The notes: generated by a model not told the origin, from the letters alone. A DNA stretch of 64,000 nt from Gemmatimonadota bacterium (GCA_035687745.1 DASRVA010000023.1:12060-76059); one strand, 5' to 3'. Counted from the stretch's first letter, positions 1 through 64,000 are shown. Numbers and translations: made by a program.

Positions 1-2305
1 ACGGGTACGTCCTCGCGGCTTCCTGGAGGATGGGAAGAGCACCCGCAGGATCGCCCCCCTTCCAGCGGGCGTACCCTTCCATCGAGCGGATCATGCCGTC
101 CTCGAAGCGGGCTTCCAGGGTGTCGCCCTCCGCCACGAGCCGCTCTCTCTCCCGGCGGTGGATCGCGAGGCTTCGCAGGTAGTCGTCCCGCCGGCCGCGG
201 TCGATCGAGTAGATCGCTCCGCAGCCGGTCCTCGCGCTGGGCGTCGAGTCCGACGCGCGCAGGGCGAGGTGTTCGTCCAGCACGGCCTCCGGGATGGGCA
301 CGTCGAGGGAAGTGGCCGAAACCAGTAAGCATGCGGGGAACCAGGGCGGTCCCTCCTCGTCGAGGTACGAAAGGGCGTCGGCCAGCCGCCCCCTCCTGGT
401 CAGGTTTCCCCAGAAGAGGGCGTGGGGTACCTGACGGCCCCCTTCCGCGGCGTGGTCCAAAGCCAGCCGTTCATAGATCTCCCAGAAACCGGGATCGTAC
501 AGGTAGTTGAACACGGTCGAGAGGTCGAGGTCGGTCGACGGAAGAGAATCGAGCAGGGCGTCGCGCCGCGTGGAATCGCCGAAGGCGAGCTCGAGTGCGA
601 CGGCGCCCGCGCGCGCGTTCATCCCCTCCGGGCTCGCTACCAGGAGCTCGGCCACCCGTCGGGCCGCCCGGGCGCTGTCAGGAGGGCTCATGAACGCGAA
701 CTCGGTGGGGTGGAAGCGATAGGGCGCGAACGACGGGTCCAGCTCGACCGCCCGGAGCGCCGTCTGCTCCGCCTCCTCGAGCGTCGCCAGGGCCGAGGTA
801 TGATGATAGTAGATGTCGGCCAGCAGGAACCACGCCTCGGCATCGTCCGGATAACGGCGGGTCACCTCGCGCATCCGTTCGGCGCCTTCGGAGAATCCCA
901 GGTTCAGGAACAGCTCGCCCTCGACGAGGAGCCGCTCCCGTTCCGGAAGCCGGTCTGCGTGTCGGAGCGCCTTCAGCCTGGCTTCGACCACCAGGGGTCC
1001 CGGTTCCGTCCACCCGATGGTCGTGGCCACGCGGTTCCAGGCCAGGGCGAAAGTCGAGTCGGCCTCGACGGCGATCTCGTACAGCTCCCTGGCCGGCGCG
1101 ACCTCGCCGCGGCGGAACAGGGCCTCGCCTTCGAGGAAGGCCTTGAGGGCCGGGATGGAGGTCGTGGTGAGCGCGGCCAGGTTGACCCTGGGGACCTCGC
1201 CCTCGCCCTTTTCGAGAATGACCTCGAGAATCTCGCGCGCGAGACCGTCCACGAGCGCGAAGACGCTGTCCGGCGTCCCCTCGACCTGCCCGGTCCCGAG
1301 ACGCGCTCCGTTCTCGACATTATAGACTTCGGCGAGGAGACGGAGATTCGGGCCGATCGCCACGGCCGACCCGAGGAGGGCGTAGCGGGCCCCGGTCGTG
1401 CGTGCCACACGCAGAGCGGTCTCGGTGTCGGCGCGCTGGCCCTCCGGAACCTGGCGGTCCCACTGGGCGAGGAGCGTGCGGCTGTCGATCCCGCGCAGGT
1501 CTCCGGCTCCATCCAGCGTCGTGGAGAGGAGGGTCACCATCCCCTCCCGCCACTCGTCGAGCCCGGGGCTCGACACCTCGAACGGCAGCACGGCGACGCC
1601 GGGGGCCGCCGCGCCCGCCACGGCCTCCGGTGGCGCGAGGCTCCGGCCGCGATCCCGTATCATGACGTAGACCCCGGCGGCGCCGAAGAGCAGCGCGAGC
1701 GCGATGGCCGCGCCGAGCAGGGGCTCCCTCCTTCCTGTCGGTCGCCCGAGGATCCTTTCCCATCGGCGGCCCGCGGGGCGGGGCTCGCGGGCTTCCCCGG
1801 CCAGCTCCTCGGGCACGGTCGTCAGGGCATAGAGCCGCCACGCCCCCGGCACACCCTTCAGCTCGTGCTCGCCCCGGCCCTCGAACCCGAACCCCGAGCC
1901 GATCTCCGCATCCCGGACCGTCGCCGAGACGAGGACCTCGCCGGGCTGGGCCAGAGCCGCCACGCGCGCGCCGATGTGGACCGCGATGCCACCGACCGCG
2001 CCGTCCGATCGCTCCACCTCGCCCAGATGGAGGCCGCAGCGCACGTCGAGGCCCATGTCGCGCACCGCGTCGCGAATCTCCGCGGCGCAGGCGAGCGCGC
2101 GGGCCGGGCTGTCGAAGACCGCCAGGAAGCCGTCACCAGCGGTCGCGACCTCCCGGCCACCGTAGTGTCGGAGCCGCTCGCGGACGAAGTGGTGATGCTG
2201 CCGGAGAATCTCCTGCCAGCGAAGATCGCCATGGACCGCGGCCTTCTCGGTGGAGGCGACGATGTCGGTGAAGAGGACCGTGGCGATCGAGCGCTGGGGT
2301 CTCAT
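1..2305 (-). CDS. Membrane-anchored class III adenylate/guanylate cyclase (CHD) with C-terminal TPR-like domain; 3' end runs off the window
   Basis: Minus-strand translation from the ATG at 2305..2303 gives MRPQRSIATVLFTDIVASTEKAA...GDGFLAVFDSPARALACAAEIRDAV...GLHLGEVE... (cyclase homology domain motifs). This is followed by a hydrophobic segment (LLGAAIALALLFGAAGVYVMI) and a long helical-repeat region. There is no stop codon inside the window. Plus-strand ORF 422..2389 is its antisense shadow. Confidence 0.8.
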   Translation of the reverse strand, partial: MRPQRSIATVLFTDIVASTEKAAVHGDLRWQEILRQHHHFVRERLRHYGGREVATAGDGFLAVFDSPARALACAAEIRDAVRDMGLDVRCGLHLGEVERSDGAVGGIAVHIGARVAALAQPGEVLVSATVRDAEIGSGFGFEGRGEHELKGVPGAWRLYALTTVPEELAGEAREPRPAGRRWERILGRPTGRREPLLGAAIALALLFGAAGVYVMIRDRGRSLAPPEAVAGAAAPGVAVLPFEVSSPGLDEWREGMVTLLSTTLDGAGDLRGIDSRTLLAQWDRQVPEGQRADTETALRVARTTGARYALLGSAVAIGPNLRLLAEVYNVENGARLGTGQVEGTPDSVFALVDGLAREILEVILEKGEGEVPRVNLAALTTTSIPALKAFLEGEALFRRGEVAPARELYEIAVEADSTFALAWNRVATTIGWTEPGPLVVEARLKALRHADRLPERERLLVEGELFLNLGFSEGAERMREVTRRYPDDAEAWFLLADIYYHHTSALATLEEAEQTALRAVELDPSFAPYRFHPTEFAFMSPPDSARAARRVAELLVASPEGMNARAGAVALELAFGDSTRRDALLDSLPSTDLDLSTVFNYLYDPGFWEIYERLALDHAAEGGRQVPHALFWGNLTRRGRLADALSYLDEEGPPWFPACLLVSATSLDVPIPEAVLDEHLALRASDSTPSARTGCGAIYSIDRGRRDDYLRSLAIHRRERERLVAEGDTLEARFEDGMIRSMEGYARWKGGDPAGALPILQEAARTYP

Positions 2306-2321
2306 GAACGGGGGAAACGTA

Positions 2322-3725
2322 TCACGAACACGGCCGGCGGGGAACGTGCGGACGCCCCCAGAGAAACAGGACGACCATCCCTCCGATGAAGGCGAGGACC
2401 GAGGCCGCCAGAATTGCGAGCTTGGCGACCGCCATGAGCTCACCCTGCCCGAACGCCAGCCCCGCGATGAAGAGCGACATCGTGAACCCAATGCCGGCCA
2501 GCCAGGCCACCCCGTAGAGCTGCGCCCACCGGGCGTCCGACGGGAGGGCGGCCAGGCCGAGCCTGGTCGCCCCCCAGGCGAAGAACGTGATTCCGATCGA
2601 CTTGCCGAGGAGGAGGCCGGCGACGATTCCGAGTGCGATCGGGTGCCCGAGCATCGCCGACGGTGAGCCTTGGATGGTGACCCCGGCATTGGCCAGTGCG
2701 AAGAGCGGGAGGACCCCGAAGACGACCCACGGGTGTAGCGCGTCCTCGAGCCGCTGGAGGGGCGTCTGGACGTGCTCGACGGCCTCTTCGAGCGCGCCCA
2801 GGGCATTCTGCTGGCCGCCGCTCACGAGACGCGCCGAGCGGAACTCGGAGACCTCCTCGAAGTCCTCGAGGATCGAGGCGCTCCGCCGCAGGAACTCCCG
2901 GCTGTCGAGCCGCCGCCGGGCGGGGATCGTTATCGCCACCAGAACACCGGCGATGGTCGCGTGGACTCCGGAGTGCAGGAAGGCCACCCACACCCCGAGG
3001 CCGGCCAGGGCGTAGGGGAGCGGGCTCCGGATCCGGGACGCGTTGAAGAGCGCACAGGCGACGAGCCCCGCCGCCCCGGCGCCCAGCCAGGACCACGACA
3101 CACCGTGGGCGTAGAAGACCGCGATCACCAGGATCGCGCCAAGATCGTCGACGATCGCGAGCGCGGTGAGAAACACCTTGAGCGACGCCGGCACCCGGCT
3201 TCCCAGCACGGAGACGGCCGCCACCGCGAATGCGATGTCGGTCGCCATCGGCACCCCCCATCCCGCTGCGCCCGGTCCGCCGGCGTTGACGACCGCGTAG
3301 ATCGCGGCCGGCGCGAGCATGCCTCCCAGCGCCCCGGCGATCGGCAGCATGGCCTTTCTCGGCTCGGCGAGCTCGCCGGCCACGACCTCGCGCTTGATCT
3401 CGAGCCCCACGACGAAGAAGAACAGCGCCATGAGGCCGTCGTTGATCCAGTGGAGCAGGGACTCGTCCAGGCGGAGACGAGCCACCTCGATCGAGACGTG
3501 GGTCGCCCACAGCTCCTCGTAGGCGGCCCGGAAGGGGGAGTTGGCCCACGCCAGGGCGATGACGGCGCACGCCAGGAGCACCGCGCCCCCGGCGGCCTCG
3601 AGACGCAGGAACTCCCGGAAGGCGCCGCGCAGTCGGATCGCCGGAGCCGCTACGGCGCCTCCTCCTCGATCTCCGCCTCCCAGCCGATCTCGACCGCCCC
3701 ACGCAGCGACGCCGCGGTCGGGCAC
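2322..3725 (-). CDS. nhaA: Na+/H+ antiporter NhaA
   Basis: Carries the NhaA signature FFFVVGLEIKRE and the overall NhaA TM layout (AIVDDLGAILVIAVFY, HATIAGV). The only canonical start, ATG at 3725, overlaps the 3' end of the OsmC-like gene by 76 nt. No ATG/GTG/TTG lies between the OsmC stop and the first conserved NhaA helix. Confidence 0.8.
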   Translation of the reverse strand: MPDRGVAAWGGRDRLGGGDRGGGAVAAPAIRLRGAFREFLRLEAAGGAVLLACAVIALAWANSPFRAAYEELWATHVSIEVARLRLDESLLHWINDGLMALFFFVVGLEIKREVVAGELAEPRKAMLPIAGALGGMLAPAAIYAVVNAGGPGAAGWGVPMATDIAFAVAAVSVLGSRVPASLKVFLTALAIVDDLGAILVIAVFYAHGVSWSWLGAGAAGLVACALFNASRIRSPLPYALAGLGVWVAFLHSGVHATIAGVLVAITIPARRRLDSREFLRRSASILEDFEEVSEFRSARLVSGGQQNALGALEEAVEHVQTPLQRLEDALHPWVVFGVLPLFALANAGVTIQGSPSAMLGHPIALGIVAGLLLGKSIGITFFAWGATRLGLAALPSDARWAQLYGVAWLAGIGFTMSLFIAGLAFGQGELMAVAKLAILAASVLAFIGGMVVLFLWGRPHVPRRPCS

Positions 3726-4114
3726 TTCGACTGATGCCCCGCCAGCGCCCGGTCGACCTTCTCCCGCTCGCCCGGCGGCACCCTCAGCCGGTACCGGATG
3801 TGGATCCGGGTCAGGACGGGAAGCCGGTCCACGATCTCGTTGATCCCCTCGGCCTCGGCCTGGATCGCGTCAGGCTCGAGCCGGACCCCGCGCACCTCCA
3901 GTGCGCCGTTGAGCGTCCCCAGCATTCAGCCCGCGGCGGAGGCGACGATGTAGTCGACCGGCAGCGGCAGATCGGGCGCGTCGATCCGATAGTGCTCCCT
4001 AACCGGTCCGTGCACGCCCATGTCGAACTCCGCTCCGGTGGGGAGCGTCGCCCGGCGATGGACGCCCGCGACCTTTCTCACGGATACGCGACTGACGTAA
4101 AAAGGCTCGCTCAC
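3650..4114 (-). CDS. OsmC/Ohr-family peroxiredoxin-like protein with an in-frame TGA at the peroxidatic Cys position (candidate selenoprotein)
   Basis: Starts at a GTG preceded by AGGAGG plus 6 nt. The translation aligns to E. coli OsmC: IVASAAG-[TGA]-MLGTLNGAL corresponds to IGAAHAA-C-FSMALSLML, and QSKCPTAASLRGAVEI corresponds to KAGCPVSQVLKAEITL. Track ORFs 3926..4114 and 3650..3925 share one frame and are separated only by the TGA at 3926..3928. Confidence 0.65.
3883..3918 (-). other. Candidate bacterial SECIS hairpin downstream of the OsmC in-frame UGA
   Basis: On the minus strand, 7 to 43 nt after the UGA: lower stem GGAC/GUCC, internal loop, upper stem GCGCAC/GUGCGC, apical loop UGGAG. 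Confidence 0.4.
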
Positions 4115-4189
4115 CGTTCACCTCCTGGAATCGAGGGAATACGTAGATGCTGGTCACGACAGCGCGGCGGCGGTTGGGGCTTCACTACG

Positions 4190-5149
4190 CTAGCTCGGGC
4201 GCGTGGGTCCGGCCGCCTTCGAGTTCACGAAGTGGCCCGCTTCTCCGGCGAGCGGAGTGGTGGCTCCTCGGAAGCCGCCCAGCAGGAACGCACGCAGGCG
4301 CAGCCAGCGGTGAAGGCGCTTTCCGATGTCGACGGGCGGATGGCCGATGGCCCAGCGAAGAGCGAGCCGACCCAGCAGGAAGAACACATCCCAGCACCCG
4401 CGTCTCAGGTTCTTGACCAGCATGGCTCCTGTCCCGAACCAGTACGATCGGATCAGCTCGCGTGCCTCGTCACCGGAACGAAAGCCGTAGTGAATGACGG
4501 AAACCGCCGGCGTCTCGTACACCCACCACCCGTGCTCCAGTGCTCGCAGAACGAAGTCGCTCTCCGCGCCCGAGCGAAACGGTGCACCGGCGCCCAGCAT
4601 GGGATCGAACCCTCCCAGACTCTTCCATGCCGCACGTCGCATCGCCATGCAGGCGGAGAGCCCCTCGACGCGGTGCTTCTCTCGAACGCTGCGGGCAAGG
4701 TAGGGCTCGTCTCGATAATAGGCAGGCACGATTTCAGCCCCGTCGTGCGGCGCAGCGCGAACAATGCCCGCCACGACACCGATGCGGGGATCGAGCCGAA
4801 ACGCCGCCTCGAACGCCTCCAGCCAACCGGGCTCCGCCTCGCAGTCGTCATCGATACACACCACGATCCCCTCACGCGCCTGCTCGATCCCCAGGTTTCT
4901 CGCATTGGACACACCGCGCGACGCGGAGCGCATGTATCGCAATCTGGAATCGCCGGCGAGCGGCTGAAGCGCCCGCTCCGTCGCGTCACCGGTGCTCTGG
5001 TCCACGACGATCACTTCGAGCTCCGGATTGCGCGGGGCCAGAACCGAGCGCACCGCCACAGCGGGCAGCGCCCCGCGGTCGCGCGTCGCGATCACCACAG
5101 TCGTCAGTGCCTCCGCGGGCGGGATCCCCGCCTGCCGCGCCTCTCTCAC
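4190..5149 (-). CDS. Glycosyltransferase family 2
   Basis: Motifs VIVVDQSTGD, CIDDDCEAEPGWL. Proposed GTG start overlaps the upstream TGA stop (GTGA) at 5146..5149. The supplied 644-aa ORF is N-terminally over-extended. Confidence 0.75.
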   Translation of the reverse strand: MREARQAGIPPAEALTTVVIATRDRGALPAVAVRSVLAPRNPELEVIVVDQSTGDATERALQPLAGDSRLRYMRSASRGVSNARNLGIEQAREGIVVCIDDDCEAEPGWLEAFEAAFRLDPRIGVVAGIVRAAPHDGAEIVPAYYRDEPYLARSVREKHRVEGLSACMAMRRAAWKSLGGFDPMLGAGAPFRSGAESDFVLRALEHGWWVYETPAVSVIHYGFRSGDEARELIRSYWFGTGAMLVKNLRRGCWDVFFLLGRLALRWAIGHPPVDIGKRLHRWLRLRAFLLGGFRGATTPLAGEAGHFVNSKAAGPTRPS

Positions 5150-6036
5150 TCGTCCGCCTGGCGCACTGCGCGCCGGCCGGCCTCCCAGCAGAACCCGCCC
5201 GCGTTCGCCAGCTCGCCGAGCACGACCAGGGTGGCGATCGGAAGCCCGCCCACCCATCCACGATCCCGAAATGGTTGGGCGAGAAGCCTCGCGTAGAAGC
5301 CCGGGTCGGGCCTGAGCGAGCCGCCTTTGATCCCGGCCCGATGATGAAACCGATAGGCCCCGCGTCCGAAACCCACCTGCTGCCGGAGGAACCCGGCCAA
5401 TCCCATCTCGTGCGCGTGGTTCACCACCGCGAGCGGCTCGTAGACGATCGGCCATCCCCGGCGCGTCCAACGATCGCGGATCTCGCGATCCTCGGCGGTG
5501 CGGAAGGCCTCGTCGAACCCTCCGATCTCCCGGAATCGCTGCGCGGGGACCGCCAGGTTGCTGGAGGACACGAAGCCAACCTCGCTCGCAGTGTTGAAGT
5601 GGCGGGTGGCGGTCGAGCCGATCGTCTGGCTGGCGGCACTGTAGGGGTTCGCGAAAAGCTGGTTCCGGCGGCGGCCCGCGAGCATGGCGCCGGGCGAGCG
5701 CCGTGCGGCCGCGTCCAGGACCGCCAGCCAGTCCGGTTCTGGCGCGCAGTCGTCGTCGGTGAAGGCCAGGACCTGACCACGAGCGACCGCGGCGCCGCGG
5801 TTGCGCGCCGCGGCCGGTCCCTTCCCGTCGATTCGCAGGAGCGTGAGGCGCGGACGGTCCTCGAATGCAGCGATCGCACCGGATGGCGGCTGCGTGCTTC
5901 CGTCGTCGACGACGATGACGTCGAAGGCCTCCCGCGGGTACGTCTGCCGATCCAGGGCTTCCAGGCACACGCCAAGCTGGCGCTCGCGATCGAATGTCGG
6001 GACGATGACCGTGAAGTGGATCGGCTCGCCGCTCAC
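5146..6036 (-). CDS. Glycosyltransferase family 2
   Basis: HFTVIVPTFDRE, VIVVDDGS, FTDDDCAPEPDWL. GTG start at 6036..6034 overlaps the upstream stop (GTGA). Confidence 0.8.
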   Translation of the reverse strand: MSGEPIHFTVIVPTFDRERQLGVCLEALDRQTYPREAFDVIVVDDGSTQPPSGAIAAFEDRPRLTLLRIDGKGPAAARNRGAAVARGQVLAFTDDDCAPEPDWLAVLDAAARRSPGAMLAGRRRNQLFANPYSAASQTIGSTATRHFNTASEVGFVSSSNLAVPAQRFREIGGFDEAFRTAEDREIRDRWTRRGWPIVYEPLAVVNHAHEMGLAGFLRQQVGFGRGAYRFHHRAGIKGGSLRPDPGFYARLLAQPFRDRGWVGGLPIATLVVLGELANAGGFCWEAGRRAVRQADE

Positions 6037-7004
6037 CGGAGATCGACGGATTTCCCCAGGTGTTGCACACGATTGAACTCGAAGGCGGCGAGTCGGGAGA
6101 GCGCGTTTCCAGTGCCGCACGCATAGCCCGCCATCTCGCCCAGGGCGCTCACCACGAGGCCAAGGGCGGCCGTCGGAATGACCCCCTTCGGCATTTGCCG
6201 GGGGGGGCCGCTGGCCAGGTCGGACACCACCCGGCCGAGACGCACGACCGGGATGAGAGGCGACGCCGCGACGTAGAGTGCGCGCCGTCCGACGTTCCAT
6301 TCGCGCGACCGGGTCGACGCGAAAACCCGCCCGCTGAGAAACTTGGCCGCGAGCCAGGGACGGAGGAGCCCGAAGTTGAGGTGGGCCGTGACGGCCCGTG
6401 GCTCCAGGTAGAGTCGATGCCCGCGGGCACGCAGTCGCCAATGATAGGCGCTCTCCGAGGCGAGGGCGTTCTCCATGCCGGGATCGCTGGCGAGCAGGAC
6501 CTCGCGCTTGTAGCTGCTGTTGTGCCCGGGCAGATGACTTCGCTCGCCGGGCTCCGCCGGGGCGAGCCACTCGAGGTAGGAGGTGACGAGATCGGCCCAG
6601 CTCACGCGGTTGCCGGGATTTCCGTTGCGGATGACCGGGCCGACGGCCGCCCAGGGGCCGCGATGGGCCTCGATCAAGGCCGCCGCCCACCCCGGATCGG
6701 GATAGGAATGGTCCTCACAGAGGGCCACCAACGGCGCCGTCGCGTGGCGAACGCCCGCCGCGTACGCCGCCGCGATGTTCACGATTCGCCCGACCTCGAC
6801 CACGCGATGGCCGGCGAACGCCTCGAACTCGTGCGGCGGGGCGTCCAGACCGGCCGTCGAGGAGGCCACGACGACCAGCTCGATCCGATTCGCCGCGGTC
6901 TGGGAGCGCAGGTGACGCACGGTCTCCCGGATCGATCCGTAGCCATCGGACGTAGGAAGAATGGCAGATAGTTCGGGGGTTGAAGCCGGCGCTTCCTCAG
7001 CCAC
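6033..7004 (-). CDS. Glycosyltransferase family 2-like protein
   Basis: ILPTSDGYGSIRETVRHL N-terminus and a CEDHSYPDPGW DxD-like region. GTG start. 8-nt overlap with the upstream oxidoreductase. Confidence 0.7.
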   Translation of the reverse strand: MAEEAPASTPELSAILPTSDGYGSIRETVRHLRSQTAANRIELVVVASSTAGLDAPPHEFEAFAGHRVVEVGRIVNIAAAYAAGVRHATAPLVALCEDHSYPDPGWAAALIEAHRGPWAAVGPVIRNGNPGNRVSWADLVTSYLEWLAPAEPGERSHLPGHNSSYKREVLLASDPGMENALASESAYHWRLRARGHRLYLEPRAVTAHLNFGLLRPWLAAKFLSGRVFASTRSREWNVGRRALYVAASPLIPVVRLGRVVSDLASGPPRQMPKGVIPTAALGLVVSALGEMAGYACGTGNALSRLAAFEFNRVQHLGKSVDLR

Positions 7005-8115
7005 CGGCCACCGTCCCGTTCCTCGGGGCGTCCACGACGGGAACCGGTCGGCCGCGGATGGCCGAGTCGATGGCCGCCAGCACGATCCGGACGGCCTCCC
7101 TTCCCTCGTGAAGCGGGCATTTTGTCTCCCGGTTTTCGCGGACGGCGCCCAGGAAGTCCTCCCACTCGGCCCGGAACGACTCCATCCAGACGCCCCCGGT
7201 GCGAAGACGCGTCACGGTCGCCGGAGTGGCGGCGATCAGGCCCAGACCCCGCCGCGCGCGATTCCGGAGACCACCCTGGTATTCCAAGGAGCTCCACCTG
7301 TCCAGCCCGTCGGATCGATAGGGATTCGAGCGAGCGCACGCGGCGTCTCCAACAACCTCGATCTGATTCGTGTTGGTGGTCCCTTGAGCGAGCGCGGTCA
7401 CGGCAAGGACGCCGGCATCCAGCCGACCCGTAACGACCGAGGACTCCTCGTCCCAGGCGCCGCTCGTCGTCGCCGTCGCGCTCACCTCCTCGACCTCTCG
7501 CCCCGTCAGGAACCGCCACAGATCGAGGTGGTGGACGCCTGTCTCGAAAAACGTGTTCCCGCCGAGATCCGGGTGCTTCCGCCATTCCGGTACCGGTCCC
7601 GCGTAGTCCGCCCGGCCGCAGAACGTCGTCGTCAGCATCCGGATCTCGCCGAGCACGCCCCCGTCCACGTCCGCCTTGAGCTTCCGCACGTGCGGGTGCC
7701 AGCGCAGCGAATGACCTACGGCGGCCCGCAGGCCGCTGGCCTTCACCTCGTTGACCATCCGGTCGCACTCGTCCAGGTCGAGGGCCAGGGGCTTCTCCAC
7801 GAACACGTGCTTGCCGGCACGCAGCGCGGCCACCACCACCTCGGCGTGCTGGGCCGGCGGCACGCACACCGCGACCACGTCGAGCTGCGGGACGTCGAGG
7901 ATCTCCTGAACGTCGGCCGCCGCGCGGGGCACCTGGTAGCGGTCCGCCGCCTCCGAGCGCCGGTGGGGATCGGGGTCGGCGACCGCCAGAATCCGCGCGC
8001 CGTCCATGCGGTCCAGGACCGGCAGGTGGCGGGTCATCGCGACTCGCCCGCAGCCGACGACGCCGATACCGATCCGCGACCGATCCGACACCTTCCTCAT
8101 CCTCACCTTCCTCAT
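6997..8115 (-). CDS. Gfo/Idh/MocA family NAD(P)-dependent oxidoreductase
   Basis: IGIGVVGCGRVAMTRHLP Rossmann N-terminus and EKPLAL motif. Two in-frame ATGs (8115 and 8100) created by a 15-bp tandem duplication; the ATG at 8100 has the better SD (AGGAAGGTGAGG). Confidence 0.8.
   Translation of the reverse strand: MRKVRMRKVSDRSRIGIGVVGCGRVAMTRHLPVLDRMDGARILAVADPDPHRRSEAADRYQVPRAAADVQEILDVPQLDVVAVCVPPAQHAEVVVAALRAGKHVFVEKPLALDLDECDRMVNEVKASGLRAAVGHSLRWHPHVRKLKADVDGGVLGEIRMLTTTFCGRADYAGPVPEWRKHPDLGGNTFFETGVHHLDLWRFLTGREVEEVSATATTSGAWDEESSVVTGRLDAGVLAVTALAQGTTNTNQIEVVGDAACARSNPYRSDGLDRWSSLEYQGGLRNRARRGLGLIAATPATVTRLRTGGVWMESFRAEWEDFLGAVRENRETKCPLHEGREAVRIVLAAIDSAIRGRPVPVVDAPRNGTVAGG
8086..8115. 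repeat. 15-bp perfect tandem duplication (cctcaccttcctcat x2) spanning the oxidoreductase start
   Basis: Read directly in the sequence. Encodes the duplicated MRKVR-MRKVS N-terminus. Confidence 0.6.
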
Positions 8116-8852
8116 CCTCCCGACGGCGGGGCGTCGAGAGTGAGCCCCGCATGGATGTCACGGGCGGCGGCCGCCAGCAGATCGGCGTCGCGTGCCCTGA
8201 GAACCACCTTGCAGCGATAGCGGCCGTCCAGGAACACCGGATACGAGCCGATCCCGACCCCGGGGTGCCGTCCCTGGATCGCGGCCAGGGTCTCGGAGAA
8301 ATCCCCCTCCTTGCCGAGCACCCAGAGCGTCTCCTTGTAGAACGGGTCCGAGAGGAGTTGATCGGCGGCGGACTCGAAGACGTCGCGCAGGAGGTCCGGC
8401 ACGCCGGGGAACGCCAGCACGCCGCCCACGCGGAAGGCGAAGGCGAGCCGCTGGCGCCCACGCAGAAGGCGCGCCCCGCGCGGGAGCTCGGCCATACGCC
8501 GTTCGGCCGGCGTGAGGCGATCGCCGTAATCGACAGCCAGGAGCTCCTCGGCGTCGGGCTGAACCTCGAGCGGGAGCTCGAGCGCAGCCGCGACCGCCTG
8601 CCGCGTCACGTCGTCATGGGTCGGCCCGAGGCCCCCGGTCAGGATCACGTAATCGTTGTCGCGCGCCTGGCGCCGGACCTCGTCCGCGATCTCCTCGAGC
8701 CGGTCGCCCACGACCACGATCCGGCTGACCCGGATCCCCAACTCCCACATGCGGCGCGCCAGGAACGGGGTGTTCAGGTCCTGGACCTCGCCGGAGAGGA
8801 TCTCGTCGCCGACGATGACCAGGGCCGCCGAGCGCGGCCCGGAGGGGCTCAC
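8112..8852 (-). CDS. Molybdopterin-binding (MoaB/MogA/CinA N-terminal-like) domain protein
   Basis: ALVIVGDEILSGEVQDLNTPFLARRM...YVILTGGLGPTHDDVT. GTG start overlaps the FNR stop (GTGA). ATGA overlap with the downstream oxidoreductase. Confidence 0.7.
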   Translation of the reverse strand: MSPSGPRSAALVIVGDEILSGEVQDLNTPFLARRMWELGIRVSRIVVVGDRLEEIADEVRRQARDNDYVILTGGLGPTHDDVTRQAVAAALELPLEVQPDAEELLAVDYGDRLTPAERRMAELPRGARLLRGRQRLAFAFRVGGVLAFPGVPDLLRDVFESAADQLLSDPFYKETLWVLGKEGDFSETLAAIQGRHPGVGIGSYPVFLDGRYRCKVVLRARDADLLAAAARDIHAGLTLDAPPSGG

Positions 8853-9847
8853 TCGCTCTTCCACTTCTCTTCGGTGGAGTGCCCAGGGAAGGCGCGCGCG
8901 TCCGGATCGATAAAGGTCTTGGCGAAGTTGACCGCGACCGCCGCCTCGCCGAAGCCGGTGGCGATCAGGTCCAGCTTGCCGTCGTGATCGGTGACGTCCC
9001 CGGCCGCGTAGACGCCCGGCAGGTTGGTCTCCATCCGCTCGTTGACCACGATCCCGTTCTTGTGCATCTCCAGGCCCCACTCCTTGATCGGACCCAGGTC
9101 GGCCTTGAACCCGACGTTGATGAGGAGCGAATCCACCTGATGGATCTGCTCCTCGTCGGTCCGGTTGTCGAAGATCGTCACCTCCTCGAGATGGCTGTTG
9201 CCGGCCACCGAGCGGACCTCGTAGTGGGTCATGATCCGGCAGAAGCCGCCTTCCTGGACGTACTTGATCGTCGCCTCGTGGGCGCGGAACCCCTCGCGCC
9301 GGTGAATCAGGGTCATCGACCGGGCCACGTCCTCCAGGTTCTGCGCCCAGTCGAACGCGCTGTCGCCGCCGCCGACGATCATGATCCGTTTCCCGGCGAG
9401 CGCCTTCTTGTCCCGGACGAGGTACTGGACGCCGCGTCCCTCGAAACTCTCGAGACCCTCGACCTTGAGCCGCCGGGGCTCGAAGGCCCCGATCCCGGCC
9501 GAGATCACGATCGTCCGGGTGCGGTACGCGCTCTTGTCGGTGGTGAGGAGCCAGACACCGTCATCCTCCCGTTCCAGCGTGCGCACGGTCTCACCGAGGA
9601 CCACGCTCGGCTGGAACTGGAGCGCCTGGTCCACCAGTCCGGTGGCCAGGTCCTTGGCCAGGATCTTCGGGAAGCCGCCGACGTCGTAGACGTACTTCTC
9701 CGGATACAGGGTCATGAGCTGCCCACCGAGCTCCTCGAGGGAGTCGAGGATCAAGGTCTTCATGTGCCGCATTCCGGCGTAAAAGGCGCCGAAGAGGCCG
9801 GTCGGGCCGGCGCCCAGGATGGCGACGTCGTAGATCTCGTGGGTCAT
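8849..9847 (-). CDS. Ferredoxin-NADP+ reductase, thioredoxin-reductase-like type (YumC-like)
   Basis: High similarity along its length to B. subtilis YumC (LYPEKYVYDVGGFPKI, LIATGFGEAAVAVNFAK, two GxGxxG motifs). Confidence 0.85.
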   Translation of the reverse strand: MTHEIYDVAILGAGPTGLFGAFYAGMRHMKTLILDSLEELGGQLMTLYPEKYVYDVGGFPKILAKDLATGLVDQALQFQPSVVLGETVRTLEREDDGVWLLTTDKSAYRTRTIVISAGIGAFEPRRLKVEGLESFEGRGVQYLVRDKKALAGKRIMIVGGGDSAFDWAQNLEDVARSMTLIHRREGFRAHEATIKYVQEGGFCRIMTHYEVRSVAGNSHLEEVTIFDNRTDEEQIHQVDSLLINVGFKADLGPIKEWGLEMHKNGIVVNERMETNLPGVYAAGDVTDHDGKLDLIATGFGEAAVAVNFAKTFIDPDARAFPGHSTEEKWKSE

Positions 9848-9857
9848 CGAAACGTCC

Positions 9858-10310
9858 TCAGAGCGTGTCGAGAAGGCGCTGCAGCGTGACGAGAAGCTGC
9901 CGCTGCCCCTGGATCCCCAGGGTCGCGGTCACGCGGTGCCGGAGCCGGGTCTGCCGATCGGTCAGGACGCGCTCCAGCTCCCGGGCGCGCGGAGTCAAAT
10001 ATAGCCGCTTCACCCGGTGGTCCGAAGGGTCCCTGTCGAGCCGTACGTAGCCGTCCTGGACGAGTCCGCGGACGATCGTCGTCATGGACGACTTGGCGAG
10101 CCCCGCACTGGCCGCCACCTCGCTGATCGGCAGCCCATCCTCGTCGAACAGGGGCAAGAGAACCTGGCAGGTCGTGCCCGTCACCCCGGGGAAGCCGGCC
10201 GCCCGACACCCCTCCACCAGCCGCTGGAGCCAGCGCTCCGCCCCTCCGGCGAGAAGGGCGCCGAGATCGGGGTTCCCCGCCACGGAGGGATAAGTACGCA
10301 TTCGAACCAA
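9858..10310 (-). CDS. MarR family transcriptional regulator
   Basis: Winged-helix region LPISEVAASAGLAKSSMTTIVRGLVQDGYVRLDRDPSDHRVKRLYLT. Confidence 0.8.
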   Translation of the reverse strand: MVRMRTYPSVAGNPDLGALLAGGAERWLQRLVEGCRAAGFPGVTGTTCQVLLPLFDEDGLPISEVAASAGLAKSSMTTIVRGLVQDGYVRLDRDPSDHRVKRLYLTPRARELERVLTDRQTRLRHRVTATLGIQGQRQLLVTLQRLLDTL

Positions 10311-10342
10311 TCACCGTCAAGGGGCAACGGTTCGCAGGCGTA

Positions 10343-10744
10343 CTATTCGCCCGGCCCCCCGAGAGCCATGAGAATCGGGTGGTTGGCCCCGGGCATGTCC
10401 AGTCTCCGGCACTCCTCCGGCGTGACCCACCGCCAGCGGGTCGATTCGGGCGCCGACGGCGTCCCGCCCGGCGCCAGCGGCGCGCAGAGGTACGCGTACA
10501 GGGCGACCCGGCGATCGGGGTAGGCATGACAGTGGGCCGACAGGAGCTCGCCGACCCGGACCGCCATCCCGGTTTCTTCGGCGACCTCGCGGGCCACGGC
10601 CGCCTCGCGCGCCTCGCCGGGAGCGATCTTCCCGCCCGGAAACTCCCATACCGCCCCCAACCCCGGGTCGCGTTGGCGCTTCTGGACCAGGACCCGGCCG
10701 GCCTGGACGACGAGCCCCAGGGCGATCTCGTCCGGCTCCCTCAT
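10343..10744 (-). CDS. NUDIX hydrolase (MutT-like)
   Basis: Nudix box GGKIAPGEAREAAVAREVAEETG. ATGA overlap with the upstream gene. Confidence 0.85.
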   Translation of the reverse strand: MREPDEIALGLVVQAGRVLVQKRQRDPGLGAVWEFPGGKIAPGEAREAAVAREVAEETGMAVRVGELLSAHCHAYPDRRVALYAYLCAPLAPGGTPSAPESTRWRWVTPEECRRLDMPGANHPILMALGGPGE

Positions 10745-12594
10745 GACGCGCGGCTCGGGGAGGGCGACTTCACGACGAACGCCTCGATGGCGAAGTAGGC
10801 CGGCAGGCCCAGCTCCTCGAGCATGCCCGCGGTCCCCCGGTTTCTATCCTCGACCCGCTTCCAGAACTCGCGCTCATCCGGACCCGGGAAGGGCGCCTTG
10901 TCCTTCTGTGATTCGTGCTTGAAGATGGCGAGGATCTTACGTCTCAGCTCCGCCTCGGAAAGCGGCACGAGCACGCTGGCCTCGCTGACCGGCCACTCCT
11001 CCCACGCGCCACGGTACAGCCAGAGTTCGGGAGTTGGCTGGCCGTAGCGCTGAAGCGCCCTTTCAACGGCCTCAAGGCACATTCGGTGGGTGCCGTGAGG
11101 GTCCGAGAGATCGCCGGCGGCGAACACCATGTCCGGCCTCACCTCCTCGAGCAGCCGGTGGACGAGCTCCACGTCGCGCTCGCCGATCGGATCTTTGCGC
11201 ACCTGACCGGTCCGGTAGAAGGGCAGGTTCATGAACCGCGCCCTGTCACGGGGAATCCCCAGCGAGGCGAGCGCCGCCACCGACTCCGACTCGCGGATGG
11301 CGCGCTTGATCTCCTGGACCTCGGGGATATCCACCTGGCCCGGCGTCTTCACATCGAGGAAGGATTCGATGCGGTCTCGCAGCTCCATGAGCGGGGCGAC
11401 ATCCAGATCGAACCCGCGCTCCACCCTCTCCATCAGATCCAGGTATCGTCGCACCTCGTAATCGAATACGGCGATGTTCCCGGAGGTCTGGTAGGCGACG
11501 GTGATCTCGTTGCCGTTCGATTGAAGCTTGTGGAGAATCCCGCCCATCGAGATCACGTCGTCATCCGGGTGTGGCGAAAAGACGAGGATCCGACGACCCG
11601 AGGGGAGCTTGCTCCGGCCACGGATCTTGGCCATCAGCGTGTTGAACACCTCTCCGTTGATGGGCCCCGCCGAGCCATGGCGGGCGATCAGCATGCTGAG
11701 GTGGTGGTCCCGGTAGTCCTGGTCACTGAGCCGGAGAATCGATTTGCCGGCCTGCCCGCTCAGCCAGATCACGGCTTGGATCTCACGCCGCGGCGACCAT
11801 TCCACCTCGTCCAGGAGCCACGGCGTCCCGACCCGGGTCAGCTCCGCCGCCGCCGGAGGATCGAGGAAAATCGTCGCGTTGGGATGCTCCTGGACATAGG
11901 TCGCGGCGACATCGGGAGAGATCGGACCTTCCACGGCGCGCCGCACGATGCGCGCCTTGTGCTCGCCGGTGACCAGCAGCAGCACTTCACGTGCTTCGAG
12001 GATCGTGGCCACCCCCATCGTGATCGCGCGCGACGGCACGCTATCCTCGCCAAAGAAGTCCGCCGCGGCATCCCGGCGCGTGATCGTGTCGAGGTACACG
12101 ACCCGGGTCCTCGAGTCGCGGCCCGAGCCTGGCTCGTTGAATCCGATGTGGCCGGTCCGGCCGACCCCCAGGAGCTGGATATCGATGCCGCCCGCGCTGC
12201 GGATCGCCGCTTCGTAGCGGCGGCATTCCTCCTCCACATCCGTCTCGGGAACGTCGCCCCGCGGCAGGTGCACGTTCGCGGGATCGATGTCGATACGCTC
12301 GAAGAAGTTCTCCCACATGTACCGGTGGTAGCTGTGGAGGCTCTGCGGCTCCATGGGGAAGTACTCGTCGAGATTGAACGTGACGACGTGCCGGAAGGAG
12401 AGCCCGTCCTCGCGATGCATCCGGATCAGCTCGCGGTAGACGTCGAGCGGCGTCGAACCGGTGGCAAGCCCGAGCACGGCGGGCCGGCCGGCGGCGTCGC
12501 CGGCGCGGATCAAGGCCGCGATCCGCTCAGCCACGACCACGCCGAGCTCCGCGAAGTTCTCGATCACGACGGTCTGGATCCGCTCCGGGCTCAC
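10741..12594 (-). CDS. Fusion protein: glucosamine-6-phosphate deaminase/isomerase (NagB-like) N-domain plus LmbE/PIG-L family N-acetylglucosaminyl deacetylase C-domain
   Basis: N-terminal half: LGLATGSTPLDVYRELIRMH...GVGRTGHIGFNEPGS (NagB fold). C-terminal half: ILVFSPHPDDDVISMGGIL...DPHGTH (LmbE-like). Confidence 0.8.
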   Translation of the reverse strand: MSPERIQTVVIENFAELGVVVAERIAALIRAGDAAGRPAVLGLATGSTPLDVYRELIRMHREDGLSFRHVVTFNLDEYFPMEPQSLHSYHRYMWENFFERIDIDPANVHLPRGDVPETDVEEECRRYEAAIRSAGGIDIQLLGVGRTGHIGFNEPGSGRDSRTRVVYLDTITRRDAAADFFGEDSVPSRAITMGVATILEAREVLLLVTGEHKARIVRRAVEGPISPDVAATYVQEHPNATIFLDPPAAAELTRVGTPWLLDEVEWSPRREIQAVIWLSGQAGKSILRLSDQDYRDHHLSMLIARHGSAGPINGEVFNTLMAKIRGRSKLPSGRRILVFSPHPDDDVISMGGILHKLQSNGNEITVAYQTSGNIAVFDYEVRRYLDLMERVERGFDLDVAPLMELRDRIESFLDVKTPGQVDIPEVQEIKRAIRESESVAALASLGIPRDRARFMNLPFYRTGQVRKDPIGERDVELVHRLLEEVRPDMVFAAGDLSDPHGTHRMCLEAVERALQRYGQPTPELWLYRGAWEEWPVSEASVLVPLSEAELRRKILAIFKHESQKDKAPFPGPDEREFWKRVEDRNRGTAGMLEELGLPAYFAIEAFVVKSPSPSRAS

Positions 12595-12720
12595 GATCGA
12601 CGGAATGTAACCCCGGGCCGCGTTCGTTGACGTCGCCGGCGGTCGACGCTATTCGTTGGCCGGCCCGGCCGCCGTCGGGAGCCGGGAACTCCCACCTCCG
12701 CTGGAAGGGATGCGCCCCCC

Positions 12721-13110
12721 ATGGAACTCCGCTGCCCGCAGTGCGGGACGGTCTACGACGTGAGCGGCTATGCGCCCGGCCACACGTTCGCGTGCGCCTG
12801 CGGCCAGACCCTCAAGGTCTCGGCAGCGCCGGTCGGCGGCGCGCCCCCGCAGGTACGCGGGCCCGACCCGGGCCTGCCGGGCCTCGTCAAGGCGCTCGTC
12901 TTCTTCGCCAACCTGTGCTTCAGCCCGCTCTCGGCGATCATCGCGCTCATCGTGTGGCTCCTGATCCGCGACGACAAGCCGCGCACGGCCGACGACCTCT
13001 GCAAGTTCACCTGGATCCCGTTCGTGCTCTGGATCCTGCTGGTCGGGCTGTACATGGTGTTCGCGGTCATGTTCGGGTTGATGGATTCGATGGGAGGGCT
13101 CGGCCAGTGA
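12721..13110 (+). CDS. Zinc-ribbon domain membrane protein (hypothetical)
   Basis: N-terminal CPQCG...CACG zinc ribbon followed by two hydrophobic helices. Confidence 0.6.
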   Translation: MELRCPQCGTVYDVSGYAPGHTFACACGQTLKVSAAPVGGAPPQVRGPDPGLPGLVKALVFFANLCFSPLSAIIALIVWLLIRDDKPRTADDLCKFTWIPFVLWILLVGLYMVFAVMFGLMDSMGGLGQ

Positions 13111-13532
13111 CGGACTGCTTCCTGGCGCGGGCGGGTTCGGCCCGGCCGCCCGGCGCGCGACCGCCGATCCTGCGTCCGGGCCCTGGGCTCAGGAGCCCCG
13201 TCGCGCTCGCGCTCGGCTGCCACGGCCACCCGGACCGGTGCCTAGGGTGGCGAGGCCACCCGATGCCGGTCTGTGCGCGCTGCACGGGGATCCTGATCGG
13301 GAATCTGGCCGCGCTACCGTGGTTCGCCGCCCACGGGCTCCCCGGGACGGGTCCGGCGCTGGCGGGTCTGGCGCTGCTCCTCCCGGCCGCGCTGGACGGC
13401 GGCCTCCAGCTCGCGACCCGTTACCGGAGCGGTCCCGCGCGCCGTCTCTCGACCGGCCTCGCGGCCGGCTTCGGCCAGGCCCTGCTCGCACTGGGCCTCC
13501 TGGCCGCGCTGTTCGGTCTCCCTACGGGCTGA
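13107..13532 (+). CDS. DUF2085 family membrane protein
   Basis: CHGHPDRC...PVCARCTGI motif typical of DUF2085. The start is uncertain: the GTG at 13107 overlaps the upstream TGA (GTGA), and an alternative ATG lies at 13263. Confidence 0.55.
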   Translation: MTDCFLARAGSARPPGARPPILRPGPGLRSPVALALGCHGHPDRCLGWRGHPMPVCARCTGILIGNLAALPWFAAHGLPGTGPALAGLALLLPAALDGGLQLATRYRSGPARRLSTGLAAGFGQALLALGLLAALFGLPTG

Positions 13533-13536
13533 ACCA

Positions 13537-14091
13537 ATGGCGTGGATCCGGACGATCGACGAGAGCGACGCGGAGGGACCGCTGGCCGAGCTTTATCGCC
13601 GGCTCCAGCGGGCCGACGGCGGCGTGGACAACATTCTCAAGATCCATGGGCTGAACCCGCCTTCTCTCACCGGCCATTACGACTACTACCGCACGATCAT
13701 GCGCGGCCCTTCGCCCCTCACGCGCGCTCAGCGCGAGATGATCGCGGTCGTCGTATCAGCCGTGAACCAGTGCCACTATTGACTGGTCCATCACGGAGCG
13801 GGTCTCCGTAAGCTCACGAAGGATCAGGATCTGGTGGCCGCTCTGGCCGACGACTACAGGCAGGCCAGGCTGAGTACGGCGGATCGAGCGATGCTCGATT
13901 ACGCGGTCAAGCTGACACGCGAGCCCTGGGGTATGGAAGCCGCCGACCTCGAGCCTCTGCGCGAAGCCGGCTTCGTGGACGCTGCGATCCTCGACATCGC
14001 CCAGGTCACCGCGTACTACGCCTACGTGAATCGGCTGGCCGATGGGCTCGGCGTGGAACTGGAAGACTACTGGAATCAGATCAAGTCCTAG
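13537..14091 (+). CDS. AhpD/carboxymuconolactone-decarboxylase-family (peroxidase-related) protein with an in-frame TGA in the CxxC motif (candidate selenoprotein, CxxU)
   Basis: Track ORFs 13537..13782 and 13834..14091 are in one frame, separated only by the TGA at 13780..13782. The translation reads VNQCHY-[TGA]-LVHHGAGLR, matching the AhpD-like N-x-C-x-x-C-x-x-x-H active-site motif with the second Cys replaced by TGA. Full length 184 aa is typical for the family. Confidence 0.65.
13793..13809 (+). other. Candidate bacterial SECIS hairpin downstream of the AhpD-like in-frame UGA
   Basis: Stem ACGGAG/CUCCGU with apical loop CGGGU, beginning 10 nt after the UGA. Confidence 0.4.
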
Positions 14092-14266
14092 GGCCTCTTC
14101 CGCTGGACCCATCCAGACCATCCGTTTCAGAACTGATCTTGACCCTTGGGCTCGGGATCAAGGCGCCACTGAACTTCTCGGTCTTCTCGGCGTCGGCCGG
14201 AGCGTTTCTGTTAGCGGCGCGCCCACGAGCGTAGACTCGAGGACGGAGATGAAAAGCTGGATCGGG

Positions 14267-14476
14267 TCATGACCCGGCGGGGGCGTTCTCCGTCGGCGGG
14301 TGTCCTTCGGCGGGCTCCTCGTGTTCCACGCTTGCGGCCGGACCGCGGTCTACGGGCGGCACGGCCGTCGCCGCGGCGGCGTACCCGCCTCCGGTCGATT
14401 GGAGGTTCGGCCGCTCCAGCCAGCAGGCGGCGGCCAGCGGCAGGAGGCCCAGGGCGGCGATTCGAACGACACGCAT
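14267..14476 (-). CDS. Small putative lipoprotein (hypothetical)
   Basis: MRVVRIAALGLLPLAAAC signal peptide with a lipobox, followed by a low-complexity tail. Weak support. Confidence 0.3.
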   Translation of the reverse strand: MRVVRIAALGLLPLAAACWLERPNLQSTGGGYAAAATAVPPVDRGPAASVEHEEPAEGHPPTENAPAGS

Positions 14477-14632
14477 CGTTCCGCGCGGGAGCCTAGCGGG
14501 AGGCACCGCAAAGCGCCACGCGGGCCGAGCTGCCCGCTCGACCGTGCCCGTGGCCCTGAAGGCCGTTCGATCAGGAACGCCCAGTATCGTATACTATGGC
14601 ACGAATGGTGCGACGAGCGGACCGATCGTCCG

Positions 14633-15736
14633 ATGTGGCTACCGGCCGCCCTCCTCGCCCTCTGGCTTTCCGTTCTGCCCCACCTGCTCGCCGTCCTGGG
14701 CTCCCCGCCGAAGGTCGTGCCGGGCGGGTCCGGACCAGCCAATGGCCTGAGCATCGCGGCGAGCCGGGGCGACTCGACCGCCGAGCAGGTGGTGGCTGTC
14801 CTCCACCTCCGCAGGGAGAACCTCCCCCACGCGATCCGGGGCGAGATCTATCCGGTCGCGCGGATCGTCGGCGACCGCTACGAGGATGCGCTCGTCACCG
14901 GACCGAATCCGCTCACCGACGAGTCGCCGTCACCCCTCGCGAGGAGCGCGCTCGATTCCGCCCGCGCCTTCACGGTCTACGACCGGGGGGCGCCCATCGG
15001 GACCTTTGCCGTCACCGACATCGGTCCCGCCGTCTACAGCTGCCGCGGAGTCATGGTCGGGTTCGGCCGCCTGGAGATCCCCGAGCGTTACGTCCGCTTC
15101 GGTCGCTTCGATCCGCGTGTCCACTCTCTCAGCGTGTCCGGGCAGGGCGTGCGGTACGAGTACACGCTCAACTACTACCTGGCCCTCGGCCGGCCCGTCC
15201 CGCAGGACGGGTTCCGCGCCGACTCTACCGCCGACCGGAGCGCGGCATCGCGGCTTCGCGCGGCTGTCTGGACCGAGGGCGTGAAGGCGCTCAGCGAGTA
15301 CGGCGAGGGTCCCTGGCTCCCCGGCGCGCGGTGGGAGAACCCGCGCTGGAGCCTGGAGGAGGGTTTCCAGGTCTTCGACCTGGACCGGGACGGGCGGATG
15401 GAGGGAATGGGCGTCCTGGAAGCGATCGTCACCGACGAGGGGGCTCCGATCGACGCCGGTCTCGGCCCCAGCCAGTACGTGGCGACGGCCATCGTATGGG
15501 CGTCGGACCGCAGCGCGGAAGGCCGCCCGTCACCGCTTCTCGTCCTGCGCCACGCGCGCGAGGTCCGGCACTGGAACTTCGGCTACCACCTGGCCGAGGT
15601 GATGGACCTCGACGGCGACGGCCGGGCCGAGCCCTTCTACCAGGTCGAGGCGTGGGAGTACTACGGGTTCCAGATCTACGCGCTGCGAGGGGAGCGGCTG
15701 GAGGAGGTCTTCAACGGCGCGGGATACGGCTGCTGA
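14633..15736 (+). CDS. Secreted hypothetical protein
   Basis: The ATG at 14633 gives the signal peptide MWLPAALLALWLSVLPHLLA. The upstream part of track ORF 14300..15736 is low-complexity and probably not coding. Confidence 0.6.
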   Translation: MWLPAALLALWLSVLPHLLAVLGSPPKVVPGGSGPANGLSIAASRGDSTAEQVVAVLHLRRENLPHAIRGEIYPVARIVGDRYEDALVTGPNPLTDESPSPLARSALDSARAFTVYDRGAPIGTFAVTDIGPAVYSCRGVMVGFGRLEIPERYVRFGRFDPRVHSLSVSGQGVRYEYTLNYYLALGRPVPQDGFRADSTADRSAASRLRAAVWTEGVKALSEYGEGPWLPGARWENPRWSLEEGFQVFDLDRDGRMEGMGVLEAIVTDEGAPIDAGLGPSQYVATAIVWASDRSAEGRPSPLLVLRHAREVRHWNFGYHLAEVMDLDGDGRAEPFYQVEAWEYYGFQIYALRGERLEEVFNGAGYGC

Positions 15737-15821
15737 TCGCTCGGCGCCGTCGTTCCACTTTCCTTGGCTGGCTTCACCACGACAGCAGTCCGCTCATCGA
15801 GCTTCAGATGAACAGGGAGTG

Positions 15822-16217
15822 TTATGAGTCCGCCCACCAGTTCTCCACCATCTCGCCGTCCGCGGCGCCGGTGCGCGGGGCGCCGAAGACGAGGATCTCG
15901 ATCCCCTCGGGCCCGGCCTCGAAGCAGCGCATCTTCTCGGGCGCCACCCGCACGGCATCCCAGGCCCGCAGCTCCCTCACCTCGTCGTCGATCTTCACCC
16001 GCCCGCTGCCGCTGACGATCACGTAGAGCTCCTCCTGCACCTCATGCTTGTGCCCGAAGGGGGAGCGGAAGCCGGGCGCCAGCCGCTGGTAGCTGACGCC
16101 TGACTTCTGCATCTCCAGCGGCTCGTTGGCGAAGCGGGCCTCGAGGTTGGGGGCGAGCCCGAACTTCGGCGCCTGATCCTCGACTTCCTTCAGGTTCACG
16201 ATCGTGTATCCGGACAA
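15822..16217 (-). CDS. Cupin domain protein
   Basis: Conserved cupin barrel motifs (GHKHEVQEELYVIVSGSGRV). Confidence 0.8.
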   Translation of the reverse strand: MSGYTIVNLKEVEDQAPKFGLAPNLEARFANEPLEMQKSGVSYQRLAPGFRSPFGHKHEVQEELYVIVSGSGRVKIDDEVRELRAWDAVRVAPEKMRCFEAGPEGIEILVFGAPRTGAADGEMVENWWADS

Positions 16218-16268
16218 GGGATTCCTCCTGGTTGGAATGAAGGTGCGGAGCCTTCGGAAGCGACGACC

Positions 16269-17360
16269 TCAGCCTCCCGGCAGCACCCGGTAGAGGGCCT
16301 GCATACCCCCCACGATGTGGTCGTCGACGTGGCAATGGAACATCCAGATCCCCGGGTTGTCGGGCACCATGTCGACCTCCAGCGTGATCCCCGGCAGAAG
16401 GCCCACCGTGTCGGTCCGGAGTCCGGCTTCGATCCCGGTGTTGCCGTGCCAGTGCGCGGTGTGGATGTCGGCCTCGTTGCCGAGCCCGAGCACGTACCAG
16501 CGGACGCGCTCCCCCGCCCGCATCGTCATCACCGGCATGTTCCCGTACACGTAGCCGTTGATCGCGTGGAGGAGGTTGCTCTCGACGAACCCCTCCTCGT
16601 CGACGTCGACGCCGTCCGGATCGCCGGCATGGGCGCGGACGTTGGCATCCAGGTACGGGCTCAGGTTCTCGTCGTAGATCTTGAACAGCGTGACGAACTC
16701 GCGGTCCACGTCGGACGGCGTCGCGTCCTCACGCGCGCGATCGCGCGCGGTCACCACGATCGCCCCGATCAAGCCGGCGTTGGTGTCGCCCGGGGTCGAA
16801 ACGTGGGAGTGGTAGAGCCATACGACCGAGCTGGGATCATTGGGTCCGGGACCCGCGCGCTCGGGGACGGGCCACACGTAGGCGTGGGTTCCACCGGGCG
16901 GCACGCGGTCGTCGAGCGTGTCGGGGCCGGAGGTGCCATCCGCGCCGCCGGCGCCTTCCGAGTCCTTCGCGTAGAAAACGCCGTGGGGGTGGACGCTGAA
17001 CGGGAAGCGGGTCCGGTTCCGGAAGACGACCCGGAGCGTGTCGCCGACGACCGCCCGAAGGACGGGACCCACCGCGCCCAGGTGCTCCCATTCCGGCGGG
17101 ATCGGCATCGGGGTCGTGAACGTGCTGTCGGTGTAGACCCGGTAGAAGGCCTTCGTGTAGACGCGCCCGATCCGGTGCGGGCCGGACGCGACGAAGGTTT
17201 CCTCCATCGGTCCGAACGGCATCCCCATGACGAGGTTCCGGCCCGCCGGCGCGTAGTCCCACTCGACCTCCACGGCGGCCAGGTACGTCGTCCGGGTGGT
17301 CGGGCGAAGCGGCTCCCGGGCGTGAGCCGGCGGCGGGCCGGCCAGGTGGGCCAGCGTCAT
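16269..17360 (-). CDS. Multicopper oxidase (two-domain type)
   Basis: Copper ligand motifs HPHGV, WLYHSH, HTAHWHG, HCHVDDH. Confidence 0.8.
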   Translation of the reverse strand: MTLAHLAGPPPAHAREPLRPTTRTTYLAAVEVEWDYAPAGRNLVMGMPFGPMEETFVASGPHRIGRVYTKAFYRVYTDSTFTTPMPIPPEWEHLGAVGPVLRAVVGDTLRVVFRNRTRFPFSVHPHGVFYAKDSEGAGGADGTSGPDTLDDRVPPGGTHAYVWPVPERAGPGPNDPSSVVWLYHSHVSTPGDTNAGLIGAIVVTARDRAREDATPSDVDREFVTLFKIYDENLSPYLDANVRAHAGDPDGVDVDEEGFVESNLLHAINGYVYGNMPVMTMRAGERVRWYVLGLGNEADIHTAHWHGNTGIEAGLRTDTVGLLPGITLEVDMVPDNPGIWMFHCHVDDHIVGGMQALYRVLPGG

Positions 17361-17388
17361 AACGGCGGCGAGGAGCGCGCGAATGGCC

Positions 17389-18327
17389 CTAGCGCAGGTC
17401 TTCGGCGCCCTCGGCCACCGACGCCGTCGGCGCCGGGGCGTTCGCGGCCAGCGTCCGGACGCGCGACTCGATCCACCGTGCGATGGCCGGATGGGGCAGG
17501 ATGGGCGTCCCGTCGTAGACGATCGGCAGCCCCTCGAGGTCGGCGGGGATCTTCTCCGCGCTGACGCGGCCCGAGCTGATCAGGATCGGCACGACGACGA
17601 CGTCCCTGCCCGACGCCGCGTGCTGGAGCTGGATCGTCTCGCGGATCCCCCGGACCGCCTCGGCGCGGACCGCCTCCGGGGCGTCGTCCCGGACCAGCCC
17701 CACCTTGACGTCGGCGAAGCCCGCCTCCTCGCGGACCCGCTCCGCCACATGCCGGAGGTTCTCCATCCAGGCGGCGTGATCCTCGGCGGAGTTGGGACCG
17801 TGCCCGACGAGAAAGAGCGACCGCTCCGCCGGGTCGTCGGCCAGCGCCAGGGCGCGGTCCGTGAGGACCCGCGCCAGCTCGGGGGAGTCGTCGAGCGCCG
17901 CCGCCAGCTCGACCGGCACGGCGACGTCGGGGCGCTCGATCCCGGCATGGTGCAGGTGCTCGATCATGATCGGCGACAGGGTGTCGGTCTCCCCCGCCAG
18001 CCACCGCATCTGCTCGTAGTGGCCGCTGTGGCTCGAGACGAAAAGGGGGACCACGACCACCCTGTCCGCCCCGGCCTCGACCAGCGCCCGGACGGCGTCC
18101 TGGAACCGCCGCTCGGCGGCCGCCGGCCCCATCAGGAACGCGACCTCGACCGGACCGGCCGTGTCGGCCTGTCGGGCGGTCTCCAGGACGGGCGCGTTCC
18201 ACTCCGGATTGGCGCCGTGGGCGACGACGAGCGTGCCAACCGTCTCCTGCGCGACCGCCGGCCACGCGCCCCCCAGAATCATCGACGCCGCGAGGCCCAG
18301 CCCGATCGTGAGCCCGGAGCGGGTCAC
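17389..18327 (-). CDS. Periplasmic CbiX/SirB-family chelatase-like protein (two CbiX repeats, signal peptide)
   Basis: Two repeated halves, each carrying a VAHGANP / VGHGPNS motif and VVVVP. N-terminal signal peptide. Confidence 0.7.
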   Translation of the reverse strand: MTRSGLTIGLGLAASMILGGAWPAVAQETVGTLVVAHGANPEWNAPVLETARQADTAGPVEVAFLMGPAAAERRFQDAVRALVEAGADRVVVVPLFVSSHSGHYEQMRWLAGETDTLSPIMIEHLHHAGIERPDVAVPVELAAALDDSPELARVLTDRALALADDPAERSLFLVGHGPNSAEDHAAWMENLRHVAERVREEAGFADVKVGLVRDDAPEAVRAEAVRGIRETIQLQHAASGRDVVVVPILISSGRVSAEKIPADLEGLPIVYDGTPILPHPAIARWIESRVRTLAANAPAPTASVAEGAEDLR

Positions 18328-20507
18328 GGCAGGTCCGCCCGAAAGGCGTACTCGAGCGCCACGATCAGGTGCCGGCCCGGCTCCATGCTCCCCCCGAACG
18401 GCTCGCTGTAGACCTTATCGGCCAGGTTCTCCAGGCGCGCCCGAAGCGTCAGCGGATAGCCCGCCACCGGCGCCAGATCGACCGAACCGTGGAGGTCGAC
18501 GACCCCGAAGCCGGCCGTCCGCAGGGTCCCCTCCGGAACCCGGTTCTGCTCCGCCACGAGCCTCGCGGTCGCCCCCGCGGCAAAGCGCCCGGCGGCGTCC
18601 TGCCACCCCGTCCCGACGACCAGCTTCACCGGCGGCACGAAGAGCGGACCGTCCTCGCTCAGGTTCCGGCCACGGTTCAGCGTGAACGACCCGAACGCGC
18701 TCCACGTCGAGCCCCAGCCCGCGGTGCGCGCCTCGACCGCCGCCTCGACGCCCTGGATCCGGGCGTCCCCGACGTTGTCGACCGTGGTCACGGGGCTCCC
18801 GCCGAAGGTGGAATCGCCCATGAACGTGGCCGGCACGAACGTGATGTAGTCGTCGATCCGGTTGTGGAAGTACGTCGCCGAGGCGGCCAGCCGGGACGTC
18901 CGCAGCTTGAGGCCCACGTCCAGGTTGAGGCTGGTCTCGTTGTCGAGGTCGGGATTGGGCACCGACAGACCCCCCTGGGATCCCGGACCGAAGAAGTACC
19001 GCTCGATCAGGTTCGGCGTCCGGAAGGCACGCCCCACGCCGGCCGTCAGGTGGACGCGCTCGTCGATCTCGTAGAGAACGCCGAGGCTCGCGCTCACGGC
19101 GTCCTCGGTGCGGCTCTCGGCGGGGATCCCCCCCTCCGGCCGCTCGAGGGGCTCGATCTGGATGTCGAACCGGTCGTAGCGGACGCCGGGAAGGAGGACC
19201 AGACGGCCGGCCCGCACCTCGTCCTGGAGGTAGACGCCGGCCCCCTGGAAGGTCCCGTCGGGCGTCGTCGGATCGTCGTCCACGGTGGTCTCAGTCATGC
19301 CCGGCGGACCCGGCGCCGTGGGCACGAACTGCTGGGTGGTCACCTCATGGCGTGTCTCTTCCACGTCGTCCCGGAATAGCTCGAACCCGTAGGTCAGGAA
19401 GTGGGTTCCGCCCAGCGCGGCGTCGGCCTGGAGGTCGAAGCCGACCGTCCGGACGTCGCTCCGGCGGCGGGTCTCGGCGTCGATCAGGAGCTGGAAGGGG
19501 CCCGCCGGAATGGCGGGCAGGTCGAGAAGGGTCGCGAAATCCTCCTCCTGGTCCTGCACGTAGAAGCCGGCCTTGAAGGAGGAGAGCGGTCCCGGACCTT
19601 CCCCCTCGTAGCGCAGGCTCACCTTGTCGCGGGTCGTGCGTGGAAAGAAGCCGGTGAACACGCCGGTCGCCCCGGGCACGCCGATGTCCTCGCCGCGAAA
19701 CGACTCGACGTCGAGGGAGAGCCGGGCGTCCGGGGCAGGCCGGACTTCCAGGGACGCGCTCACGTTGCGGGTCTCGGCGGCAGAATTGGCGATCACGCCG
19801 CGCGGCGACTCGAAGTCGTCGGCATCCCGGAGTCCGCCCTGCACCTGGAGGCTCACGGAAGGACTCGTCAGGTAGACCTCGAGCTGTCCCGAGCGTTGAT
19901 CCCCGGCCGAGCCGTAGCGGGGTCTCAGCCTTCCGCCGATCACGAGACCCTGCTCGGGGGCGGGAGGCTTCCGGGTCCGGATGTTGACGATGCCGCCCAG
20001 CGCGTCGGTCCCATAGAGGACGGACGCCGGCCCCCTGAGGACCTCGATCTCCTCGATCTCGCCGACGTCGACCAGCGACGGCTGGACGCCGCCGAAGTTG
20101 ACGGCCTCGCGGCTGTTGTTCATCCGCTGGCCGTCGACGAGGAGGAGGACCCGGTTCCCCGAGAGGCCTCGGACGACCGGAAGGCCGAGGAACGGCCCGG
20201 AGCCCTCGACCTCGAGCCCGGGCTCGAGAGCGAACAGGTCGCCCGGTCGTGCCGGCTGCTCGCGCTCGATCTCGCTCTCGCCGATCACCGACACCGGGGC
20301 CGGGACCTCGAACCCGCTCCGCTCGGTACGGGTCGCCGTCACCTGGATCTCCTCCATGATGAAGAGGGGCGCGCGCGCGGTCAGCTCGAGGCTGTCCGCG
20401 GGCTCGGCCTCCTGCGCGACCGCGGGATCCCCGATCGCGACCGTCATGACGAGGGCCGACGAAGCCACGATCGCCATCCGCCTGCGAGTCATGCGGAGCT
20501 TCTCCAT
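18324..20507 (-). CDS. TonB-dependent outer membrane receptor
   Basis: Signal peptide, plug-domain motifs (VLRGPASVLYGTDALGGIVNI), and a C-terminal beta-barrel ending in an aromatic residue. 4-nt overlap with the downstream cbiX-like gene. Confidence 0.85.
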   Translation of the reverse strand: MEKLRMTRRRMAIVASSALVMTVAIGDPAVAQEAEPADSLELTARAPLFIMEEIQVTATRTERSGFEVPAPVSVIGESEIEREQPARPGDLFALEPGLEVEGSGPFLGLPVVRGLSGNRVLLLVDGQRMNNSREAVNFGGVQPSLVDVGEIEEIEVLRGPASVLYGTDALGGIVNIRTRKPPAPEQGLVIGGRLRPRYGSAGDQRSGQLEVYLTSPSVSLQVQGGLRDADDFESPRGVIANSAAETRNVSASLEVRPAPDARLSLDVESFRGEDIGVPGATGVFTGFFPRTTRDKVSLRYEGEGPGPLSSFKAGFYVQDQEEDFATLLDLPAIPAGPFQLLIDAETRRRSDVRTVGFDLQADAALGGTHFLTYGFELFRDDVEETRHEVTTQQFVPTAPGPPGMTETTVDDDPTTPDGTFQGAGVYLQDEVRAGRLVLLPGVRYDRFDIQIEPLERPEGGIPAESRTEDAVSASLGVLYEIDERVHLTAGVGRAFRTPNLIERYFFGPGSQGGLSVPNPDLDNETSLNLDVGLKLRTSRLAASATYFHNRIDDYITFVPATFMGDSTFGGSPVTTVDNVGDARIQGVEAAVEARTAGWGSTWSAFGSFTLNRGRNLSEDGPLFVPPVKLVVGTGWQDAAGRFAAGATARLVAEQNRVPEGTLRTAGFGVVDLHGSVDLAPVAGYPLTLRARLENLADKVYSEPFGGSMEPGRHLIVALEYAFRADLP

Positions 20508-20556
20508 GTCGTATGTTCAGTAATGATTGCGAATTAGTTGAGACTGGGTCTCAAAG

Positions 20557-20584
20557 AGAATATCCCGGATAACGGACCTGTCAA
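20557..20584 (-). promoter_or_regulatory. Sigma70-like promoter for the TonB-receptor operon
   Basis: On the minus strand: -35 TTGACA, 16-nt spacer, -10 TATTCT, about 75 nt upstream of the receptor ATG. The leader contains the perfect palindrome GAGACccaGTCTC. Confidence 0.4.
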
Positions 20585-20711
20585 GTCCGCTTTGCGATCG
20601 GCGGTGCCGGCGGGCCGCTGACGCCCCACCCGTGCCGCGGTAAAATGGACGCCTGCGGGCGCCGGCTCCCTGCGGCCCCAGGCAAAGGATCCTTGCCGAA
20701 AGCGGTGAATC

Positions 20712-21554
20712 ATGGTGCAATGGAGATCGGGACGCCGAAGCACGAACGTCGAGGATCGGCGCGGCATGAGTCCCGGCATCGCCGTCGGCGGCGGCATGGG
20801 CTTCCTCGTGCTGCTCCTTGTCGTCTGGTGCCTCGGGGGCGACCCGCTGGCGCTCCTCCAGAACGCTCCCCAGGCGCCACCCACCCAGGAGGGGCCGGCG
20901 CCGGCGCCACCCGCGGCGGACGAGGATGCGCAGTTCGTGTCCGCGATCCTCGCCAGCACCGAGGACGCGTGGAGCGGGATCTTCACCGAGAACGGCACTT
21001 CCTACCCGCCACCGACCCTCGTCCTCTTCACCGACATGGTCCGTTCCGGATGCGGGACGGCGGGAGCGGCCACCGGGCCCTTCTACTGCCCGCTCGACCA
21101 GAAGGTGTACCTCGATCTGGGGTTCTTCCGCCAGCTCGCCCAGCTGGGCGGCCCCGGCGACTTCGCGGCGGCGTACGTGGTCGGCCACGAGGTGGGACAC
21201 CACGTCCAGAACGTGGTCGGAACGGCCGAGGAGGTGCGCGCCCTCCAGCAGCGGACCCCGGGCGCCGCCAACGACCTCTCGGTCCGCCTGGAGCTCCAGG
21301 CCGACTGCTACGCGGGCGTCTGGGCGCACCGCACCCACCAGGATCGGGGAGGGCAGTTCCTGGAGGCCGGGGACGTCGAGGAGGGCCTGGCGGCCGCCGC
21401 CGCGATCGGCGACGATCGGCTCCAGCGGCACGCGGGGCGGGCGGTGTCCCCGGAGTCGTTCACCCACGGTACGTCCGAGCAGCGGCAGTCATGGCTCCGG
21501 CGGGGCCTCGAGTCCGGCGATGTCGACGCCTGCGACACGTTCCAGGGGGTCTGA
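20712..21554 (+). CDS. ypfJ: YpfJ-family putative neutral zinc metallopeptidase
   Basis: Collinear with E. coli YpfJ: the N-terminus MVQWRSGRRSTNVEDRRG matches MRWQGRRESDNVEDRR, and the HEVGHHVQ motif and ELQADC are present. Confidence 0.85.
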   Translation: MVQWRSGRRSTNVEDRRGMSPGIAVGGGMGFLVLLLVVWCLGGDPLALLQNAPQAPPTQEGPAPAPPAADEDAQFVSAILASTEDAWSGIFTENGTSYPPPTLVLFTDMVRSGCGTAGAATGPFYCPLDQKVYLDLGFFRQLAQLGGPGDFAAAYVVGHEVGHHVQNVVGTAEEVRALQQRTPGAANDLSVRLELQADCYAGVWAHRTHQDRGGQFLEAGDVEEGLAAAAAIGDDRLQRHAGRAVSPESFTHGTSEQRQSWLRRGLESGDVDACDTFQGV

Positions 21555-21730
21555 CGGGCGCTTCCGGCGTGGCGTCGACCCTTTGACGCTTCGCCTCGGG
21601 CGATCCACCGGGGTGGTTTCTCCGTGCGCGAAGGAGAGGCTCCGGCGCGGATCGTGCGGCGACTGGACCTCGGCTTGTTCTCGAGATCCATGGATGGTAC
21701 GATGGGCGATCGTAGCGAGGAGGTTCCCGG

Positions 21731-22321
21731 ATGACCCGCGACCCTATCCCTCCTGAAGGCACCCTTCTCACGATCGAGGAGTTCGAGCACCTCCCCGATG
21801 ACGGGTGGCGATGCGAGCTGGTGCGTGGAGTGGTCGTACGGGAGCCCCCCGCCGGCTTCGAGCATGGCCGTCTGGCCAACAGGATCCTCTATATTCTGAC
21901 CGCCTTCGCTGAGAAGCATGGTCTGGGCGAGGTTCTCGCCTCCGAAACCGGGTTCGTGCTCTTCGAGGAGCCGCCGACCGTCCGGGCACCGGACGCTGCC
22001 TTCGTGGCCGAGGGCCGCGTTTCATCTCCGGCACCCCCCGGCTTCGGCCGTCTCGCGCCCGATCTGGCGGTGGAGGTCGTGTCTCCCTCGAATACGATCG
22101 CGCAGATCCACTCCAAGGTGCTCGATTACCTGGATGCGGGCTCGCGCCTCGTGTGGGTGGTGGATCCGGCTACCCGTACCGTGATTGTGTACCGTTCGCG
22201 GAACGAGATCCGGCTGCTCACCGGGTACGAGGAGCTGGATGGCGGGGAGGTGCTGCCTGGATTTCGGGTCGACCTGCCGGCGATCTTCGGCCCAAAGAAG
22301 GCCGAAGATCGCCAGGTGTGA
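21731..22321 (+). CDS. Uma2-family (DUF820) PD-(D/E)XK endonuclease-like protein
   Basis: Typical Uma2 architecture (EEFEHLPDDGWRCELVRGVVV...PDLAVEVVSPSN). Confidence 0.8.
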   Translation: MTRDPIPPEGTLLTIEEFEHLPDDGWRCELVRGVVVREPPAGFEHGRLANRILYILTAFAEKHGLGEVLASETGFVLFEEPPTVRAPDAAFVAEGRVSSPAPPGFGRLAPDLAVEVVSPSNTIAQIHSKVLDYLDAGSRLVWVVDPATRTVIVYRSRNEIRLLTGYEELDGGEVLPGFRVDLPAIFGPKKAEDRQV

Positions 22322-22492
22322 ACGTCGCCCGGACTTTTGCCCCTGCTTCACTACTGTTTGCCGTCCAACTGCGTGCGGATCGCTTGCCCTCCGGCTCTAT
22401 TCGCTTGATGGCCGAGGTCGTCTGAAGTCAGAAGTTCCTTTCGCTAATGGGCAATCCCACAGCGACCGCGCTACGCTATCGAATTGATCAGC

Positions 22493-23041
22493 CTACTGCG
22501 GCAGCTCGTCCCTGTGGGTCGCGGGATCGAACCCGGTCGGCGGGGGTGCCGCCTCGGGGATGTCGGCGGTCATCTCGTCGAACTCGATCCGCTCGCCCAT
22601 GAGCCCGCTCCCCGACCTGCGATAGGCCCGGATCGCCTCGTCGAGCGCGTTCCACCCGAGGAGCGCGCACTTGATCCGGACGGGGAGCTTGGCCACGCCC
22701 TGGAGCGCCTGTAGATCGCCGAGCGCGCGATCCCGCTGCGCTCCTTCGTCCCCGTGCATGAGGTCGAGGAAGCGCCGCTCGAGCGCGAGCGCATCATCGA
22801 GCGAGCGGCCCGCCAGGGCCTCGGTCATCATCGACGCCGACGCCTGGCTGATCGAGCAACCCTGCCCCCTGAAACGGATCTCGGCGACCCGGTCCTCCTC
22901 GATGCCGAGCATGAGCTCGATTTCATCTCCGCAAAGGGGGTTCCGCATGGAGACCGTGACCGTCGGGTCCTCGAGTGCGCCCTTGTTCTTAGGCCGGCGG
23001 TAGTGGTCGAGGATTAGCTCCCTGAAGATCGACTCGAGCAT
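22493..23041 (-). CDS. sufU: SUF system Fe-S cluster scaffold protein SufU/NifU-like
   Basis: Motifs NPLCGDEIEL and GQGCSISQASASMM. 1-nt stop/start overlap (TGATG) with sufS. Confidence 0.85.
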   Translation of the reverse strand: MLESIFRELILDHYRRPKNKGALEDPTVTVSMRNPLCGDEIELMLGIEEDRVAEIRFRGQGCSISQASASMMTEALAGRSLDDALALERRFLDLMHGDEGAQRDRALGDLQALQGVAKLPVRIKCALLGWNALDEAIRAYRRSGSGLMGERIEFDEMTADIPEAAPPPTGFDPATHRDELPQ

Positions 23042-24345
23042 CAGCCGACCCCGAAGATCTCCTCCGCCCGGTGGAGACCCCGGACGAGCGCCTCGAGATC
23101 GTCCGCGTCGTTGTAAAGGTAGAACGACGCCCGCGCCGTGGCGGCCACCCCCAGGCGCCTCATGAGCGGCTGGCAGCAGTGGTGGCCGGCCCGGACGGCG
23201 ACCCCCTCGTGGTCGAGGATCGTCGCCAGGTCGTGGGGATGGATGTCGGCCAGCGTGAAGGAGACGACGCCGGCCCGCGGAGTAGCCGGATCCGGGCCGT
23301 GGAGGCGGATCCGCGGGAACTCGTCGGCCAGGCGCGCGAGCGCGAGCTCGGCCATCCTGCGCTCGTGGGCGTGGATCCGGTCACGGCCGACCTCGTCCAG
23401 GAAGTCGGCCGCCGCCGCCAGGCCGATCGCGCCCGCGATGTGCGGCGTTCCGGCCTCGAACCGATAGGGGACCCGCGCGTAGGTCGAGCGCTCGATCCGG
23501 ACCTCCTCGATCATCTCGCCGCCCCCCTGGTAGGGGGGCATCGCGTCCAGCAGCTCCTTGCGCGCCCACAGGACGCCGATCCCGGTAGGGCCGCACATCT
23601 TGTGGCCGCTGAAGGCGTAGAAGTCGCAGCCGATCGCGCGCACGTCGAATGGCATCTGGGGCGCGGCCTGGGCGCCGTCGACGAGATATCGGGCCCCGGC
23701 GCCCCTGGCCCGGCGCGCGATCTCCGCGACCGGGTGAAGCGTGCCGAGCGCGTTCGAGACGTGACCGGTCGCGACCAGCCGGACACGGCCCTCGGCCAGC
23801 CGGCGGTCCAGGTCTTCCAGGTCCAGCTCGCCCTGGTCGGTCATGCCGACGGCCTCGATCCCGGCTCCGGTCGCCTCGCAGGCGAGCTGCCACGGCACCA
23901 GGTTCGAGTGGTGCTCCATCTCGGTCACGAGGACGATGTCACCCGGCCCCAGGTTGGCGCGTCCCCACGACGCGGCCACCAGGTTGATCGACTCGGTGGT
24001 CGAGCGCGTGAAGACGATCTCGTCCGCCCGCCCCGCTCCCGCGAACCGCGCCATCCGCCGGCGCGCCTCCTCGTAGCGGTCGGTCGCCCGCACCGCGAGC
24101 GTGTGGGCGCCCCGGTGGACGTTGGCGTGGTCGCGCAGGTAGTAGTCCCTTACCGCGTCGATCACGGCATCCGGCTTCTGGGACGAGGCCGCGCTGTCCA
24201 GGTAGGCGAGCCGGTGGCCGTGGACCTCCTGGTCCAGCACCGGGAACCGGCGCCGGATGGCGGCCGTGTCGAGCGGCGGGGCTTGTCCCGCTTCGACCAC
24301 GGTCGTGGCGTTGGTGGAGCCGGCTTCCTGGATTCTGTCGCTCAT
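23041..24345 (-). CDS. sufS: Cysteine desulfurase SufS
   Basis: PLP-lysine motif FSGHKMCGPTGIGVL and RAGHHCCQPLM. ATG at 24345 with GAGGG upstream. Track ORF 23041..24531 is N-terminally over-extended. Confidence 0.85.
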   Translation of the reverse strand: MSDRIQEAGSTNATTVVEAGQAPPLDTAAIRRRFPVLDQEVHGHRLAYLDSAASSQKPDAVIDAVRDYYLRDHANVHRGAHTLAVRATDRYEEARRRMARFAGAGRADEIVFTRSTTESINLVAASWGRANLGPGDIVLVTEMEHHSNLVPWQLACEATGAGIEAVGMTDQGELDLEDLDRRLAEGRVRLVATGHVSNALGTLHPVAEIARRARGAGARYLVDGAQAAPQMPFDVRAIGCDFYAFSGHKMCGPTGIGVLWARKELLDAMPPYQGGGEMIEEVRIERSTYARVPYRFEAGTPHIAGAIGLAAAADFLDEVGRDRIHAHERRMAELALARLADEFPRIRLHGPDPATPRAGVVSFTLADIHPHDLATILDHEGVAVRAGHHCCQPLMRRLGVAATARASFYLYNDADDLEALVRGLHRAEEIFGVG

Positions 24346-24374
24346 CCGCGCACGCGAGCCCTCGGCCGCCCCGG

Positions 24375-24716
24375 TCACTCCGGCGGCATGTCGAGGGTGT
24401 CGGGGTCGGGGACGGCGACCCAGACCTCGCCGTCGCGGACCTCGAGCGGGAACATGGGGAGCGGCTTGGTGGCAGGGAGCGTCTTCACCTCGCCTGTTCG
24501 CAGGTCGAACGATGCGCCGTGGAAGTCGCACGTCAGCCGCTCGCCCATCAGAAACCCCTGAGTGAGCTGGTACTGCTGGTGGGTGCAGCAGTCGTGGAAG
24601 GCGTAGAAGCTTCCGTCCACGTGGGCGATCCCGACCAGGACGCCGTTGACCTCGAACGCCTCCATCTCGCCGTCGGGGATGGCGTCCGTCGTCGTCAGCT
24701 TCACGAACTCGGCCAT
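24375..24716 (-). CDS. Rieske [2Fe-2S] ferredoxin-like protein embedded in the suf operon
   Basis: Rieske motifs CTHQ and CDFHG. Confidence 0.85.
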   Translation of the reverse strand: MAEFVKLTTTDAIPDGEMEAFEVNGVLVGIAHVDGSFYAFHDCCTHQQYQLTQGFLMGERLTCDFHGASFDLRTGEVKTLPATKPLPMFPLEVRDGEVWVAVPDPDTLDMPPE

Positions 24717-24717
24717 G

Positions 24718-26109
24718 TCACCCGAGCTTCTTCTGGATCACGCGGCTCAGCCGCTCGTGAAGCCACTCCACCTCGAGCCGCGACAGGACCTCCTCGAAGA
24801 AGCCGCTCACGATGAGCTTCTCGGCCTGCTGGCGGGTCAGCCCGCGGCTCATCAGGTAGAAGATCTGCCGCTCGTCCTGCTGGCCGATCGTGGCCCCGTG
24901 CGAGCAGCGCACGTCGTCGGCCTCGATCTCCAGGTTGGGAAGCGAATCGGCGTGCGCGTCCTCGGAGAGGATCAGGTTCCGGTTCGTCTGGTAGGCGTCG
25001 GTGCCCTGGGCGCCCGGGAGAACGCGGATCATGCCACGGAAGACCGACCGGGCGCGGTCCTTGAGGGCCCCCTTGTAGAGCAGGTCCGACCCGGCGTGCG
25101 GGGCCTGGTGGAGCTGATACGTGTAGTGGTCGAAGTGCTGGTTGGAGTCGCCGAGGTAGAGTCCCAGCATCTCCGAGTGGGCGCCCTCACCCTGGAGATC
25201 CGTCTCGACGTCCGACCGCGCCACCCGCGCCCCGAGCGTCACCAGGAACGACTGGATCTGGGCGTCCTTGTGCGCGAATACGCGGGCCGCCTGGTAATGG
25301 AACACGTGCCGGCCCCACTCCTGGACGATCGCGTACCGCACGTTGGCGCCTTCCTCGGCCACGATCTCCGTCACCCCGCAGTTCATCGCCCACCCCTCGA
25401 CGGCCCGGGCGGGGGACCGGCATTCCTCGACGTACGTCACCTTGCTCTGCGGGCCCGCGATCAGGAGCGTGTGCGGGAAGACGGCGGCTCCTTCAAGGTC
25501 GAGCCAGCGGAAGGTCGAGAGCGGTAGCTCCACCTCGACTCCGGCCGGGACGTACACGACCGTCCCGCCCGAGACGAACGCGCCATGGAGCGCCGCCAGC
25601 TTGCCGAACTCCGGGGTCACGGCCGAGGTCATGAAATACTTGCGAAGAAGGTCGGGGTGCTCGCGGACGGCGGTCTCGAAGTCGAGGAACAGAACCCCCC
25701 TCGCGGTCAGTTCGTCCGCCACCCGCCGGTGGACCTGGACGCCGTTGACCTGGATCCCGAAGGCGGCCGACCCGCCCTCCTCGCTCACGGCCTCGCGAAG
25801 CTCCTCCGGCAGCCGCGCCGGATCCTCGACTCCAGCCGGCCGCTCCGGCAGGTGCATCATGAGCTCCTGCCAGGGGATCTTCGAGAGGTCGGTGTAGCGC
25901 CACTCCTCGGTCTTGGTCGTGGGCGTCGGGGTCTCCTGGTACACCTCCCAGGCCCGCCGCCGGCGCTCGGCCATCCAGTCCGGCTCGCCGCGGTCCCGGA
26001 CGATCGCCTCGACGGTCTCGGGGCCGACCTCCCCCCGGACGGACGGCGCCGTGTCGATGTCCCTCGTCAACGTCTCGCTCACTCCTCCTCCTCGGACATG
26101 TCGATCCAT
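24718..26109 (-). CDS. sufD: Fe-S cluster assembly protein SufD
   Basis: SufB/SufD-family C-terminal beta-helix region. The ATG at 26109 is chosen here. An alternative GTG at 26082 has the strong SD GGAGGAGGA. Track ORF 24718..26901 extends into sufB and is not used. Confidence 0.75.
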   Translation of the reverse strand: MDRHVRGGGVSETLTRDIDTAPSVRGEVGPETVEAIVRDRGEPDWMAERRRRAWEVYQETPTPTTKTEEWRYTDLSKIPWQELMMHLPERPAGVEDPARLPEELREAVSEEGGSAAFGIQVNGVQVHRRVADELTARGVLFLDFETAVREHPDLLRKYFMTSAVTPEFGKLAALHGAFVSGGTVVYVPAGVEVELPLSTFRWLDLEGAAVFPHTLLIAGPQSKVTYVEECRSPARAVEGWAMNCGVTEIVAEEGANVRYAIVQEWGRHVFHYQAARVFAHKDAQIQSFLVTLGARVARSDVETDLQGEGAHSEMLGLYLGDSNQHFDHYTYQLHQAPHAGSDLLYKGALKDRARSVFRGMIRVLPGAQGTDAYQTNRNLILSEDAHADSLPNLEIEADDVRCSHGATIGQQDERQIFYLMSRGLTRQQAEKLIVSGFFEEVLSRLEVEWLHERLSRVIQKKLG

Positions 26110-26192
26110 GGATCTGTCTCGGGAAACCCGGGCACGGAGCCGGACCGCAGCGCTCGACCCCGAGCGGCCTCCGACCTCGTCGGAAAGGCGGA

Positions 26193-27602
26193 TCAGCCGA
26201 CCGACCCCTCCATCTCGAGCTCGACCAGCCGGTTCAGCTCGACCGCGTACTCGAGCGGGAGGTTCTTCGAGATCGGCTCGATGAAGCCGCGCACGACCAT
26301 CGTCCGCGCCTCGTCCTTGCCGAGCCCGCGCTGCATCAGGTAGAAGAGCTGCTCGTCGCCGATCTTCGAAACCGTCGCCTCGTGACCGATCGAGGCGTCG
26401 TTCTCGTCGATCTCGATGTACGGATATGTGTCCGTGCGGGCCTCCTCGTCCAGCAGCAGGGCGTCGCACTCCACGTTCGACGACGCGTGGTGGGCGCCCT
26501 TCTCGACCTTGACCAGGCCGCGGTAGGAGCTGCGCCCCCCGCCCTTGGAGATCGACTTGGAGACGATCTCGCTGCTCGTGTACGGGGCGGCGTGGATCAT
26601 CTTGCCCCCGGCGTCCTGGTGCTGGCCGGCGCCGGCGTAGGCGATCGACATGATCTCGCCCGAAGCGCCGCGGCCCATCAGATAGCAGGACGGGTACTTC
26701 ATGGTCACCTTGGAGCCCAGGTTGCCGTCCAGCCACGCCATCCGGGCGTCCTCCTCGACCCGCGCGCGCTGGGTCACCAGGTTGTACATGTTGTTGGACC
26801 AGTTCTGGATCGTCGTGTAGCGCACGTTGGCGCCCCGGCTGACGATGATCTCGATGACGCCGGAATGGAACGAGTCGGTGGAGTAGGTCGGCGCCGTACA
26901 CCCCTCGATGTAGTGGAGCTTCGCCCCCTCGTCGGCGATGATAAGCGTCCGCTCGAACTGCCCCAGCTTCTCCGAGTTGACCCGGAAGTACGCCTGGAGG
27001 GGGATGTCGACCTCGACGCCCGGCGGCACGTAGATGAACGACCCGCCCGACCAGACGGCCGAGTTGAGCGCCGCGTACTTGTTGTCATGGGGCGGGATCA
27101 CGGTGGCGAAGTACTTCCGGAAGAGATCAGGGTGGTTCTTGAGGCCGTCCTCGATCGAGTCGAAGATCACGCCCTTGTCGGCCAGCTCGTCCTTGATCTT
27201 GTGGTACACCATCTCGGACTCGTACTGGGCGCCCACGCCGGCCAGCGACTTGCGCTCGGCCTCCGGGATTCCGAGCCGGTCGAAGGTGCGCTTGATGTCT
27301 TCCGGGACTTCGTCCCACGAACGGCCCTCGCCCTCGGAGGGCTTCACATAGAAGTAGATTTCGTCCATGTTCAGGCCCGAGAGGTCAGCACCCCACGTCG
27401 GTACCGGCTTCCGCTCGTAGATCTCGAGCGCCTTCAGGCGGAACTTGAGCATCCACTCGGGCTCCTCCTTCATCGCCGAGATCTGCTCCACGACACCCTT
27501 CGAAAGACCCTTCTCCGCCTTGAAGACGTACTTCTCCGGGTCCTTGAACCCATACTTGTACTCGTCCAGGTTGAGTGCCGCTACGGTCTGGTCGTATGGC
27601 AT
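26193..27602 (-). CDS. sufB: Fe-S cluster assembly protein SufB
   Basis: Highly conserved SufB sequence ([22 protein letters not shown]...). ATG at 27602. Confidence 0.9.
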
Positions 27603-27618
27603 CGCTCGTCTCCTTCCG

Positions 27619-28425
<807 letters not shown>

Positions 28426-28459
28426 GGAATCGGTTCGTCGAATCCGGTCGTAGCGTCTC

Positions 28460-28960
28460 TCAGGCGGGGGCCCTGGTCGGCGCCTCCCCGGCCGGGGCCA
28501 CCTCGACCGGACCCCAGGTGATGTCGATCAGCTCGCGGACGCCCGCCTCGCGGTCCCCGATCAGGTCGCTGAGGCGGATATCCGAGAGGAGCGCGTCGAT
28601 CCTCCGGCGGAGCGCGAACCAGACCGGGCGGATCGAGCAGTCGTGGGTCTCGCCGCACCGCTCCGGGCCCACCGGATGCTCCCTGCAGTTGATCTCGAAC
28701 GTAGACCCCTCGGTGGCGTCGATCACGTCCTTGACCGAGATCTCGTCCGGGTCGCGCGCGAGCTGGAAGCCGCCGGAGACCCCCCGCACCGCCGTCACCA
28801 GGCCCGCCTGGCGGAGCCGGCGCAGGATCTTCTCGGTGTAATCCGCCGGCAGGTTCTCGATCTCGGCCATCTCGCGGGCCGCCACCGGACCACGTTCGGC
28901 GTGACGCGCCAGATGAAGGCTGCAGATGAGCCCGTACTCGGCCTGCGTCGTGAACCTCAT
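28460..28960 (-). CDS. Rrf2-family transcriptional regulator (IscR/SufR-like), first gene of the suf operon
   Basis: Rrf2 HTH (MRFTTQAEYGLICSLHLARH) and a C-terminal Cys cluster CRE...CGETHDC consistent with Fe-S sensing. Confidence 0.8.
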   Translation of the reverse strand: MRFTTQAEYGLICSLHLARHAERGPVAAREMAEIENLPADYTEKILRRLRQAGLVTAVRGVSGGFQLARDPDEISVKDVIDATEGSTFEINCREHPVGPERCGETHDCSIRPVWFALRRRIDALLSDIRLSDLIGDREAGVRELIDITWGPVEVAPAGEAPTRAPA

Positions 28961-29226
28961 CGTCCGGCGAACCTACTATTCCGGAGTGAATCGGTCAAGA
29001 TTAAGGAATGGTTCCCGTTCTCAACCGCCTGCTCCGAGCCGGACGGAGGCTTCCACGGGTGATCCGCGGGGAGGATGATCCCGTTCGCACCGCTTCTGCG
29101 CCTTATGCAACGAGGCGGCTGCCGGCGGACCTGCTCGAACGTCACCGAGAACCTGTGCTCGGTTGGCCTGGACCGGGAGGGTGGCAGCGAGTAAGGCCGC
29201 CGCATCCGCACCCCTTGTACCCCCCT

Positions 29227-29263
29227 AGCGAGGTGGGCGACCCGTTCGCCCGCCTCGCTTTTT
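29227..29263 (+). terminator. Rho-independent terminator-like hairpin on the plus strand with no annotated upstream plus-strand gene
   Basis: GCGAGGTGGGCGA-cccgt-TCGCCCGCCTCGC followed by TTTTTT. Confidence 0.35.
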
Positions 29264-29306
29264 TCGGTCCCGCCGACCGCCCACGGTCCCTTCAAGGCCA
29301 CCCACG

Positions 29307-29339
29307 AAAAAACGAGAGGGGGCGATCGCTCGCCCCCTC
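29307..29339 (-). terminator. Rho-independent terminator for the cupredoxin lipoprotein gene
   Basis: On the minus strand: GAGGGGGCGA-gcga-TCGCCCCCTC followed by UUUUUU. Confidence 0.55.
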
Positions 29340-29395
29340 GTCGTGAATCGCGGAGCTGGTGTCCGGAGCCGCCGCGGGCGGCGTCTCGGATCCCC

Positions 29396-29995
29396 TTACT
29401 GGCGTACTCCGGCGCTGCCGTCGGCCGAGACCTCGAAGGGCAGGTGCATGCCGGCCACCGCGTGACCCGCGATGTAGCAGATCATCACGTACTCGCCAGC
29501 CGTGTCGGTCGTGAACGTCAGGGTCGCGGTGCCGTTGGGGGCGGTGCCGGTCGTGCCGGCATCGGGGCTGATCGCGCCCGCGAAGACCGGCTCCGGGCTC
29601 TCGAAGGTGGCCGGATAGCTGTCCATCGCCTCGTCGATCCCCACCGAGTGCGGCTGGTTCGGATCGGCGTTGGTGAAGTTGATCGTCACCGAGTAGCCCT
29701 GGGGAACGACGATCGCTCCCTCGCCGGCGTAGAGGCCGTTGAAGTTCCAGCGGTTGTTGGCTTCGGTCTCACCGGCCACGATGTCCATGGACACGGTCTG
29801 CGCCGTCTCGTCCAGCGTCATCCAGGCGGGGGTCGAGAGCGAACCCGCCGGGCCGGCCATGTCGGCCGGCTCCTCGACCATCGCCGTCGTGTCCACGGCG
29901 GTCGTGTCTTCGGTCGCGCCCTCGTCCGCGGCACCGCCGCAGGCGAGAAGGCCCAGGGTGAGCAGAAGGGTGGTCAGAGAAGCGGAAATGCGCAT
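29396..29995 (-). CDS. Cupredoxin-domain (plastocyanin/sulfocyanin-like) blue-copper lipoprotein
   Basis: Lipobox LLAC. Type-1 copper site ...CYIAGHAVAGM (Cys-x4-His-x4-Met). ATG at 29995 has an SD (GGGAGTGAGGA). The track start at 30010 is a TTG. Confidence 0.75.
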   Translation of the reverse strand: MRISASLTTLLLTLGLLACGGAADEGATEDTTAVDTTAMVEEPADMAGPAGSLSTPAWMTLDETAQTVSMDIVAGETEANNRWNFNGLYAGEGAIVVPQGYSVTINFTNADPNQPHSVGIDEAMDSYPATFESPEPVFAGAISPDAGTTGTAPNGTATLTFTTDTAGEYVMICYIAGHAVAGMHLPFEVSADGSAGVRQ

Positions 29996-30121
29996 GGTCC
30001 TCACTCCCAATGAAGTTGGTCGCGTTGGCTGGGCAGGGATTCTTTCGAAGAGGCGAATATAGCCTCACCCGGACCGGTCGGGCGACCGCCCGGCGTCAGG
30101 CGGTCGGGCGACCGCCCATGG

Positions 30122-30583
30122 TCAGCCGGACTCGCTGGTGTGGTCGTGGACGATGACCCAGCGGCCTTCCACGTCCCTGAGGATGAGCGTGAAGATGCCG
30201 CCCCGTGGCCCCTCCGCGGTGTCCAGCGCCCAGCGACCCAGGACCCAGGCGCTTCCGCGTCCGAGGGCGTGGACCTCGAGGTCGGAGAACGAGAGCGTCC
30301 CCATGGTCTCGGTCCGCTCCCCATAGGCTGCCCGATATCGGTCGAGCGTGGTCTTCCATCCGCGCTGGACGCGGCCGCCCGACGTGAAAACCAGGTCCGG
30401 GCTCCGCCAGTAGCCGTCCATGAAGCCCTCCAGGTCGCCCTGGTTCCAGGCCTGCACCTGGCTCCTGAGGACGCCCAGGACGTGCTCCCGCACGTCGGCC
30501 TCGCCGCCCGCCCCCATGGAAGCGCACCCCGACCCGAGCGCGATCAGGGCGATGGGCATCGTGCCGGCCAACCACGGCTTCAT
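30122..30583 (-). CDS. SnoaL-like/DUF4440 (NTF2-fold) lipoprotein
   Basis: ATG at 30583 overlaps the upstream TGA (ATGA). Signal peptide plus lipobox MKPWLAGTMPIALIALGSGC. Track ORF 30122..31675 is over-extended into the peptidase gene. Confidence 0.7.
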   Translation of the reverse strand: MKPWLAGTMPIALIALGSGCASMGAGGEADVREHVLGVLRSQVQAWNQGDLEGFMDGYWRSPDLVFTSGGRVQRGWKTTLDRYRAAYGERTETMGTLSFSDLEVHALGRGSAWVLGRWALDTAEGPRGGIFTLILRDVEGRWVIVHDHTSESG

Positions 30584-32484
30584 CGGGCTTCCTCGAGGTC
30601 GATGTCCAGCTCGAGCGGCCGCCCGTCGCGCTCGACGACCAGCCGGGCCGACCCGCCGGGGATGCTGCGCTGGAGCGCGCGGACGTAGTCGTAGATGGAT
30701 TCGACCGGAATCCCGTCCAGCGAGAGGACCCTGTCGCCGGGCTCCACGCCGGCCTGATCCGCCGGCGAGCCCGCCTCGATCCGCTCGACGACGACCGGCT
30801 CGCCCGGACCGGCAGGGACGGGCACCGCGCCGAGCCGGCGCCCGACGCTCACCGGCCGGTCGGGGGGCTGCGTGGCCGGGGTCTCGGAGCGCTTCTCCGC
30901 CAGCTCGTACGGGCTCGGTTGGAAGGTGGGACTCTTCCCCGTGCCGGCGAGCCGTCCGACGAGCTGACGGACGAAGGTCGACACCTGTGTCAGCCCCTCG
31001 TAGTCGAGCAGGTCGGCGTCGTCGGAGGCCCGGTGGTAGTCCTGGTGGACGCCGGTGAACAGGGCGAGCACGGGCACCTGGCGCAGGTAGAAGGGAGCGT
31101 GGTCGGAGGGTCCATACCCCTCGGCCATGAGGCGCAGGGGAAGGTCGAGGTCCTCGTTGGCCTTCTGCAGCAGGTCGGGCCACGCTCCGCTGGATCCGAC
31201 CCCGTAGACGATGAGCTCGTTCCGCAGCCGTCCCACCATGTCCATGTTGATCATGGCCGTCACGCTCGAAAGCGGGACGACCGGGTGGCTCACGAAGTGG
31301 GCCGACCCGAGCATCCCCTCCTCTTCGGCCCCAAACGCCACAAATACGATGGTGCGCGCGGGCCGGTTTGCGCGGAAGGAGAAGTGCTGCGCGAGCTCGA
31401 TCAGCGCGGCGACCCCGCTGGCGTTGTCGTCCGCGCCGTTGTGGACCTCCCCCGGGACCGGCTCCAGCGAGCCCTCGCCGCCGAGACCCAGGCCGTCGTA
31501 GTGGGCGCCCACGACCACCGCTTCGCTCGCGAGATCCGCGTCGTGCCCCCCGACGATCCCGATCACGTTGTGGGTGGTCCGGGTCCGGGGCTTCAGGTCC
31601 GAGCGGAGATTCACGACGGCGTCCGCGACGACGCGGCTCCTGGGCTCGAGCGAGCCGTCGATCTCGCGCTGCCAATGGGCCAGATCCCCCCCGCCCATGC
31701 CCGCGATCCGCTGCCCGACCGCCTGGCTGACCGAGAGGGCCACGATGCCGAGGCTGCCCGGTTCGGCATCCATCTGGAACGGGATCAGCCGGTCGATCTC
31801 GTCGGTCGCCGGACCGCTCACGAACAGGATCGCCCGGGCGCCGTGGGCGGCGGCGGTGGCGGCCTTGTAGCGCTCGGAGAGGAAGCGGCCGAAGCGGCCG
31901 GCCGGATCGTCGCCGCCGGGCGCGTACCGCAGGACCATCACCACCTTGCCGCGGACGTCGATGCCGGCGTAGTCGTCGTACTCCATCTCGGGGGCGCTGA
32001 TCCCGTAGCCGGCGAAGACAACCGGCTGGACCACGCGGTCGGCGAGCGATCCGGCCAGCGGCAGGAAGTCCCGGCCGGGCTCGTACACGATCACGCGCCG
32101 GTCACCGTGCTGGAGGACGAGCCGGTTCTCGCGTCCCAGCTCGACCCCGATCGCGAACTCGAACGTCTGGAGGTAGGCCGGATGGTCGGACGGGGCCTCG
32201 AGGCCGGCCGCCTTGAACGCCCGCACGACGTACCGGGCCGCGCGCTCGGCGCCCGGTGTGCCGGCCCGCCGACCCGCCAGCTCGCTGTCGGCCAGATGGC
32301 CGACATGCCCCTCGAGCTCCCCGCGTGTGATGAGCGGGGACGCATCGCCGACCGATGCCGCTCCGGAGCCTACCGCGCCCGCGACCTGGGCCAGCGAGCG
32401 GTCGACGGGGACGGCCCCGAGGGCGCACACGAGCGCGAGACCCGCCAGCCGGCGGCCGATGCCTCGTTCCGGGAACGACGTCAC
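30580..32484 (-). CDS. M28-family peptidase with PA and C-terminal PDZ domains (secreted)
   Basis: M28 zinc-ligand motifs HYDGLG, NGADDNASG, FGAEEEG. C-terminal PDZ-like region. Signal peptide. Confidence 0.85.
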   Translation of the reverse strand: MTSFPERGIGRRLAGLALVCALGAVPVDRSLAQVAGAVGSGAASVGDASPLITRGELEGHVGHLADSELAGRRAGTPGAERAARYVVRAFKAAGLEAPSDHPAYLQTFEFAIGVELGRENRLVLQHGDRRVIVYEPGRDFLPLAGSLADRVVQPVVFAGYGISAPEMEYDDYAGIDVRGKVVMVLRYAPGGDDPAGRFGRFLSERYKAATAAAHGARAILFVSGPATDEIDRLIPFQMDAEPGSLGIVALSVSQAVGQRIAGMGGGDLAHWQREIDGSLEPRSRVVADAVVNLRSDLKPRTRTTHNVIGIVGGHDADLASEAVVVGAHYDGLGLGGEGSLEPVPGEVHNGADDNASGVAALIELAQHFSFRANRPARTIVFVAFGAEEEGMLGSAHFVSHPVVPLSSVTAMINMDMVGRLRNELIVYGVGSSGAWPDLLQKANEDLDLPLRLMAEGYGPSDHAPFYLRQVPVLALFTGVHQDYHRASDDADLLDYEGLTQVSTFVRQLVGRLAGTGKSPTFQPSPYELAEKRSETPATQPPDRPVSVGRRLGAVPVPAGPGEPVVVERIEAGSPADQAGVEPGDRVLSLDGIPVESIYDYVRALQRSIPGGSARLVVERDGRPLELDIDLEEAR

Positions 32485-32529
32485 AGGGGGTAAATATGAA
32501 ACCGCGAGCGCGCGTTGGCGAACCGCGAT

Positions 32530-33285
32530 TCAACGCCCTCGCCGGGCCACGACCTCCAGCCATGAGTTCCATCCCATCGCGTCGAACCCGCGGTGGACGA
32601 TCCGCTGCCACGGTCCCCGTCTCTTGGCGTCCGCCCGCGTCCGGGCATGCAGCGGTTGGAAGCCGTGCTTCTCCAGCAGCCGGATCAGGGTCCCGCGCTC
32701 GAAGAACGTCAGGTGGTGTCCCGGAGAGAGGTGCCGGAAGGGGCGCGGCTTGAGACCCAGGCGGCTCCAGAAGCTCTTCGAGCGGGACGTGAAGCTCGCC
32801 TCGTTCGGGACGAGCAGGTGCATGATCCCGGTCTCCACCAGCAGGCGGCGGACGGCGACCAGAAACCGGTTCGGGTCGAGGACGTGCTCGAGCACGTGAT
32901 GAGCGGCCACGACGTCGAACGGAGGCAGGTCCAGCTCCTCAACCGGTCCCACGTGGAAGGGAATCCCGGCGCGGGCGAAGGCCGCCTCGTTGGCGGACGA
33001 GATGTCCGCGCCGACCAGCCGGCCGAACCGTCCGCTGTCCCGTGCCAGACGGAGAAAGCTTCCCGTTCCCGCACCCACGTCGAGAAGCGAGGGCCGCTCC
33101 CGGGGCCGGAAGCGGAGGATCAGCTCGATCGAGGCCGCGTCCCGCTCCCGGACCAGGTCGCCCCCTTCCGCATCACGCTCCCGCGCGCGATGGCGCTCGA
33201 AGTAGCGGCTTCCGTAGATCCGCCGGTTCTCCTCGGGGCTTCGGCGAGGATTCAGATAGCGCAGGCCGCACCTGCGGCACCGCAC
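32530..33285 (-). CDS. Class I SAM-dependent methyltransferase (N-terminal zinc ribbon possibly truncated by the start call)
   Basis: SAM motif LLDVGAGTGSF. GTG start at 33285. An in-frame upstream CPLC...(x17)...CRRC zinc ribbon extends to 33369 with no canonical start. Confidence 0.75.
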   Translation of the reverse strand: MRCRRCGLRYLNPRRSPEENRRIYGSRYFERHRARERDAEGGDLVRERDAASIELILRFRPRERPSLLDVGAGTGSFLRLARDSGRFGRLVGADISSANEAAFARAGIPFHVGPVEELDLPPFDVVAAHHVLEHVLDPNRFLVAVRRLLVETGIMHLLVPNEASFTSRSKSFWSRLGLKPRPFRHLSPGHHLTFFERGTLIRLLEKHGFQPLHARTRADAKRRGPWQRIVHRGFDAMGWNSWLEVVARRGR

Positions 33286-33365
33286 GATCCGATGACCCTG
33301 GTACTCGAGGCCCCACGGCTCGCCGTCGTCCGTTTCGCAGAGCGGGCAGTCGACATGCTCTTCGC

Positions 33366-34292
33366 TCAGGGGGATCCCTCGGCCCGGCGATCGGGATTCA
33401 GCCAGCGGGTCGCCTTGTCGGCGAGCCGGGCGTGCTCGATCTCGAAGTCACGCCGGAGGGCCTGCTGCCCCGCCCGATCCGAGACGTTGTCGATCGACAG
33501 CATCCGGAGCTGATCCCGTGTGACGGGCGGGGTCGGGAGCACGATCTCCATGACCGTCGCCGCCAAACGCAGCGGGGCCACGGGCATGGAAAGGATCGGC
33601 CGCCGGTGCCCGGTGACCTCCATCAGCGTCCGGACGATCTCCTTCAGCGTCATGATCTCGGGCCCGGCCACGTCGTACGCCGGCTCCGCCGTCCGGTGCA
33701 TGCGGGTCGCCTGCAGGAAGCACTCCGCCACGTCGCCGAGCCAGACGGGCTGGAAACGGGACCGGCCGCCTGCCGGGAGCGGCACGACGGGGCTCCACTC
33801 GAGGATCCGGACGAAGCGGTTGAAGAAGTCGTCGTCGCGCCCGAAGACCACGGACGGCCGGAAGATCGTGCTCTCGAGCCCCGCCTCGCGCACGATCTCC
33901 TCCGCCCGCCACTTGGTGCGGTAGTAGTCGCTGGCGTCCTGGCCCGCCTCGACCCCGAGGGCGCTCATGTGGACGTACCTCGAGATCCCGGCTCGTCGGG
34001 TCGCTTCGACAACGTTCCGCGTGCCCGCCACGTGGACGTCCTCGTAGGACTGGGCGCGCGTTTCGACGATGATGCCGACCAGATGGACGACGGTCTCGAC
34101 CCCTTCGAGCGCCTCGTGGAGCTCGTCCGGCCGGGATACATCGCCCCGGAAGAGCTCCACGTGCGGAAGACGGCCGAGCGCTTCGGCTTGCTCCGGATGG
34201 CGCGCCAGCCCGCGGACCCGCCAGCCCCGGCGGCTCGCCCGCCGCAGGATTTCGGCGCCGATGAAGCCGGTGGCTCCGGTGACCAGGATCAC
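33366..34292 (-). CDS. NAD(P)-dependent epimerase/dehydratase (NmrA/SDR-like) protein
   Basis: GTG start giving MILVTGATGFIG overlaps the trmB stop (GTGA). Track ORF 33366..35180 is over-extended. Confidence 0.75.
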   Translation of the reverse strand: MILVTGATGFIGAEILRRASRRGWRVRGLARHPEQAEALGRLPHVELFRGDVSRPDELHEALEGVETVVHLVGIIVETRAQSYEDVHVAGTRNVVEATRRAGISRYVHMSALGVEAGQDASDYYRTKWRAEEIVREAGLESTIFRPSVVFGRDDDFFNRFVRILEWSPVVPLPAGGRSRFQPVWLGDVAECFLQATRMHRTAEPAYDVAGPEIMTLKEIVRTLMEVTGHRRPILSMPVAPLRLAATVMEIVLPTPPVTRDQLRMLSIDNVSDRAGQQALRRDFEIEHARLADKATRWLNPDRRAEGSP

Positions 34293-35269
34293 TCCGGTCT
34301 CCGGCGATACCGCGCGCGATGGATCGGGCGCCCCTCGGCCCGGTACTTCCGCTCGTAGTTGGTGAGGTCCACCATGTCGGCCGGGACCTCCGCCGCCTCC
34401 AGGCGGGGCTCGGCGTCCAGGACGGCTCTCGCCTCGTCGAAGTACTCGCCGTGATCGGTGACGAGCCGGAGCTCGCCGCCCGGCTCGAGCGCCTCGGCCA
34501 GCGCGCCCGCGAAGGCCGGCGTGACGAGCCGCCGCTTGTGGTGCCGCTTCTTGGGCCACGGATCGGGGAAGTAGACGTGGACGGCGCGCACCGAGCCGGT
34601 CGGCACGGCCTCCTCGAGGAGCCGCCCGGCGTCCGCCCTCACCACACGGACGTTCCTCAGGTCGCGACGGCGAATCCGGTCGCGCAGCCCCTCGGCATAG
34701 GCCCCCGCCCATTCGATCGACAGGAACGCGGTGTCGGGGGAGCGCGTCGCAGCGTCCACCAGAAAGCCGCCCTTGCCCGAGCCGATTTCGATCTCGACCG
34801 GACCCGGCCGGCCGAAAATCGCCTCCCAGTCGAGCGGCCTGGAGAGCCCGCTCTGGGGAAGCCGCGGGTCCCATTCCCCGGGCTCCGGATCGGGGGCGTA
34901 GCGGTAGCGATCGGTGAGGAAGTCCGGGATCGTGGTGCGGTCGATCTCCACGTCGGGATGATGGCGGACCACGGCCTCCGCCACGAGCGCGATCATCCGC
35001 TTGACCGACGGCGTCACGTCGAGCGGCGGCACCGGATAGGGTCTGACGACGACGCTGGCGTCGCCTTCCCGCTGCGAGAGATGCACGAAGAAGCGTCGCG
35101 GACGGCCGTCCCGGACGACGAGGCACTCGGCGAGGGCGTGATGTCCGTCGCCGTTCAGGAACAGGTCCCTCAGCCGCCACACCGTGTCTCCCGCGCGCTC
35201 GACGAACGGGTCGATCCCCTCGATCAGCTCGTGGAGGGGGGAGCTCGTTTCAAGGACGACGTGGGGCAC
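34289..35269 (-). CDS. trmB: tRNA (guanine-N7)-methyltransferase TrmB with N-terminal extension
   Basis: C-terminal core EIGSGKGGFL...VYFPDPWPKKRHHKRRL is diagnostic of TrmB. Confidence 0.8.
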   Translation of the reverse strand: MPHVVLETSSPLHELIEGIDPFVERAGDTVWRLRDLFLNGDGHHALAECLVVRDGRPRRFFVHLSQREGDASVVVRPYPVPPLDVTPSVKRMIALVAEAVVRHHPDVEIDRTTIPDFLTDRYRYAPDPEPGEWDPRLPQSGLSRPLDWEAIFGRPGPVEIEIGSGKGGFLVDAATRSPDTAFLSIEWAGAYAEGLRDRIRRRDLRNVRVVRADAGRLLEEAVPTGSVRAVHVYFPDPWPKKRHHKRRLVTPAFAGALAEALEPGGELRLVTDHGEYFDEARAVLDAEPRLEAAEVPADMVDLTNYERKYRAEGRPIHRARYRRRPE

Positions 35270-35339
35270 GGTCTCAGCGGGCCGGCGTGGCCCTGTCTCA
35301 CACGGAGGTTTCGAACTTCAGGAGGCCATATTCAGCGGC

Positions 35340-36125
35340 CTACCCGGAAATCTCTTCGCCGCCGTCCACCCCGATCACATTCCCCGTGATCCATCGGGTC
35401 TCCGGCCGCGCCAGCGCGATCAGCGCCTGCGCGACGTCCTCCGGCGTCGTCAGCCGGCGGTGCGGGTTGCGGGCACGGGCGGCCTCGACCATCCGCTCGT
35501 GGCCGGGGATCTTGCGGAGGGCCGGGGTGTCGGTGACGCCCGCCCGGATGGCGTTCACGGTGATGCCGAGGGGAGCCAGCTCCAGCGCGAGCTGGCGCGT
35601 GTGGGCCTCCAGGGCCGCCTTGGCCGCCGACACGGCGCCGTACGTGGGCCAGGCGTGGCCGTCGCCGGTCGATGTCATCGAGAAGACGCGGCCGCCTTCC
35701 CCCATCAGGTCGGCCCGCACGAGCTCCTGGATCCAGTACACCAGGGTGTTGGCCATGACATCGAGGGTCATGTCGAGCTCGCGTTGGGCCAGCCCCGCCT
35801 TCCCCTCCGGATCGATGTACGGCTTGAGGGTCCCGAAGGCGAGCGAGTGGAGGACGACCCGCACCTTCTCGCCCGACTCCGCGAGGCGTTCGGCGACGTG
35901 CTGCACGACCTCCCCGCGCTTCTCTGGGTCGGCGGCGTTCACGTTGAAGAACTCGACCTCGACACCGGTCTCCTTGATCGCCTCAACGACCTCGTCGACG
36001 TGACCGAGCGTCGACTTCCGATCGAGATGAACGCCGAAGACGTTCGTGCCGGCGGCGGCGAAGGCGCGGGCGGCGGCCTCCCCGAAGCCGCTCGATGAAC
36101 CCAGGATGAGTGCCCAGTCGGCCAC
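35340..36125 (-). CDS. Short-chain dehydrogenase/reductase (enoyl-ACP reductase FabL-like)
   Basis: GTG start with SD AGGAGC. LILGSSSGFG NAD(P)-binding motif. Catalytic YxxxK region (PTYGAVSAAK). Confidence 0.75.
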   Translation of the reverse strand: MADWALILGSSSGFGEAAARAFAAAGTNVFGVHLDRKSTLGHVDEVVEAIKETGVEVEFFNVNAADPEKRGEVVQHVAERLAESGEKVRVVLHSLAFGTLKPYIDPEGKAGLAQRELDMTLDVMANTLVYWIQELVRADLMGEGGRVFSMTSTGDGHAWPTYGAVSAAKAALEAHTRQLALELAPLGITVNAIRAGVTDTPALRKIPGHERMVEAARARNPHRRLTTPEDVAQALIALARPETRWITGNVIGVDGGEEISG

Positions 36126-36144
36126 GTTCGCTCCTGCGGATGGA

Positions 36145-36206
36145 GGGCGAGGATTCGTCCTCTGACGCGGCCGAGGATTCGTCCTCTGACGCGTCGGAGG
36201 ATTCCG
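36145..36206. repeat. Tandem 24-bp-period repeat (three copies of GAGGATTC; two full copies contain the palindrome GAGGAttcgTCCTC) in the divergent promoter region
   Basis: Direct reading: copies begin at 36149, 36173 and 36197. Confidence 0.6.
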
Positions 36207-36319
36207 GCCGCTGCGCGGCGAGCCGCGCGGATCGGGCGCACAAGGTAGCCGTGCCCGCGCGGCCCTGCTACCGGCTTCCGCGTGGGGCGGTGGGTTGAGG
36301 GGACGGCTAATTTGGGCCC

Positions 36320-37717
36320 GTGCCGACTGGTGGACCAGGCCCGCTGCGATCGATCGTGTTCGGGCTCGCGGTCGCGGCGGCCGTCGGGTGCGCTCCCTCC
36401 ACCGGTGGCGAGGACGGGCTTCCCGACTGGCCGGACCGCCTGCCGGCCGCCGCCTCGTTCGGGGCCCCCCGGGGCCTGCTCCCGCGCCGCGCCATCGTCC
36501 ACGTCCACTCGGTCTACAGCCACGATGCATGTGACGAAGCCGCGCAGGACGAGCTCGGGCGGACGAACGAGCCCTGCCTGGAGCGGTTCCGCCGCGCGCT
36601 CTGCCAGGCCCGGGTCGACGTCGCCTTCCTGACCGAGCACGACCGCTGGCTGGTGCGGGCCGACTCGCTGGCCGAGGCGCTGCTCTTCCGGGCCGGAGAC
36701 CGGCCGGTGACGGTCGAGGGCCGGCTGGTGGGCAACCGGCTTTCCTGCGGCACGCTCCTCTTCGCGGGGGCGGAGAACGTCCTCATGCCGGTCGCGTTCG
36801 ACTCGCTCCCGGGCGGATCGCGCGAGGAGCGCCAGGCCTTCTACGACGCCCAGGGGCCGGACGCGACGGAGGCGTTCCATCGCTACGGCGCGGTCGTGCT
36901 CATGCCGCACCCCGAGAGCGCGTCCCTCGCACGAATCTCCGCCCTCCGACCGGACGGGATCGAGGTCTACAACCCGCACTCGAACTTCGCGCCGAGGCAC
37001 CGGCGGGCGCAGGGGCTGTCGCGGCTGGGAGCGTTCGTCGGGCTGGCCCCGTTCGTCCTGCGGCTCACCGACGCCCATCCCGACCTCGCCCTCTTCTCCA
37101 TCTTCCACGCCAACCATGCCGCCATCGATCGGTGGGACGCGCTCCTCTCACGGCGCATGGTATTCGGCTTCGGGGCCTCGGATGCGCACGAGAACGCGCT
37201 GCCGATCGTTCTCGCCGACGGCGACCGGGGCGACTCGTACTTCCGTATGCTGCCCTGGGTCACGAACGCCTTCCTGGTCGAGCCGCCGGGTGGCCCCGCC
37301 CAAGTCGAGGCCGCGCTTCGCAGGGGCCGTTTCTACGCGGTCATCGAGGCGTGGGGGACGCCGGCGGGATTCGACTTCCACGTCCGGGACCGGCGCGGGG
37401 CGGTGGAGATGGGGAGGACTCTCCGCTTCGTCCCGGGGCAGCGGCTGGTCGTCCGGCGGCCGGTCGTCCACGGCCGCGCGGCCACGCTCGCGGAGCCGGA
37501 GATCCGGATCCGGATCTACCGGATCGAAGGCCGGTCACGGACGGTGGTGGCCGAGAGCGGAGGATCGCTCGACGTGCCGGTGCCCGGGCCGGGCGCCTAC
37601 CGGGTCGAGGTGGGGATCGTTCCGCGCCATCTATCCCCCTACCTCGGGAACGGCGACGGGTACGATCTTCCCGAGGTGCCCTGGATCTATTCGAATCCCG
37701 TTCGGATCCTCCCATGA
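36320..37717 (+). CDS. Lipoprotein with PHP-like metal-dependent phosphoesterase motif (hypothetical)
   Basis: Lipobox AAVGCA. HVHSVYSHDA motif. Confidence 0.55.
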   Translation: MPTGGPGPLRSIVFGLAVAAAVGCAPSTGGEDGLPDWPDRLPAAASFGAPRGLLPRRAIVHVHSVYSHDACDEAAQDELGRTNEPCLERFRRALCQARVDVAFLTEHDRWLVRADSLAEALLFRAGDRPVTVEGRLVGNRLSCGTLLFAGAENVLMPVAFDSLPGGSREERQAFYDAQGPDATEAFHRYGAVVLMPHPESASLARISALRPDGIEVYNPHSNFAPRHRRAQGLSRLGAFVGLAPFVLRLTDAHPDLALFSIFHANHAAIDRWDALLSRRMVFGFGASDAHENALPIVLADGDRGDSYFRMLPWVTNAFLVEPPGGPAQVEAALRRGRFYAVIEAWGTPAGFDFHVRDRRGAVEMGRTLRFVPGQRLVVRRPVVHGRAATLAEPEIRIRIYRIEGRSRTVVAESGGSLDVPVPGPGAYRVEVGIVPRHLSPYLGNGDGYDLPEVPWIYSNPVRILP

Positions 37718-38106
37718 CCGGCATGGCGCGGCGCCTGAGGAGGCTCGTGGTCCATGACGTCCGGACCGGGGAGACCGACGCCTACCCCGACCTCAAGCCG
37801 CTCGACCTCCCGCTCGGACCCGGTCCCGCCTTCGCGGCCGCGCTGGCCGCCGCGCGATCGATGCCCGGCTGGACGATCGCGTCGGCCGATCCCGAGACGG
37901 GCGAGATCCGGGCCGAGGCGCGGACCCCCCGCCTGGGATTCGTCGACGACGTCCGGATCCGGGCTCGTCCGCTCTCCGGCGGCGGGACCCGGGTCGACGT
38001 CCGCTCGACCTCACGGGTCGGGATCTACGATTTCGGGACGAACGCCCGGCGGATCCGGGCCTATCTGGAGCGGCTCGCCCTGCGAGCGTCGCCCGGCACC
38101 GGATAG
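37714..38106 (+). CDS. DUF1499 family protein
   Basis: ATG overlaps the upstream stop (ATGA). Conserved LGFVDDV...VDVRSTSRVGIYDFG. Confidence 0.7.
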   Translation: MTGMARRLRRLVVHDVRTGETDAYPDLKPLDLPLGPGPAFAAALAAARSMPGWTIASADPETGEIRAEARTPRLGFVDDVRIRARPLSGGGTRVDVRSTSRVGIYDFGTNARRIRAYLERLALRASPGTG

Positions 38107-38111
38107 CGCCG

Positions 38112-39773
38112 ATGGGCGGCCACCGTGTCGCGGGCATCGCCTTGATCACGCTCGGGCTCGTCCTCGCGCTCGGCTCCGGCGCGGCTTCCGCCCAGACCGC
38201 GAGCCGGGACTACGAGGATCTGGTCCGACTCTTCGACGACTGGCGGGCGTTCCAGCGCCCCGCCCAGGTCGACGGCGTCCCCGACTACACGGCGGAAGCG
38301 ATGGCGGCCCAGCACGCGCGCCTGGCCGACTATCGGCGCCGGCTCGCGGCGATCGACCCGGGCGAATGGCCGATCCCGGAGAAGGTCGACTACGAGCTGG
38401 TCCGCGCCGAGATGAACGGCCTCGACTTCGATCACCGGGTGCTCCGTCCCTGGGCGCGGAACCCGGCCTTCTACGTCATGGTCTTTCCGTCTCCGACCGA
38501 CGTTCCTGCGCGCGAAGGGCCGCACGTGGACGGGGTGATCGAGCTGTGGACCTACCCGCTGCCGCTGGCGCCCGATCGATCGGCCGAGCTCGCGGAGCGG
38601 CTAGGCACGATCCCGCCGCTCCTCGACCAGGCCCGGCGGAACCTGACCGGGGACGCCCGCGACCTGTGGATCGCCGGGATCGGATCCATGCAGGGGCAGA
38701 GCGCGACCCTGGCCGAGCTGGCCGACCGGGCCGCCCAGAGCGACGCCCTGCTCGCGGCCGCGGCCCGACGCGCCCGCGAGGCGACCGACGCGTTCGTGGC
38801 CTGGCTCGAGGGGGAGGCCCGGACCCGAAACGGCCCGTCGGGGATCGGCGCCGAGCACTACACCTGGGTCCTCCGGAACGTCCATCTGGTCCCCTACACC
38901 TGGCAGGAGCAGGTGACGATGGTTCGCCGGGAGCTCGTTCGCGCCCATGCCGCGCTCCGGCTCGAGGAGCACCGGAACCGCGATCTCCCACCGCTCGAGC
39001 CGATCGGCGACGCCGCCGACTACGATCGTCGCTTCGGGGCGGCCGTCGACGAGTACATGGCGTTCCTGGAGGAGGAGGAGGTCGTTTCGATCCGGCCCTA
39101 TCTCGAGCCCGCGCTCCGCGCCCGTGTCGGCCGCTTCGCCCCCGCCGACGGCCCACGCGAGTTCTTCGCCGAGGTCGACTACCGCGAGCCGCTCATCATG
39201 CGAACCCACGGCTACCACTGGTTCGATCTCGCTCGGATGGCCGAGGAGCCGCATTCCAGCCCGATCCGGCAGGGGCCCCTCCTCTACAACATCTTCGACG
39301 GCCGGGCCGAGGGCCTGGCGACCGGTATGGAGGAGATGATGATGCACGCCGGGCTTCTCGACGGCCGGCCTCGCGCCCGGGAGCTCGTCTGGGTCCTACT
39401 GGCGCAGCGCGCCGCGCGGGCTCTGGCCTCGCTCAGGATGCACGCCGGGGAGCTGACCTTCGACGAGGCGGTCGCGTTCACGTCGGAGTGGACACCGCGA
39501 GGCTGGCTACGGGAGGACGGCGAGACCGGCCGCTGGGAGCAGCACCTCTACCTCCAGCAGCCCGGCTACGGGACGAGCTATGTCGTCGGCAAGATCGAGT
39601 TCGAGGAGCTCCTCGCCGAGCGCGCGCGCCAGCTCGGAGCCGACTTCACGCTGCGGGGGTTCATGGACGAGGTCGATCGGGCCGGGCTGATCCCGGTCTC
39701 TCTCATCCGCTGGGAGCTGACGGGCGACGCGACTCGGGTCGAAGGGATGACCGTGGGCGCTTCGGCTCCCTGA
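38112..39773 (+). CDS. DUF885 family secreted protein
   Basis: Signal peptide. Length and motifs typical of DUF885. Confidence 0.8.
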   Translation: MGGHRVAGIALITLGLVLALGSGAASAQTASRDYEDLVRLFDDWRAFQRPAQVDGVPDYTAEAMAAQHARLADYRRRLAAIDPGEWPIPEKVDYELVRAEMNGLDFDHRVLRPWARNPAFYVMVFPSPTDVPAREGPHVDGVIELWTYPLPLAPDRSAELAERLGTIPPLLDQARRNLTGDARDLWIAGIGSMQGQSATLAELADRAAQSDALLAAAARRAREATDAFVAWLEGEARTRNGPSGIGAEHYTWVLRNVHLVPYTWQEQVTMVRRELVRAHAALRLEEHRNRDLPPLEPIGDAADYDRRFGAAVDEYMAFLEEEEVVSIRPYLEPALRARVGRFAPADGPREFFAEVDYREPLIMRTHGYHWFDLARMAEEPHSSPIRQGPLLYNIFDGRAEGLATGMEEMMMHAGLLDGRPRARELVWVLLAQRAARALASLRMHAGELTFDEAVAFTSEWTPRGWLREDGETGRWEQHLYLQQPGYGTSYVVGKIEFEELLAERARQLGADFTLRGFMDEVDRAGLIPVSLIRWELTGDATRVEGMTVGASAP

Positions 39774-39794
39774 GGACACACGAGGTGGCGGAGC

Positions 39795-40091
39795 CTAGTC
39801 GGGCCGCTCGGCGTGGATCGAGGGCTCGCCCAGGTCGTCGTACTCCACCGTGACAGCGTACGTCCGCCCGCACGTCTCGCACTCCTCGGCGAACTCCTGG
39901 ACGGGGCGGCCGGGGTCGGGCTCGAGGAACAGGTCGTTCTCCTCGCCGCAGTAGGGGCACGGGAAGGTCGAGTCCCCGGTGGTGCGCCCCGGGGGGATCG
40001 GCGCCGGGTGTCCGAGTTCGTCGTCCTGCACCTCGTCCACCAGGTCACGGGGCTCGGGATCGTCGTCGTAAAGGTCTCTGGGATCGGTCAT
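39795..40091 (-). CDS. CPXCG-motif cysteine-rich small protein
   Basis: CPYCGEEN...CETCG motif. ATG at 40091 (MTDPRDLYDD). Confidence 0.65.
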   Translation of the reverse strand: MTDPRDLYDDDPEPRDLVDEVQDDELGHPAPIPPGRTTGDSTFPCPYCGEENDLFLEPDPGRPVQEFAEECETCGRTYAVTVEYDDLGEPSIHAERPD

Positions 40092-40239
40092 GGCGATTCC
40101 TCCTCTCGAAGGTGCTATCCCCACCGCCCGGCCTGGGTTCCGGTGCGGTCGCCCGCCGTGTGCCGGTTGCCCCACCAGGGAGGGGCCCGTATCTTCAGGA
40201 TCTCGTTGGCGTGCCGCTAGATGCGGGCGCGCTGCGCAC

Positions 40240-40315
40240 TCCCCGGTAGCTCAGTTGGTAGAGCAGGTGGCTGTTAACCACCGTGTCGCTGGTTCGAGTC
40301 CGGCCCGGGGAGCCA
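40240..40315 (+). tRNA. tRNA-Asn (anticodon GTT), CCA encoded
   Basis: Cloverleaf folded by hand: acceptor TCCCCGG/CCGGGGA, anticodon stem GGTGG/CCACC with loop CTGTTAA, T-arm GCTGG-TTCGAGT-CCGGC, 3' GCCA. Followed by TTCTTCTTTTTC. Confidence 0.9.
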
Positions 40316-40432
40316 TTCTTCTTTTTCGATCACCAGATCATGAGGACGCGGTCGACGGTCGCCCCGCGAGACGGACTCGCGGGGCTTCGCTTCGAACGCC
40401 GTCTGGCGCAGGCAGGCAGGCCATCGTGGAGC

Positions 40433-40461
40433 TTGACGGCCGGTCTTCGACGTGGTATATA
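40433..40461 (+). promoter_or_regulatory. Sigma70-like promoter giving a near-leaderless ArsR transcript
   Basis: -35 TTGACG, 17-nt spacer, -10 TATATA ending 11 nt before the ATG at 40473. Confidence 0.45.
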
Positions 40462-40472
40462 ACTAATCGTTT

Positions 40473-40934
40473 ATGCAACCGAGACGTTATAAAGGCAAGC
40501 CCGCCTCGTCCCGGCGAGGACGCCGGCCACGAGCCGATCGCCTCGACGCGACGTTCGCGGCGCTCGCCGACCCCACGCGGCGGGCGATCCTGGCCAGGCT
40601 CGCCTCGGGAGAGGCGTCGGTGACGGAGCTCGCCCGGCCGTTCGCGATGACCCAGCCGGCGATTTCCAAGCACCTCAAAGTGCTGGAGCGGGCGGGGCTG
40701 GTTTCGCGCGGCAAGGACGCGCAGCGGCGGCCCCGCCGGCTCGAGGCAAGGCCGCTCGCCGAGGCCACCGAATGGCTGGAGGGGTACCGCCGATTCTGGG
40801 AGGGCCGGTTCCAGCGCCTCGACGCCCTCCTCGACGAGCTGAAGGCCGTTCAGAAGGAACTTGGAACGCGCGAAATGAAAAACAGGTCACCCGTGAACAG
40901 AAACCCCATCCCGAAGGGCAGGAGCCACGCATGA
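40473..40934 (+). CDS. ArsR/SmtB-family transcriptional regulator
   Basis: HTH LADPTRRAILARLASGEASVTELARPFAMTQPAISKHLKVLERAGLV. Confidence 0.8.
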   Translation: MQPRRYKGKPASSRRGRRPRADRLDATFAALADPTRRAILARLASGEASVTELARPFAMTQPAISKHLKVLERAGLVSRGKDAQRRPRRLEARPLAEATEWLEGYRRFWEGRFQRLDALLDELKAVQKELGTREMKNRSPVNRNPIPKGRSHA

Positions 40935-41305
40935 AGCCGAGAGCGGTGGACTTCGTCTCGTACAGCGTGACCGACATGGACCGATCCGAGGCATTCTATC
41001 GGGACGTGCTCGGGCTGGACGTGGAGGTCGCGCGCGGAAAGCCGGGCACCCGCGCCGCCGGCTACATGGAGCTCGACGCCGGCGGGACGGCGATCTCGCT
41101 CACCGTCCTGCCTCACCTCCATCCGAACGCGATCGTGGCGCTGGCGGTGGAAGACGTGCACGCCGCGGTGGAGGAGCTGCGCGGCAAGGGCGTTCCGATC
41201 TCGATGGAGCCGCTCGAGGCCCCCGGCTGTTTCATGGCGGTCGTGGCGGACCCGGACGGCAACCAGATTTTGATCCACCAGCGGAAGGACGGTTCGTTCG
41301 GCTAA
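40931..41305 (+). CDS. VOC/glyoxalase-family protein
   Basis: ATGA overlap with arsR. Glyoxalase fold motifs. Confidence 0.8.
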   Translation: MKPRAVDFVSYSVTDMDRSEAFYRDVLGLDVEVARGKPGTRAAGYMELDAGGTAISLTVLPHLHPNAIVALAVEDVHAAVEELRGKGVPISMEPLEAPGCFMAVVADPDGNQILIHQRKDGSFG

Positions 41306-41366
41306 GACCGGAGTCCCCGTCCGGAGACGGCGTGGTTGGCATGATGCGCGAACGAGGAGAGGGACG

Positions 41367-41882
41367 ATGAGGAGCTCGGAGACTCTGGTCGTGACGACGC
41401 CTACCGACCGCGAGATCAGGATGACGCGCGTCTTCGACGCTCCACGCAGCCTGGTCTTCGACGCGATGACCAAGCCCGAGCTGCTCAGGCGCTGGTTTTT
41501 CGGGCCGGACGGCTGGTCGCTCGCGGTCTGCGAAATCGATCCGAAGGTGGGCGGCAAGTATCGCTACGTGTGGCGACGCGACTCGGACGGAACAGAAATG
41601 GGGATGAGCGGCGTCATTCTTGAAATAGTTCCGCCGGAGCGGTTCGTCGGAACCGAGAGGTTCGACGAGTCGTGGTACCCCGGTGAGGCGGTGGGTACGA
41701 TCGTTCTGATCGAGAAGGACGGCAGGACCACGCTCACGAACACGATCCGGTACGAATCGAAGGAGGCTCGGGACGCGGTTCTCCGGTCGCCCGCCAAGGA
41801 CGGCATGGAGGTCGGTTACGACCGGCTGGCCTCGGTGCTGGCATCGCTCCAAGCTGGTCGAAGCTCGCACGACGAAAACTGA
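41367..41882 (+). CDS. SRPBCC (Aha1/AHSA1-like) domain protein
   Basis: Typical AHSA1 bacterial homolog (RSLVFDAMTKPELLRRWF). Confidence 0.8.
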   Translation: MRSSETLVVTTPTDREIRMTRVFDAPRSLVFDAMTKPELLRRWFFGPDGWSLAVCEIDPKVGGKYRYVWRRDSDGTEMGMSGVILEIVPPERFVGTERFDESWYPGEAVGTIVLIEKDGRTTLTNTIRYESKEARDAVLRSPAKDGMEVGYDRLASVLASLQAGRSSHDEN

Positions 41883-41947
41883 GCCGCGACGGCACGAGGC
41901 ACGCACGGTGGCCGCCTCCGGGGATGATCCGGAGCGCGTGACCCGCC

Positions 41948-43243
41948 TTACGCCTCCCGCAGATAACCCCAGTTGTGCAGCCGGTCGTGGTCCTCGAACC
42001 AGCGGTCGCCGATGTCGGTCCGGTAGTACATGTTGGGGATCATGATGTTGCCTATCCGGTTATAGGCCTGCGCCTGGGCCCGGCGCATGGTCTGCCCCAT
42101 TCCGACCACGATCAGCACGACCCCCGATGTGCCGGTAATCACCCACTCACCGTTGACCAGCTTCACGTCCTCGATGTGGACGCCCGCGGTGTCCGGCTTC
42201 CGGAAGATGAGGACGCGCTCCTCCGAGTTGGCCTCGAAGGTCTTGGGATCGTCGAAGGGGAAGGGCGGCACCACGATCCGGACCCCGACCTGGAACCCGG
42301 ACCGCGCCTTGAGCTCGAGCTTCTCGCCGCGCGCCATCGCGGCCAGCAGCTCCCCCATCGGGGTCGTCAGCCCCTCCTGCTGGATCGAGATCGTGGGGTA
42401 GCCGAAGCGCGCCGTGAACTCGAGCGGATAGATGCCCTGCGAATTCACGATGCAGTTCAGGTCGATGTACCCGACGTACCCCTCCTCGCGGAGCTTGTCC
42501 TCCATCTTCTTCAGCGTCTGATTGAAGATCCGGTTCGGCTGGCTCCAGTACATCGCCGTTCCCATCTCGCCGGTCGACGGGCCGATGTTCCCGGGAAAGA
42601 GCTTCTTGTGCTCGAAGTTGACGTTGATCGGCGTCAGGAACTCGCTCCCGTTGAAGAACGCGCCGACCGCGATCTCGACGCCGGTCCGGCGCTGCTGGAG
42701 CTGGAAGGTGCGGACCCGGTCGGCGTAGACCTTCTTGTACGACTCGAGCACGTGGATGACGTCCGTGCCGTCCTCGTCCTCGCCGACGAACAGGAGCCGC
42801 TTGATGTTCTGGGCCTCGCCGCTCGGCTTGATCACGTACCGCACCGGGTTGGCCTTCACGTAGGCGATCGCCTCGTCGAAGGAGGAATACTCCTCGAAGG
42901 GAATGATCGGGATCCCGAAACTGCGGAGCTCGTTCTGCCCGAAGGCGCGGTCGTCCTCCAGCCTGTCGGTGTACGGCGTCCCCCCGACGACCGCCTTGCC
43001 CGTCTTGCGAAGGCGATGGGCGTCTTCCCCCATCCCCAGCACGTCGTCGAAGACGACGACGTCGGCCCATTCCGCGTCCGCCTTCCAGTCGGTGGACTTG
43101 GGCACGAAGCCGTCCCCGATCGACCGCGCCGCCTTCTTCTTGATGTAGTAGCGGACTTCGTGCCCCTCCTTGACCACCTGCCAGGCAATGTCGGTGATCA
43201 GGGCGTCGAAGGACACGAACAGGAAACGGGTCTTGTCGCTCAT
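41948..43243 (-). CDS. PurD (phosphoribosylamine-glycine ligase)-like ATP-grasp protein
   Basis: ATP-grasp motifs (VIKPSGEAQ, GPSTGEMGT, PLEFTARFGYP) resembling GARS. ATG at 43243 with GGAAGG SD. The pur context is absent. Confidence 0.7.
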   Translation of the reverse strand: MSDKTRFLFVSFDALITDIAWQVVKEGHEVRYYIKKKAARSIGDGFVPKSTDWKADAEWADVVVFDDVLGMGEDAHRLRKTGKAVVGGTPYTDRLEDDRAFGQNELRSFGIPIIPFEEYSSFDEAIAYVKANPVRYVIKPSGEAQNIKRLLFVGEDEDGTDVIHVLESYKKVYADRVRTFQLQQRRTGVEIAVGAFFNGSEFLTPINVNFEHKKLFPGNIGPSTGEMGTAMYWSQPNRIFNQTLKKMEDKLREEGYVGYIDLNCIVNSQGIYPLEFTARFGYPTISIQQEGLTTPMGELLAAMARGEKLELKARSGFQVGVRIVVPPFPFDDPKTFEANSEERVLIFRKPDTAGVHIEDVKLVNGEWVITGTSGVVLIVVGMGQTMRRAQAQAYNRIGNIMIPNMYYRTDIGDRWFEDHDRLHNWGYLREA

Positions 43244-43335
43244 GCCGCCTTCCGTACGGGATTCGGAACCTCCGCTCGCCTGCGCATGAAGGAGCCGGCG
43301 CCGGCGCCGGGCCAAACCTACTACAATGAGGCATC

Positions 43336-44232
43336 ATGATGCCGAACTTCCTGGTCATCGGCGCGGCCCGGTCTGGCACGACGTCGCTCCATCATTATCT
43401 GGGGTCGCATCCCGAGATCTACATGAGCCCGCTGAAGGAGCCGAACTTCTTCGCCTTCGAGGGTGGGCGGTTCGATCTCGAGCATGATGCGCCCGGCTGG
43501 CAGAACTGGTCCCGATACTCCACTTCCGATCTGGACGACTACCGCGCCCTCTTCCGCGACGTCAAGAACGAGAAGGCGATCGGCGAGGTCAGCCCGAGCT
43601 ACATGCGGAGTCCCGAAGCGGCCGAGCGTATCCGGCGGGCGATCCCGGACGCCCGCCTGGTCGCCATTCTGCGCGACCCCTCCGCCCGTGCGTACGCGAA
43701 CTACATGGGCCGCCTGCGAGACGGGACGGAGCGCAACCCGGATCCCCGCGACGCGCTCGGCGGCGCGCTGAATGGCCGCGGCCCCGGCTGGCGGAGGAAG
43801 CTCTACGTCGACGTCGGTTTCTACCACGAACGCCTGCGACCCTTCTACGAGCGGTTCGACCGGGATCAGATCCGAGTCGTCCTGTTCGACGACTTCGTCG
43901 GGGACGCCCAGGCCGTTTTGCGTGACCTGTTCTCCTTCCTGGGCGTGGATCCGGGATTCGTGCCCGATACGTCGATCGCCTACAACTCGTCGGGGACGGT
44001 CCGGAATCCCTTGCTCCGCCTCGCCTGGACGCACTCGCATGCGATCCGCCCCCGGATTCAGCCCTGGCTGCCACGCTCCATCCGCGAGGCAGGCTGGGCG
44101 TTCGTCCAGGGGAACCTCGCGCGGCCGCCCCTCCCCGAGGACCTCAGGGCCGCGCTGGTCGAGCTGTATCGTCCCGACATCCTCGCGCTGGAGAAGCAGC
44201 TCGGACGGGATCTCTCCGCCTGGCGGCGCTGA
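43336..44232 (+). CDS. Sulfotransferase family protein
   Basis: 5'-PSB loop GAARSGTTSL and 3'-PB RDP motif. Confidence 0.8.
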   Translation: MMPNFLVIGAARSGTTSLHHYLGSHPEIYMSPLKEPNFFAFEGGRFDLEHDAPGWQNWSRYSTSDLDDYRALFRDVKNEKAIGEVSPSYMRSPEAAERIRRAIPDARLVAILRDPSARAYANYMGRLRDGTERNPDPRDALGGALNGRGPGWRRKLYVDVGFYHERLRPFYERFDRDQIRVVLFDDFVGDAQAVLRDLFSFLGVDPGFVPDTSIAYNSSGTVRNPLLRLAWTHSHAIRPRIQPWLPRSIREAGWAFVQGNLARPPLPEDLRAALVELYRPDILALEKQLGRDLSAWRR

Positions 44233-44280
44233 CCTCCGCGCGGGGGCCGGCGGGCCGACCGGCGGTTAGCTTCGGGTCGC

Positions 44281-44784
44281 GTGGAGACGCCCGCTCTCGC
44301 CGCCCTCCTCGTCCTGCTCATGATCCCCTGCCTGTTCCTGATCCCGCTGGGTCTTCCGGGCACGTGGATCATGCTCGGCCTCCTCGGGCTGGCCGTCTGG
44401 TCGGGAGAGGTGGCGTGGTGGCTCTGGCTCGTCCTGATTCTGGTGGCGGGAGCGGCCGAGGTCGCCGAGTTCTTCATCGTGCGCCACGCGAACCGGGCCT
44501 ACGGGGGATCGCGCCGGGCCTTCTGGGGGGCGATTGCGGGCGGCGCGCTCGGGGTCTTCCTCGGCGTCCCGTTCCCGGTGCCGGTCGTCGGCTCGCTGGT
44601 CGGCGGCCTGGTCGGGACGTTCGCCGGCGCCGCTCTCGTCACCTACCGGGAGACGCGGCGGGTCAGGTCGGCCGGCCGTGTCGCGTGGGGCACCCTGATC
44701 GGGCGAGCCTTCGCGGCCGCCGCCAAGACCGCGGCCGGCGTCGTCGTCCTGGTCGTCGGCGCAGCCTCGCTGGTCCTTCGATGA
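44281..44784 (+). CDS. DUF456 family membrane protein
   Basis: GLPGTW motif and four predicted TM helices. Non-ATG start. Confidence 0.7.
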   Translation: METPALAALLVLLMIPCLFLIPLGLPGTWIMLGLLGLAVWSGEVAWWLWLVLILVAGAAEVAEFFIVRHANRAYGGSRRAFWGAIAGGALGVFLGVPFPVPVVGSLVGGLVGTFAGAALVTYRETRRVRSAGRVAWGTLIGRAFAAAAKTAAGVVVLVVGAASLVLR

Positions 44785-45434
44785 GGATCGACGCCGTCGT
44801 CTTCGATCTGGACGGCACCCTGGCCGACACGCTGGAGGACATCGCCGCGGCGATGAACTACGCGCTCGACCGGCACGGGTTGCCGGAGCGTCCCGCCGAC
44901 GAGTACCGCGACCTGGTCGGCGAGGGCGTCCGGCGGCTGGTCGAGCGGGCGCTGCCGCCGGACCGGCCCGATCTGCGCGAGCCGGTCCTGGCCGACCTCG
45001 GGCTCCACTACGTCGAGCACATGCTGGATCGGACGCGGCCCTATCCCGGCGTGCCCGAGATGCTGGACGCGCTCGCCATCCCGGCCGCCGTCCTCAGCAA
45101 CAAGCCCCAGGCCGCCACCACGTGGATGGTGGAGCGGCTCTTCCAGGGGCACCGGTTCGCGGCCGTCCACGGCGGCCGGGACGACGTCCCCTTGAAGCCC
45201 GACCCCGCGCCGCTCCTGGCGATCGTCCGCGAGCTCGGGGTCCAGGCCGGCCGGACGGCCTACGTCGGCGACACGCGCACCGACATGGAGACGGCGGTGG
45301 CGGCGGGCGCCGTCCCGGTCGGGGTGGAGTGGGGCTTCCGGGACCGCGTCGAGCTGGTCGAGCACGGCGCCCGGGCCGTCGTCGCGACCCCCGCCGAGCT
45401 GCTCGACCTGCTCGACGGCCGGCACCGCGCGTGA
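44781..45434 (+). CDS. HAD-family hydrolase (phosphoglycolate phosphatase-like)
   Basis: FDLDGTL motif I, SNKP motif II, GDTRTD motif IV. ATGA overlap with the upstream gene. Confidence 0.8.
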   Translation: MRIDAVVFDLDGTLADTLEDIAAAMNYALDRHGLPERPADEYRDLVGEGVRRLVERALPPDRPDLREPVLADLGLHYVEHMLDRTRPYPGVPEMLDALAIPAAVLSNKPQAATTWMVERLFQGHRFAAVHGGRDDVPLKPDPAPLLAIVRELGVQAGRTAYVGDTRTDMETAVAAGAVPVGVEWGFRDRVELVEHGARAVVATPAELLDLLDGRHRA

Positions 45435-46153
45435 GCCCGATCCTGGCCGTCCTCCGCTTCCGGCGGGTCGAGGACCCCGAGCGCGGCCGGCCGCGGCCGC
45501 CGCACGCGGTCCCGGGACCGGTCTTCGCACGCGCCCTGGCGTGGCTCCTGAGGAACGACTGGACGGTGATCGACGCCGAGCGCCTGATCAGGGGCCTCGA
45601 TGATCCGGACGCGCTTCCCGGGCGATCGGCGCTGGTCACGATCGACGGGCCCTACCGTTCGCTCATCCGGGACGCGCTGCCGACCCTCCGCGCGCACGCG
45701 CTGCCGGCCGTGCTCTTCGTCCCCGTCCACTTCATCGGCCGGGAAGCCGCGCTCGAGCCATCGACGCTGCCGGCTCCTGTCTGCACGCTGAACGACCTCC
45801 GCTACCTGGAGAAGCAGGGGGTGTCGGTCCAATCCCTGGGCGTGACAGGCCGGAGCTTCGATGCGCTCTCCGAGACCGAGCGCGAGTGGGAGGCGATGCG
45901 GTCGCGGCAGGCCCTGGAAGCCGCGCTCCAGGTGCCGATCGAGCTGTTCGCCTTCCCGCGCGGCGACCCCGGCCCGGAGCCGGTCACGACCGGGCGGATG
46001 ATCCTGCGCTGCGGCTACCGGGCGGCCTTCGCCTGCCGGGGCTCCGCCAACCGTCTTCGCGAGGCCGACCGCTTCCGGCTGGCCCGGGTTACGGTCGGTC
46101 CGACCACCGACCTCTCGGCCGCCCTCGGCGAGCGGGTGACCCGGCTTGCCTGA
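45431..46153 (+). CDS. Polysaccharide deacetylase (NodB-homology) family protein
   Basis: GTG start overlaps the HAD stop (GTGA). NodB-like layout (VTIDGPYRS, HALPAVLFV). Confidence 0.75.
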   Translation: MSPILAVLRFRRVEDPERGRPRPPHAVPGPVFARALAWLLRNDWTVIDAERLIRGLDDPDALPGRSALVTIDGPYRSLIRDALPTLRAHALPAVLFVPVHFIGREAALEPSTLPAPVCTLNDLRYLEKQGVSVQSLGVTGRSFDALSETEREWEAMRSRQALEAALQVPIELFAFPRGDPGPEPVTTGRMILRCGYRAAFACRGSANRLREADRFRLARVTVGPTTDLSAALGERVTRLA

Positions 46154-46967
46154 TCCCGGCCCGCCATGGAGCACGGGAGCGGCTCGCCCCGCGGCGCTCG
46201 TGACCGGCGCCTCGAGCGGGATCGGGCGCGAGCTGGCCGACCTCTTCGCCGCCGACGGCCATGAGCTGGTGCTGGTGGCGCGGCGGGAGGATCGGCTCAG
46301 GGAGACCGCGGCCGATCTCGAAGCCCGCCACGGGGCCCGGGCCCACGTCGTTCCCGCCGACCTGGCCCGGCGGGACGCCGCCGAGCGGATCGGCGACGCC
46401 GTGAACCGGCTGGGCCTCACGATCGACCACCTGGTCAACAACGCCGGCTTCTCGGTCTACGGCCCGTTCGCGGAGACCGACCTGGACGCCGAGCGGGACT
46501 TGATCGCCGTCAACGTGACGGCCGTCACGTCTCTCGCCAAGCGATTCCTTCCGGCCATGGCCGCCCGAGGATCGGGACGGATCCTCAACGTGGCCTCGAC
46601 CGCGGCCTTCCAGCCGGGGCCGCGGATGGCCGTCTACTACGCCAGCAAGGCGTACGTCCTGTCGTTCTCGGTGGCGCTCTCGGTGGAGATGGAGGGAACC
46701 GGAGTGACGGTCACCGCCCTCTGCCCGGGCCCCTCCCCCACGGGGTTCGCCGAGCGCGCGAAGGCCCTGCGGACCCCGCTCTTCAAGACGGATTGGTTTT
46801 CCACGGATGCCCGGGTCGTTGCCCGGGCCGGCTACGAGGGCATGCGTCGCGGGGAGCGGATCGTCGTGCCGGGGGCCATCCACAAGGCCCACGACCTGGC
46901 GGTCCGTCTGGTGCCGCGCTCGTTCGCGGCGCGGATCGTCGCGAGGATCCAGGCTCCAACGGCCTGA
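46146..46967 (+). CDS. SDR-family oxidoreductase
   Basis: TGASSGIGRE NAD-binding motif, NNAG, and YYASKAY catalytic motif. Confidence 0.8.
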   Translation: MPDPGPPWSTGAARPAALVTGASSGIGRELADLFAADGHELVLVARREDRLRETAADLEARHGARAHVVPADLARRDAAERIGDAVNRLGLTIDHLVNNAGFSVYGPFAETDLDAERDLIAVNVTAVTSLAKRFLPAMAARGSGRILNVASTAAFQPGPRMAVYYASKAYVLSFSVALSVEMEGTGVTVTALCPGPSPTGFAERAKALRTPLFKTDWFSTDARVVARAGYEGMRRGERIVVPGAIHKAHDLAVRLVPRSFAARIVARIQAPTA

Positions 46968-46991
46968 TGGGTCTGACGGGCCCGGCGGACG

Positions 46992-47018
46992 CGGCGGCGG
47001 CGGATCCCGCCGCCGCCG
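46992..47018. terminator. GC-only 12-bp hairpin (CGGCGGCGGCGG-atc-CCGCCGCCGCCG) between convergent genes; no U-tract
   Basis: Direct reading. Confidence 0.35.
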
Positions 47019-47033
47019 GCGACGCCGATCGGT

Positions 47034-47309
47034 CTAGGCCTCCTTGAGGTGGCCGTTCACCAGCTTGGTCATCTCGAACATGCTGACCTTGGCCTTGCCG
47101 TTGAAGACCGGCTTCAGGTTCGCGTCCGCGACGATCATGCGCTTGTTGGTCGGATCCTGGAGCTTGTGCTTCTTGATGTAGTCCCAGAGCTTCTTGGTCA
47201 CTTCGGTGCGGGGCTTCGGCTCGGCTCCGACGACCTTGGCCAGCGCGTCGTCGGGGCGCATCGGCTTCATGAAGGCGGGGTTCGGCTTCCGTTTCTTCTG
47301 CTGCGCCAT
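47034..47309 (-). CDS. SWIB/MDM2-domain protein
   Basis: ATG at 47309 (MAQQKKRKPNP...). SWIB core LWDYIKKHKLQDPTNKRMIVADANLKPVF. Confidence 0.75.
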   Translation of the reverse strand: MAQQKKRKPNPAFMKPMRPDDALAKVVGAEPKPRTEVTKKLWDYIKKHKLQDPTNKRMIVADANLKPVFNGKAKVSMFEMTKLVNGHLKEA

Positions 47310-47515
47310 CCTTCGCTCTCCCAGGACGAGGTCAGGGTCGGTGTGACTGGAAACGGTGACGGTGAGGGTGGCGTCCGCGAGCGGACCCGGGGGCAGCGCT
47401 CTGGCCCCCCTCTTCGTAAAACGATCACGGCCCGCGCGCAAGAGCCACGGCCCGGGCCGAATCTAACACCCCGGCTCCCCCGGGCGAGCCCCGGGCAATA
47501 GGTTGGCCGTTCTCG

Positions 47516-48229
47516 ATGTCTTCGTCCGCGCACCCGGCCGCCGTCACGACCCGCACGCTCGCGGACCGATTGTGGGTCGCCGAGCACCCGATGAAGGCGA
47601 TGGGGATGGAGCTCGGCCGGCGCATGACGGTCGTCCGGCTGAGGGACGGTGGACTGTGGCTCCACTCCGTCGGACGTCTCACGCCGGAGGTTCGCGGCTG
47701 GCTCGACGGCCTGGGCCGGGTCGCCTTCGTCGTCTCGCCGAGCCAGGCCCACCGTCGCTGGATGGAGACGTACGCCACGGCCTACCCCGACGCCGCGCTC
47801 GTCGCCTCGCCGGGCCTCGCGGAGAAGCGCCCCGACCTCGCCTTCCACCGCACCCTGGGCGACGTACCCGAGCCCGAGTGGGCCGGAGATCTCGACCAGG
47901 CGGTGTTCCCGGTCCGGGGTCGCTACGGCGAGGTTGTCTTCCTGCACCCGCCTACCCGGACCCTGATCCTGACCGACCTGTGCTTCCAGATCCCGGCCGG
48001 CCGCGGTCTCGTGACGACCGCCCTGGCCCGGACCTTCGGCTATTACGAGCGGTGCGCGGCGAGCCGCCTCCTCAAGCTCATGCTGGCCGACCGCGCGGCC
48101 GCCCGCGCGGTCCTCGGTCGGATCCTGACATGGGACTTCGACCGCGTCATCATCGGCCACGGCGACATCGTCGAGTCGGGCGGCAAGCCCGCCCTGGAAC
48201 GCGCCTTCGCCTGGCTGTTGAAGGGGTAA
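47516..48229 (+). CDS. DUF4336 domain protein
   Basis: Conserved VVFLHPPTRTLILTDLCF block. Confidence 0.6.
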   Translation: MSSSAHPAAVTTRTLADRLWVAEHPMKAMGMELGRRMTVVRLRDGGLWLHSVGRLTPEVRGWLDGLGRVAFVVSPSQAHRRWMETYATAYPDAALVASPGLAEKRPDLAFHRTLGDVPEPEWAGDLDQAVFPVRGRYGEVVFLHPPTRTLILTDLCFQIPAGRGLVTTALARTFGYYERCAASRLLKLMLADRAAARAVLGRILTWDFDRVIIGHGDIVESGGKPALERAFAWLLKG

Positions 48230-48244
48230 GATCTTAAAACCACG

Positions 48245-48362
48245 AGGCCGCTCAAGACGGGCGAGATCAAGGCGCGTGAGGAGGGACGTCCGAGGCGCAC
48301 TGTAAAGTGCGCCGCAGGACGGCACGACGAGCGCAACGCAGATCTCGCCCGTCTTCAGCGGC
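48245..48362 (-). terminator. Large compound hairpin immediately after the gdhA stop: 23-bp inverted repeat (1 mismatch) enclosing nested hairpins, followed on the minus strand by GGUUUUAAG
   Basis: Arms are 48245-48267 and 48340-48362. Inner stems CGTCC/GGACG and GCGCACT-gtaa-AGTGCGC. Confidence 0.45.
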
Positions 48363-48363
48363 C

Positions 48364-49674
48364 TTACTGCACCCCGTAAGCGAGCATGGCGTCGGCCACC
48401 TTCCTGAACCCCGCCACGTTCGCCCCCCGCACGTAGTCCACCCGGCCGTTCGATTGCCCCTGCTCCACGCATTGCTCGTGGATCCGGCGCATGATCCGCT
48501 GGAGCCGCTCGTCGATCTCCTCTCTGGACCAGCTCATCCGGATCGCGTTCTGCGTCATCTCGAGCCCGGAGATCGCGACCCCGCCGGCGTTGACGGCCTT
48601 GCCGGGCGCGTGGAGGACGCCTGCCGCCGCCAGCACCCGCGCCCCCTCCGGCGAGACCGGCATGTTCGCGCCCTCGCAGACCGCCCGGCAGCCCCCTTTC
48701 GCCAGCTCGCGCGCGTCTCCCTCCTGGATCTCGTTCTGCGTCGCGCAGGGGAAGGCGAGCTCGGCGGGGATCGACCACGGCTTCTGCCCCGCCCTCCACT
48801 CGAGCCCGAACTCCCGGGCGTACTCGCTCAGGCGCCCATGGCGGTTCGTCTTCAGATCGATCAGCCAGGCGAGCCGCTCGGCGGTGACACCGTCCGGCTC
48901 GTGGACGGTGCCCTCCCGATCCGAGAAGGAGACCACGCGCGCGCCCAGCTCGAGGAGCTTCTCGGCCGCGTACTGGGCCACGTTGCCGGAGCCCGAGACC
49001 ACGCACCTGCGGCCCTCGACACCGTCGTGCTCGCCCAGCATCTCGCGGGCGAAGTACACCGCTCCGTAGCCGGTCGCCTCGGTCCTGAGGAAGCTCCCGC
49101 CGTAGGCGGCGCCCTTCCCGGTCAGTGCACCCGTCCACTCGTTCTGGAGGCGCTTGTACTGCCCGAACAGGTAGCCGATCTCCCTCGCCCCGACGCCGAT
49201 GTCGCCGGCGGGGACGTCGACGTCCTTGCCGATGTACCGGAAGAGCGCGGTCATGAACGACTGGCAGAAGCGCATCACCTCGTCGTCGGAGCGTCCTTTG
49301 GGGTTGAAGTCGGATCCCCCCTTGGCGCCGCCCATCGGCAGGGTGGTGAGGCTGTTCTTGAGGGTCTGCTCGAATCCCAGGAACTTGAGGATGCTGAGGT
49401 TGACGGAAGGGTCGAACCGGAGGCCGCCCTTGTAAGGACCGATCGCGTTGTTGAACTGGACGCGATAGCCGCGGTTCACGTTGACCTTGCCCGCGTCGTC
49501 CTCCCACACCACCCGGAACATGATGACGCGATCGGGCTCGGTCATTCGCTCCAGGATCCGTTCCTCGGCGTAACGCGGGTTCGCCTGGACGACAGGGATC
49601 ACGCTCTCGGCGACCTCGTGGACGGCCTGGTGGAACTCCGGCTCGCCCCAGCTTCGCCGGACCACCTCCTGCAT
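48364..49674 (-). CDS. gdhA: NADP-specific glutamate dehydrogenase
   Basis: Catalytic lysine region LTTLPMGGAKGGSDF. Full-length alignment to GdhA. ATG at 49674. The upstream part of track ORF 48364..50157 overlaps the aquaporin gene and was not used. Confidence 0.9.
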   Translation of the reverse strand: MQEVVRRSWGEPEFHQAVHEVAESVIPVVQANPRYAEERILERMTEPDRVIMFRVVWEDDAGKVNVNRGYRVQFNNAIGPYKGGLRFDPSVNLSILKFLGFEQTLKNSLTTLPMGGAKGGSDFNPKGRSDDEVMRFCQSFMTALFRYIGKDVDVPAGDIGVGAREIGYLFGQYKRLQNEWTGALTGKGAAYGGSFLRTEATGYGAVYFAREMLGEHDGVEGRRCVVSGSGNVAQYAAEKLLELGARVVSFSDREGTVHEPDGVTAERLAWLIDLKTNRHGRLSEYAREFGLEWRAGQKPWSIPAELAFPCATQNEIQEGDARELAKGGCRAVCEGANMPVSPEGARVLAAAGVLHAPGKAVNAGGVAISGLEMTQNAIRMSWSREEIDERLQRIMRRIHEQCVEQGQSNGRVDYVRGANVAGFRKVADAMLAYGVQ

Positions 49675-49688
49675 GAAGTCGTCGACGT

Positions 49689-50339
49689 TCAGGCGCTCGC
49701 CTCCGTACCGGGGCTCTGGAACCGGTACACTCCCGCCGCGACGAACGCGCCGACCAGCGGCGCCACCACGTAGAGCCAGGCGTTCGCGAAGGTCCCGCCC
49801 TCGACCAGGCCCTGGAACAGGATCGGGCCGAGCCCGACGGCCGGGTTGAACGCGCCCCCCGAGATCCCGCCGCCCGCGTAGGCGCCGGCCGACACCGTGA
49901 AGCCGATCGCCAGGCCGTAGAAGGAGTTGCCCTTCGTCCCGGGATCCGTGGCCGTGTGGAGGACGACGAGGGCGAGGGCGAAGGTGAACAGGAGCTCGAC
50001 CAGGAGGGCCCCGACGACGGTGGCGGTGGCCCCTGGCGCCGGCGCGTACGTGTCCCAGGTGATGGCCCAGGTCGCCGCGGCCCCCAGGAAGCCGCCCACG
50101 AGCTGGGCAATCCAGTACGGAACGACCTCCCCGGCCCTCATCGCCCCGCGCGTCCACACGGCGAGCGTCACCGCCGGGTTGTAGTGGGCCCCGGAGACGT
50201 GTCCGCCCATGTACACCATGACCATCAGCGCGGACCCGATGGCCAGGGGTGCGCCCGGAACCTGGCCGATCACGACGAGTCCGATCGTCAGCACGAGGAA
50301 GAAGGTCCCGATCGTCTCGGTCAGGAGCTTACGCGCCAT
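49689..50339 (-). CDS. Aquaporin/MIP-family channel
   Basis: Two NPA motifs (GAHYNPAVT, GGAFNPAVG). Confidence 0.85.
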   Translation of the reverse strand: MARKLLTETIGTFFLVLTIGLVVIGQVPGAPLAIGSALMVMVYMGGHVSGAHYNPAVTLAVWTRGAMRAGEVVPYWIAQLVGGFLGAAATWAITWDTYAPAPGATATVVGALLVELLFTFALALVVLHTATDPGTKGNSFYGLAIGFTVSAGAYAGGGISGGAFNPAVGLGPILFQGLVEGGTFANAWLYVVAPLVGAFVAAGVYRFQSPGTEASA

Positions 50340-50452
50340 GATCGCCTCCGGTGGGAAGAACGTAACCGCGTCAGCCTCGCTCTAAGACGATGGCCGTGCG
50401 ATGTATCTAAACCGGGCTCTCGACCGGAATCAAGCGCCCCGGGGAGAGGGCT

Positions 50453-53400
50453 TCAGGGGGCGGTGCCGGCGCGGTCGACGGGCTGGACGTGGGGGCCGAG
50501 GCGGGCATTCCGTGGATGGTCCAGGAACGCTTCCCGCCGGTCGGGGGGCAGGTTTTCCGCGAGAAGAAACATGGCCCGGGCCGCTCTCGACAGAGCCATC
50601 GCCTCCGCCGGGGCGTCCCCGAGCGCGGCGTGCACACCGGCCAGCCGCTCGGCCGCAGCCCGCTCCAGCGAGACGATCCCCATCCGCGCCGCCTGCTCCA
50701 CGACCTGGCCCAGCTCCTGGACCACCCGCGGGTTCGGCTCGGGCGCGGCCTCGGCATCCGCATGCAACCAACGGAGAAGGGTCGAATAGGGAAGGCTCCG
50801 GATCTCGAGCCCCGCTTCCCGCCCGGGATCCGGCCTGCCGGCCCGGATCGCGGCCCGCCGCCGGTGGGCCGCGGCCAGGGCGATCTGGGTGGGAGCGGCG
50901 TGGTCCCGGGCTTCGGCCTCCGCGCGGGCGAATACCAGGACCGCCTCCTCCCACCGGTCCCGGGCGATCAGCAACCGCCCTTCCCGCAGGAGGATCTCGT
51001 GGAGCTCCTCCGGCCTGGCGGTCTCCTCCACGACCGCCCGCGCCTCGACCAGCGTCTCCGCCGCGAGGTCATCGGCGAGCATCCGGTACCAGGCATCGAA
51101 CAGGAAGATCCGGGTCGTGACCCGGTTCACCGGACCGAGCACGGTGTCGCCCCGGTCGCGGCAGATGCGCAGGTGGCGGACCGCGTCGCCGAGCCGGCCA
51201 AGGGCGATCTCGCAGTCGGCCCGGTTCTGGAGCGTCACGTAGCGCGCGAACGACCAGCCGATCTCCTCCAGCACGCGCTCGGCCCGGTCGAGCGTCTCCA
51301 GCGCCTCCCGCCACTCACCGCGCTCGGTCGCGACGCGCCCCAGGTTGTTCAGCGCCGAGTAGCGCATCTGCCGATCACCGATCGACTCCGCCGCCTCGTA
51401 GGCGTCCCGGTAGTACCGCTCCGCGTTGTCCAGATCCTCCCGCAGGTCCAGAAAGACGCTGCCGATGTTGAGCAGGCACTTGGCCATCCCGAGCCGGTCG
51501 CCGTCGCCTTCTCGCAGCTCGAGCGCCCGCGAGATGTGATCGAAGGCGAGGTCGGGCAGCCCCTGGTAGTGATGGACCAGTCCCAGACCGTTGTGGAGAT
51601 CGGCGGCGAGTCCCGGCTCCCCCTCGGGAAGGTTTTCGAGCCCCGCCTCGTAAAGGCGGGCCGACTCGGGCAGGTCGCCGCGATACCAGGCCACCCTGGC
51701 CCGCCGCTCCATGCCACGCACGATCCATTCCCGGCGCTCCTCCACCCGCCCCCGGTCCTCCAGCCGGCCGAACCATATCTCGGCCTCGGCAAGATCCCCG
51801 CGCTGGATCAGGACGTCGCCGAGCGTCCGGGCGAATCCCGCCCGCTCGACGGGATCCGGGAGGGCGTCGGGATCCGGTCCCAGGACCTCCGCGGCCCGCC
51901 GCAGGTACCTCTCGGCGGTCGGCAGATCGTAACGGGAAAACGCGGCCCTGCCGGCGCTCCAGAGGTGGGGGAGCGCCGCTTCGGACAGCCCCGCCAACCA
52001 GTAGTGGTGCGCGAAGAACTCCGCCTCGAGATCGCGACGATCGGCGAAGAGCTCCTCGCCGATCCGGGCCGCCGACTCGTGGAGGACGTTCCGTACGCTC
52101 TGGAGCAATCCCCCGTAGGCCACCTCCTGCATCAGCGCGTGCCGGAACCCCCGCTCCTCCGGGCCGAGCTCCTCGATGAAACCGCGCTCCCTGAGGGCGT
52201 GGACGGCCGGCTCGAAACCGATCGGCTGGGATTCGAGCGCGTACATCCGCGACAGGAGGCGGGTCGGGAAGTGCATCCCCAGAACGGCGGCCATCTGCAG
52301 GAGGAGCTGAAGCGGCGGCTCCAACCGGTCGATGCGCGACTTGATGAGACCCTGGACCGTTCCCGGAACCGAGCGCCGGGCGTCACCGCCGGCATCCGTC
52401 CAGTCTCGCACCAGCTCCTCGAGAAAGAGGGGGTTCCCCTGGCCGCGCCGGATCAGCTCCCGCCGGTCCTCGGGGGCGAGCTCCTCGAGCCGTCCGCCGA
52501 CGAGCGCCTCGGCAGCGGCGTCGTCGAGCGGGCCGATCGTGAGCCGCTCGACCCCGGACAGACGGCCGTTCTCCCCCCCGGGCCTCGAGGTCAGGAGAAC
52601 GGGAATTCCCTTCTCCGTCGTCGCCGGCACGAGGAAGTCCAGGAGCTCCTGGGCCGTCTCGTCGGCCCAGTGGACGTCCTCGAACAGGAGAACCATCCGG
52701 CTCCGCCGGGCGGCGGCCTGGAGCAGCGCCGTCAGCGCGAGCCACCGGTTCTGCCGCGCCGCTTGTGGGTCCTCCCCGGTCGGCCGGACTTCCGATCCGT
52801 CTCCGTGGACCTCGCGCAGGAGGCCGTCGATCCCGCGGCGGTGGGTTTCGAAGGCGGGCCCGAGGAGATCCCGCGCCCGCTCCTCGGCCGAGCCCTCCCC
52901 CTGGCTCGCCAGGCGATCGAAGAGCACGACCTCGGGCGCCCGCTGGCCCGGCAGGCGGATCTGCGAGAAGGCGACCGTGAGCGCCGGGAGTCCGGATTCC
53001 GCCAGGGATTCGGCCACGAGCCGGCTCTTGCCGTTGCCGGCCTCCCCCTCGACGACGAGCGCTCCGGCTGGAGCGGTGCCGGCCCTCTCGAGGAACGCCT
53101 TCAGGCGGGTGAGCTCCTCCTGGCGGCCCGCGAACGGGCTCCACGCGCGCACGGGGCTGGCGCCGCCCCCCGAGTATCGCACGATCCGGAAGGCCCGGAC
53201 CGGCTCGCTCTTCCCCTTCAGGGCAAGTGGCGGCAGCTCGACCTCCTCGAATCGATCCTCGATCCGGCTCTGGACGGCCTCGCTCACCAGGACGGTGTTG
53301 GGCTCGGCCGCCGACTCGAGCCGCGAGGCCACGTTGACCGTGTCCCCCAGCACCGTGTACTGGAGCTGCATCTCCGACCCCAGGTGAGCGGCCACGACCT

Positions 53401-53908
53401 CGCCCAGATGGATGCCGACCCGGAGCGCCAGCGGGGTATCGGCGCCGGCGTTGTAGTCGGCCAGCACGTCGAGCATGCCGAGCCCTGCCAGCACGGCGCG
53501 CTCGGCGTCGTTCTCGTGGGCCAGCGGGGCGCCGAAGAGGGCCATCACCGCGTCGCCGATGAACTTGTCGACGTACCCCTCGTAGTCGTAGACCGCGCCG
53601 GCCAGACGCTGGAGGAGGGTGTTCATGAGGAGCGTCACTTCCTCGGGATCGAGCCGCTCGCTGAGCGCCGTGTATCCCTTGAGGTCGGCGAACAGGACGA
53701 CCACCTCCCGGCGATCGCCCCGGAGCTGCGTCCGGGCGGCCTCGAACTTGGCCCTGAGCCCAGGGGGGAGCTCGATGGGCGGGGCGACGCCCGCGGCCTC
53801 GGGAAGCGCCGACTCCGCCTGAAGTGGAACCCGGGTTCCACATTCGGGGCAGAACTTTGCCGCTTCGGGGAGACCCGCACCGCACTCGATGCAGAAGCTC
53901 ATGGGCAC
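50453..53908 (-). CDS. Zinc-ribbon + class III nucleotidyl cyclase (CHD) + STAND/AAA+ ATPase + TPR multidomain protein
   Basis: N-terminal CIECG...CPECG zinc ribbon. Cyclase motifs VVVLFADLKGYT...GDAVMALFG. Walker A GEAGNGKS. C-terminal TPR repeats. Confidence 0.85.
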   Translation of the reverse strand: MPMSFCIECGAGLPEAAKFCPECGTRVPLQAESALPEAAGVAPPIELPPGLRAKFEAARTQLRGDRREVVVLFADLKGYTALSERLDPEEVTLLMNTLLQRLAGAVYDYEGYVDKFIGDAVMALFGAPLAHENDAERAVLAGLGMLDVLADYNAGADTPLALRVGIHLGEVVAAHLGSEMQLQYTVLGDTVNVASRLESAAEPNTVLVSEAVQSRIEDRFEEVELPPLALKGKSEPVRAFRIVRYSGGGASPVRAWSPFAGRQEELTRLKAFLERAGTAPAGALVVEGEAGNGKSRLVAESLAESGLPALTVAFSQIRLPGQRAPEVVLFDRLASQGEGSAEERARDLLGPAFETHRRGIDGLLREVHGDGSEVRPTGEDPQAARQNRWLALTALLQAAARRSRMVLLFEDVHWADETAQELLDFLVPATTEKGIPVLLTSRPGGENGRLSGVERLTIGPLDDAAAEALVGGRLEELAPEDRRELIRRGQGNPLFLEELVRDWTDAGGDARRSVPGTVQGLIKSRIDRLEPPLQLLLQMAAVLGMHFPTRLLSRMYALESQPIGFEPAVHALRERGFIEELGPEERGFRHALMQEVAYGGLLQSVRNVLHESAARIGEELFADRRDLEAEFFAHHYWLAGLSEAALPHLWSAGRAAFSRYDLPTAERYLRRAAEVLGPDPDALPDPVERAGFARTLGDVLIQRGDLAEAEIWFGRLEDRGRVEERREWIVRGMERRARVAWYRGDLPESARLYEAGLENLPEGEPGLAADLHNGLGLVHHYQGLPDLAFDHISRALELREGDGDRLGMAKCLLNIGSVFLDLREDLDNAERYYRDAYEAAESIGDRQMRYSALNNLGRVATERGEWREALETLDRAERVLEEIGWSFARYVTLQNRADCEIALGRLGDAVRHLRICRDRGDTVLGPVNRVTTRIFLFDAWYRMLADDLAAETLVEARAVVEETARPEELHEILLREGRLLIARDRWEEAVLVFARAEAEARDHAAPTQIALAAAHRRRAAIRAGRPDPGREAGLEIRSLPYSTLLRWLHADAEAAPEPNPRVVQELGQVVEQAARMGIVSLERAAAERLAGVHAALGDAPAEAMALSRAARAMFLLAENLPPDRREAFLDHPRNARLGPHVQPVDRAGTAP

Positions 53909-54025
53909 AAGCCTTGACCTGAGCGTTCCAAGCCGGGTATTGTAGGGTGCGCTGTCATTTCCCCACGGTAACCCTCCAGGCCCGACAGCATCCAGGTGTG
54001 CGCACTCTTCCTCCCAGGAGGTAGC

Positions 54026-55270
54026 ATGCTTCGAGCCTTTCTATTGTCACTGAGCCTGGCCGCAACCGGGTTTTTCCTGGCCTGCAACGAAGGGTCGGTC
54101 GACCCTGTCGCCTCGACCGGCGAGATCGCGGGTGCCGGCAAAGTCGACTGCCCGCTCACGGAGGAGATCGCCGACGTCTTCAGCGACGCGGGGCTGAAGA
54201 ATGCGGTCACCAAGCAGTGCCAGAACATCGCCGGCGAGCTCGATCAGGGAGACACTCCCGGCGCCGTCGAGAAGGCCTTCAGCCTGATCGACAAGATTCT
54301 CGGGCACCACGCGGACGGAGAGACGACAGGCGATGACGAGGCCGCCGCCACTCTCCTGAACGCGCTGCTCGAGTTGGTCGGCCTGGAGGGCATCTTCCCG
54401 GCCACGGTCGACGAGAATACGGGGGGCGGCACCTGCGACAGCGGCGGCTGCACGATCGTGAACCAGAGCGGTCTGGCGGGCATCAGCGTTCCGCCGCAGA
54501 CGTCCGAGGGAATCGGCATGTGCTACATCACCTTCAACCTGCTCGATTTCAACCCGGACCTCTTCGCCGGCTTCGACAACTACCCCTTCCAGTTCGATTA
54601 CGAGATCGTCTGCGCGGACGAGGCGACCGGCGGTTTGGAGCTCGCCCAGGAAGAGGCGATCTACGACCCGCCCGCCATCGTCGGGGTCTGCTTCGCCGAC
54701 CCGCCGCTGGGACCGACCCTCGAGGAAGTTCCGAACGAGAACCGGCAGCTCGCCCACCTGCCCGACGGGGAAGAGGAGCCCGAGCTCCTGCCCGTCGCGG
54801 AGGCCACCTTCCTGAGCGACGAGGACTGCGCGGAGGCCAGCGACGGCGGGGAGGCCTCGCTGCCCTTCCGGGCTCTCGCCAAGCTCGAGCCGATCTCCGA
54901 GTTCTTCGTCTCGCCGCTCTGGGCCAACCCCGGCCGGCTGGGAGGCGCGATCGCAGCCCACAGCCCGATAGGCCCGGTGGACAACCGGGGGGTGGAGGAG
55001 GACGGTGGCATCGAAGGCACGGTGATCGGTTGCTTCGAAAGCGTCGTCGCCGGCGCGCAGGTCGATCTCTTCACCAGTGGTGAGGAGCTGTTCGGCTCGA
55101 CCACCAGCGACGCCAGCGGGTTTTACAGCTTCACAGAGGTCCCCCCGGGCGACTATTTCCTGACAGCCTCGTCCCCTGGTCTCACTTTTTCGTCCGAGGA
55201 GGCGACCGTCGTCTCGGGCGAGACAACGCAGGTGAACATCGGACCGCCCACCTCGGGTTGCATCGGCTAG
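54026..55270 (+). CDS. Lipoprotein, paralog A (C-terminal carboxypeptidase-regulatory-like beta-sandwich)
   Basis: ATG at 54026 with SD CAGGAGGT. Lipobox FFLAC. C-terminal VIGCFESVVAGAQVDLF...SGFYSFTEVPPGDYFLT region. Paralogous to 55599..56915. Confidence 0.65.
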   Translation: MLRAFLLSLSLAATGFFLACNEGSVDPVASTGEIAGAGKVDCPLTEEIADVFSDAGLKNAVTKQCQNIAGELDQGDTPGAVEKAFSLIDKILGHHADGETTGDDEAAATLLNALLELVGLEGIFPATVDENTGGGTCDSGGCTIVNQSGLAGISVPPQTSEGIGMCYITFNLLDFNPDLFAGFDNYPFQFDYEIVCADEATGGLELAQEEAIYDPPAIVGVCFADPPLGPTLEEVPNENRQLAHLPDGEEEPELLPVAEATFLSDEDCAEASDGGEASLPFRALAKLEPISEFFVSPLWANPGRLGGAIAAHSPIGPVDNRGVEEDGGIEGTVIGCFESVVAGAQVDLFTSGEELFGSTTSDASGFYSFTEVPPGDYFLTASSPGLTFSSEEATVVSGETTQVNIGPPTSGCIG

Positions 55271-55301
55271 CACCTTTCGGGCTGGGCCGGAACGCGAAGT
55301 C

Positions 55302-55336
55302 GGGGGCGATTCCTCAGGAATCGCCCCCTTTTCTTG
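55302..55336 (+). terminator. Rho-independent terminator after lipoprotein paralog A
   Basis: Perfect 12-bp stem GGGGGCGATTCC-tca-GGAATCGCCCCC followed by TTTTCTTGT. Confidence 0.6.
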
Positions 55337-55598
55337 TGGATTCAGGAAGCGGGGCTCGGCCGAATCCCGCCGAAGTGGAATGGGAATTCCCATGTGCGCG
55401 GACGGCCGCTTCCGTTTCCGTGGCCGCTCCCTACCACCCCTCTACAGCCGCCCGCCCCGCCTTTCCGTGGTGACGGAAAACGTCTTGCAGCCACCCCGGA
55501 GGCTCTCGTATGCTTGCGTTCCCTCGTGCGATGCGCGGCTCTCGACCGCGCGGTACTTCCCCCGGGCAGCGAGACCCCCTCCTCGCCAAGGAGGCTAT

Positions 55599-56915
55599 AT
55601 GCATCGCACGCTCCATGTCGTCCTGTTCCTGTCCTCGACCGCGCTCCTGTCCGCCTGTCAGGGATCGGGCGACCAGCTCCCTTCCGCTCCGGCCTCCGGC
55701 GAGGTTTCATCCAGCCCCGAGGCGGAGCAGATCCAGGAGCTGATTCGGGCCGTCTTCCCCGAGCCGGGCCTCGAGGACGCGACCCTGGCGCGCTTCCGCA
55801 ACATCGAGCGCAAGCTCGGCCAAGGGCTGACCGATGAGGCGATCGAAATGATGTTCGCCGAGATCGGGTTCACGCTCCATCATTACGAGAAGGGTCGGCT
55901 GGAGGGTGATCCCGGCCCGCTCATCAATGCCTGGCTCGCGTTCGTCGGGCTCGATCCCATCGCGCCCGATCTCGATGACCCGGACGCGGCGTTCGTGATG
56001 TGCGTCGGCGCAGAAGGATGCCGGGCCATTACCGGGACCAGGTTCGCGGGCGTGGTGTTCCCTCCCGGCGCCCTTCCCGGCACGCACTTCGTGTCGATCC
56101 GGCGGCTGGGGAACGATCCCGGTCCCTTCGACGATTTCGGCTTCCCGGTCGGCGAAGGGTCGTTTCCGCTCTTCTACGATTTCAGCATCACTCCGGAGAC
56201 CGGCTTCGGCCCGGGTGTGGTCGGGGGCGTCTGCGTCGTGGACCCGCCCGACCCGTTCGCGCCCCCCGATCCGGTCGTCGGTCGGCTGCGGCTAGCCCAT
56301 CTGGTGGAAGGGGCGGGGGGACCCGAGGTCGAGATCCTGCCCCTCGCGAACGCCGACTTCCTCGACTGCACGGGGGCCTCCACGGCGCCGGCCCTGACCG
56401 GTCTGGACGCGTGGGGGGCGCGGACCCTGGCGGCGTTCGAGCCCCTGTCCAACTTCCTGGTGGCGCCCCTCTGGGCTTCGCCGGGAAGGCTCGGGGCCAC
56501 GATCGCGGCGTTCAGCCCGTTCGGGGCCGTCGATCCCGAGTTCGAGGAAGGGCCGGGAGAGCCGGTGCCGACGACGACGATGCTCGTATTCCAGGATCCG
56601 ACGCTGATCGCCGGGCAGGTCACGACCGCGACCGCGACCGTGGCCCCACCGCCCGACGATTCCCTGGCCCCTTTCGTCAACATCGTGTTCTCGAGCCTGC
56701 CGGGCGGGGCCGGAACGACGGTCGTCGCACCCCTCGAAGACGGGGAGGCCGTCATCACGGTCAAGTGCGACCCGCAGAACCAGTTCCCCGACGACGCGGA
56801 CGTCGAGGTCCGGGTGACCGTCTTCGCGCGCGCGGTCTTCCCGGGGGTGGAAGGGTTCCTTCCCAGCGCCTCGAACTCGTTCCAGATCCTGGCCTGCTCG
56901 GCGCCCATCGGGTAG
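55599..56915 (+). CDS. Lipoprotein, paralog B
   Basis: ATG at 55599 with SD AAGGAGG. Lipobox LLSAC. Shares blocks with paralog A (LAHL..G...PE...LP.A.A.FL.......A....L....A...EP.S.F.V.PLWA.PGRLG..IAA.SP.G.VD). Confidence 0.65.
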   Translation: MHRTLHVVLFLSSTALLSACQGSGDQLPSAPASGEVSSSPEAEQIQELIRAVFPEPGLEDATLARFRNIERKLGQGLTDEAIEMMFAEIGFTLHHYEKGRLEGDPGPLINAWLAFVGLDPIAPDLDDPDAAFVMCVGAEGCRAITGTRFAGVVFPPGALPGTHFVSIRRLGNDPGPFDDFGFPVGEGSFPLFYDFSITPETGFGPGVVGGVCVVDPPDPFAPPDPVVGRLRLAHLVEGAGGPEVEILPLANADFLDCTGASTAPALTGLDAWGARTLAAFEPLSNFLVAPLWASPGRLGATIAAFSPFGAVDPEFEEGPGEPVPTTTMLVFQDPTLIAGQVTTATATVAPPPDDSLAPFVNIVFSSLPGGAGTTVVAPLEDGEAVITVKCDPQNQFPDDADVEVRVTVFARAVFPGVEGFLPSASNSFQILACSAPIG

Positions 56916-56946
56916 TCGGGATCCTGCATCCCGGTCCGAAATCAAG

Positions 56947-56980
56947 AAGGGGCGGCCGCGAAACGCGGTCGCCCCTTTCT
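56947..56980. terminator. Bidirectional terminator hairpin between convergent genes
   Basis: AAGGGGCGGCCGCG-aaa-CGCGGTCGCCCCTT with T-rich flanks on both strands. Confidence 0.5.
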
Positions 56981-57000
56981 CAGGTCTCCGATGCCCGGCT

Positions 57001-57864
57001 TCAGTCGTCGAGCGCCGTCTCCGCGATCGCCGAAGGGACGTGGTAGTCGACGAGCTGGAGCTCGACGGCAGAGACCTCGCCGCCATGGCCGTAGGCGAAC
57101 GACGTGAACCCGAGTCCGGGGACGAAGGTCCAGACGGCGTGCCGGGAGGCCGTTCGCTGGCTCACGCTGTAGAGAACGGGATCGGGGATCTCCTCGCTGC
57201 CGCGGACGGCGCGCAGGTCGGCCGGTCCCTCGTCGACGACCGACCAGCATGCGGCCGCCGGCGTGTCAGGGGTCATCGGCGGGCAGATCGGTTTCCCGCC
57301 CCGAAGCGGAAGCTCGAGCACGAACTCCTCGGGAAGGGCGAGCCCGTCCAGCGTGTCCTCGCGATCCTGGACCCGCCGCCACACGTCCCAGGCCCGCTGG
57401 CCGCCGACCAGGAAGACGCGGGGACCGGCGTTCTTGCGACCCCGGAGCAGAAGCACGTAGGTGCCCCGCGCGCGACCGTGCTGGGACCCGAGCAGATCGT
57501 AGGGGTGGCCTTCCAGCATGGCCGCGGTCCAGCCACGGCGGTGCTTCACGTCGGTGACCTCGCTCGTCCAGGTGACGTGCTCCCGGTAGATCCCGATCCG
57601 GTGCCGGGGGATCCACCAGACCTGCCCGACGTAGGTCCAGCTGCTTCCGATCTCCAATGGGAACGCGGGCGGTCGACGGGCCGGGTCGTGCGTGGGATGG
57701 GCTGGCGCGGGCGTGCGAGGGGCCGGCGCGGGCTCGACCGTCTGCGCCTCCGCCAGACGCTGAATGAAGGCGACCGCCAGCGCGACCACCAGAAAGACGC
57801 GCAGGAGCGCCCGGCAAAGTGCCGCCGGGTCGGTCCCGGTGCGAGGGGTTGGTGAGTCGATCAT
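57001..57864 (-). CDS. Hypothetical membrane-anchored protein
   Basis: N-terminal hydrophobic helix LLRVFLVVALAVAFI. No recognizable domain. Confidence 0.55.
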   Translation of the reverse strand: MIDSPTPRTGTDPAALCRALLRVFLVVALAVAFIQRLAEAQTVEPAPAPRTPAPAHPTHDPARRPPAFPLEIGSSWTYVGQVWWIPRHRIGIYREHVTWTSEVTDVKHRRGWTAAMLEGHPYDLLGSQHGRARGTYVLLLRGRKNAGPRVFLVGGQRAWDVWRRVQDREDTLDGLALPEEFVLELPLRGGKPICPPMTPDTPAAACWSVVDEGPADLRAVRGSEEIPDPVLYSVSQRTASRHAVWTFVPGLGFTSFAYGHGGEVSAVELQLVDYHVPSAIAETALDD

Positions 57865-57945
57865 ATAGGGCTTTATGTAAGCGAATCTGACCGATGGGCA
57901 CCGCTCGTCGGGCCCGGGGGAAAGTTCGTGCAGGAATCACGCCGC

Positions 57946-58371
57946 TCAGGAGAGCGGAGGCGGGCCGTCTCCGAGCCACTCCTCGAGGCGCCGCCCGATC
58001 TCGTCCCGCGCCCGTCGGAAAGCGTCCAGACGGTCCGCTTCGGACCCGCCCGTGCGGGCTGGATCCTCGATCGGCCAATGGAGCCGGCGCACCGATCCGG
58101 GGAAGACGGGACAGACTTCCTCCGTGCACAACGTCACCACGACGTCCACCCGGTCGACCGGGATCTCGTCGACCGACTTCGAACGGTGGTTCGAGATGTC
58201 GATCCCGATCTCGGCCATCGCGCGGACGGCGAGCGGATTCACCGAGGCCGGTTCGGACCCGGCGCTGTAGACACGGGTTCCGGGGGGCGCCAGGCGCCGG
58301 GCAAGACCTTCGGCCATCTGGCTGCGCGCGGAGTTCGCGACGCACAGGAAGAGAAGACCGTCCGAGGTCAT
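57946..58371 (-). CDS. Low-molecular-weight phosphatase family protein (ArsC-like arsenate reductase/LMW-PTP)
   Basis: P-loop [16 protein letters not shown] (C-x5-R). The second Cys of the thioredoxin-coupled ArsC P-loop is replaced by Ala. Contains LCTEEVCP. Confidence 0.75.
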
Positions 58372-58384
58372 CTACCGAGCCTAC

Positions 58385-61300
58385 ATGACACCCGACGGGT
58401 CCGGCCAGCGGCCGTGCATGCGATCACCAGCGTCTCCAATAGATTCCCGGCTCATGCGATGCCCCCGATGCCGAACGGCGCTCGAGTCCGGCGCCCGTTT
58501 TTGCTCCGCCTGCGGAGCCGCCGTGGCGATTCCGGGCGGATCCGACGGGCCGTCGGCTGGATCACCGGCTGAGGACCAGACCCGACTCGTGACCATCCTG
58601 TTCGCCGACCTGAGCGGCTCGGTGGCCGCCACCCACGGCCTGGATCCCGAGGACGCCGTAGGTCGTGTGAACCAGACCCTCGACCTGATGGCGCGCTCGG
58701 TGACCGCTCACGGGGGGCGCGTCGACCGGTACCTGGGGGATGGCCTCCTCGCCCTCTTCGGCACACCCCGCGCTCACGAGGACGACCCTCTGCGTGCGAT
58801 CAAGGCGGCGATCCAGATCCGCGACGCGATCGGCGCCACAGGCCTCACGGCCACCGTCGGGATCAACACCGGCGAGGTGTACGTCGGCCGGATCGGCGGC
58901 GACGCCCACCGCGAGTACTCGGCGATGGGACCCGTGGTCAATCTGGCGGCGCGTCTCCAGTCGAAAGCCCGGGCCGGCCAGATCCTGACCGGCGAGGCGA
59001 CCTACCGGCTCGCGCGGCGGGCCTTCGGGTTCTCGCCGCTCACCCTGCAGATCAAGGGTGTGCCCCACCCGGTCGTGGCGTACGCGGTCGAGCAGCCGCT
59101 CCCCCATCCCGAGCTGGCGCGCGGGATCGAGGGGATGAGCGCCGAGCTGACGGGCAGGGCCGGAGAGATCGCGCGGCTCGTCGAGGCGGTCGAAGGTGTC
59201 GGCTCCGGCGGTCGGGCGGCGGCGATCGTCGGCGAGGCGGGGGTTGGAAAGTCGCGGCTCCTCTCGGAGCTCAAGAGCCGCTGCGAGGCGACCGGAGCCC
59301 GGAGCGAGCCCATTCTCTGGCTCGAGGGCCGCTGCTTCGAGAGCACCCTGTCCGCCGGATATGGGCCGTTCGTGGACCTCCTGAGGAGCCACTTCGCGTG
59401 GGGCATCCGGGCCGATCCGGCGGAGCGCGAGGCCCGGGTGGCGGGATCGCTGGAGGCGATGGTGTCGGCCGGGAACCTCGACGCTGAGCGCGCGGGCGAC
59501 CTGGAGGCGGTCCTCCTGCACCTCCTGGCCGCCGGGGGCGGGACACGAGGGGGACCCCTCGTCGGCGCTTCGCCCGAGCTGATCCGCGACCAGACCTTCC
59601 GCGCCGTGCGCGATCTCTTGCGGGCGCTGGCGGGCCGGCGTCCGGTGGTGGTCGTCCTCGAGGACCTCCACTGGGCGGACACCCTCTCGATCGAACTGGC
59701 CGCCACGCTGCTCGATGACCTGGACGAGCTTCCCGCGCTCCTGCTCTGCGCCTATCGCCCGGAGGCCCGACCGCGGATCCGGCTCGTGGAGGGGGCCCTC
59801 GAGCGGCTCTCGGCCGAGCGCCGCCTCCGGATCGACCTCCGGCCCCTGTCGGCGGACCACACCCGCGGGATGCTTTCCTCGCTGCTCGGCGGAGAGGCGC
59901 TTCCCGAGAGCTGGCGTGCGGCGATCCTCGAAAAGGCCCAGGGGAATCCGTTTTTCGTGGAGGAAGTGGTGCGCTCGCTGGTCGACGACGGCCGCCTCGT
60001 GCGCGAGAACGGCGGCTGGCGGGTCGCTCGCGGGCTCGTAGATCTGGACGTTCCGGCGACGATCCAGGGGATCGTCCTCAGCCGGATCGACCGCCTTTCG
60101 GAGCCGCTCAAGGGAATCCTGCAACGCGCCTCCGTGATCGGGCGGGCCTTCGGCACGGAGCTGCTGTCGGCGGTGTCGGAAGACCACCTCGATCTCGAGG
60201 TCGCGCTCCGGGAGCTGGAAGGTGTCGACCTGATCTACCTGGAGCGGGTCGCCCCGGAGGAGCAGTACTCGTTCCGCCACGTCTTCACGCGCGACACCGT
60301 GTACCGGAGCCTTCTGAAAGCCCGTCGAGCCGCCCTGCACGGTACGGTCGGAGAGGCGATCGAGCGTCTCTACGCCGATCGGCTCGACGAGCACATCGAG
60401 GAGCTCGCCCATCACTTCGAACGCTCGACGGACGCAGTGAAGGCGGCGGAGTATCTCGTCCGGGCGGGCGAGAAGGCGACCGCCGCGTACGCCAACGAGG
60501 AGGCCTTCGCCTATCTCGAGCGGGGTCTCGGGCGCCTCGATGGCGCCCTGTCCGGCGAGCGCGAAGCATGGGCCGGAGAGGTCCGCCGGCGCGCTCGGGT
60601 CTGCCTCGGAGACCTGCTCGAGCGGACGGGTCGGCACGAGGAGGCGGTCGCGGCGTTCCAGAGCGTTCTCGCCGAGATGGGGTCGCAGGATCCTCCGTCG
60701 CGAGCGCGGCTCCTGCGCAGGATCGGCGCGAGCCTCCAGATCCAGCGTCGGTTCCCGGAGTCATTGGCGGCCTTCCAGGAGGCGTTGGACGTGCTCGCCG
60801 GAACGCCGTCCGCCGGCGCCGAGGATGGATGGCGTTCCGAGCGGCTCGACACCGTGCTGGGAAAGCTGATGCTCCATTACTTCATGGCCGCGCAGGAGGA
60901 GATCGCGAGCACGATCGCCCGGTATCGAGACGAGTTTCTGGCTCACGGCTCCCTCCTCCAGCGCGGGCGGCTCTACAACATCATGGCTGTCGCCGGTCTC
61001 CAGCGGGAACGCTACGTCGCATCGTCCGAGACCGTGGAAAGCGCCAGGCGGGCCTGGGAGACGATCGAGCCGAGCGGCGTTCTCCACGAGGCCGGTCACG
61101 CCCGCTTCGTCCACGGCTTCGCCTCCATGTGGGCCGGACGGCTGGAGGATGCCGAGCGCGAGCTCTCGGCCACGCTGGCTCTCGCCGAGCGGATCGGCGA
61201 CGTCACCCTGGAGTCTCGGTGCGTCACCTATCTGGCGTTGACCCATCGGAAGCAAGGCGACGTCCCGGCGGCCCGCCGGTACGCGCTCCGCGCCCTGGAG

Positions 61301-61684
61301 GTCTCCGAGGCGGGAGGGATGACCGAGTACCTCGCGGCGGGCCACGCGCACCTGGCCTGGGCCGCGGGTCGGGAAGGACGATGGGACGAGGCGGAGCGTG
61401 AGGGCCGGATCGCCCTGGAGCTTTGGGAGCAGATCGGGGGGCCCTACCGCCTCTTCCTCTGGATGCCGGTCTGGCCTCTCCTGGGAGCGGCTCTGGCGCG
61501 CGGTCGCCTTGATGATGCCGCACGCCACGCGCGGGTTCTCCTGGACCCCGAGCGCCAGCCGATGCCGGAACCGCTCCGGGAGGCGCTCGAAGGCGCCGTA
61601 GCGGCGGTCGGGAAGAAGGAGACCGACGCCCGAGCGCTCTTCTCCACGGTGGCCGACCTGGCGCGCCCCCCCGGCTACCTGTAG
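58385..61684 (+). CDS. Zinc-ribbon + class III nucleotidyl cyclase (CHD) + STAND/AAA+ ATPase + TPR multidomain protein
   Basis: CPRC...CSAC zinc ribbon. VTILFADLSGSV...GDGLLALFG cyclase motifs. Walker A GEAGVGKS. TPR tail. A start at the in-frame ATG at 58454 (MRCPRCR) is more plausible given the 13-nt gap to the divergent gene. Confidence 0.85.
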   Translation: MTPDGSGQRPCMRSPASPIDSRLMRCPRCRTALESGARFCSACGAAVAIPGGSDGPSAGSPAEDQTRLVTILFADLSGSVAATHGLDPEDAVGRVNQTLDLMARSVTAHGGRVDRYLGDGLLALFGTPRAHEDDPLRAIKAAIQIRDAIGATGLTATVGINTGEVYVGRIGGDAHREYSAMGPVVNLAARLQSKARAGQILTGEATYRLARRAFGFSPLTLQIKGVPHPVVAYAVEQPLPHPELARGIEGMSAELTGRAGEIARLVEAVEGVGSGGRAAAIVGEAGVGKSRLLSELKSRCEATGARSEPILWLEGRCFESTLSAGYGPFVDLLRSHFAWGIRADPAEREARVAGSLEAMVSAGNLDAERAGDLEAVLLHLLAAGGGTRGGPLVGASPELIRDQTFRAVRDLLRALAGRRPVVVVLEDLHWADTLSIELAATLLDDLDELPALLLCAYRPEARPRIRLVEGALERLSAERRLRIDLRPLSADHTRGMLSSLLGGEALPESWRAAILEKAQGNPFFVEEVVRSLVDDGRLVRENGGWRVARGLVDLDVPATIQGIVLSRIDRLSEPLKGILQRASVIGRAFGTELLSAVSEDHLDLEVALRELEGVDLIYLERVAPEEQYSFRHVFTRDTVYRSLLKARRAALHGTVGEAIERLYADRLDEHIEELAHHFERSTDAVKAAEYLVRAGEKATAAYANEEAFAYLERGLGRLDGALSGEREAWAGEVRRRARVCLGDLLERTGRHEEAVAAFQSVLAEMGSQDPPSRARLLRRIGASLQIQRRFPESLAAFQEALDVLAGTPSAGAEDGWRSERLDTVLGKLMLHYFMAAQEEIASTIARYRDEFLAHGSLLQRGRLYNIMAVAGLQRERYVASSETVESARRAWETIEPSGVLHEAGHARFVHGFASMWAGRLEDAERELSATLALAERIGDVTLESRCVTYLALTHRKQGDVPAARRYALRALEVSEAGGMTEYLAAGHAHLAWAAGREGRWDEAEREGRIALELWEQIGGPYRLFLWMPVWPLLGAALARGRLDDAARHARVLLDPERQPMPEPLREALEGAVAAVGKKETDARALFSTVADLARPPGYL

Positions 61685-62643
61685 TCAGCCCCCTGCGCGG
61701 CAGCGACCATGTCCCGTGCGAGCTCCCGCATTTCCTCGGGCTCGAGGAGCTCGGCTTCGGGACCGTACGAGAGCACGTGGCGGACGATCCAGCGCGGGTC
61801 GGCGACCCGGTGGCGGACGATGATCGAGCCGTCGGGCCGCTCTTCGACCTCCTCGCGCTCGATGATCCAGCGGGCGATCTGGCGCGAGTAGCGGACGGTC
61901 GCCTCGACCTCCTCGCCGGCCCGGAACACGGCGCCCTCCTCGACGTAATCCGCCGGATCGAAGTCGCTCGGGATCTCGAACGTCTCGGCCGTGGGCTCGG
62001 CCTCGAGCACACGGTCGAGACGGAATACACGCACGGCGTCCGCTTCCTCGGAATGACCGATGACGTACCAGTGGCCGCGGGAGAATACGAGCGCATAGGG
62101 GGCCACGAGCCGGCGCTCGGGCTCCGATTCGCCGGGCTTGAGATAGGCGAGACGACACCGGCAACGCTCGACCGCGCCGTTCCGCACGAGCGCGAGCAGA
62201 CCGTTTCCGTGCGGATCGCCGCCGTCGAGCGCGAAGCTCGCCGTCATGGGCTCGGCGGGCACGGACGCCAGTCCCGCATCGAGGCGCCCCGCGAGCGCGA
62301 GCAGCTCCTCGCGCCTGGCGCCCTCGGTCCCGTCCGCCAGGAGCCTCAGCCCGAGCGCCAGGGCCAGCGCCTCACGCGGGGAGAGCCGGACCGGACGCCG
62401 GAACTCGCCCGTCGTCCAGACCGTCACCGCGTCCTCCTCGACCGAGATCTCGAGGTCCGTGACCCAGCCGGCCGGATGATAGTAGTCGCGCGCGGTCACC
62501 TCCTCGATGTCACGGAGGATGCGCTCCCGACTGACACCCAGCTCCGCCGCCAACTCGGCCAGGGATGCGCCTTCCGGACCTGACGCCCGGGGGACCAGGT
62601 AGAGGATCCGCTCGAGTTGTCGGGACGCGAGCTCCGCGGCCAC
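61675..62643 (-). CDS. WYL-domain transcriptional regulator (PafC-like)
   Basis: N-terminal HTH (LERILYLVPRASGPEGASLAELAAELGVS) plus WYL/WCX regions. Confidence 0.75.
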   Translation of the reverse strand: MAAELASRQLERILYLVPRASGPEGASLAELAAELGVSRERILRDIEEVTARDYYHPAGWVTDLEISVEEDAVTVWTTGEFRRPVRLSPREALALALGLRLLADGTEGARREELLALAGRLDAGLASVPAEPMTASFALDGGDPHGNGLLALVRNGAVERCRCRLAYLKPGESEPERRLVAPYALVFSRGHWYVIGHSEEADAVRVFRLDRVLEAEPTAETFEIPSDFDPADYVEEGAVFRAGEEVEATVRYSRQIARWIIEREEVEERPDGSIIVRHRVADPRWIVRHVLSYGPEAELLEPEEMRELARDMVAAAQGADYR

Positions 62644-62644
62644 C

Positions 62645-63751
62645 CTAGCGGTCCCCGGCGTACAGGGCCGCCACCTGCTCGACCAGGTCCGCGTATTCCC
62701 GCCGTAGCTCCGGCGGATCCACGATCTCGGCCTCGCCGCTCAGGGAGAGGATCCAGCGCAGGAACGGGTTCACCTGGTGCAGCCGGAAGGTGCGCACCGA
62801 CGAGCCGTCGGCGGCCGTCTCGTCGGGCTCGCCGTACCCGTTGCGCTCCACCCACAACGACGTGGGGAAGTCGAACCGGACGCGGGCGACCAGCGCAGCC
62901 TCCTCCCCCTCGCCCAGCTCCCAGGCTTCACGGTTTCGATAGGCGTTCAGATCGAAGTCCCCGGGCACCACGTAATCCGGCGTGTCGGGCGTCTTCCTGT
63001 TGGGCTCGGGATCTTCCATCCGGTCGACGCGAAAGACGCGCCTGGCGTCACGCAGGGCGTCGTGCCCGACCAGGTACCAGTTGCCGCCCAGGAACAGCAG
63101 CCCGTACGGGGCGACGTCGCGATCCGTCGGCTTCCCGCGGTAGATCCCGTGGTAACGGAAGCGGACCCGCTTGCGGGCCTGCAGGGCGTCGTTGAGGACC
63201 CGTAATCGGTCGCGTACCTCGCCAGCCTCCGGCCGGTCGAGCGCGAGCACGGCGTCCGGCCGGCCGGGCCCCAGGTCGAACGCCAGCTTGCGGAGGGCCG
63301 AACGCGCCTCCTCCCGCAGCAGGAAGGACGGGATCGCCGCCGCGAAGGAGAGCGCGTCGCGGGCGGCGTGTGCCTCCTCGGGCCGGATGTCGAACACGTC
63401 CGCGCGTGGGGCCCCGCCCGGTGCGGCGGCCGAGGCATCGCCCCCGCCGCCGATCAGCCTCAGATAGGGCAGGTAGAAGTCGCGGCGCGCGAGGCGATAG
63501 CCCGAGGTCTGCTCGGCCCCCCGCACGCTGAACTCGACCGTCTCGATCGGGATCCCTAGCTCCCTGAGCTCCTTCTTGTCGCGCTCGAACATGCGGCGGA
63601 CGCTCTCGTCGGCGGTCGGGTCGCCGTCCGGGGCCCGTGCGTACGCCGGGACCGCCTCCATGATCTCGTCCACCGAGACCGGATAGTGCCGCCCGATCAG
63701 GAAGGCGATCAGGTCGAGCCACCGCTGGAGTTTCGTGATCTTTTCGGTCAC
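62645..63751 (-). CDS. WYL-domain transcriptional regulator (PafB-like)
   Basis: N-terminal HTH (KLQRWLDLIAFLIGRHYPVSVDEIMEAV), WYL domain, 1-nt gap to the downstream WYL paralog. Confidence 0.75.
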   Translation of the reverse strand: MTEKITKLQRWLDLIAFLIGRHYPVSVDEIMEAVPAYARAPDGDPTADESVRRMFERDKKELRELGIPIETVEFSVRGAEQTSGYRLARRDFYLPYLRLIGGGGDASAAAPGGAPRADVFDIRPEEAHAARDALSFAAAIPSFLLREEARSALRKLAFDLGPGRPDAVLALDRPEAGEVRDRLRVLNDALQARKRVRFRYHGIYRGKPTDRDVAPYGLLFLGGNWYLVGHDALRDARRVFRVDRMEDPEPNRKTPDTPDYVVPGDFDLNAYRNREAWELGEGEEAALVARVRFDFPTSLWVERNGYGEPDETAADGSSVRTFRLHQVNPFLRWILSLSGEAEIVDPPELRREYADLVEQVAALYAGDR

Positions 63752-63795
63752 GACCGCAGGATACGCCCTCCGTCCGACGGGGTCGAGGCGCGGTC

Positions 63796-64000
63796 TACCA
63801 CGACTCGGTCCGGTTCTGCGCGGTCAGGTAGAGGATCCGCTCCTTGACCGGCTCGCCGGTCAGCCCCTCCCAGCACTCGGCGTAGAGATCGACCTGGGCG
63901 CGATAGACGGCGAGGCGCCGGTCGAGCTCGGCCGGGTCCGCGACCTCGTCCGTCTTGTAGTCGGCGATCACCCAGCCGCCCTCCTCGCGGAAGGCGAGGT
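63796..64000 (-). CDS. PD-(D/E)XK (RecB-family) nuclease domain protein, C-terminal fragment (5' part beyond window)
   Basis: Minus-strand translation ...GGWVIADYKTDEV...RAQVDLYAECW... contains the DYK and QxxxY motifs of RecB-family nucleases. Stop TAG at 63796-63798. Confidence 0.5.

Follow-up and report, generated by a model that had tools for sequence, protein, structure and literature searches.

The 64,000-nucleotide stretch of Gemmatimonadota DNA analysed here (the window) encodes two giant cyclase proteins, G1 and G2, whose genes diverge across an island specifying two paralogous lipoproteins, a 287-aa protein and an ArsC-like phosphatase. This layout had been proposed in a preliminary description of the window and is confirmed. 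The features, in window coordinates, are:

2-2305, minus strand: third cyclase (cyclase domain, one TM segment, TPRs)
48364-49674, minus: glutamate dehydrogenase (GDH; Pfam), 3' of the MIP gene, same strand
49689-50339, minus: MIP channel (Pfam), directly downstream of G1, same strand
50453-53902, minus: G1, 1149 aa (Pfam domains; start set by the exact public match HET6340863.1)
50909-51703, minus: G1 TPR/MalT-like sensor region (TPR_12, E 1e-20; TPR_MalT, residues 782-999)
52595-53137, minus: G1 STAND-type P-loop NTPase (AAA_16; PF13191, E 7e-18)
53204-53710, minus: G1 class III cyclase domain (PF00211, E 1.7e-30), Lys/Thr (class IIIb-like) specificity pair
53831-53896, minus: G1 C4 zinc ribbon (Zn_Ribbon_1, E 3e-6; C6, C9, C20 and C23 from the translation)
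53903-54025, no strand: shared G1/lipo1 intergenic region (promoter for lipo1 and a conserved block of ~30 nt)
53914-53943, plus: sigma70-like promoter for lipo1, TTGACC-18-TATTGT, the only promoter-like site in the 11.5 kb scanned
54026-55270, plus: lipo1, modelled as a helical bundle and ZU5/GAIN-like sandwich (motif A-H-S323-P) with a C-terminal CarboxypepD_reg domain
55302-55336, plus: intrinsic terminator after lipo1 (12-bp GC-rich stem, then TTTTCTT)
55599-56915, plus: lipo2, paralogous lipoprotein, 438 aa (HET6340865.1), canonical A-F-S-P-F-G-A-V-D motif
57001-57864, minus: exported 287-aa protein, one N-terminal hydrophobic segment
57946-58371, minus: low-molecular-weight phosphatase, ArsC-like (LMWPc, E 3e-20, Pfam), divergent from G2
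58454-61684, plus: G2 (Pfam; start uncertain, 58385 or 58454)
58577-59038, plus: G2 cyclase domain (PF00211, E 5e-15)
59144-59740, plus: G2 STAND NTPase (AAA_16; PF13191, E 5e-20)
60593-61525, plus: G2 TPR/MalT-like sensor region (TPR_12, E 4e-15; TPR_MalT, residues 883-1047)

Two distant members of one protein family

The start of G1 is at 53902 rather than 53908, as the length of the public protein requires; its NCBI label says no more than 'adenylate/guanylate cyclase domain-containing protein'. For G2, comparison with an 82-bp gap in the related locus L001 makes M24 (58454) the probable start. The four-part build ascribed to both giants (zinc ribbon, cyclase, STAND NTPase, TPR) is borne out by Pfam matches and by motifs in the translations. 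In the 1151-aa numbering from 53908, G1 comprises Zn_Ribbon_1 (residues 5-26), Guanylate_cyc (67-235), AAA_16 (258-438) and TPR_12/TPR_MalT (~736-1000); in the 1099-aa numbering from 58385, G2 comprises Zn_Ribbon_1 (26-46), Guanylate_cyc (65-218), AAA_16 (254-452) and TPR (737-1047). The zinc ribbon had been described as double: the ribbon stands, as a single C4 ribbon with two CxxC knuckles. Both giants have the motifs of a STAND NTPase (GxxGxGK[ST], hhhh[DE]D) and a C-terminal TPR sensor, and their NTPase is MalT/LAL-like AAA_16 with an hhhhEDxHWAD Walker B. Read directly from the translations, Walker A and B are GEAGNGKS and LLFEDVHWAD in G1, GEAGVGKS and VVLEDLHWAD in G2.

Catalytic residues were located by alignment to solved cyclases and in homologue columns. 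In G1, D75, K115, D119, T185, N192 and R196 are all canonical, K115/T185 corresponding to the Lys plus Asp (or, in class IIIb, Thr) that marks class III adenylyl cyclases, and the K/T pair is found in 9/9 G1 orthologues of the column read-out. With the canonical adenylyl-cyclase set complete (Asp-Asp, Lys/Thr, Asn, Arg), G1 is predicted to make cAMP. The two metal-binding Asp residues and the transition-state Asn and Arg are present in G2 as well. The adenine-specific pair (Lys with Asp/Thr) is missing there; the base-specifying positions hold a non-canonical Arg/Ser, conserved in all three G2 orthologues (52-91% identity), and the product is therefore not predictable. Deriving the cyclase product from specificity residues, as had been suggested, thus succeeds for G1 (Lys/Thr, cAMP predicted) and yields no prediction for G2 (Arg/Ser).

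G1 and G2 are homologues, with 32% identity across 734 aa (E 1e-64), and distant paralogues: neither is more similar to the other than to unrelated members of the family, and unrelated metagenomic proteins (35-37% identity, E 1e-116) resemble G2 more than G1 does. Relatives are encoded on 386 metagenome stretches, and Guanylate_cyc together with AAA_16 was found in all nine distant homologues tested (25-37% identity), with TPRs in eight and a zinc ribbon in three. In a column read-out of 92 homologues, the K/T pair occurs in 30 of the 39 ORFs longer than 700 aa, a frequency biased towards G1-like cyclases because the scan patterns were derived from G1; R/S was confined to the three G2 orthologues, one of them at 52% identity. 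The third cyclase of the window, with its TM segment and TPRs, is real; in its translation the catalytic residues are degenerate, with Ala in place of the Lys and His in place of the Asn.

Other genes of the island and its flanks

The 287-aa protein had been described as a membrane protein. It does have a hydrophobic segment, but a single one, N-terminal and followed by AEA-QT, so that it is exported or anchored rather than polytopic. It has no Pfam, NCBIfam or PADLOC match; its 23 homologous clusters come only from Gemmatimonadota-labelled or unlabelled records, and its gene sits in the operon of the ArsC-like gene. The latter's assignment as an ArsC-like low-molecular-weight phosphatase holds. 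Its product, publicly named 'arsenate reductase ArsC', scores 138 bits against TIGR02691, the profile of thioredoxin-coupled ArsC, below the 174.3-bit cut-off. It has C10-X5-R and the TLCTEEVC Cys pair, in a Cys spacing that appears to be different from that of classical ArsC.

Downstream of G1, gaps of 113 nt and 14 nt separate G1 from MIP and MIP from GDH; no terminator was found in the G1-MIP gap, in a scan that did not extend to the MIP-GDH junction. The MIP looks AqpZ-like, with a score well below the NCBIfam cut-off. MIP and GDH adjoin G1 in L001, L005, L014 and L094, and MIP does so in L095, where the contig ends just past it; this downstream pair is thus conserved wherever visible. An ArsR-family regulator is encoded elsewhere in the window (40473-40934). 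WYL-domain proteins adjoin G2; they form a PafB/PafC-like pair that sits with AddAB in all relatives.

These neighbours might be taken for an arsenic or osmotic stress module, with the ArsC-like reductase and the MIP channel as outputs and the cyclases as their stress sensors. The ArsC-like annotation, the ArsR-family regulator and the terminator-free succession from G1 to MIP, with GDH close behind, would fit. However, the ArsC-like and AqpZ-like assignments both fall below cut-off, ArsB and Acr3 are absent, the ArsC-like gene is missing from L095, and the ArsC-like and MIP genes lie 8 kb apart in separate transcription units. A stress module of this kind is very improbable.

The lipoproteins and their link to G1

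The two lipoproteins (starts at 54026, with a conserved RBS, and at 55599) are paralogous, as had been stated (32% identity over 343 aa, E 1e-31), and are not housekeeping genes. Their lipoboxes are FLAC and LSAC, with a Cys that hardly varies among 50 members of the family; against known lipoproteins, BamD among them, the family profile aligns at the signal peptide. The family comprises 372 clusters and has no Pfam match. The structure model consists of a helical bundle and a ZU5/GAIN-like sandwich, with swappable C-terminal domains; its fold matches are ZU5 and the GAIN domains of adhesion GPCRs, and no match of the lipoproteins to Pfam ZU5 or to PDB sequences was found at the sequence level. 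A Phe-Ser motif, comparable to the [H/S]-F-S/T/C cleavage motif of ZU5 autopeptidases, sits in the turn that joins the last two strands of the modelled sandwich: Ser323 is conserved in 50/50 members, Phe322 in 45/50, and Ser or Ala occupies position -2 in 36/50. The motif is A-F-S in lipo2 and A-H-S, lacking the Phe, in lipo1.

The modelled sandwich resembles the ZU5-superfamily autopeptidases (PIDD, the FIIND of NLRP1/CARD8, Nup98 and the GPS/GAIN of adhesion GPCRs; bacteria have versions in surface proteins and polymorphic toxins). The family motif [S/A]-F-S-P is located where the sandwich ends on its C-terminal side, like the ZU5 autopeptidase sites (SF/S in CARD8 and NLRP1, HF/S in PIDD and Nup98; PMC3210808), and beyond the conserved portion the C-terminal domains vary. 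In bacteria, ZU5 domains have already been described from secreted or surface proteins that carry adhesion modules (PMC3482391). Unlike known ZU5 proteins, the lipoproteins are lipid-anchored and short (~400-600 aa), and their C-terminal modules are Ig-like or propellers, not toxins. They are fast-evolving, copy-number-variable cell-surface proteins whose ZU5/GAIN-like domain probably cleaves itself at Phe-Ser and precedes exchangeable C-terminal binding domains.

The gene order AddAB, PafB, PafC, G2, LMWP-287, lipoprotein(s), G1, MIP, GDH is kept in L001, L008, L094, L095 and L096. The arrangement flagged in the window is conserved in relatives (these five and L002; 35-91% identity between shared proteins), and the block is inherited chromosomal synteny of a Gemmatimonadota clade. 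What is not sustained is a co-evolving module of two giants: G1 and G2 are only 32% identical, G2 is closer to unrelated proteins, and L095 has a frameshifted G2 and no ArsC-like gene while G1 and the lipoproteins are intact. Nor did co-evolution with the secreted paralogues hold up, the lipoprotein being 35% identical between the window and L094, G1 70% and G2 60%, and the TPR region of G1 not hypervariable.

The conserved link is narrower, and is the sole gene link beyond plain synteny: a G1 orthologue and one divergent lipoprotein. A lipoprotein of this family lies divergently upstream of the G1 orthologue (53-90% identity) in 10/10 loci with a visible upstream region (the window, L001, L002, L005, L006, L014, L015, L016, L094 and L095), although all of these may stem from one phylum, so that part of the 10/10 could be inherited synteny. 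The shared intergenic region measures 120-180 bp across loci; the lipo1 promoter is kept in five of six orthologous regions and the ~30-nt block in all six (weakest in L002). No such lipoprotein was seen among the more distant cyclase or cyclase-STAND loci of the 80 fetched (L017-L093).

Could all of these genes simply be functionally unrelated neighbours in a conserved block? The flanking housekeeping genes keep the same order and are often better conserved than the island (against L094: GDH 86%, PafB 81%, MIP 76%), the lipoprotein family's distant members (L007, L009-L013, L097) lie next to no cyclase, and distant cyclase-STAND homologues have no such lipoprotein. On the other hand, the G1-lipoprotein pair persists where the genes beyond the lipoprotein have been replaced (by citrate synthase and a transporter in L016, by a membrane cyclase in L015), and elements of the shared intergenic region are conserved at 60% G1 identity. 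Synteny pure and simple is possible but rather unlikely. The reading that we consider probable, if not strongly so, is that the region holds two distant members of a widespread soluble multidomain signalling family, vertically inherited in a Gemmatimonadota clade, with a divergent G1-lipoprotein link and neither a dedicated two-giant module nor a phage-defence system. We infer that the G1-lipoprotein arrangement reflects co-regulation or a regulator-target relationship. No LuxR/GerE or other HTH was matched in G1 or G2 (Pfam, E up to 0.01), and since G1 has no recognisable DNA-binding domain, a direct regulator-target link would have no mechanism.

Possible modes of action and comparison with known systems

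By analogy with STAND proteins and class III cyclases, the giants are most likely STAND-gated cyclases. Binding of a ligand to the TPR arm would permit nucleotide-dependent oligomerisation of the NTPase; oligomerisation would join the cyclase domains at the N-termini as dimers, which a class III active site requires, and the cyclic nucleotide made would be sensed by receptors encoded elsewhere.

A more elaborate scheme would make the lipoprotein the extracytoplasmic sensor of a trans-envelope module, its self-cleavage and C-terminal shedding being relayed through a membrane partner to cyclic-nucleotide synthesis. The fold matches to ZU5 and adhesion-GPCR GAIN domains and the invariant Ser after Phe, at the turn that joins the last two strands, are compatible with this, as are the obligate link to G1 orthologues (10/10) and two gene contexts: a multi-pass membrane class III cyclase comes after the L015 lipoprotein, on the same strand, and a MASE1 histidine kinase comes after a family member in L009-L011. 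Yet no TM segment or signal peptide was found in the G1 translation, and G1, soluble and without a membrane or periplasmic part, therefore cannot directly contact an exported lipoprotein; no relay protein was found; divergence is much faster in the lipoprotein than in G1, whose TPRs do not vary to match; other family contexts have no signalling neighbour; and autoproteolysis is only predicted, position -1 of lipo1 being His, a substitution by which cleavage of CARD8 is crippled (PMC3210808). A trans-envelope module is improbable. The same low standing attaches to its boldest form, a long shot in which the G1 orthologue and the lipoprotein would be a bacterial counterpart of adhesion-GPCR signalling: after cleaving itself at Phe-Ser, the lipid-anchored surface protein would use its last beta-strand to retain an exchangeable domain for ligand binding, and loss or engagement of that domain would be relayed across the envelope to the STAND cyclase or, as in L015, to a membrane class III cyclase. 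On this view G2, given its conserved Arg/Ser, would have another nucleotide as its product.

A defence switch, as had been conceived for the locus, would be a cyclic-nucleotide anti-phage system (Pycsar-like, or an Avs-like STAND) in which the giants would do the sensing and the island genes would supply the effectors. PADLOC PycC models do match the cyclase domains of the two giants (best E 6e-30 and 2e-14), Avs proteins sense by the same combination of STAND and TPR, and WYL-domain proteins adjoin G2. These PycC matches are what any PF00211 domain yields, however: class III catalytic motifs are present in PycC enzymes (PMC11224242) and shared with the giants. Pycsar combines its cyclase with a cyclic-pyrimidine receptor effector, PycTM or PycTIR, in which a cNMP-binding domain is fused to TM or TIR (PMC11224242). 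The giants differ very much in cyclase architecture and have no adjacent receptor/effector gene; no cNMP_binding or TIR domain was found in the ~56 window ORFs scanned against Pfam, and the island proteins have no PADLOC match and include no cNMP-binding, TIR or pore effector. The locus lies in stable core synteny with AddAB, GDH and MIP rather than in a variable or defence island, and the WYL pair belongs with AddAB. An anti-phage system is extremely unlikely. Assignment to Avs (antiviral STAND) was rejected, PADLOC having given only PycC and a generic TPR model in a context of conserved core synteny.

For each giant the top NCBIfam match is TIGR03903 ('TOMM system kinase/cyclase fusion protein'), which covers the cyclase and ATPase region. 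This identity was also rejected: the scores are 183.7 and 245.5 bits against a 705.75-bit cut-off, there is no kinase domain, and TOMM genes are absent nearby. Among solved structures, all stand-alone class III cyclases in the comparison, the best match of the G1 cyclase is P. aeruginosa CyaB (3R5G, E 2e-31), with which it shares Lys/Thr, and that of G2 is Synechocystis Cya2 (2W01, E 1e-30). The metal, Asn and Arg residues align; in the specificity pair, the alignments read Arg/Ser in G2, Glu/Gly in Cya2 and Lys/Thr in CyaB. Neither CyaB nor Cya2 has a STAND/TPR module.

The giants have their core order (class III cyclase, MalT-like P-loop ATPase, TPR, in ~1100 aa) in common with the mycobacterial cyclase-ATPase-TPR-LuxR proteins Rv0386, Rv1358 and Rv2488c and, at a wider level, the MalT/LAL clade of STAND regulators. 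Rv0386 (1085 aa) combines a cyclase domain, an ATPase domain and ~10 TPR units; its group is reported to have adenylyl-cyclase activity with a guanylyl side activity, dependent on a Gln-Asn specificity pair, and the roles of ATPase and TPR there are called unstudied (bioRxiv 10.1101/2024.03.06.583649). The window giants, from a different phylum, differ in carrying a C4 zinc ribbon at the N-terminus and lacking a LuxR/GerE HTH at the C-terminus, and their output is therefore the nucleotide only, not transcription. They are new members of a common and poorly understood type of cyclase-STAND giant.

Gene layout and cyclase domains

Third-position GC gene calling together with Pfam places two giant proteins, G1 and G2, on either side of an island that encodes the paralogous lipoproteins lipo1 and lipo2. 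The G+C content of the window is ~70%, and lipo1 and four other window proteins have exact matches among NCBI records. For G2, three candidate starts were compared with public proteins and none of them gives an exact match.

Genes and features of the G1-G2 region (window coordinates, strand, description)
48364-49674, minus, GDH, glutamate dehydrogenase
49689-50339, minus, MIP-family channel
50453-53902, minus, G1, cyclase-STAND giant
54026-55270, plus, lipo1, lipoprotein
55302-55336, plus, intrinsic terminator
55599-56915, plus, lipo2, lipoprotein, paralogue of lipo1
57001-57864, minus, 287-aa protein, exported, function unknown
57946-58371, minus, ArsC-like LMW phosphatase
~58454-61684, plus, G2, cyclase-STAND giant
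61675-62643, minus, PafC-like WYL-domain protein
62645-63751, minus, PafB-like WYL-domain protein

The four-part architecture that the preliminary description gave to both giants is borne out by Pfam (Zn_Ribbon_1, Guanylate_cyc, AAA_16 and TPR/TPR_MalT) and by motifs (Walker A, GEAG(N/V)GKS; Walker B, hhhhEDxHWAD), although the starts needed correction, as did two smaller points. Each protein has one C4 zinc ribbon rather than a double one. The "membrane protein" at 57001-57864 does have an N-terminal signal or anchor segment, but nothing further of membrane type. It has two invariant cysteines and is 55-93% identical among relatives; its homologues (23 clusters) come from Gemmatimonadota-labelled or unlabelled records only. 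No fold can be assigned to it because its AlphaFold (AF2) model is too poor (pLDDT 58). No TM segment is found in G1 or G2.

The MIP and GDH genes lie 3' of G1 on the same strand, with gaps of 113 nt and 14 nt (48364-50339, minus), and no terminator was found in the G1-MIP gap by a scan that stopped short of the MIP-GDH junction. Both genes also follow G1 in four related loci (L001, L005, L014 and L094), as does MIP in L095, whose contig ends just beyond. G1, MIP and GDH may thus form an operon. A small SWIB/MDM2-domain protein is encoded at 47034-47441 (minus) and has identically placed counterparts in L005 and L094. Elsewhere in the window, a putative Uma2-family endonuclease gene (21731-22321, plus) is located between a zinc metallopeptidase gene and a Suf/NifU iron-sulfur cluster operon (22493-28960). 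The sole Rfam match in the whole window is tRNA-Asn.

Catalytic residues were read from alignment to solved class III cyclases and column by column over 92 homologues. The six catalytic positions of G1 are D-K-D-T-N-R, with the Lys/Thr pair of CyaB (3R5G), and by these residues G1 should be a complete adenylyl cyclase. Those of G2 (domain 58577-59038) are D-R-D-S-N-R; its catalytic chemistry appears intact, with the base-specifying pair replaced by Arg/Ser. (The nearest solved relative of G2, the Cya2 cyclase 2W01, has Glu/Gly at these positions.) Arg/Ser is restricted, among the homologues read out, to G2 orthologues; it is found in all three of these, at 52-91% identity and including L008 at 52%, and is therefore selected. 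The suggestion that the product could be predicted from specificity residues accordingly holds for G1, a predicted adenylyl cyclase by its Lys/Thr pair, but not for G2. The Arg/Ser pair would allow the rules of base specificity in class III cyclases to be tested biochemically at little cost.

The third cyclase of the preliminary description is also found (2-2305, minus). It comprises a cyclase domain in the cytoplasm, a single TM segment and a TPR-bearing periplasmic domain, and extends past the window edge. Its catalytic residues are degenerate (Ala for Lys, His for Asn), and it has a sub-threshold match to TIGR04510, "peptide modification system cyclase".

Conserved gene order and the G1-lipoprotein pairing

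The arrangement is conserved in relatives, but mostly as inherited synteny. The order AddAB, PafB, PafC, G2, ArsC-like and 287-aa protein, lipoprotein(s), G1, MIP, GDH is kept in five MAGs or assemblies from Gemmatimonadota, all part of the same syntenic clade (L001, L008, L094, L095 and L096). The number of lipoprotein copies varies from one to three across loci. In L095 (6655-9865), the ArsC-like gene is missing and a frameshift near 8261-8268 splits the G2 orthologue, through either decay or an error in MAG assembly; the G1 gene and two lipoprotein genes are intact there.

Identity between window proteins and their counterparts in L094
GDH, 86%
PafB, 81%
ArsC-like, 80%
PafC, 76%
MIP, 76%
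G1, 70%
287-aa protein, 62%
G2, 60%
Lipoprotein, 35%

The paired module that had been proposed for the two giants is not supported. G1 and G2 are 32% identical; the match of G2 to unrelated metagenomic proteins (35-37% identity, E 1e-116) is closer than its match to G1, and on this ground a recent tandem duplication is rejected. On these identities G1 and G2 are old members of the family and did not arise as a duplicated pair.

On the other hand, G1 does have a constant neighbour, a candidate partner. A divergent lipoprotein of the same family lies 120-180 bp upstream of the G1 orthologue in every one of the ten loci in which that region is visible (the window, L001, L002, L005, L006, L014, L015, L016, L094 and L095; G1 identity 53-90%). 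What lies beyond the lipoprotein differs: citrate synthase and a transporter in L016, and in L015 (1410-2759, minus) a class III cyclase that crosses the membrane several times and has the canonical K/D residues, on the same strand as the lipoprotein. The G1-lipoprotein pairing is obligate in the loci seen and outlives synteny. Such a lipoprotein is missing from all the more distant cyclase and cyclase-STAND loci among 80 retrieved, and no cyclase gene adjoins the distant members of the lipoprotein family. (The 11-sequence lipoprotein alignment, used as a locus query, recovered one species genome, L008.)

The intergenic region shared by G1 and lipo1 (53903-54025) is itself conserved. It contains a σ70-like promoter directed toward lipo1 (TTGACC-18-TATTGT, 53914-53943), the sole such site in 11.5 kb scanned, which is kept in five of six orthologous intergenic regions, as well as a conserved RBS. 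A block of ~30 nt (CACGGTAACCCTCCAGGCC..GACAGCATCCAG, plus strand) is present in all six, least well in L002, and is retained with a few changes at 60% G1 identity. In five of the six sequences the block is flanked by a candidate stem, GCTG(Y)C...G(R)CAGC, for which RNAalifold support is weak (-6 kcal/mol for the lipo1 5' region, the covariation term being positive). The link between G1, a soluble protein in which no DNA-binding domain is recognised, and the lipoprotein would be one of co-regulation or of regulator and target.

The lipoprotein family

The N-terminal ~320 residues of the lipoproteins define a family that falls into 372 clusters at 50% identity and lacks a Pfam model. The lipobox cysteine is near-invariant, and two further cysteines are invariant. 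The family motif is A-x-P-G-x-L-G-G-x-h-S-[S/A]-F-S-P-F-G-A-V-D, in which all 50 members examined have the serine (Ser323 of lipo1) and 45 of the 50 have the phenylalanine before it. The AlphaFold model, with pLDDT >90 at residues 50-280, is a helical bundle plus a beta-sandwich, and places the invariant serine in the turn that joins the final two strands. Foldseek ranks ZU5 first, weakly. Among PDB sequences the family profile hits lipoprotein signal peptides only and no ZU5, so that the link to ZU5 is one of fold. Self-cleavage of ZU5-type domains takes place at HF/S or SF/S, exactly the position of the Phe-Ser of the lipoproteins (PMC3210808). The motif of lipo2 is canonical; lipo1 has His in place of Phe, a substitution that cripples cleavage in CARD8 (PMC3210808).

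The domain that follows the serine motif differs between family members: it is CarboxypepD_reg in the window (lipo1), Big_3_5 in four members (P0002, P0007, P0010 of L005, and P0014), RCC1 in L012 and L013, FG-GAP in L009 and of unknown type in L006. (At L009 8001-14603, and also in L010 and L011, a 1618-aa family member with FG-GAP repeats is followed 79 bp on by a MASE1 histidine kinase.) One exchange can be delimited. Window and L001 are ~89% identical in DNA on both sides of a segment, window 55004-55373, which is replaced in L001 by 1.95 kb of unrelated sequence (10179-12130), the breakpoint falling ~13 residues after the invariant serine. The window segment comprises the CarboxypepD_reg domain and the terminator, and that of L001 an unrelated C-terminal region (no Pfam match) and a PMT_2 glycosyltransferase gene. 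A PMT_2 gene separates the lipoproteins in L001, L002, L003 and L004, sits beside one in L096, and is absent from the window.

The lipoproteins are thus predicted to be a ZU5/GAIN-like family with a Phe-Ser motif and exchangeable C-termini. Variable C-termini, the cassette swap, and motif and fold together argue for surface proteins that are polymorphic and probably self-processing and glycosylated. ZU5, GPS and Nup98 have been grouped into a single superfamily, whose bacterial representatives occur in toxins and surface proteins (PMC3482391). If the Phe-Ser self-cleavage is real, ZU5/GPS-type autoproteolysis would extend to bacterial surface lipoproteins of an ordinary kind whose C-terminal domains are exchangeable, and would bear on the proposed bacterial origin of these eukaryotic signalling and cell-death domains.

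Relation to Pycsar and to other cyclase-STAND proteins

Environmental bacteria have abundant cyclase-STAND-TPR proteins, and Mycobacterium tuberculosis has some as well; to our knowledge, no signal perceived by their ATPase and TPR parts has been identified. A metagenome scan yields 386 relatives. Of the distant homologues, nine of full length (25-37% identity) were tested: cyclase and AAA_16 domains are present in all, TPRs in eight and the zinc ribbon in three. The architecture of G1 and G2 is not special. A literature search on Gemmatimonadota cyclases found nothing useful.

The locus had also been read as a defence switch. PADLOC does return PycC matches on the cyclase domains, but these are generic, and it returns nothing on the island proteins. 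Pycsar requires a cyclic-nucleotide receptor effector (PMC11224242), and none of ~56 window ORFs scanned against Pfam contains a cNMP-binding domain. The locus, moreover, sits in core synteny. An anti-phage function is accordingly rejected as highly improbable.

G1 and G2 are, instead, ordinary members of a known, mechanistically obscure family of putatively STAND-gated cyclases, in a conserved chromosomal block. Should none of the leads on pairing, specificity and self-cleavage hold, the locus is well-conserved synteny around two ordinary signalling enzymes. The G1 orthogroup, with its obligate conserved partner, provides a handle for finding the input or output of a cyclase-STAND-TPR enzyme. 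Rv0386, Rv1358 and Rv2488c of M. tuberculosis share the core of these proteins and, unlike G1 and G2 (as judged by Pfam), end in a LuxR HTH; cyclase activity is the only function studied there (bioRxiv 10.1101/2024.03.06.583649).
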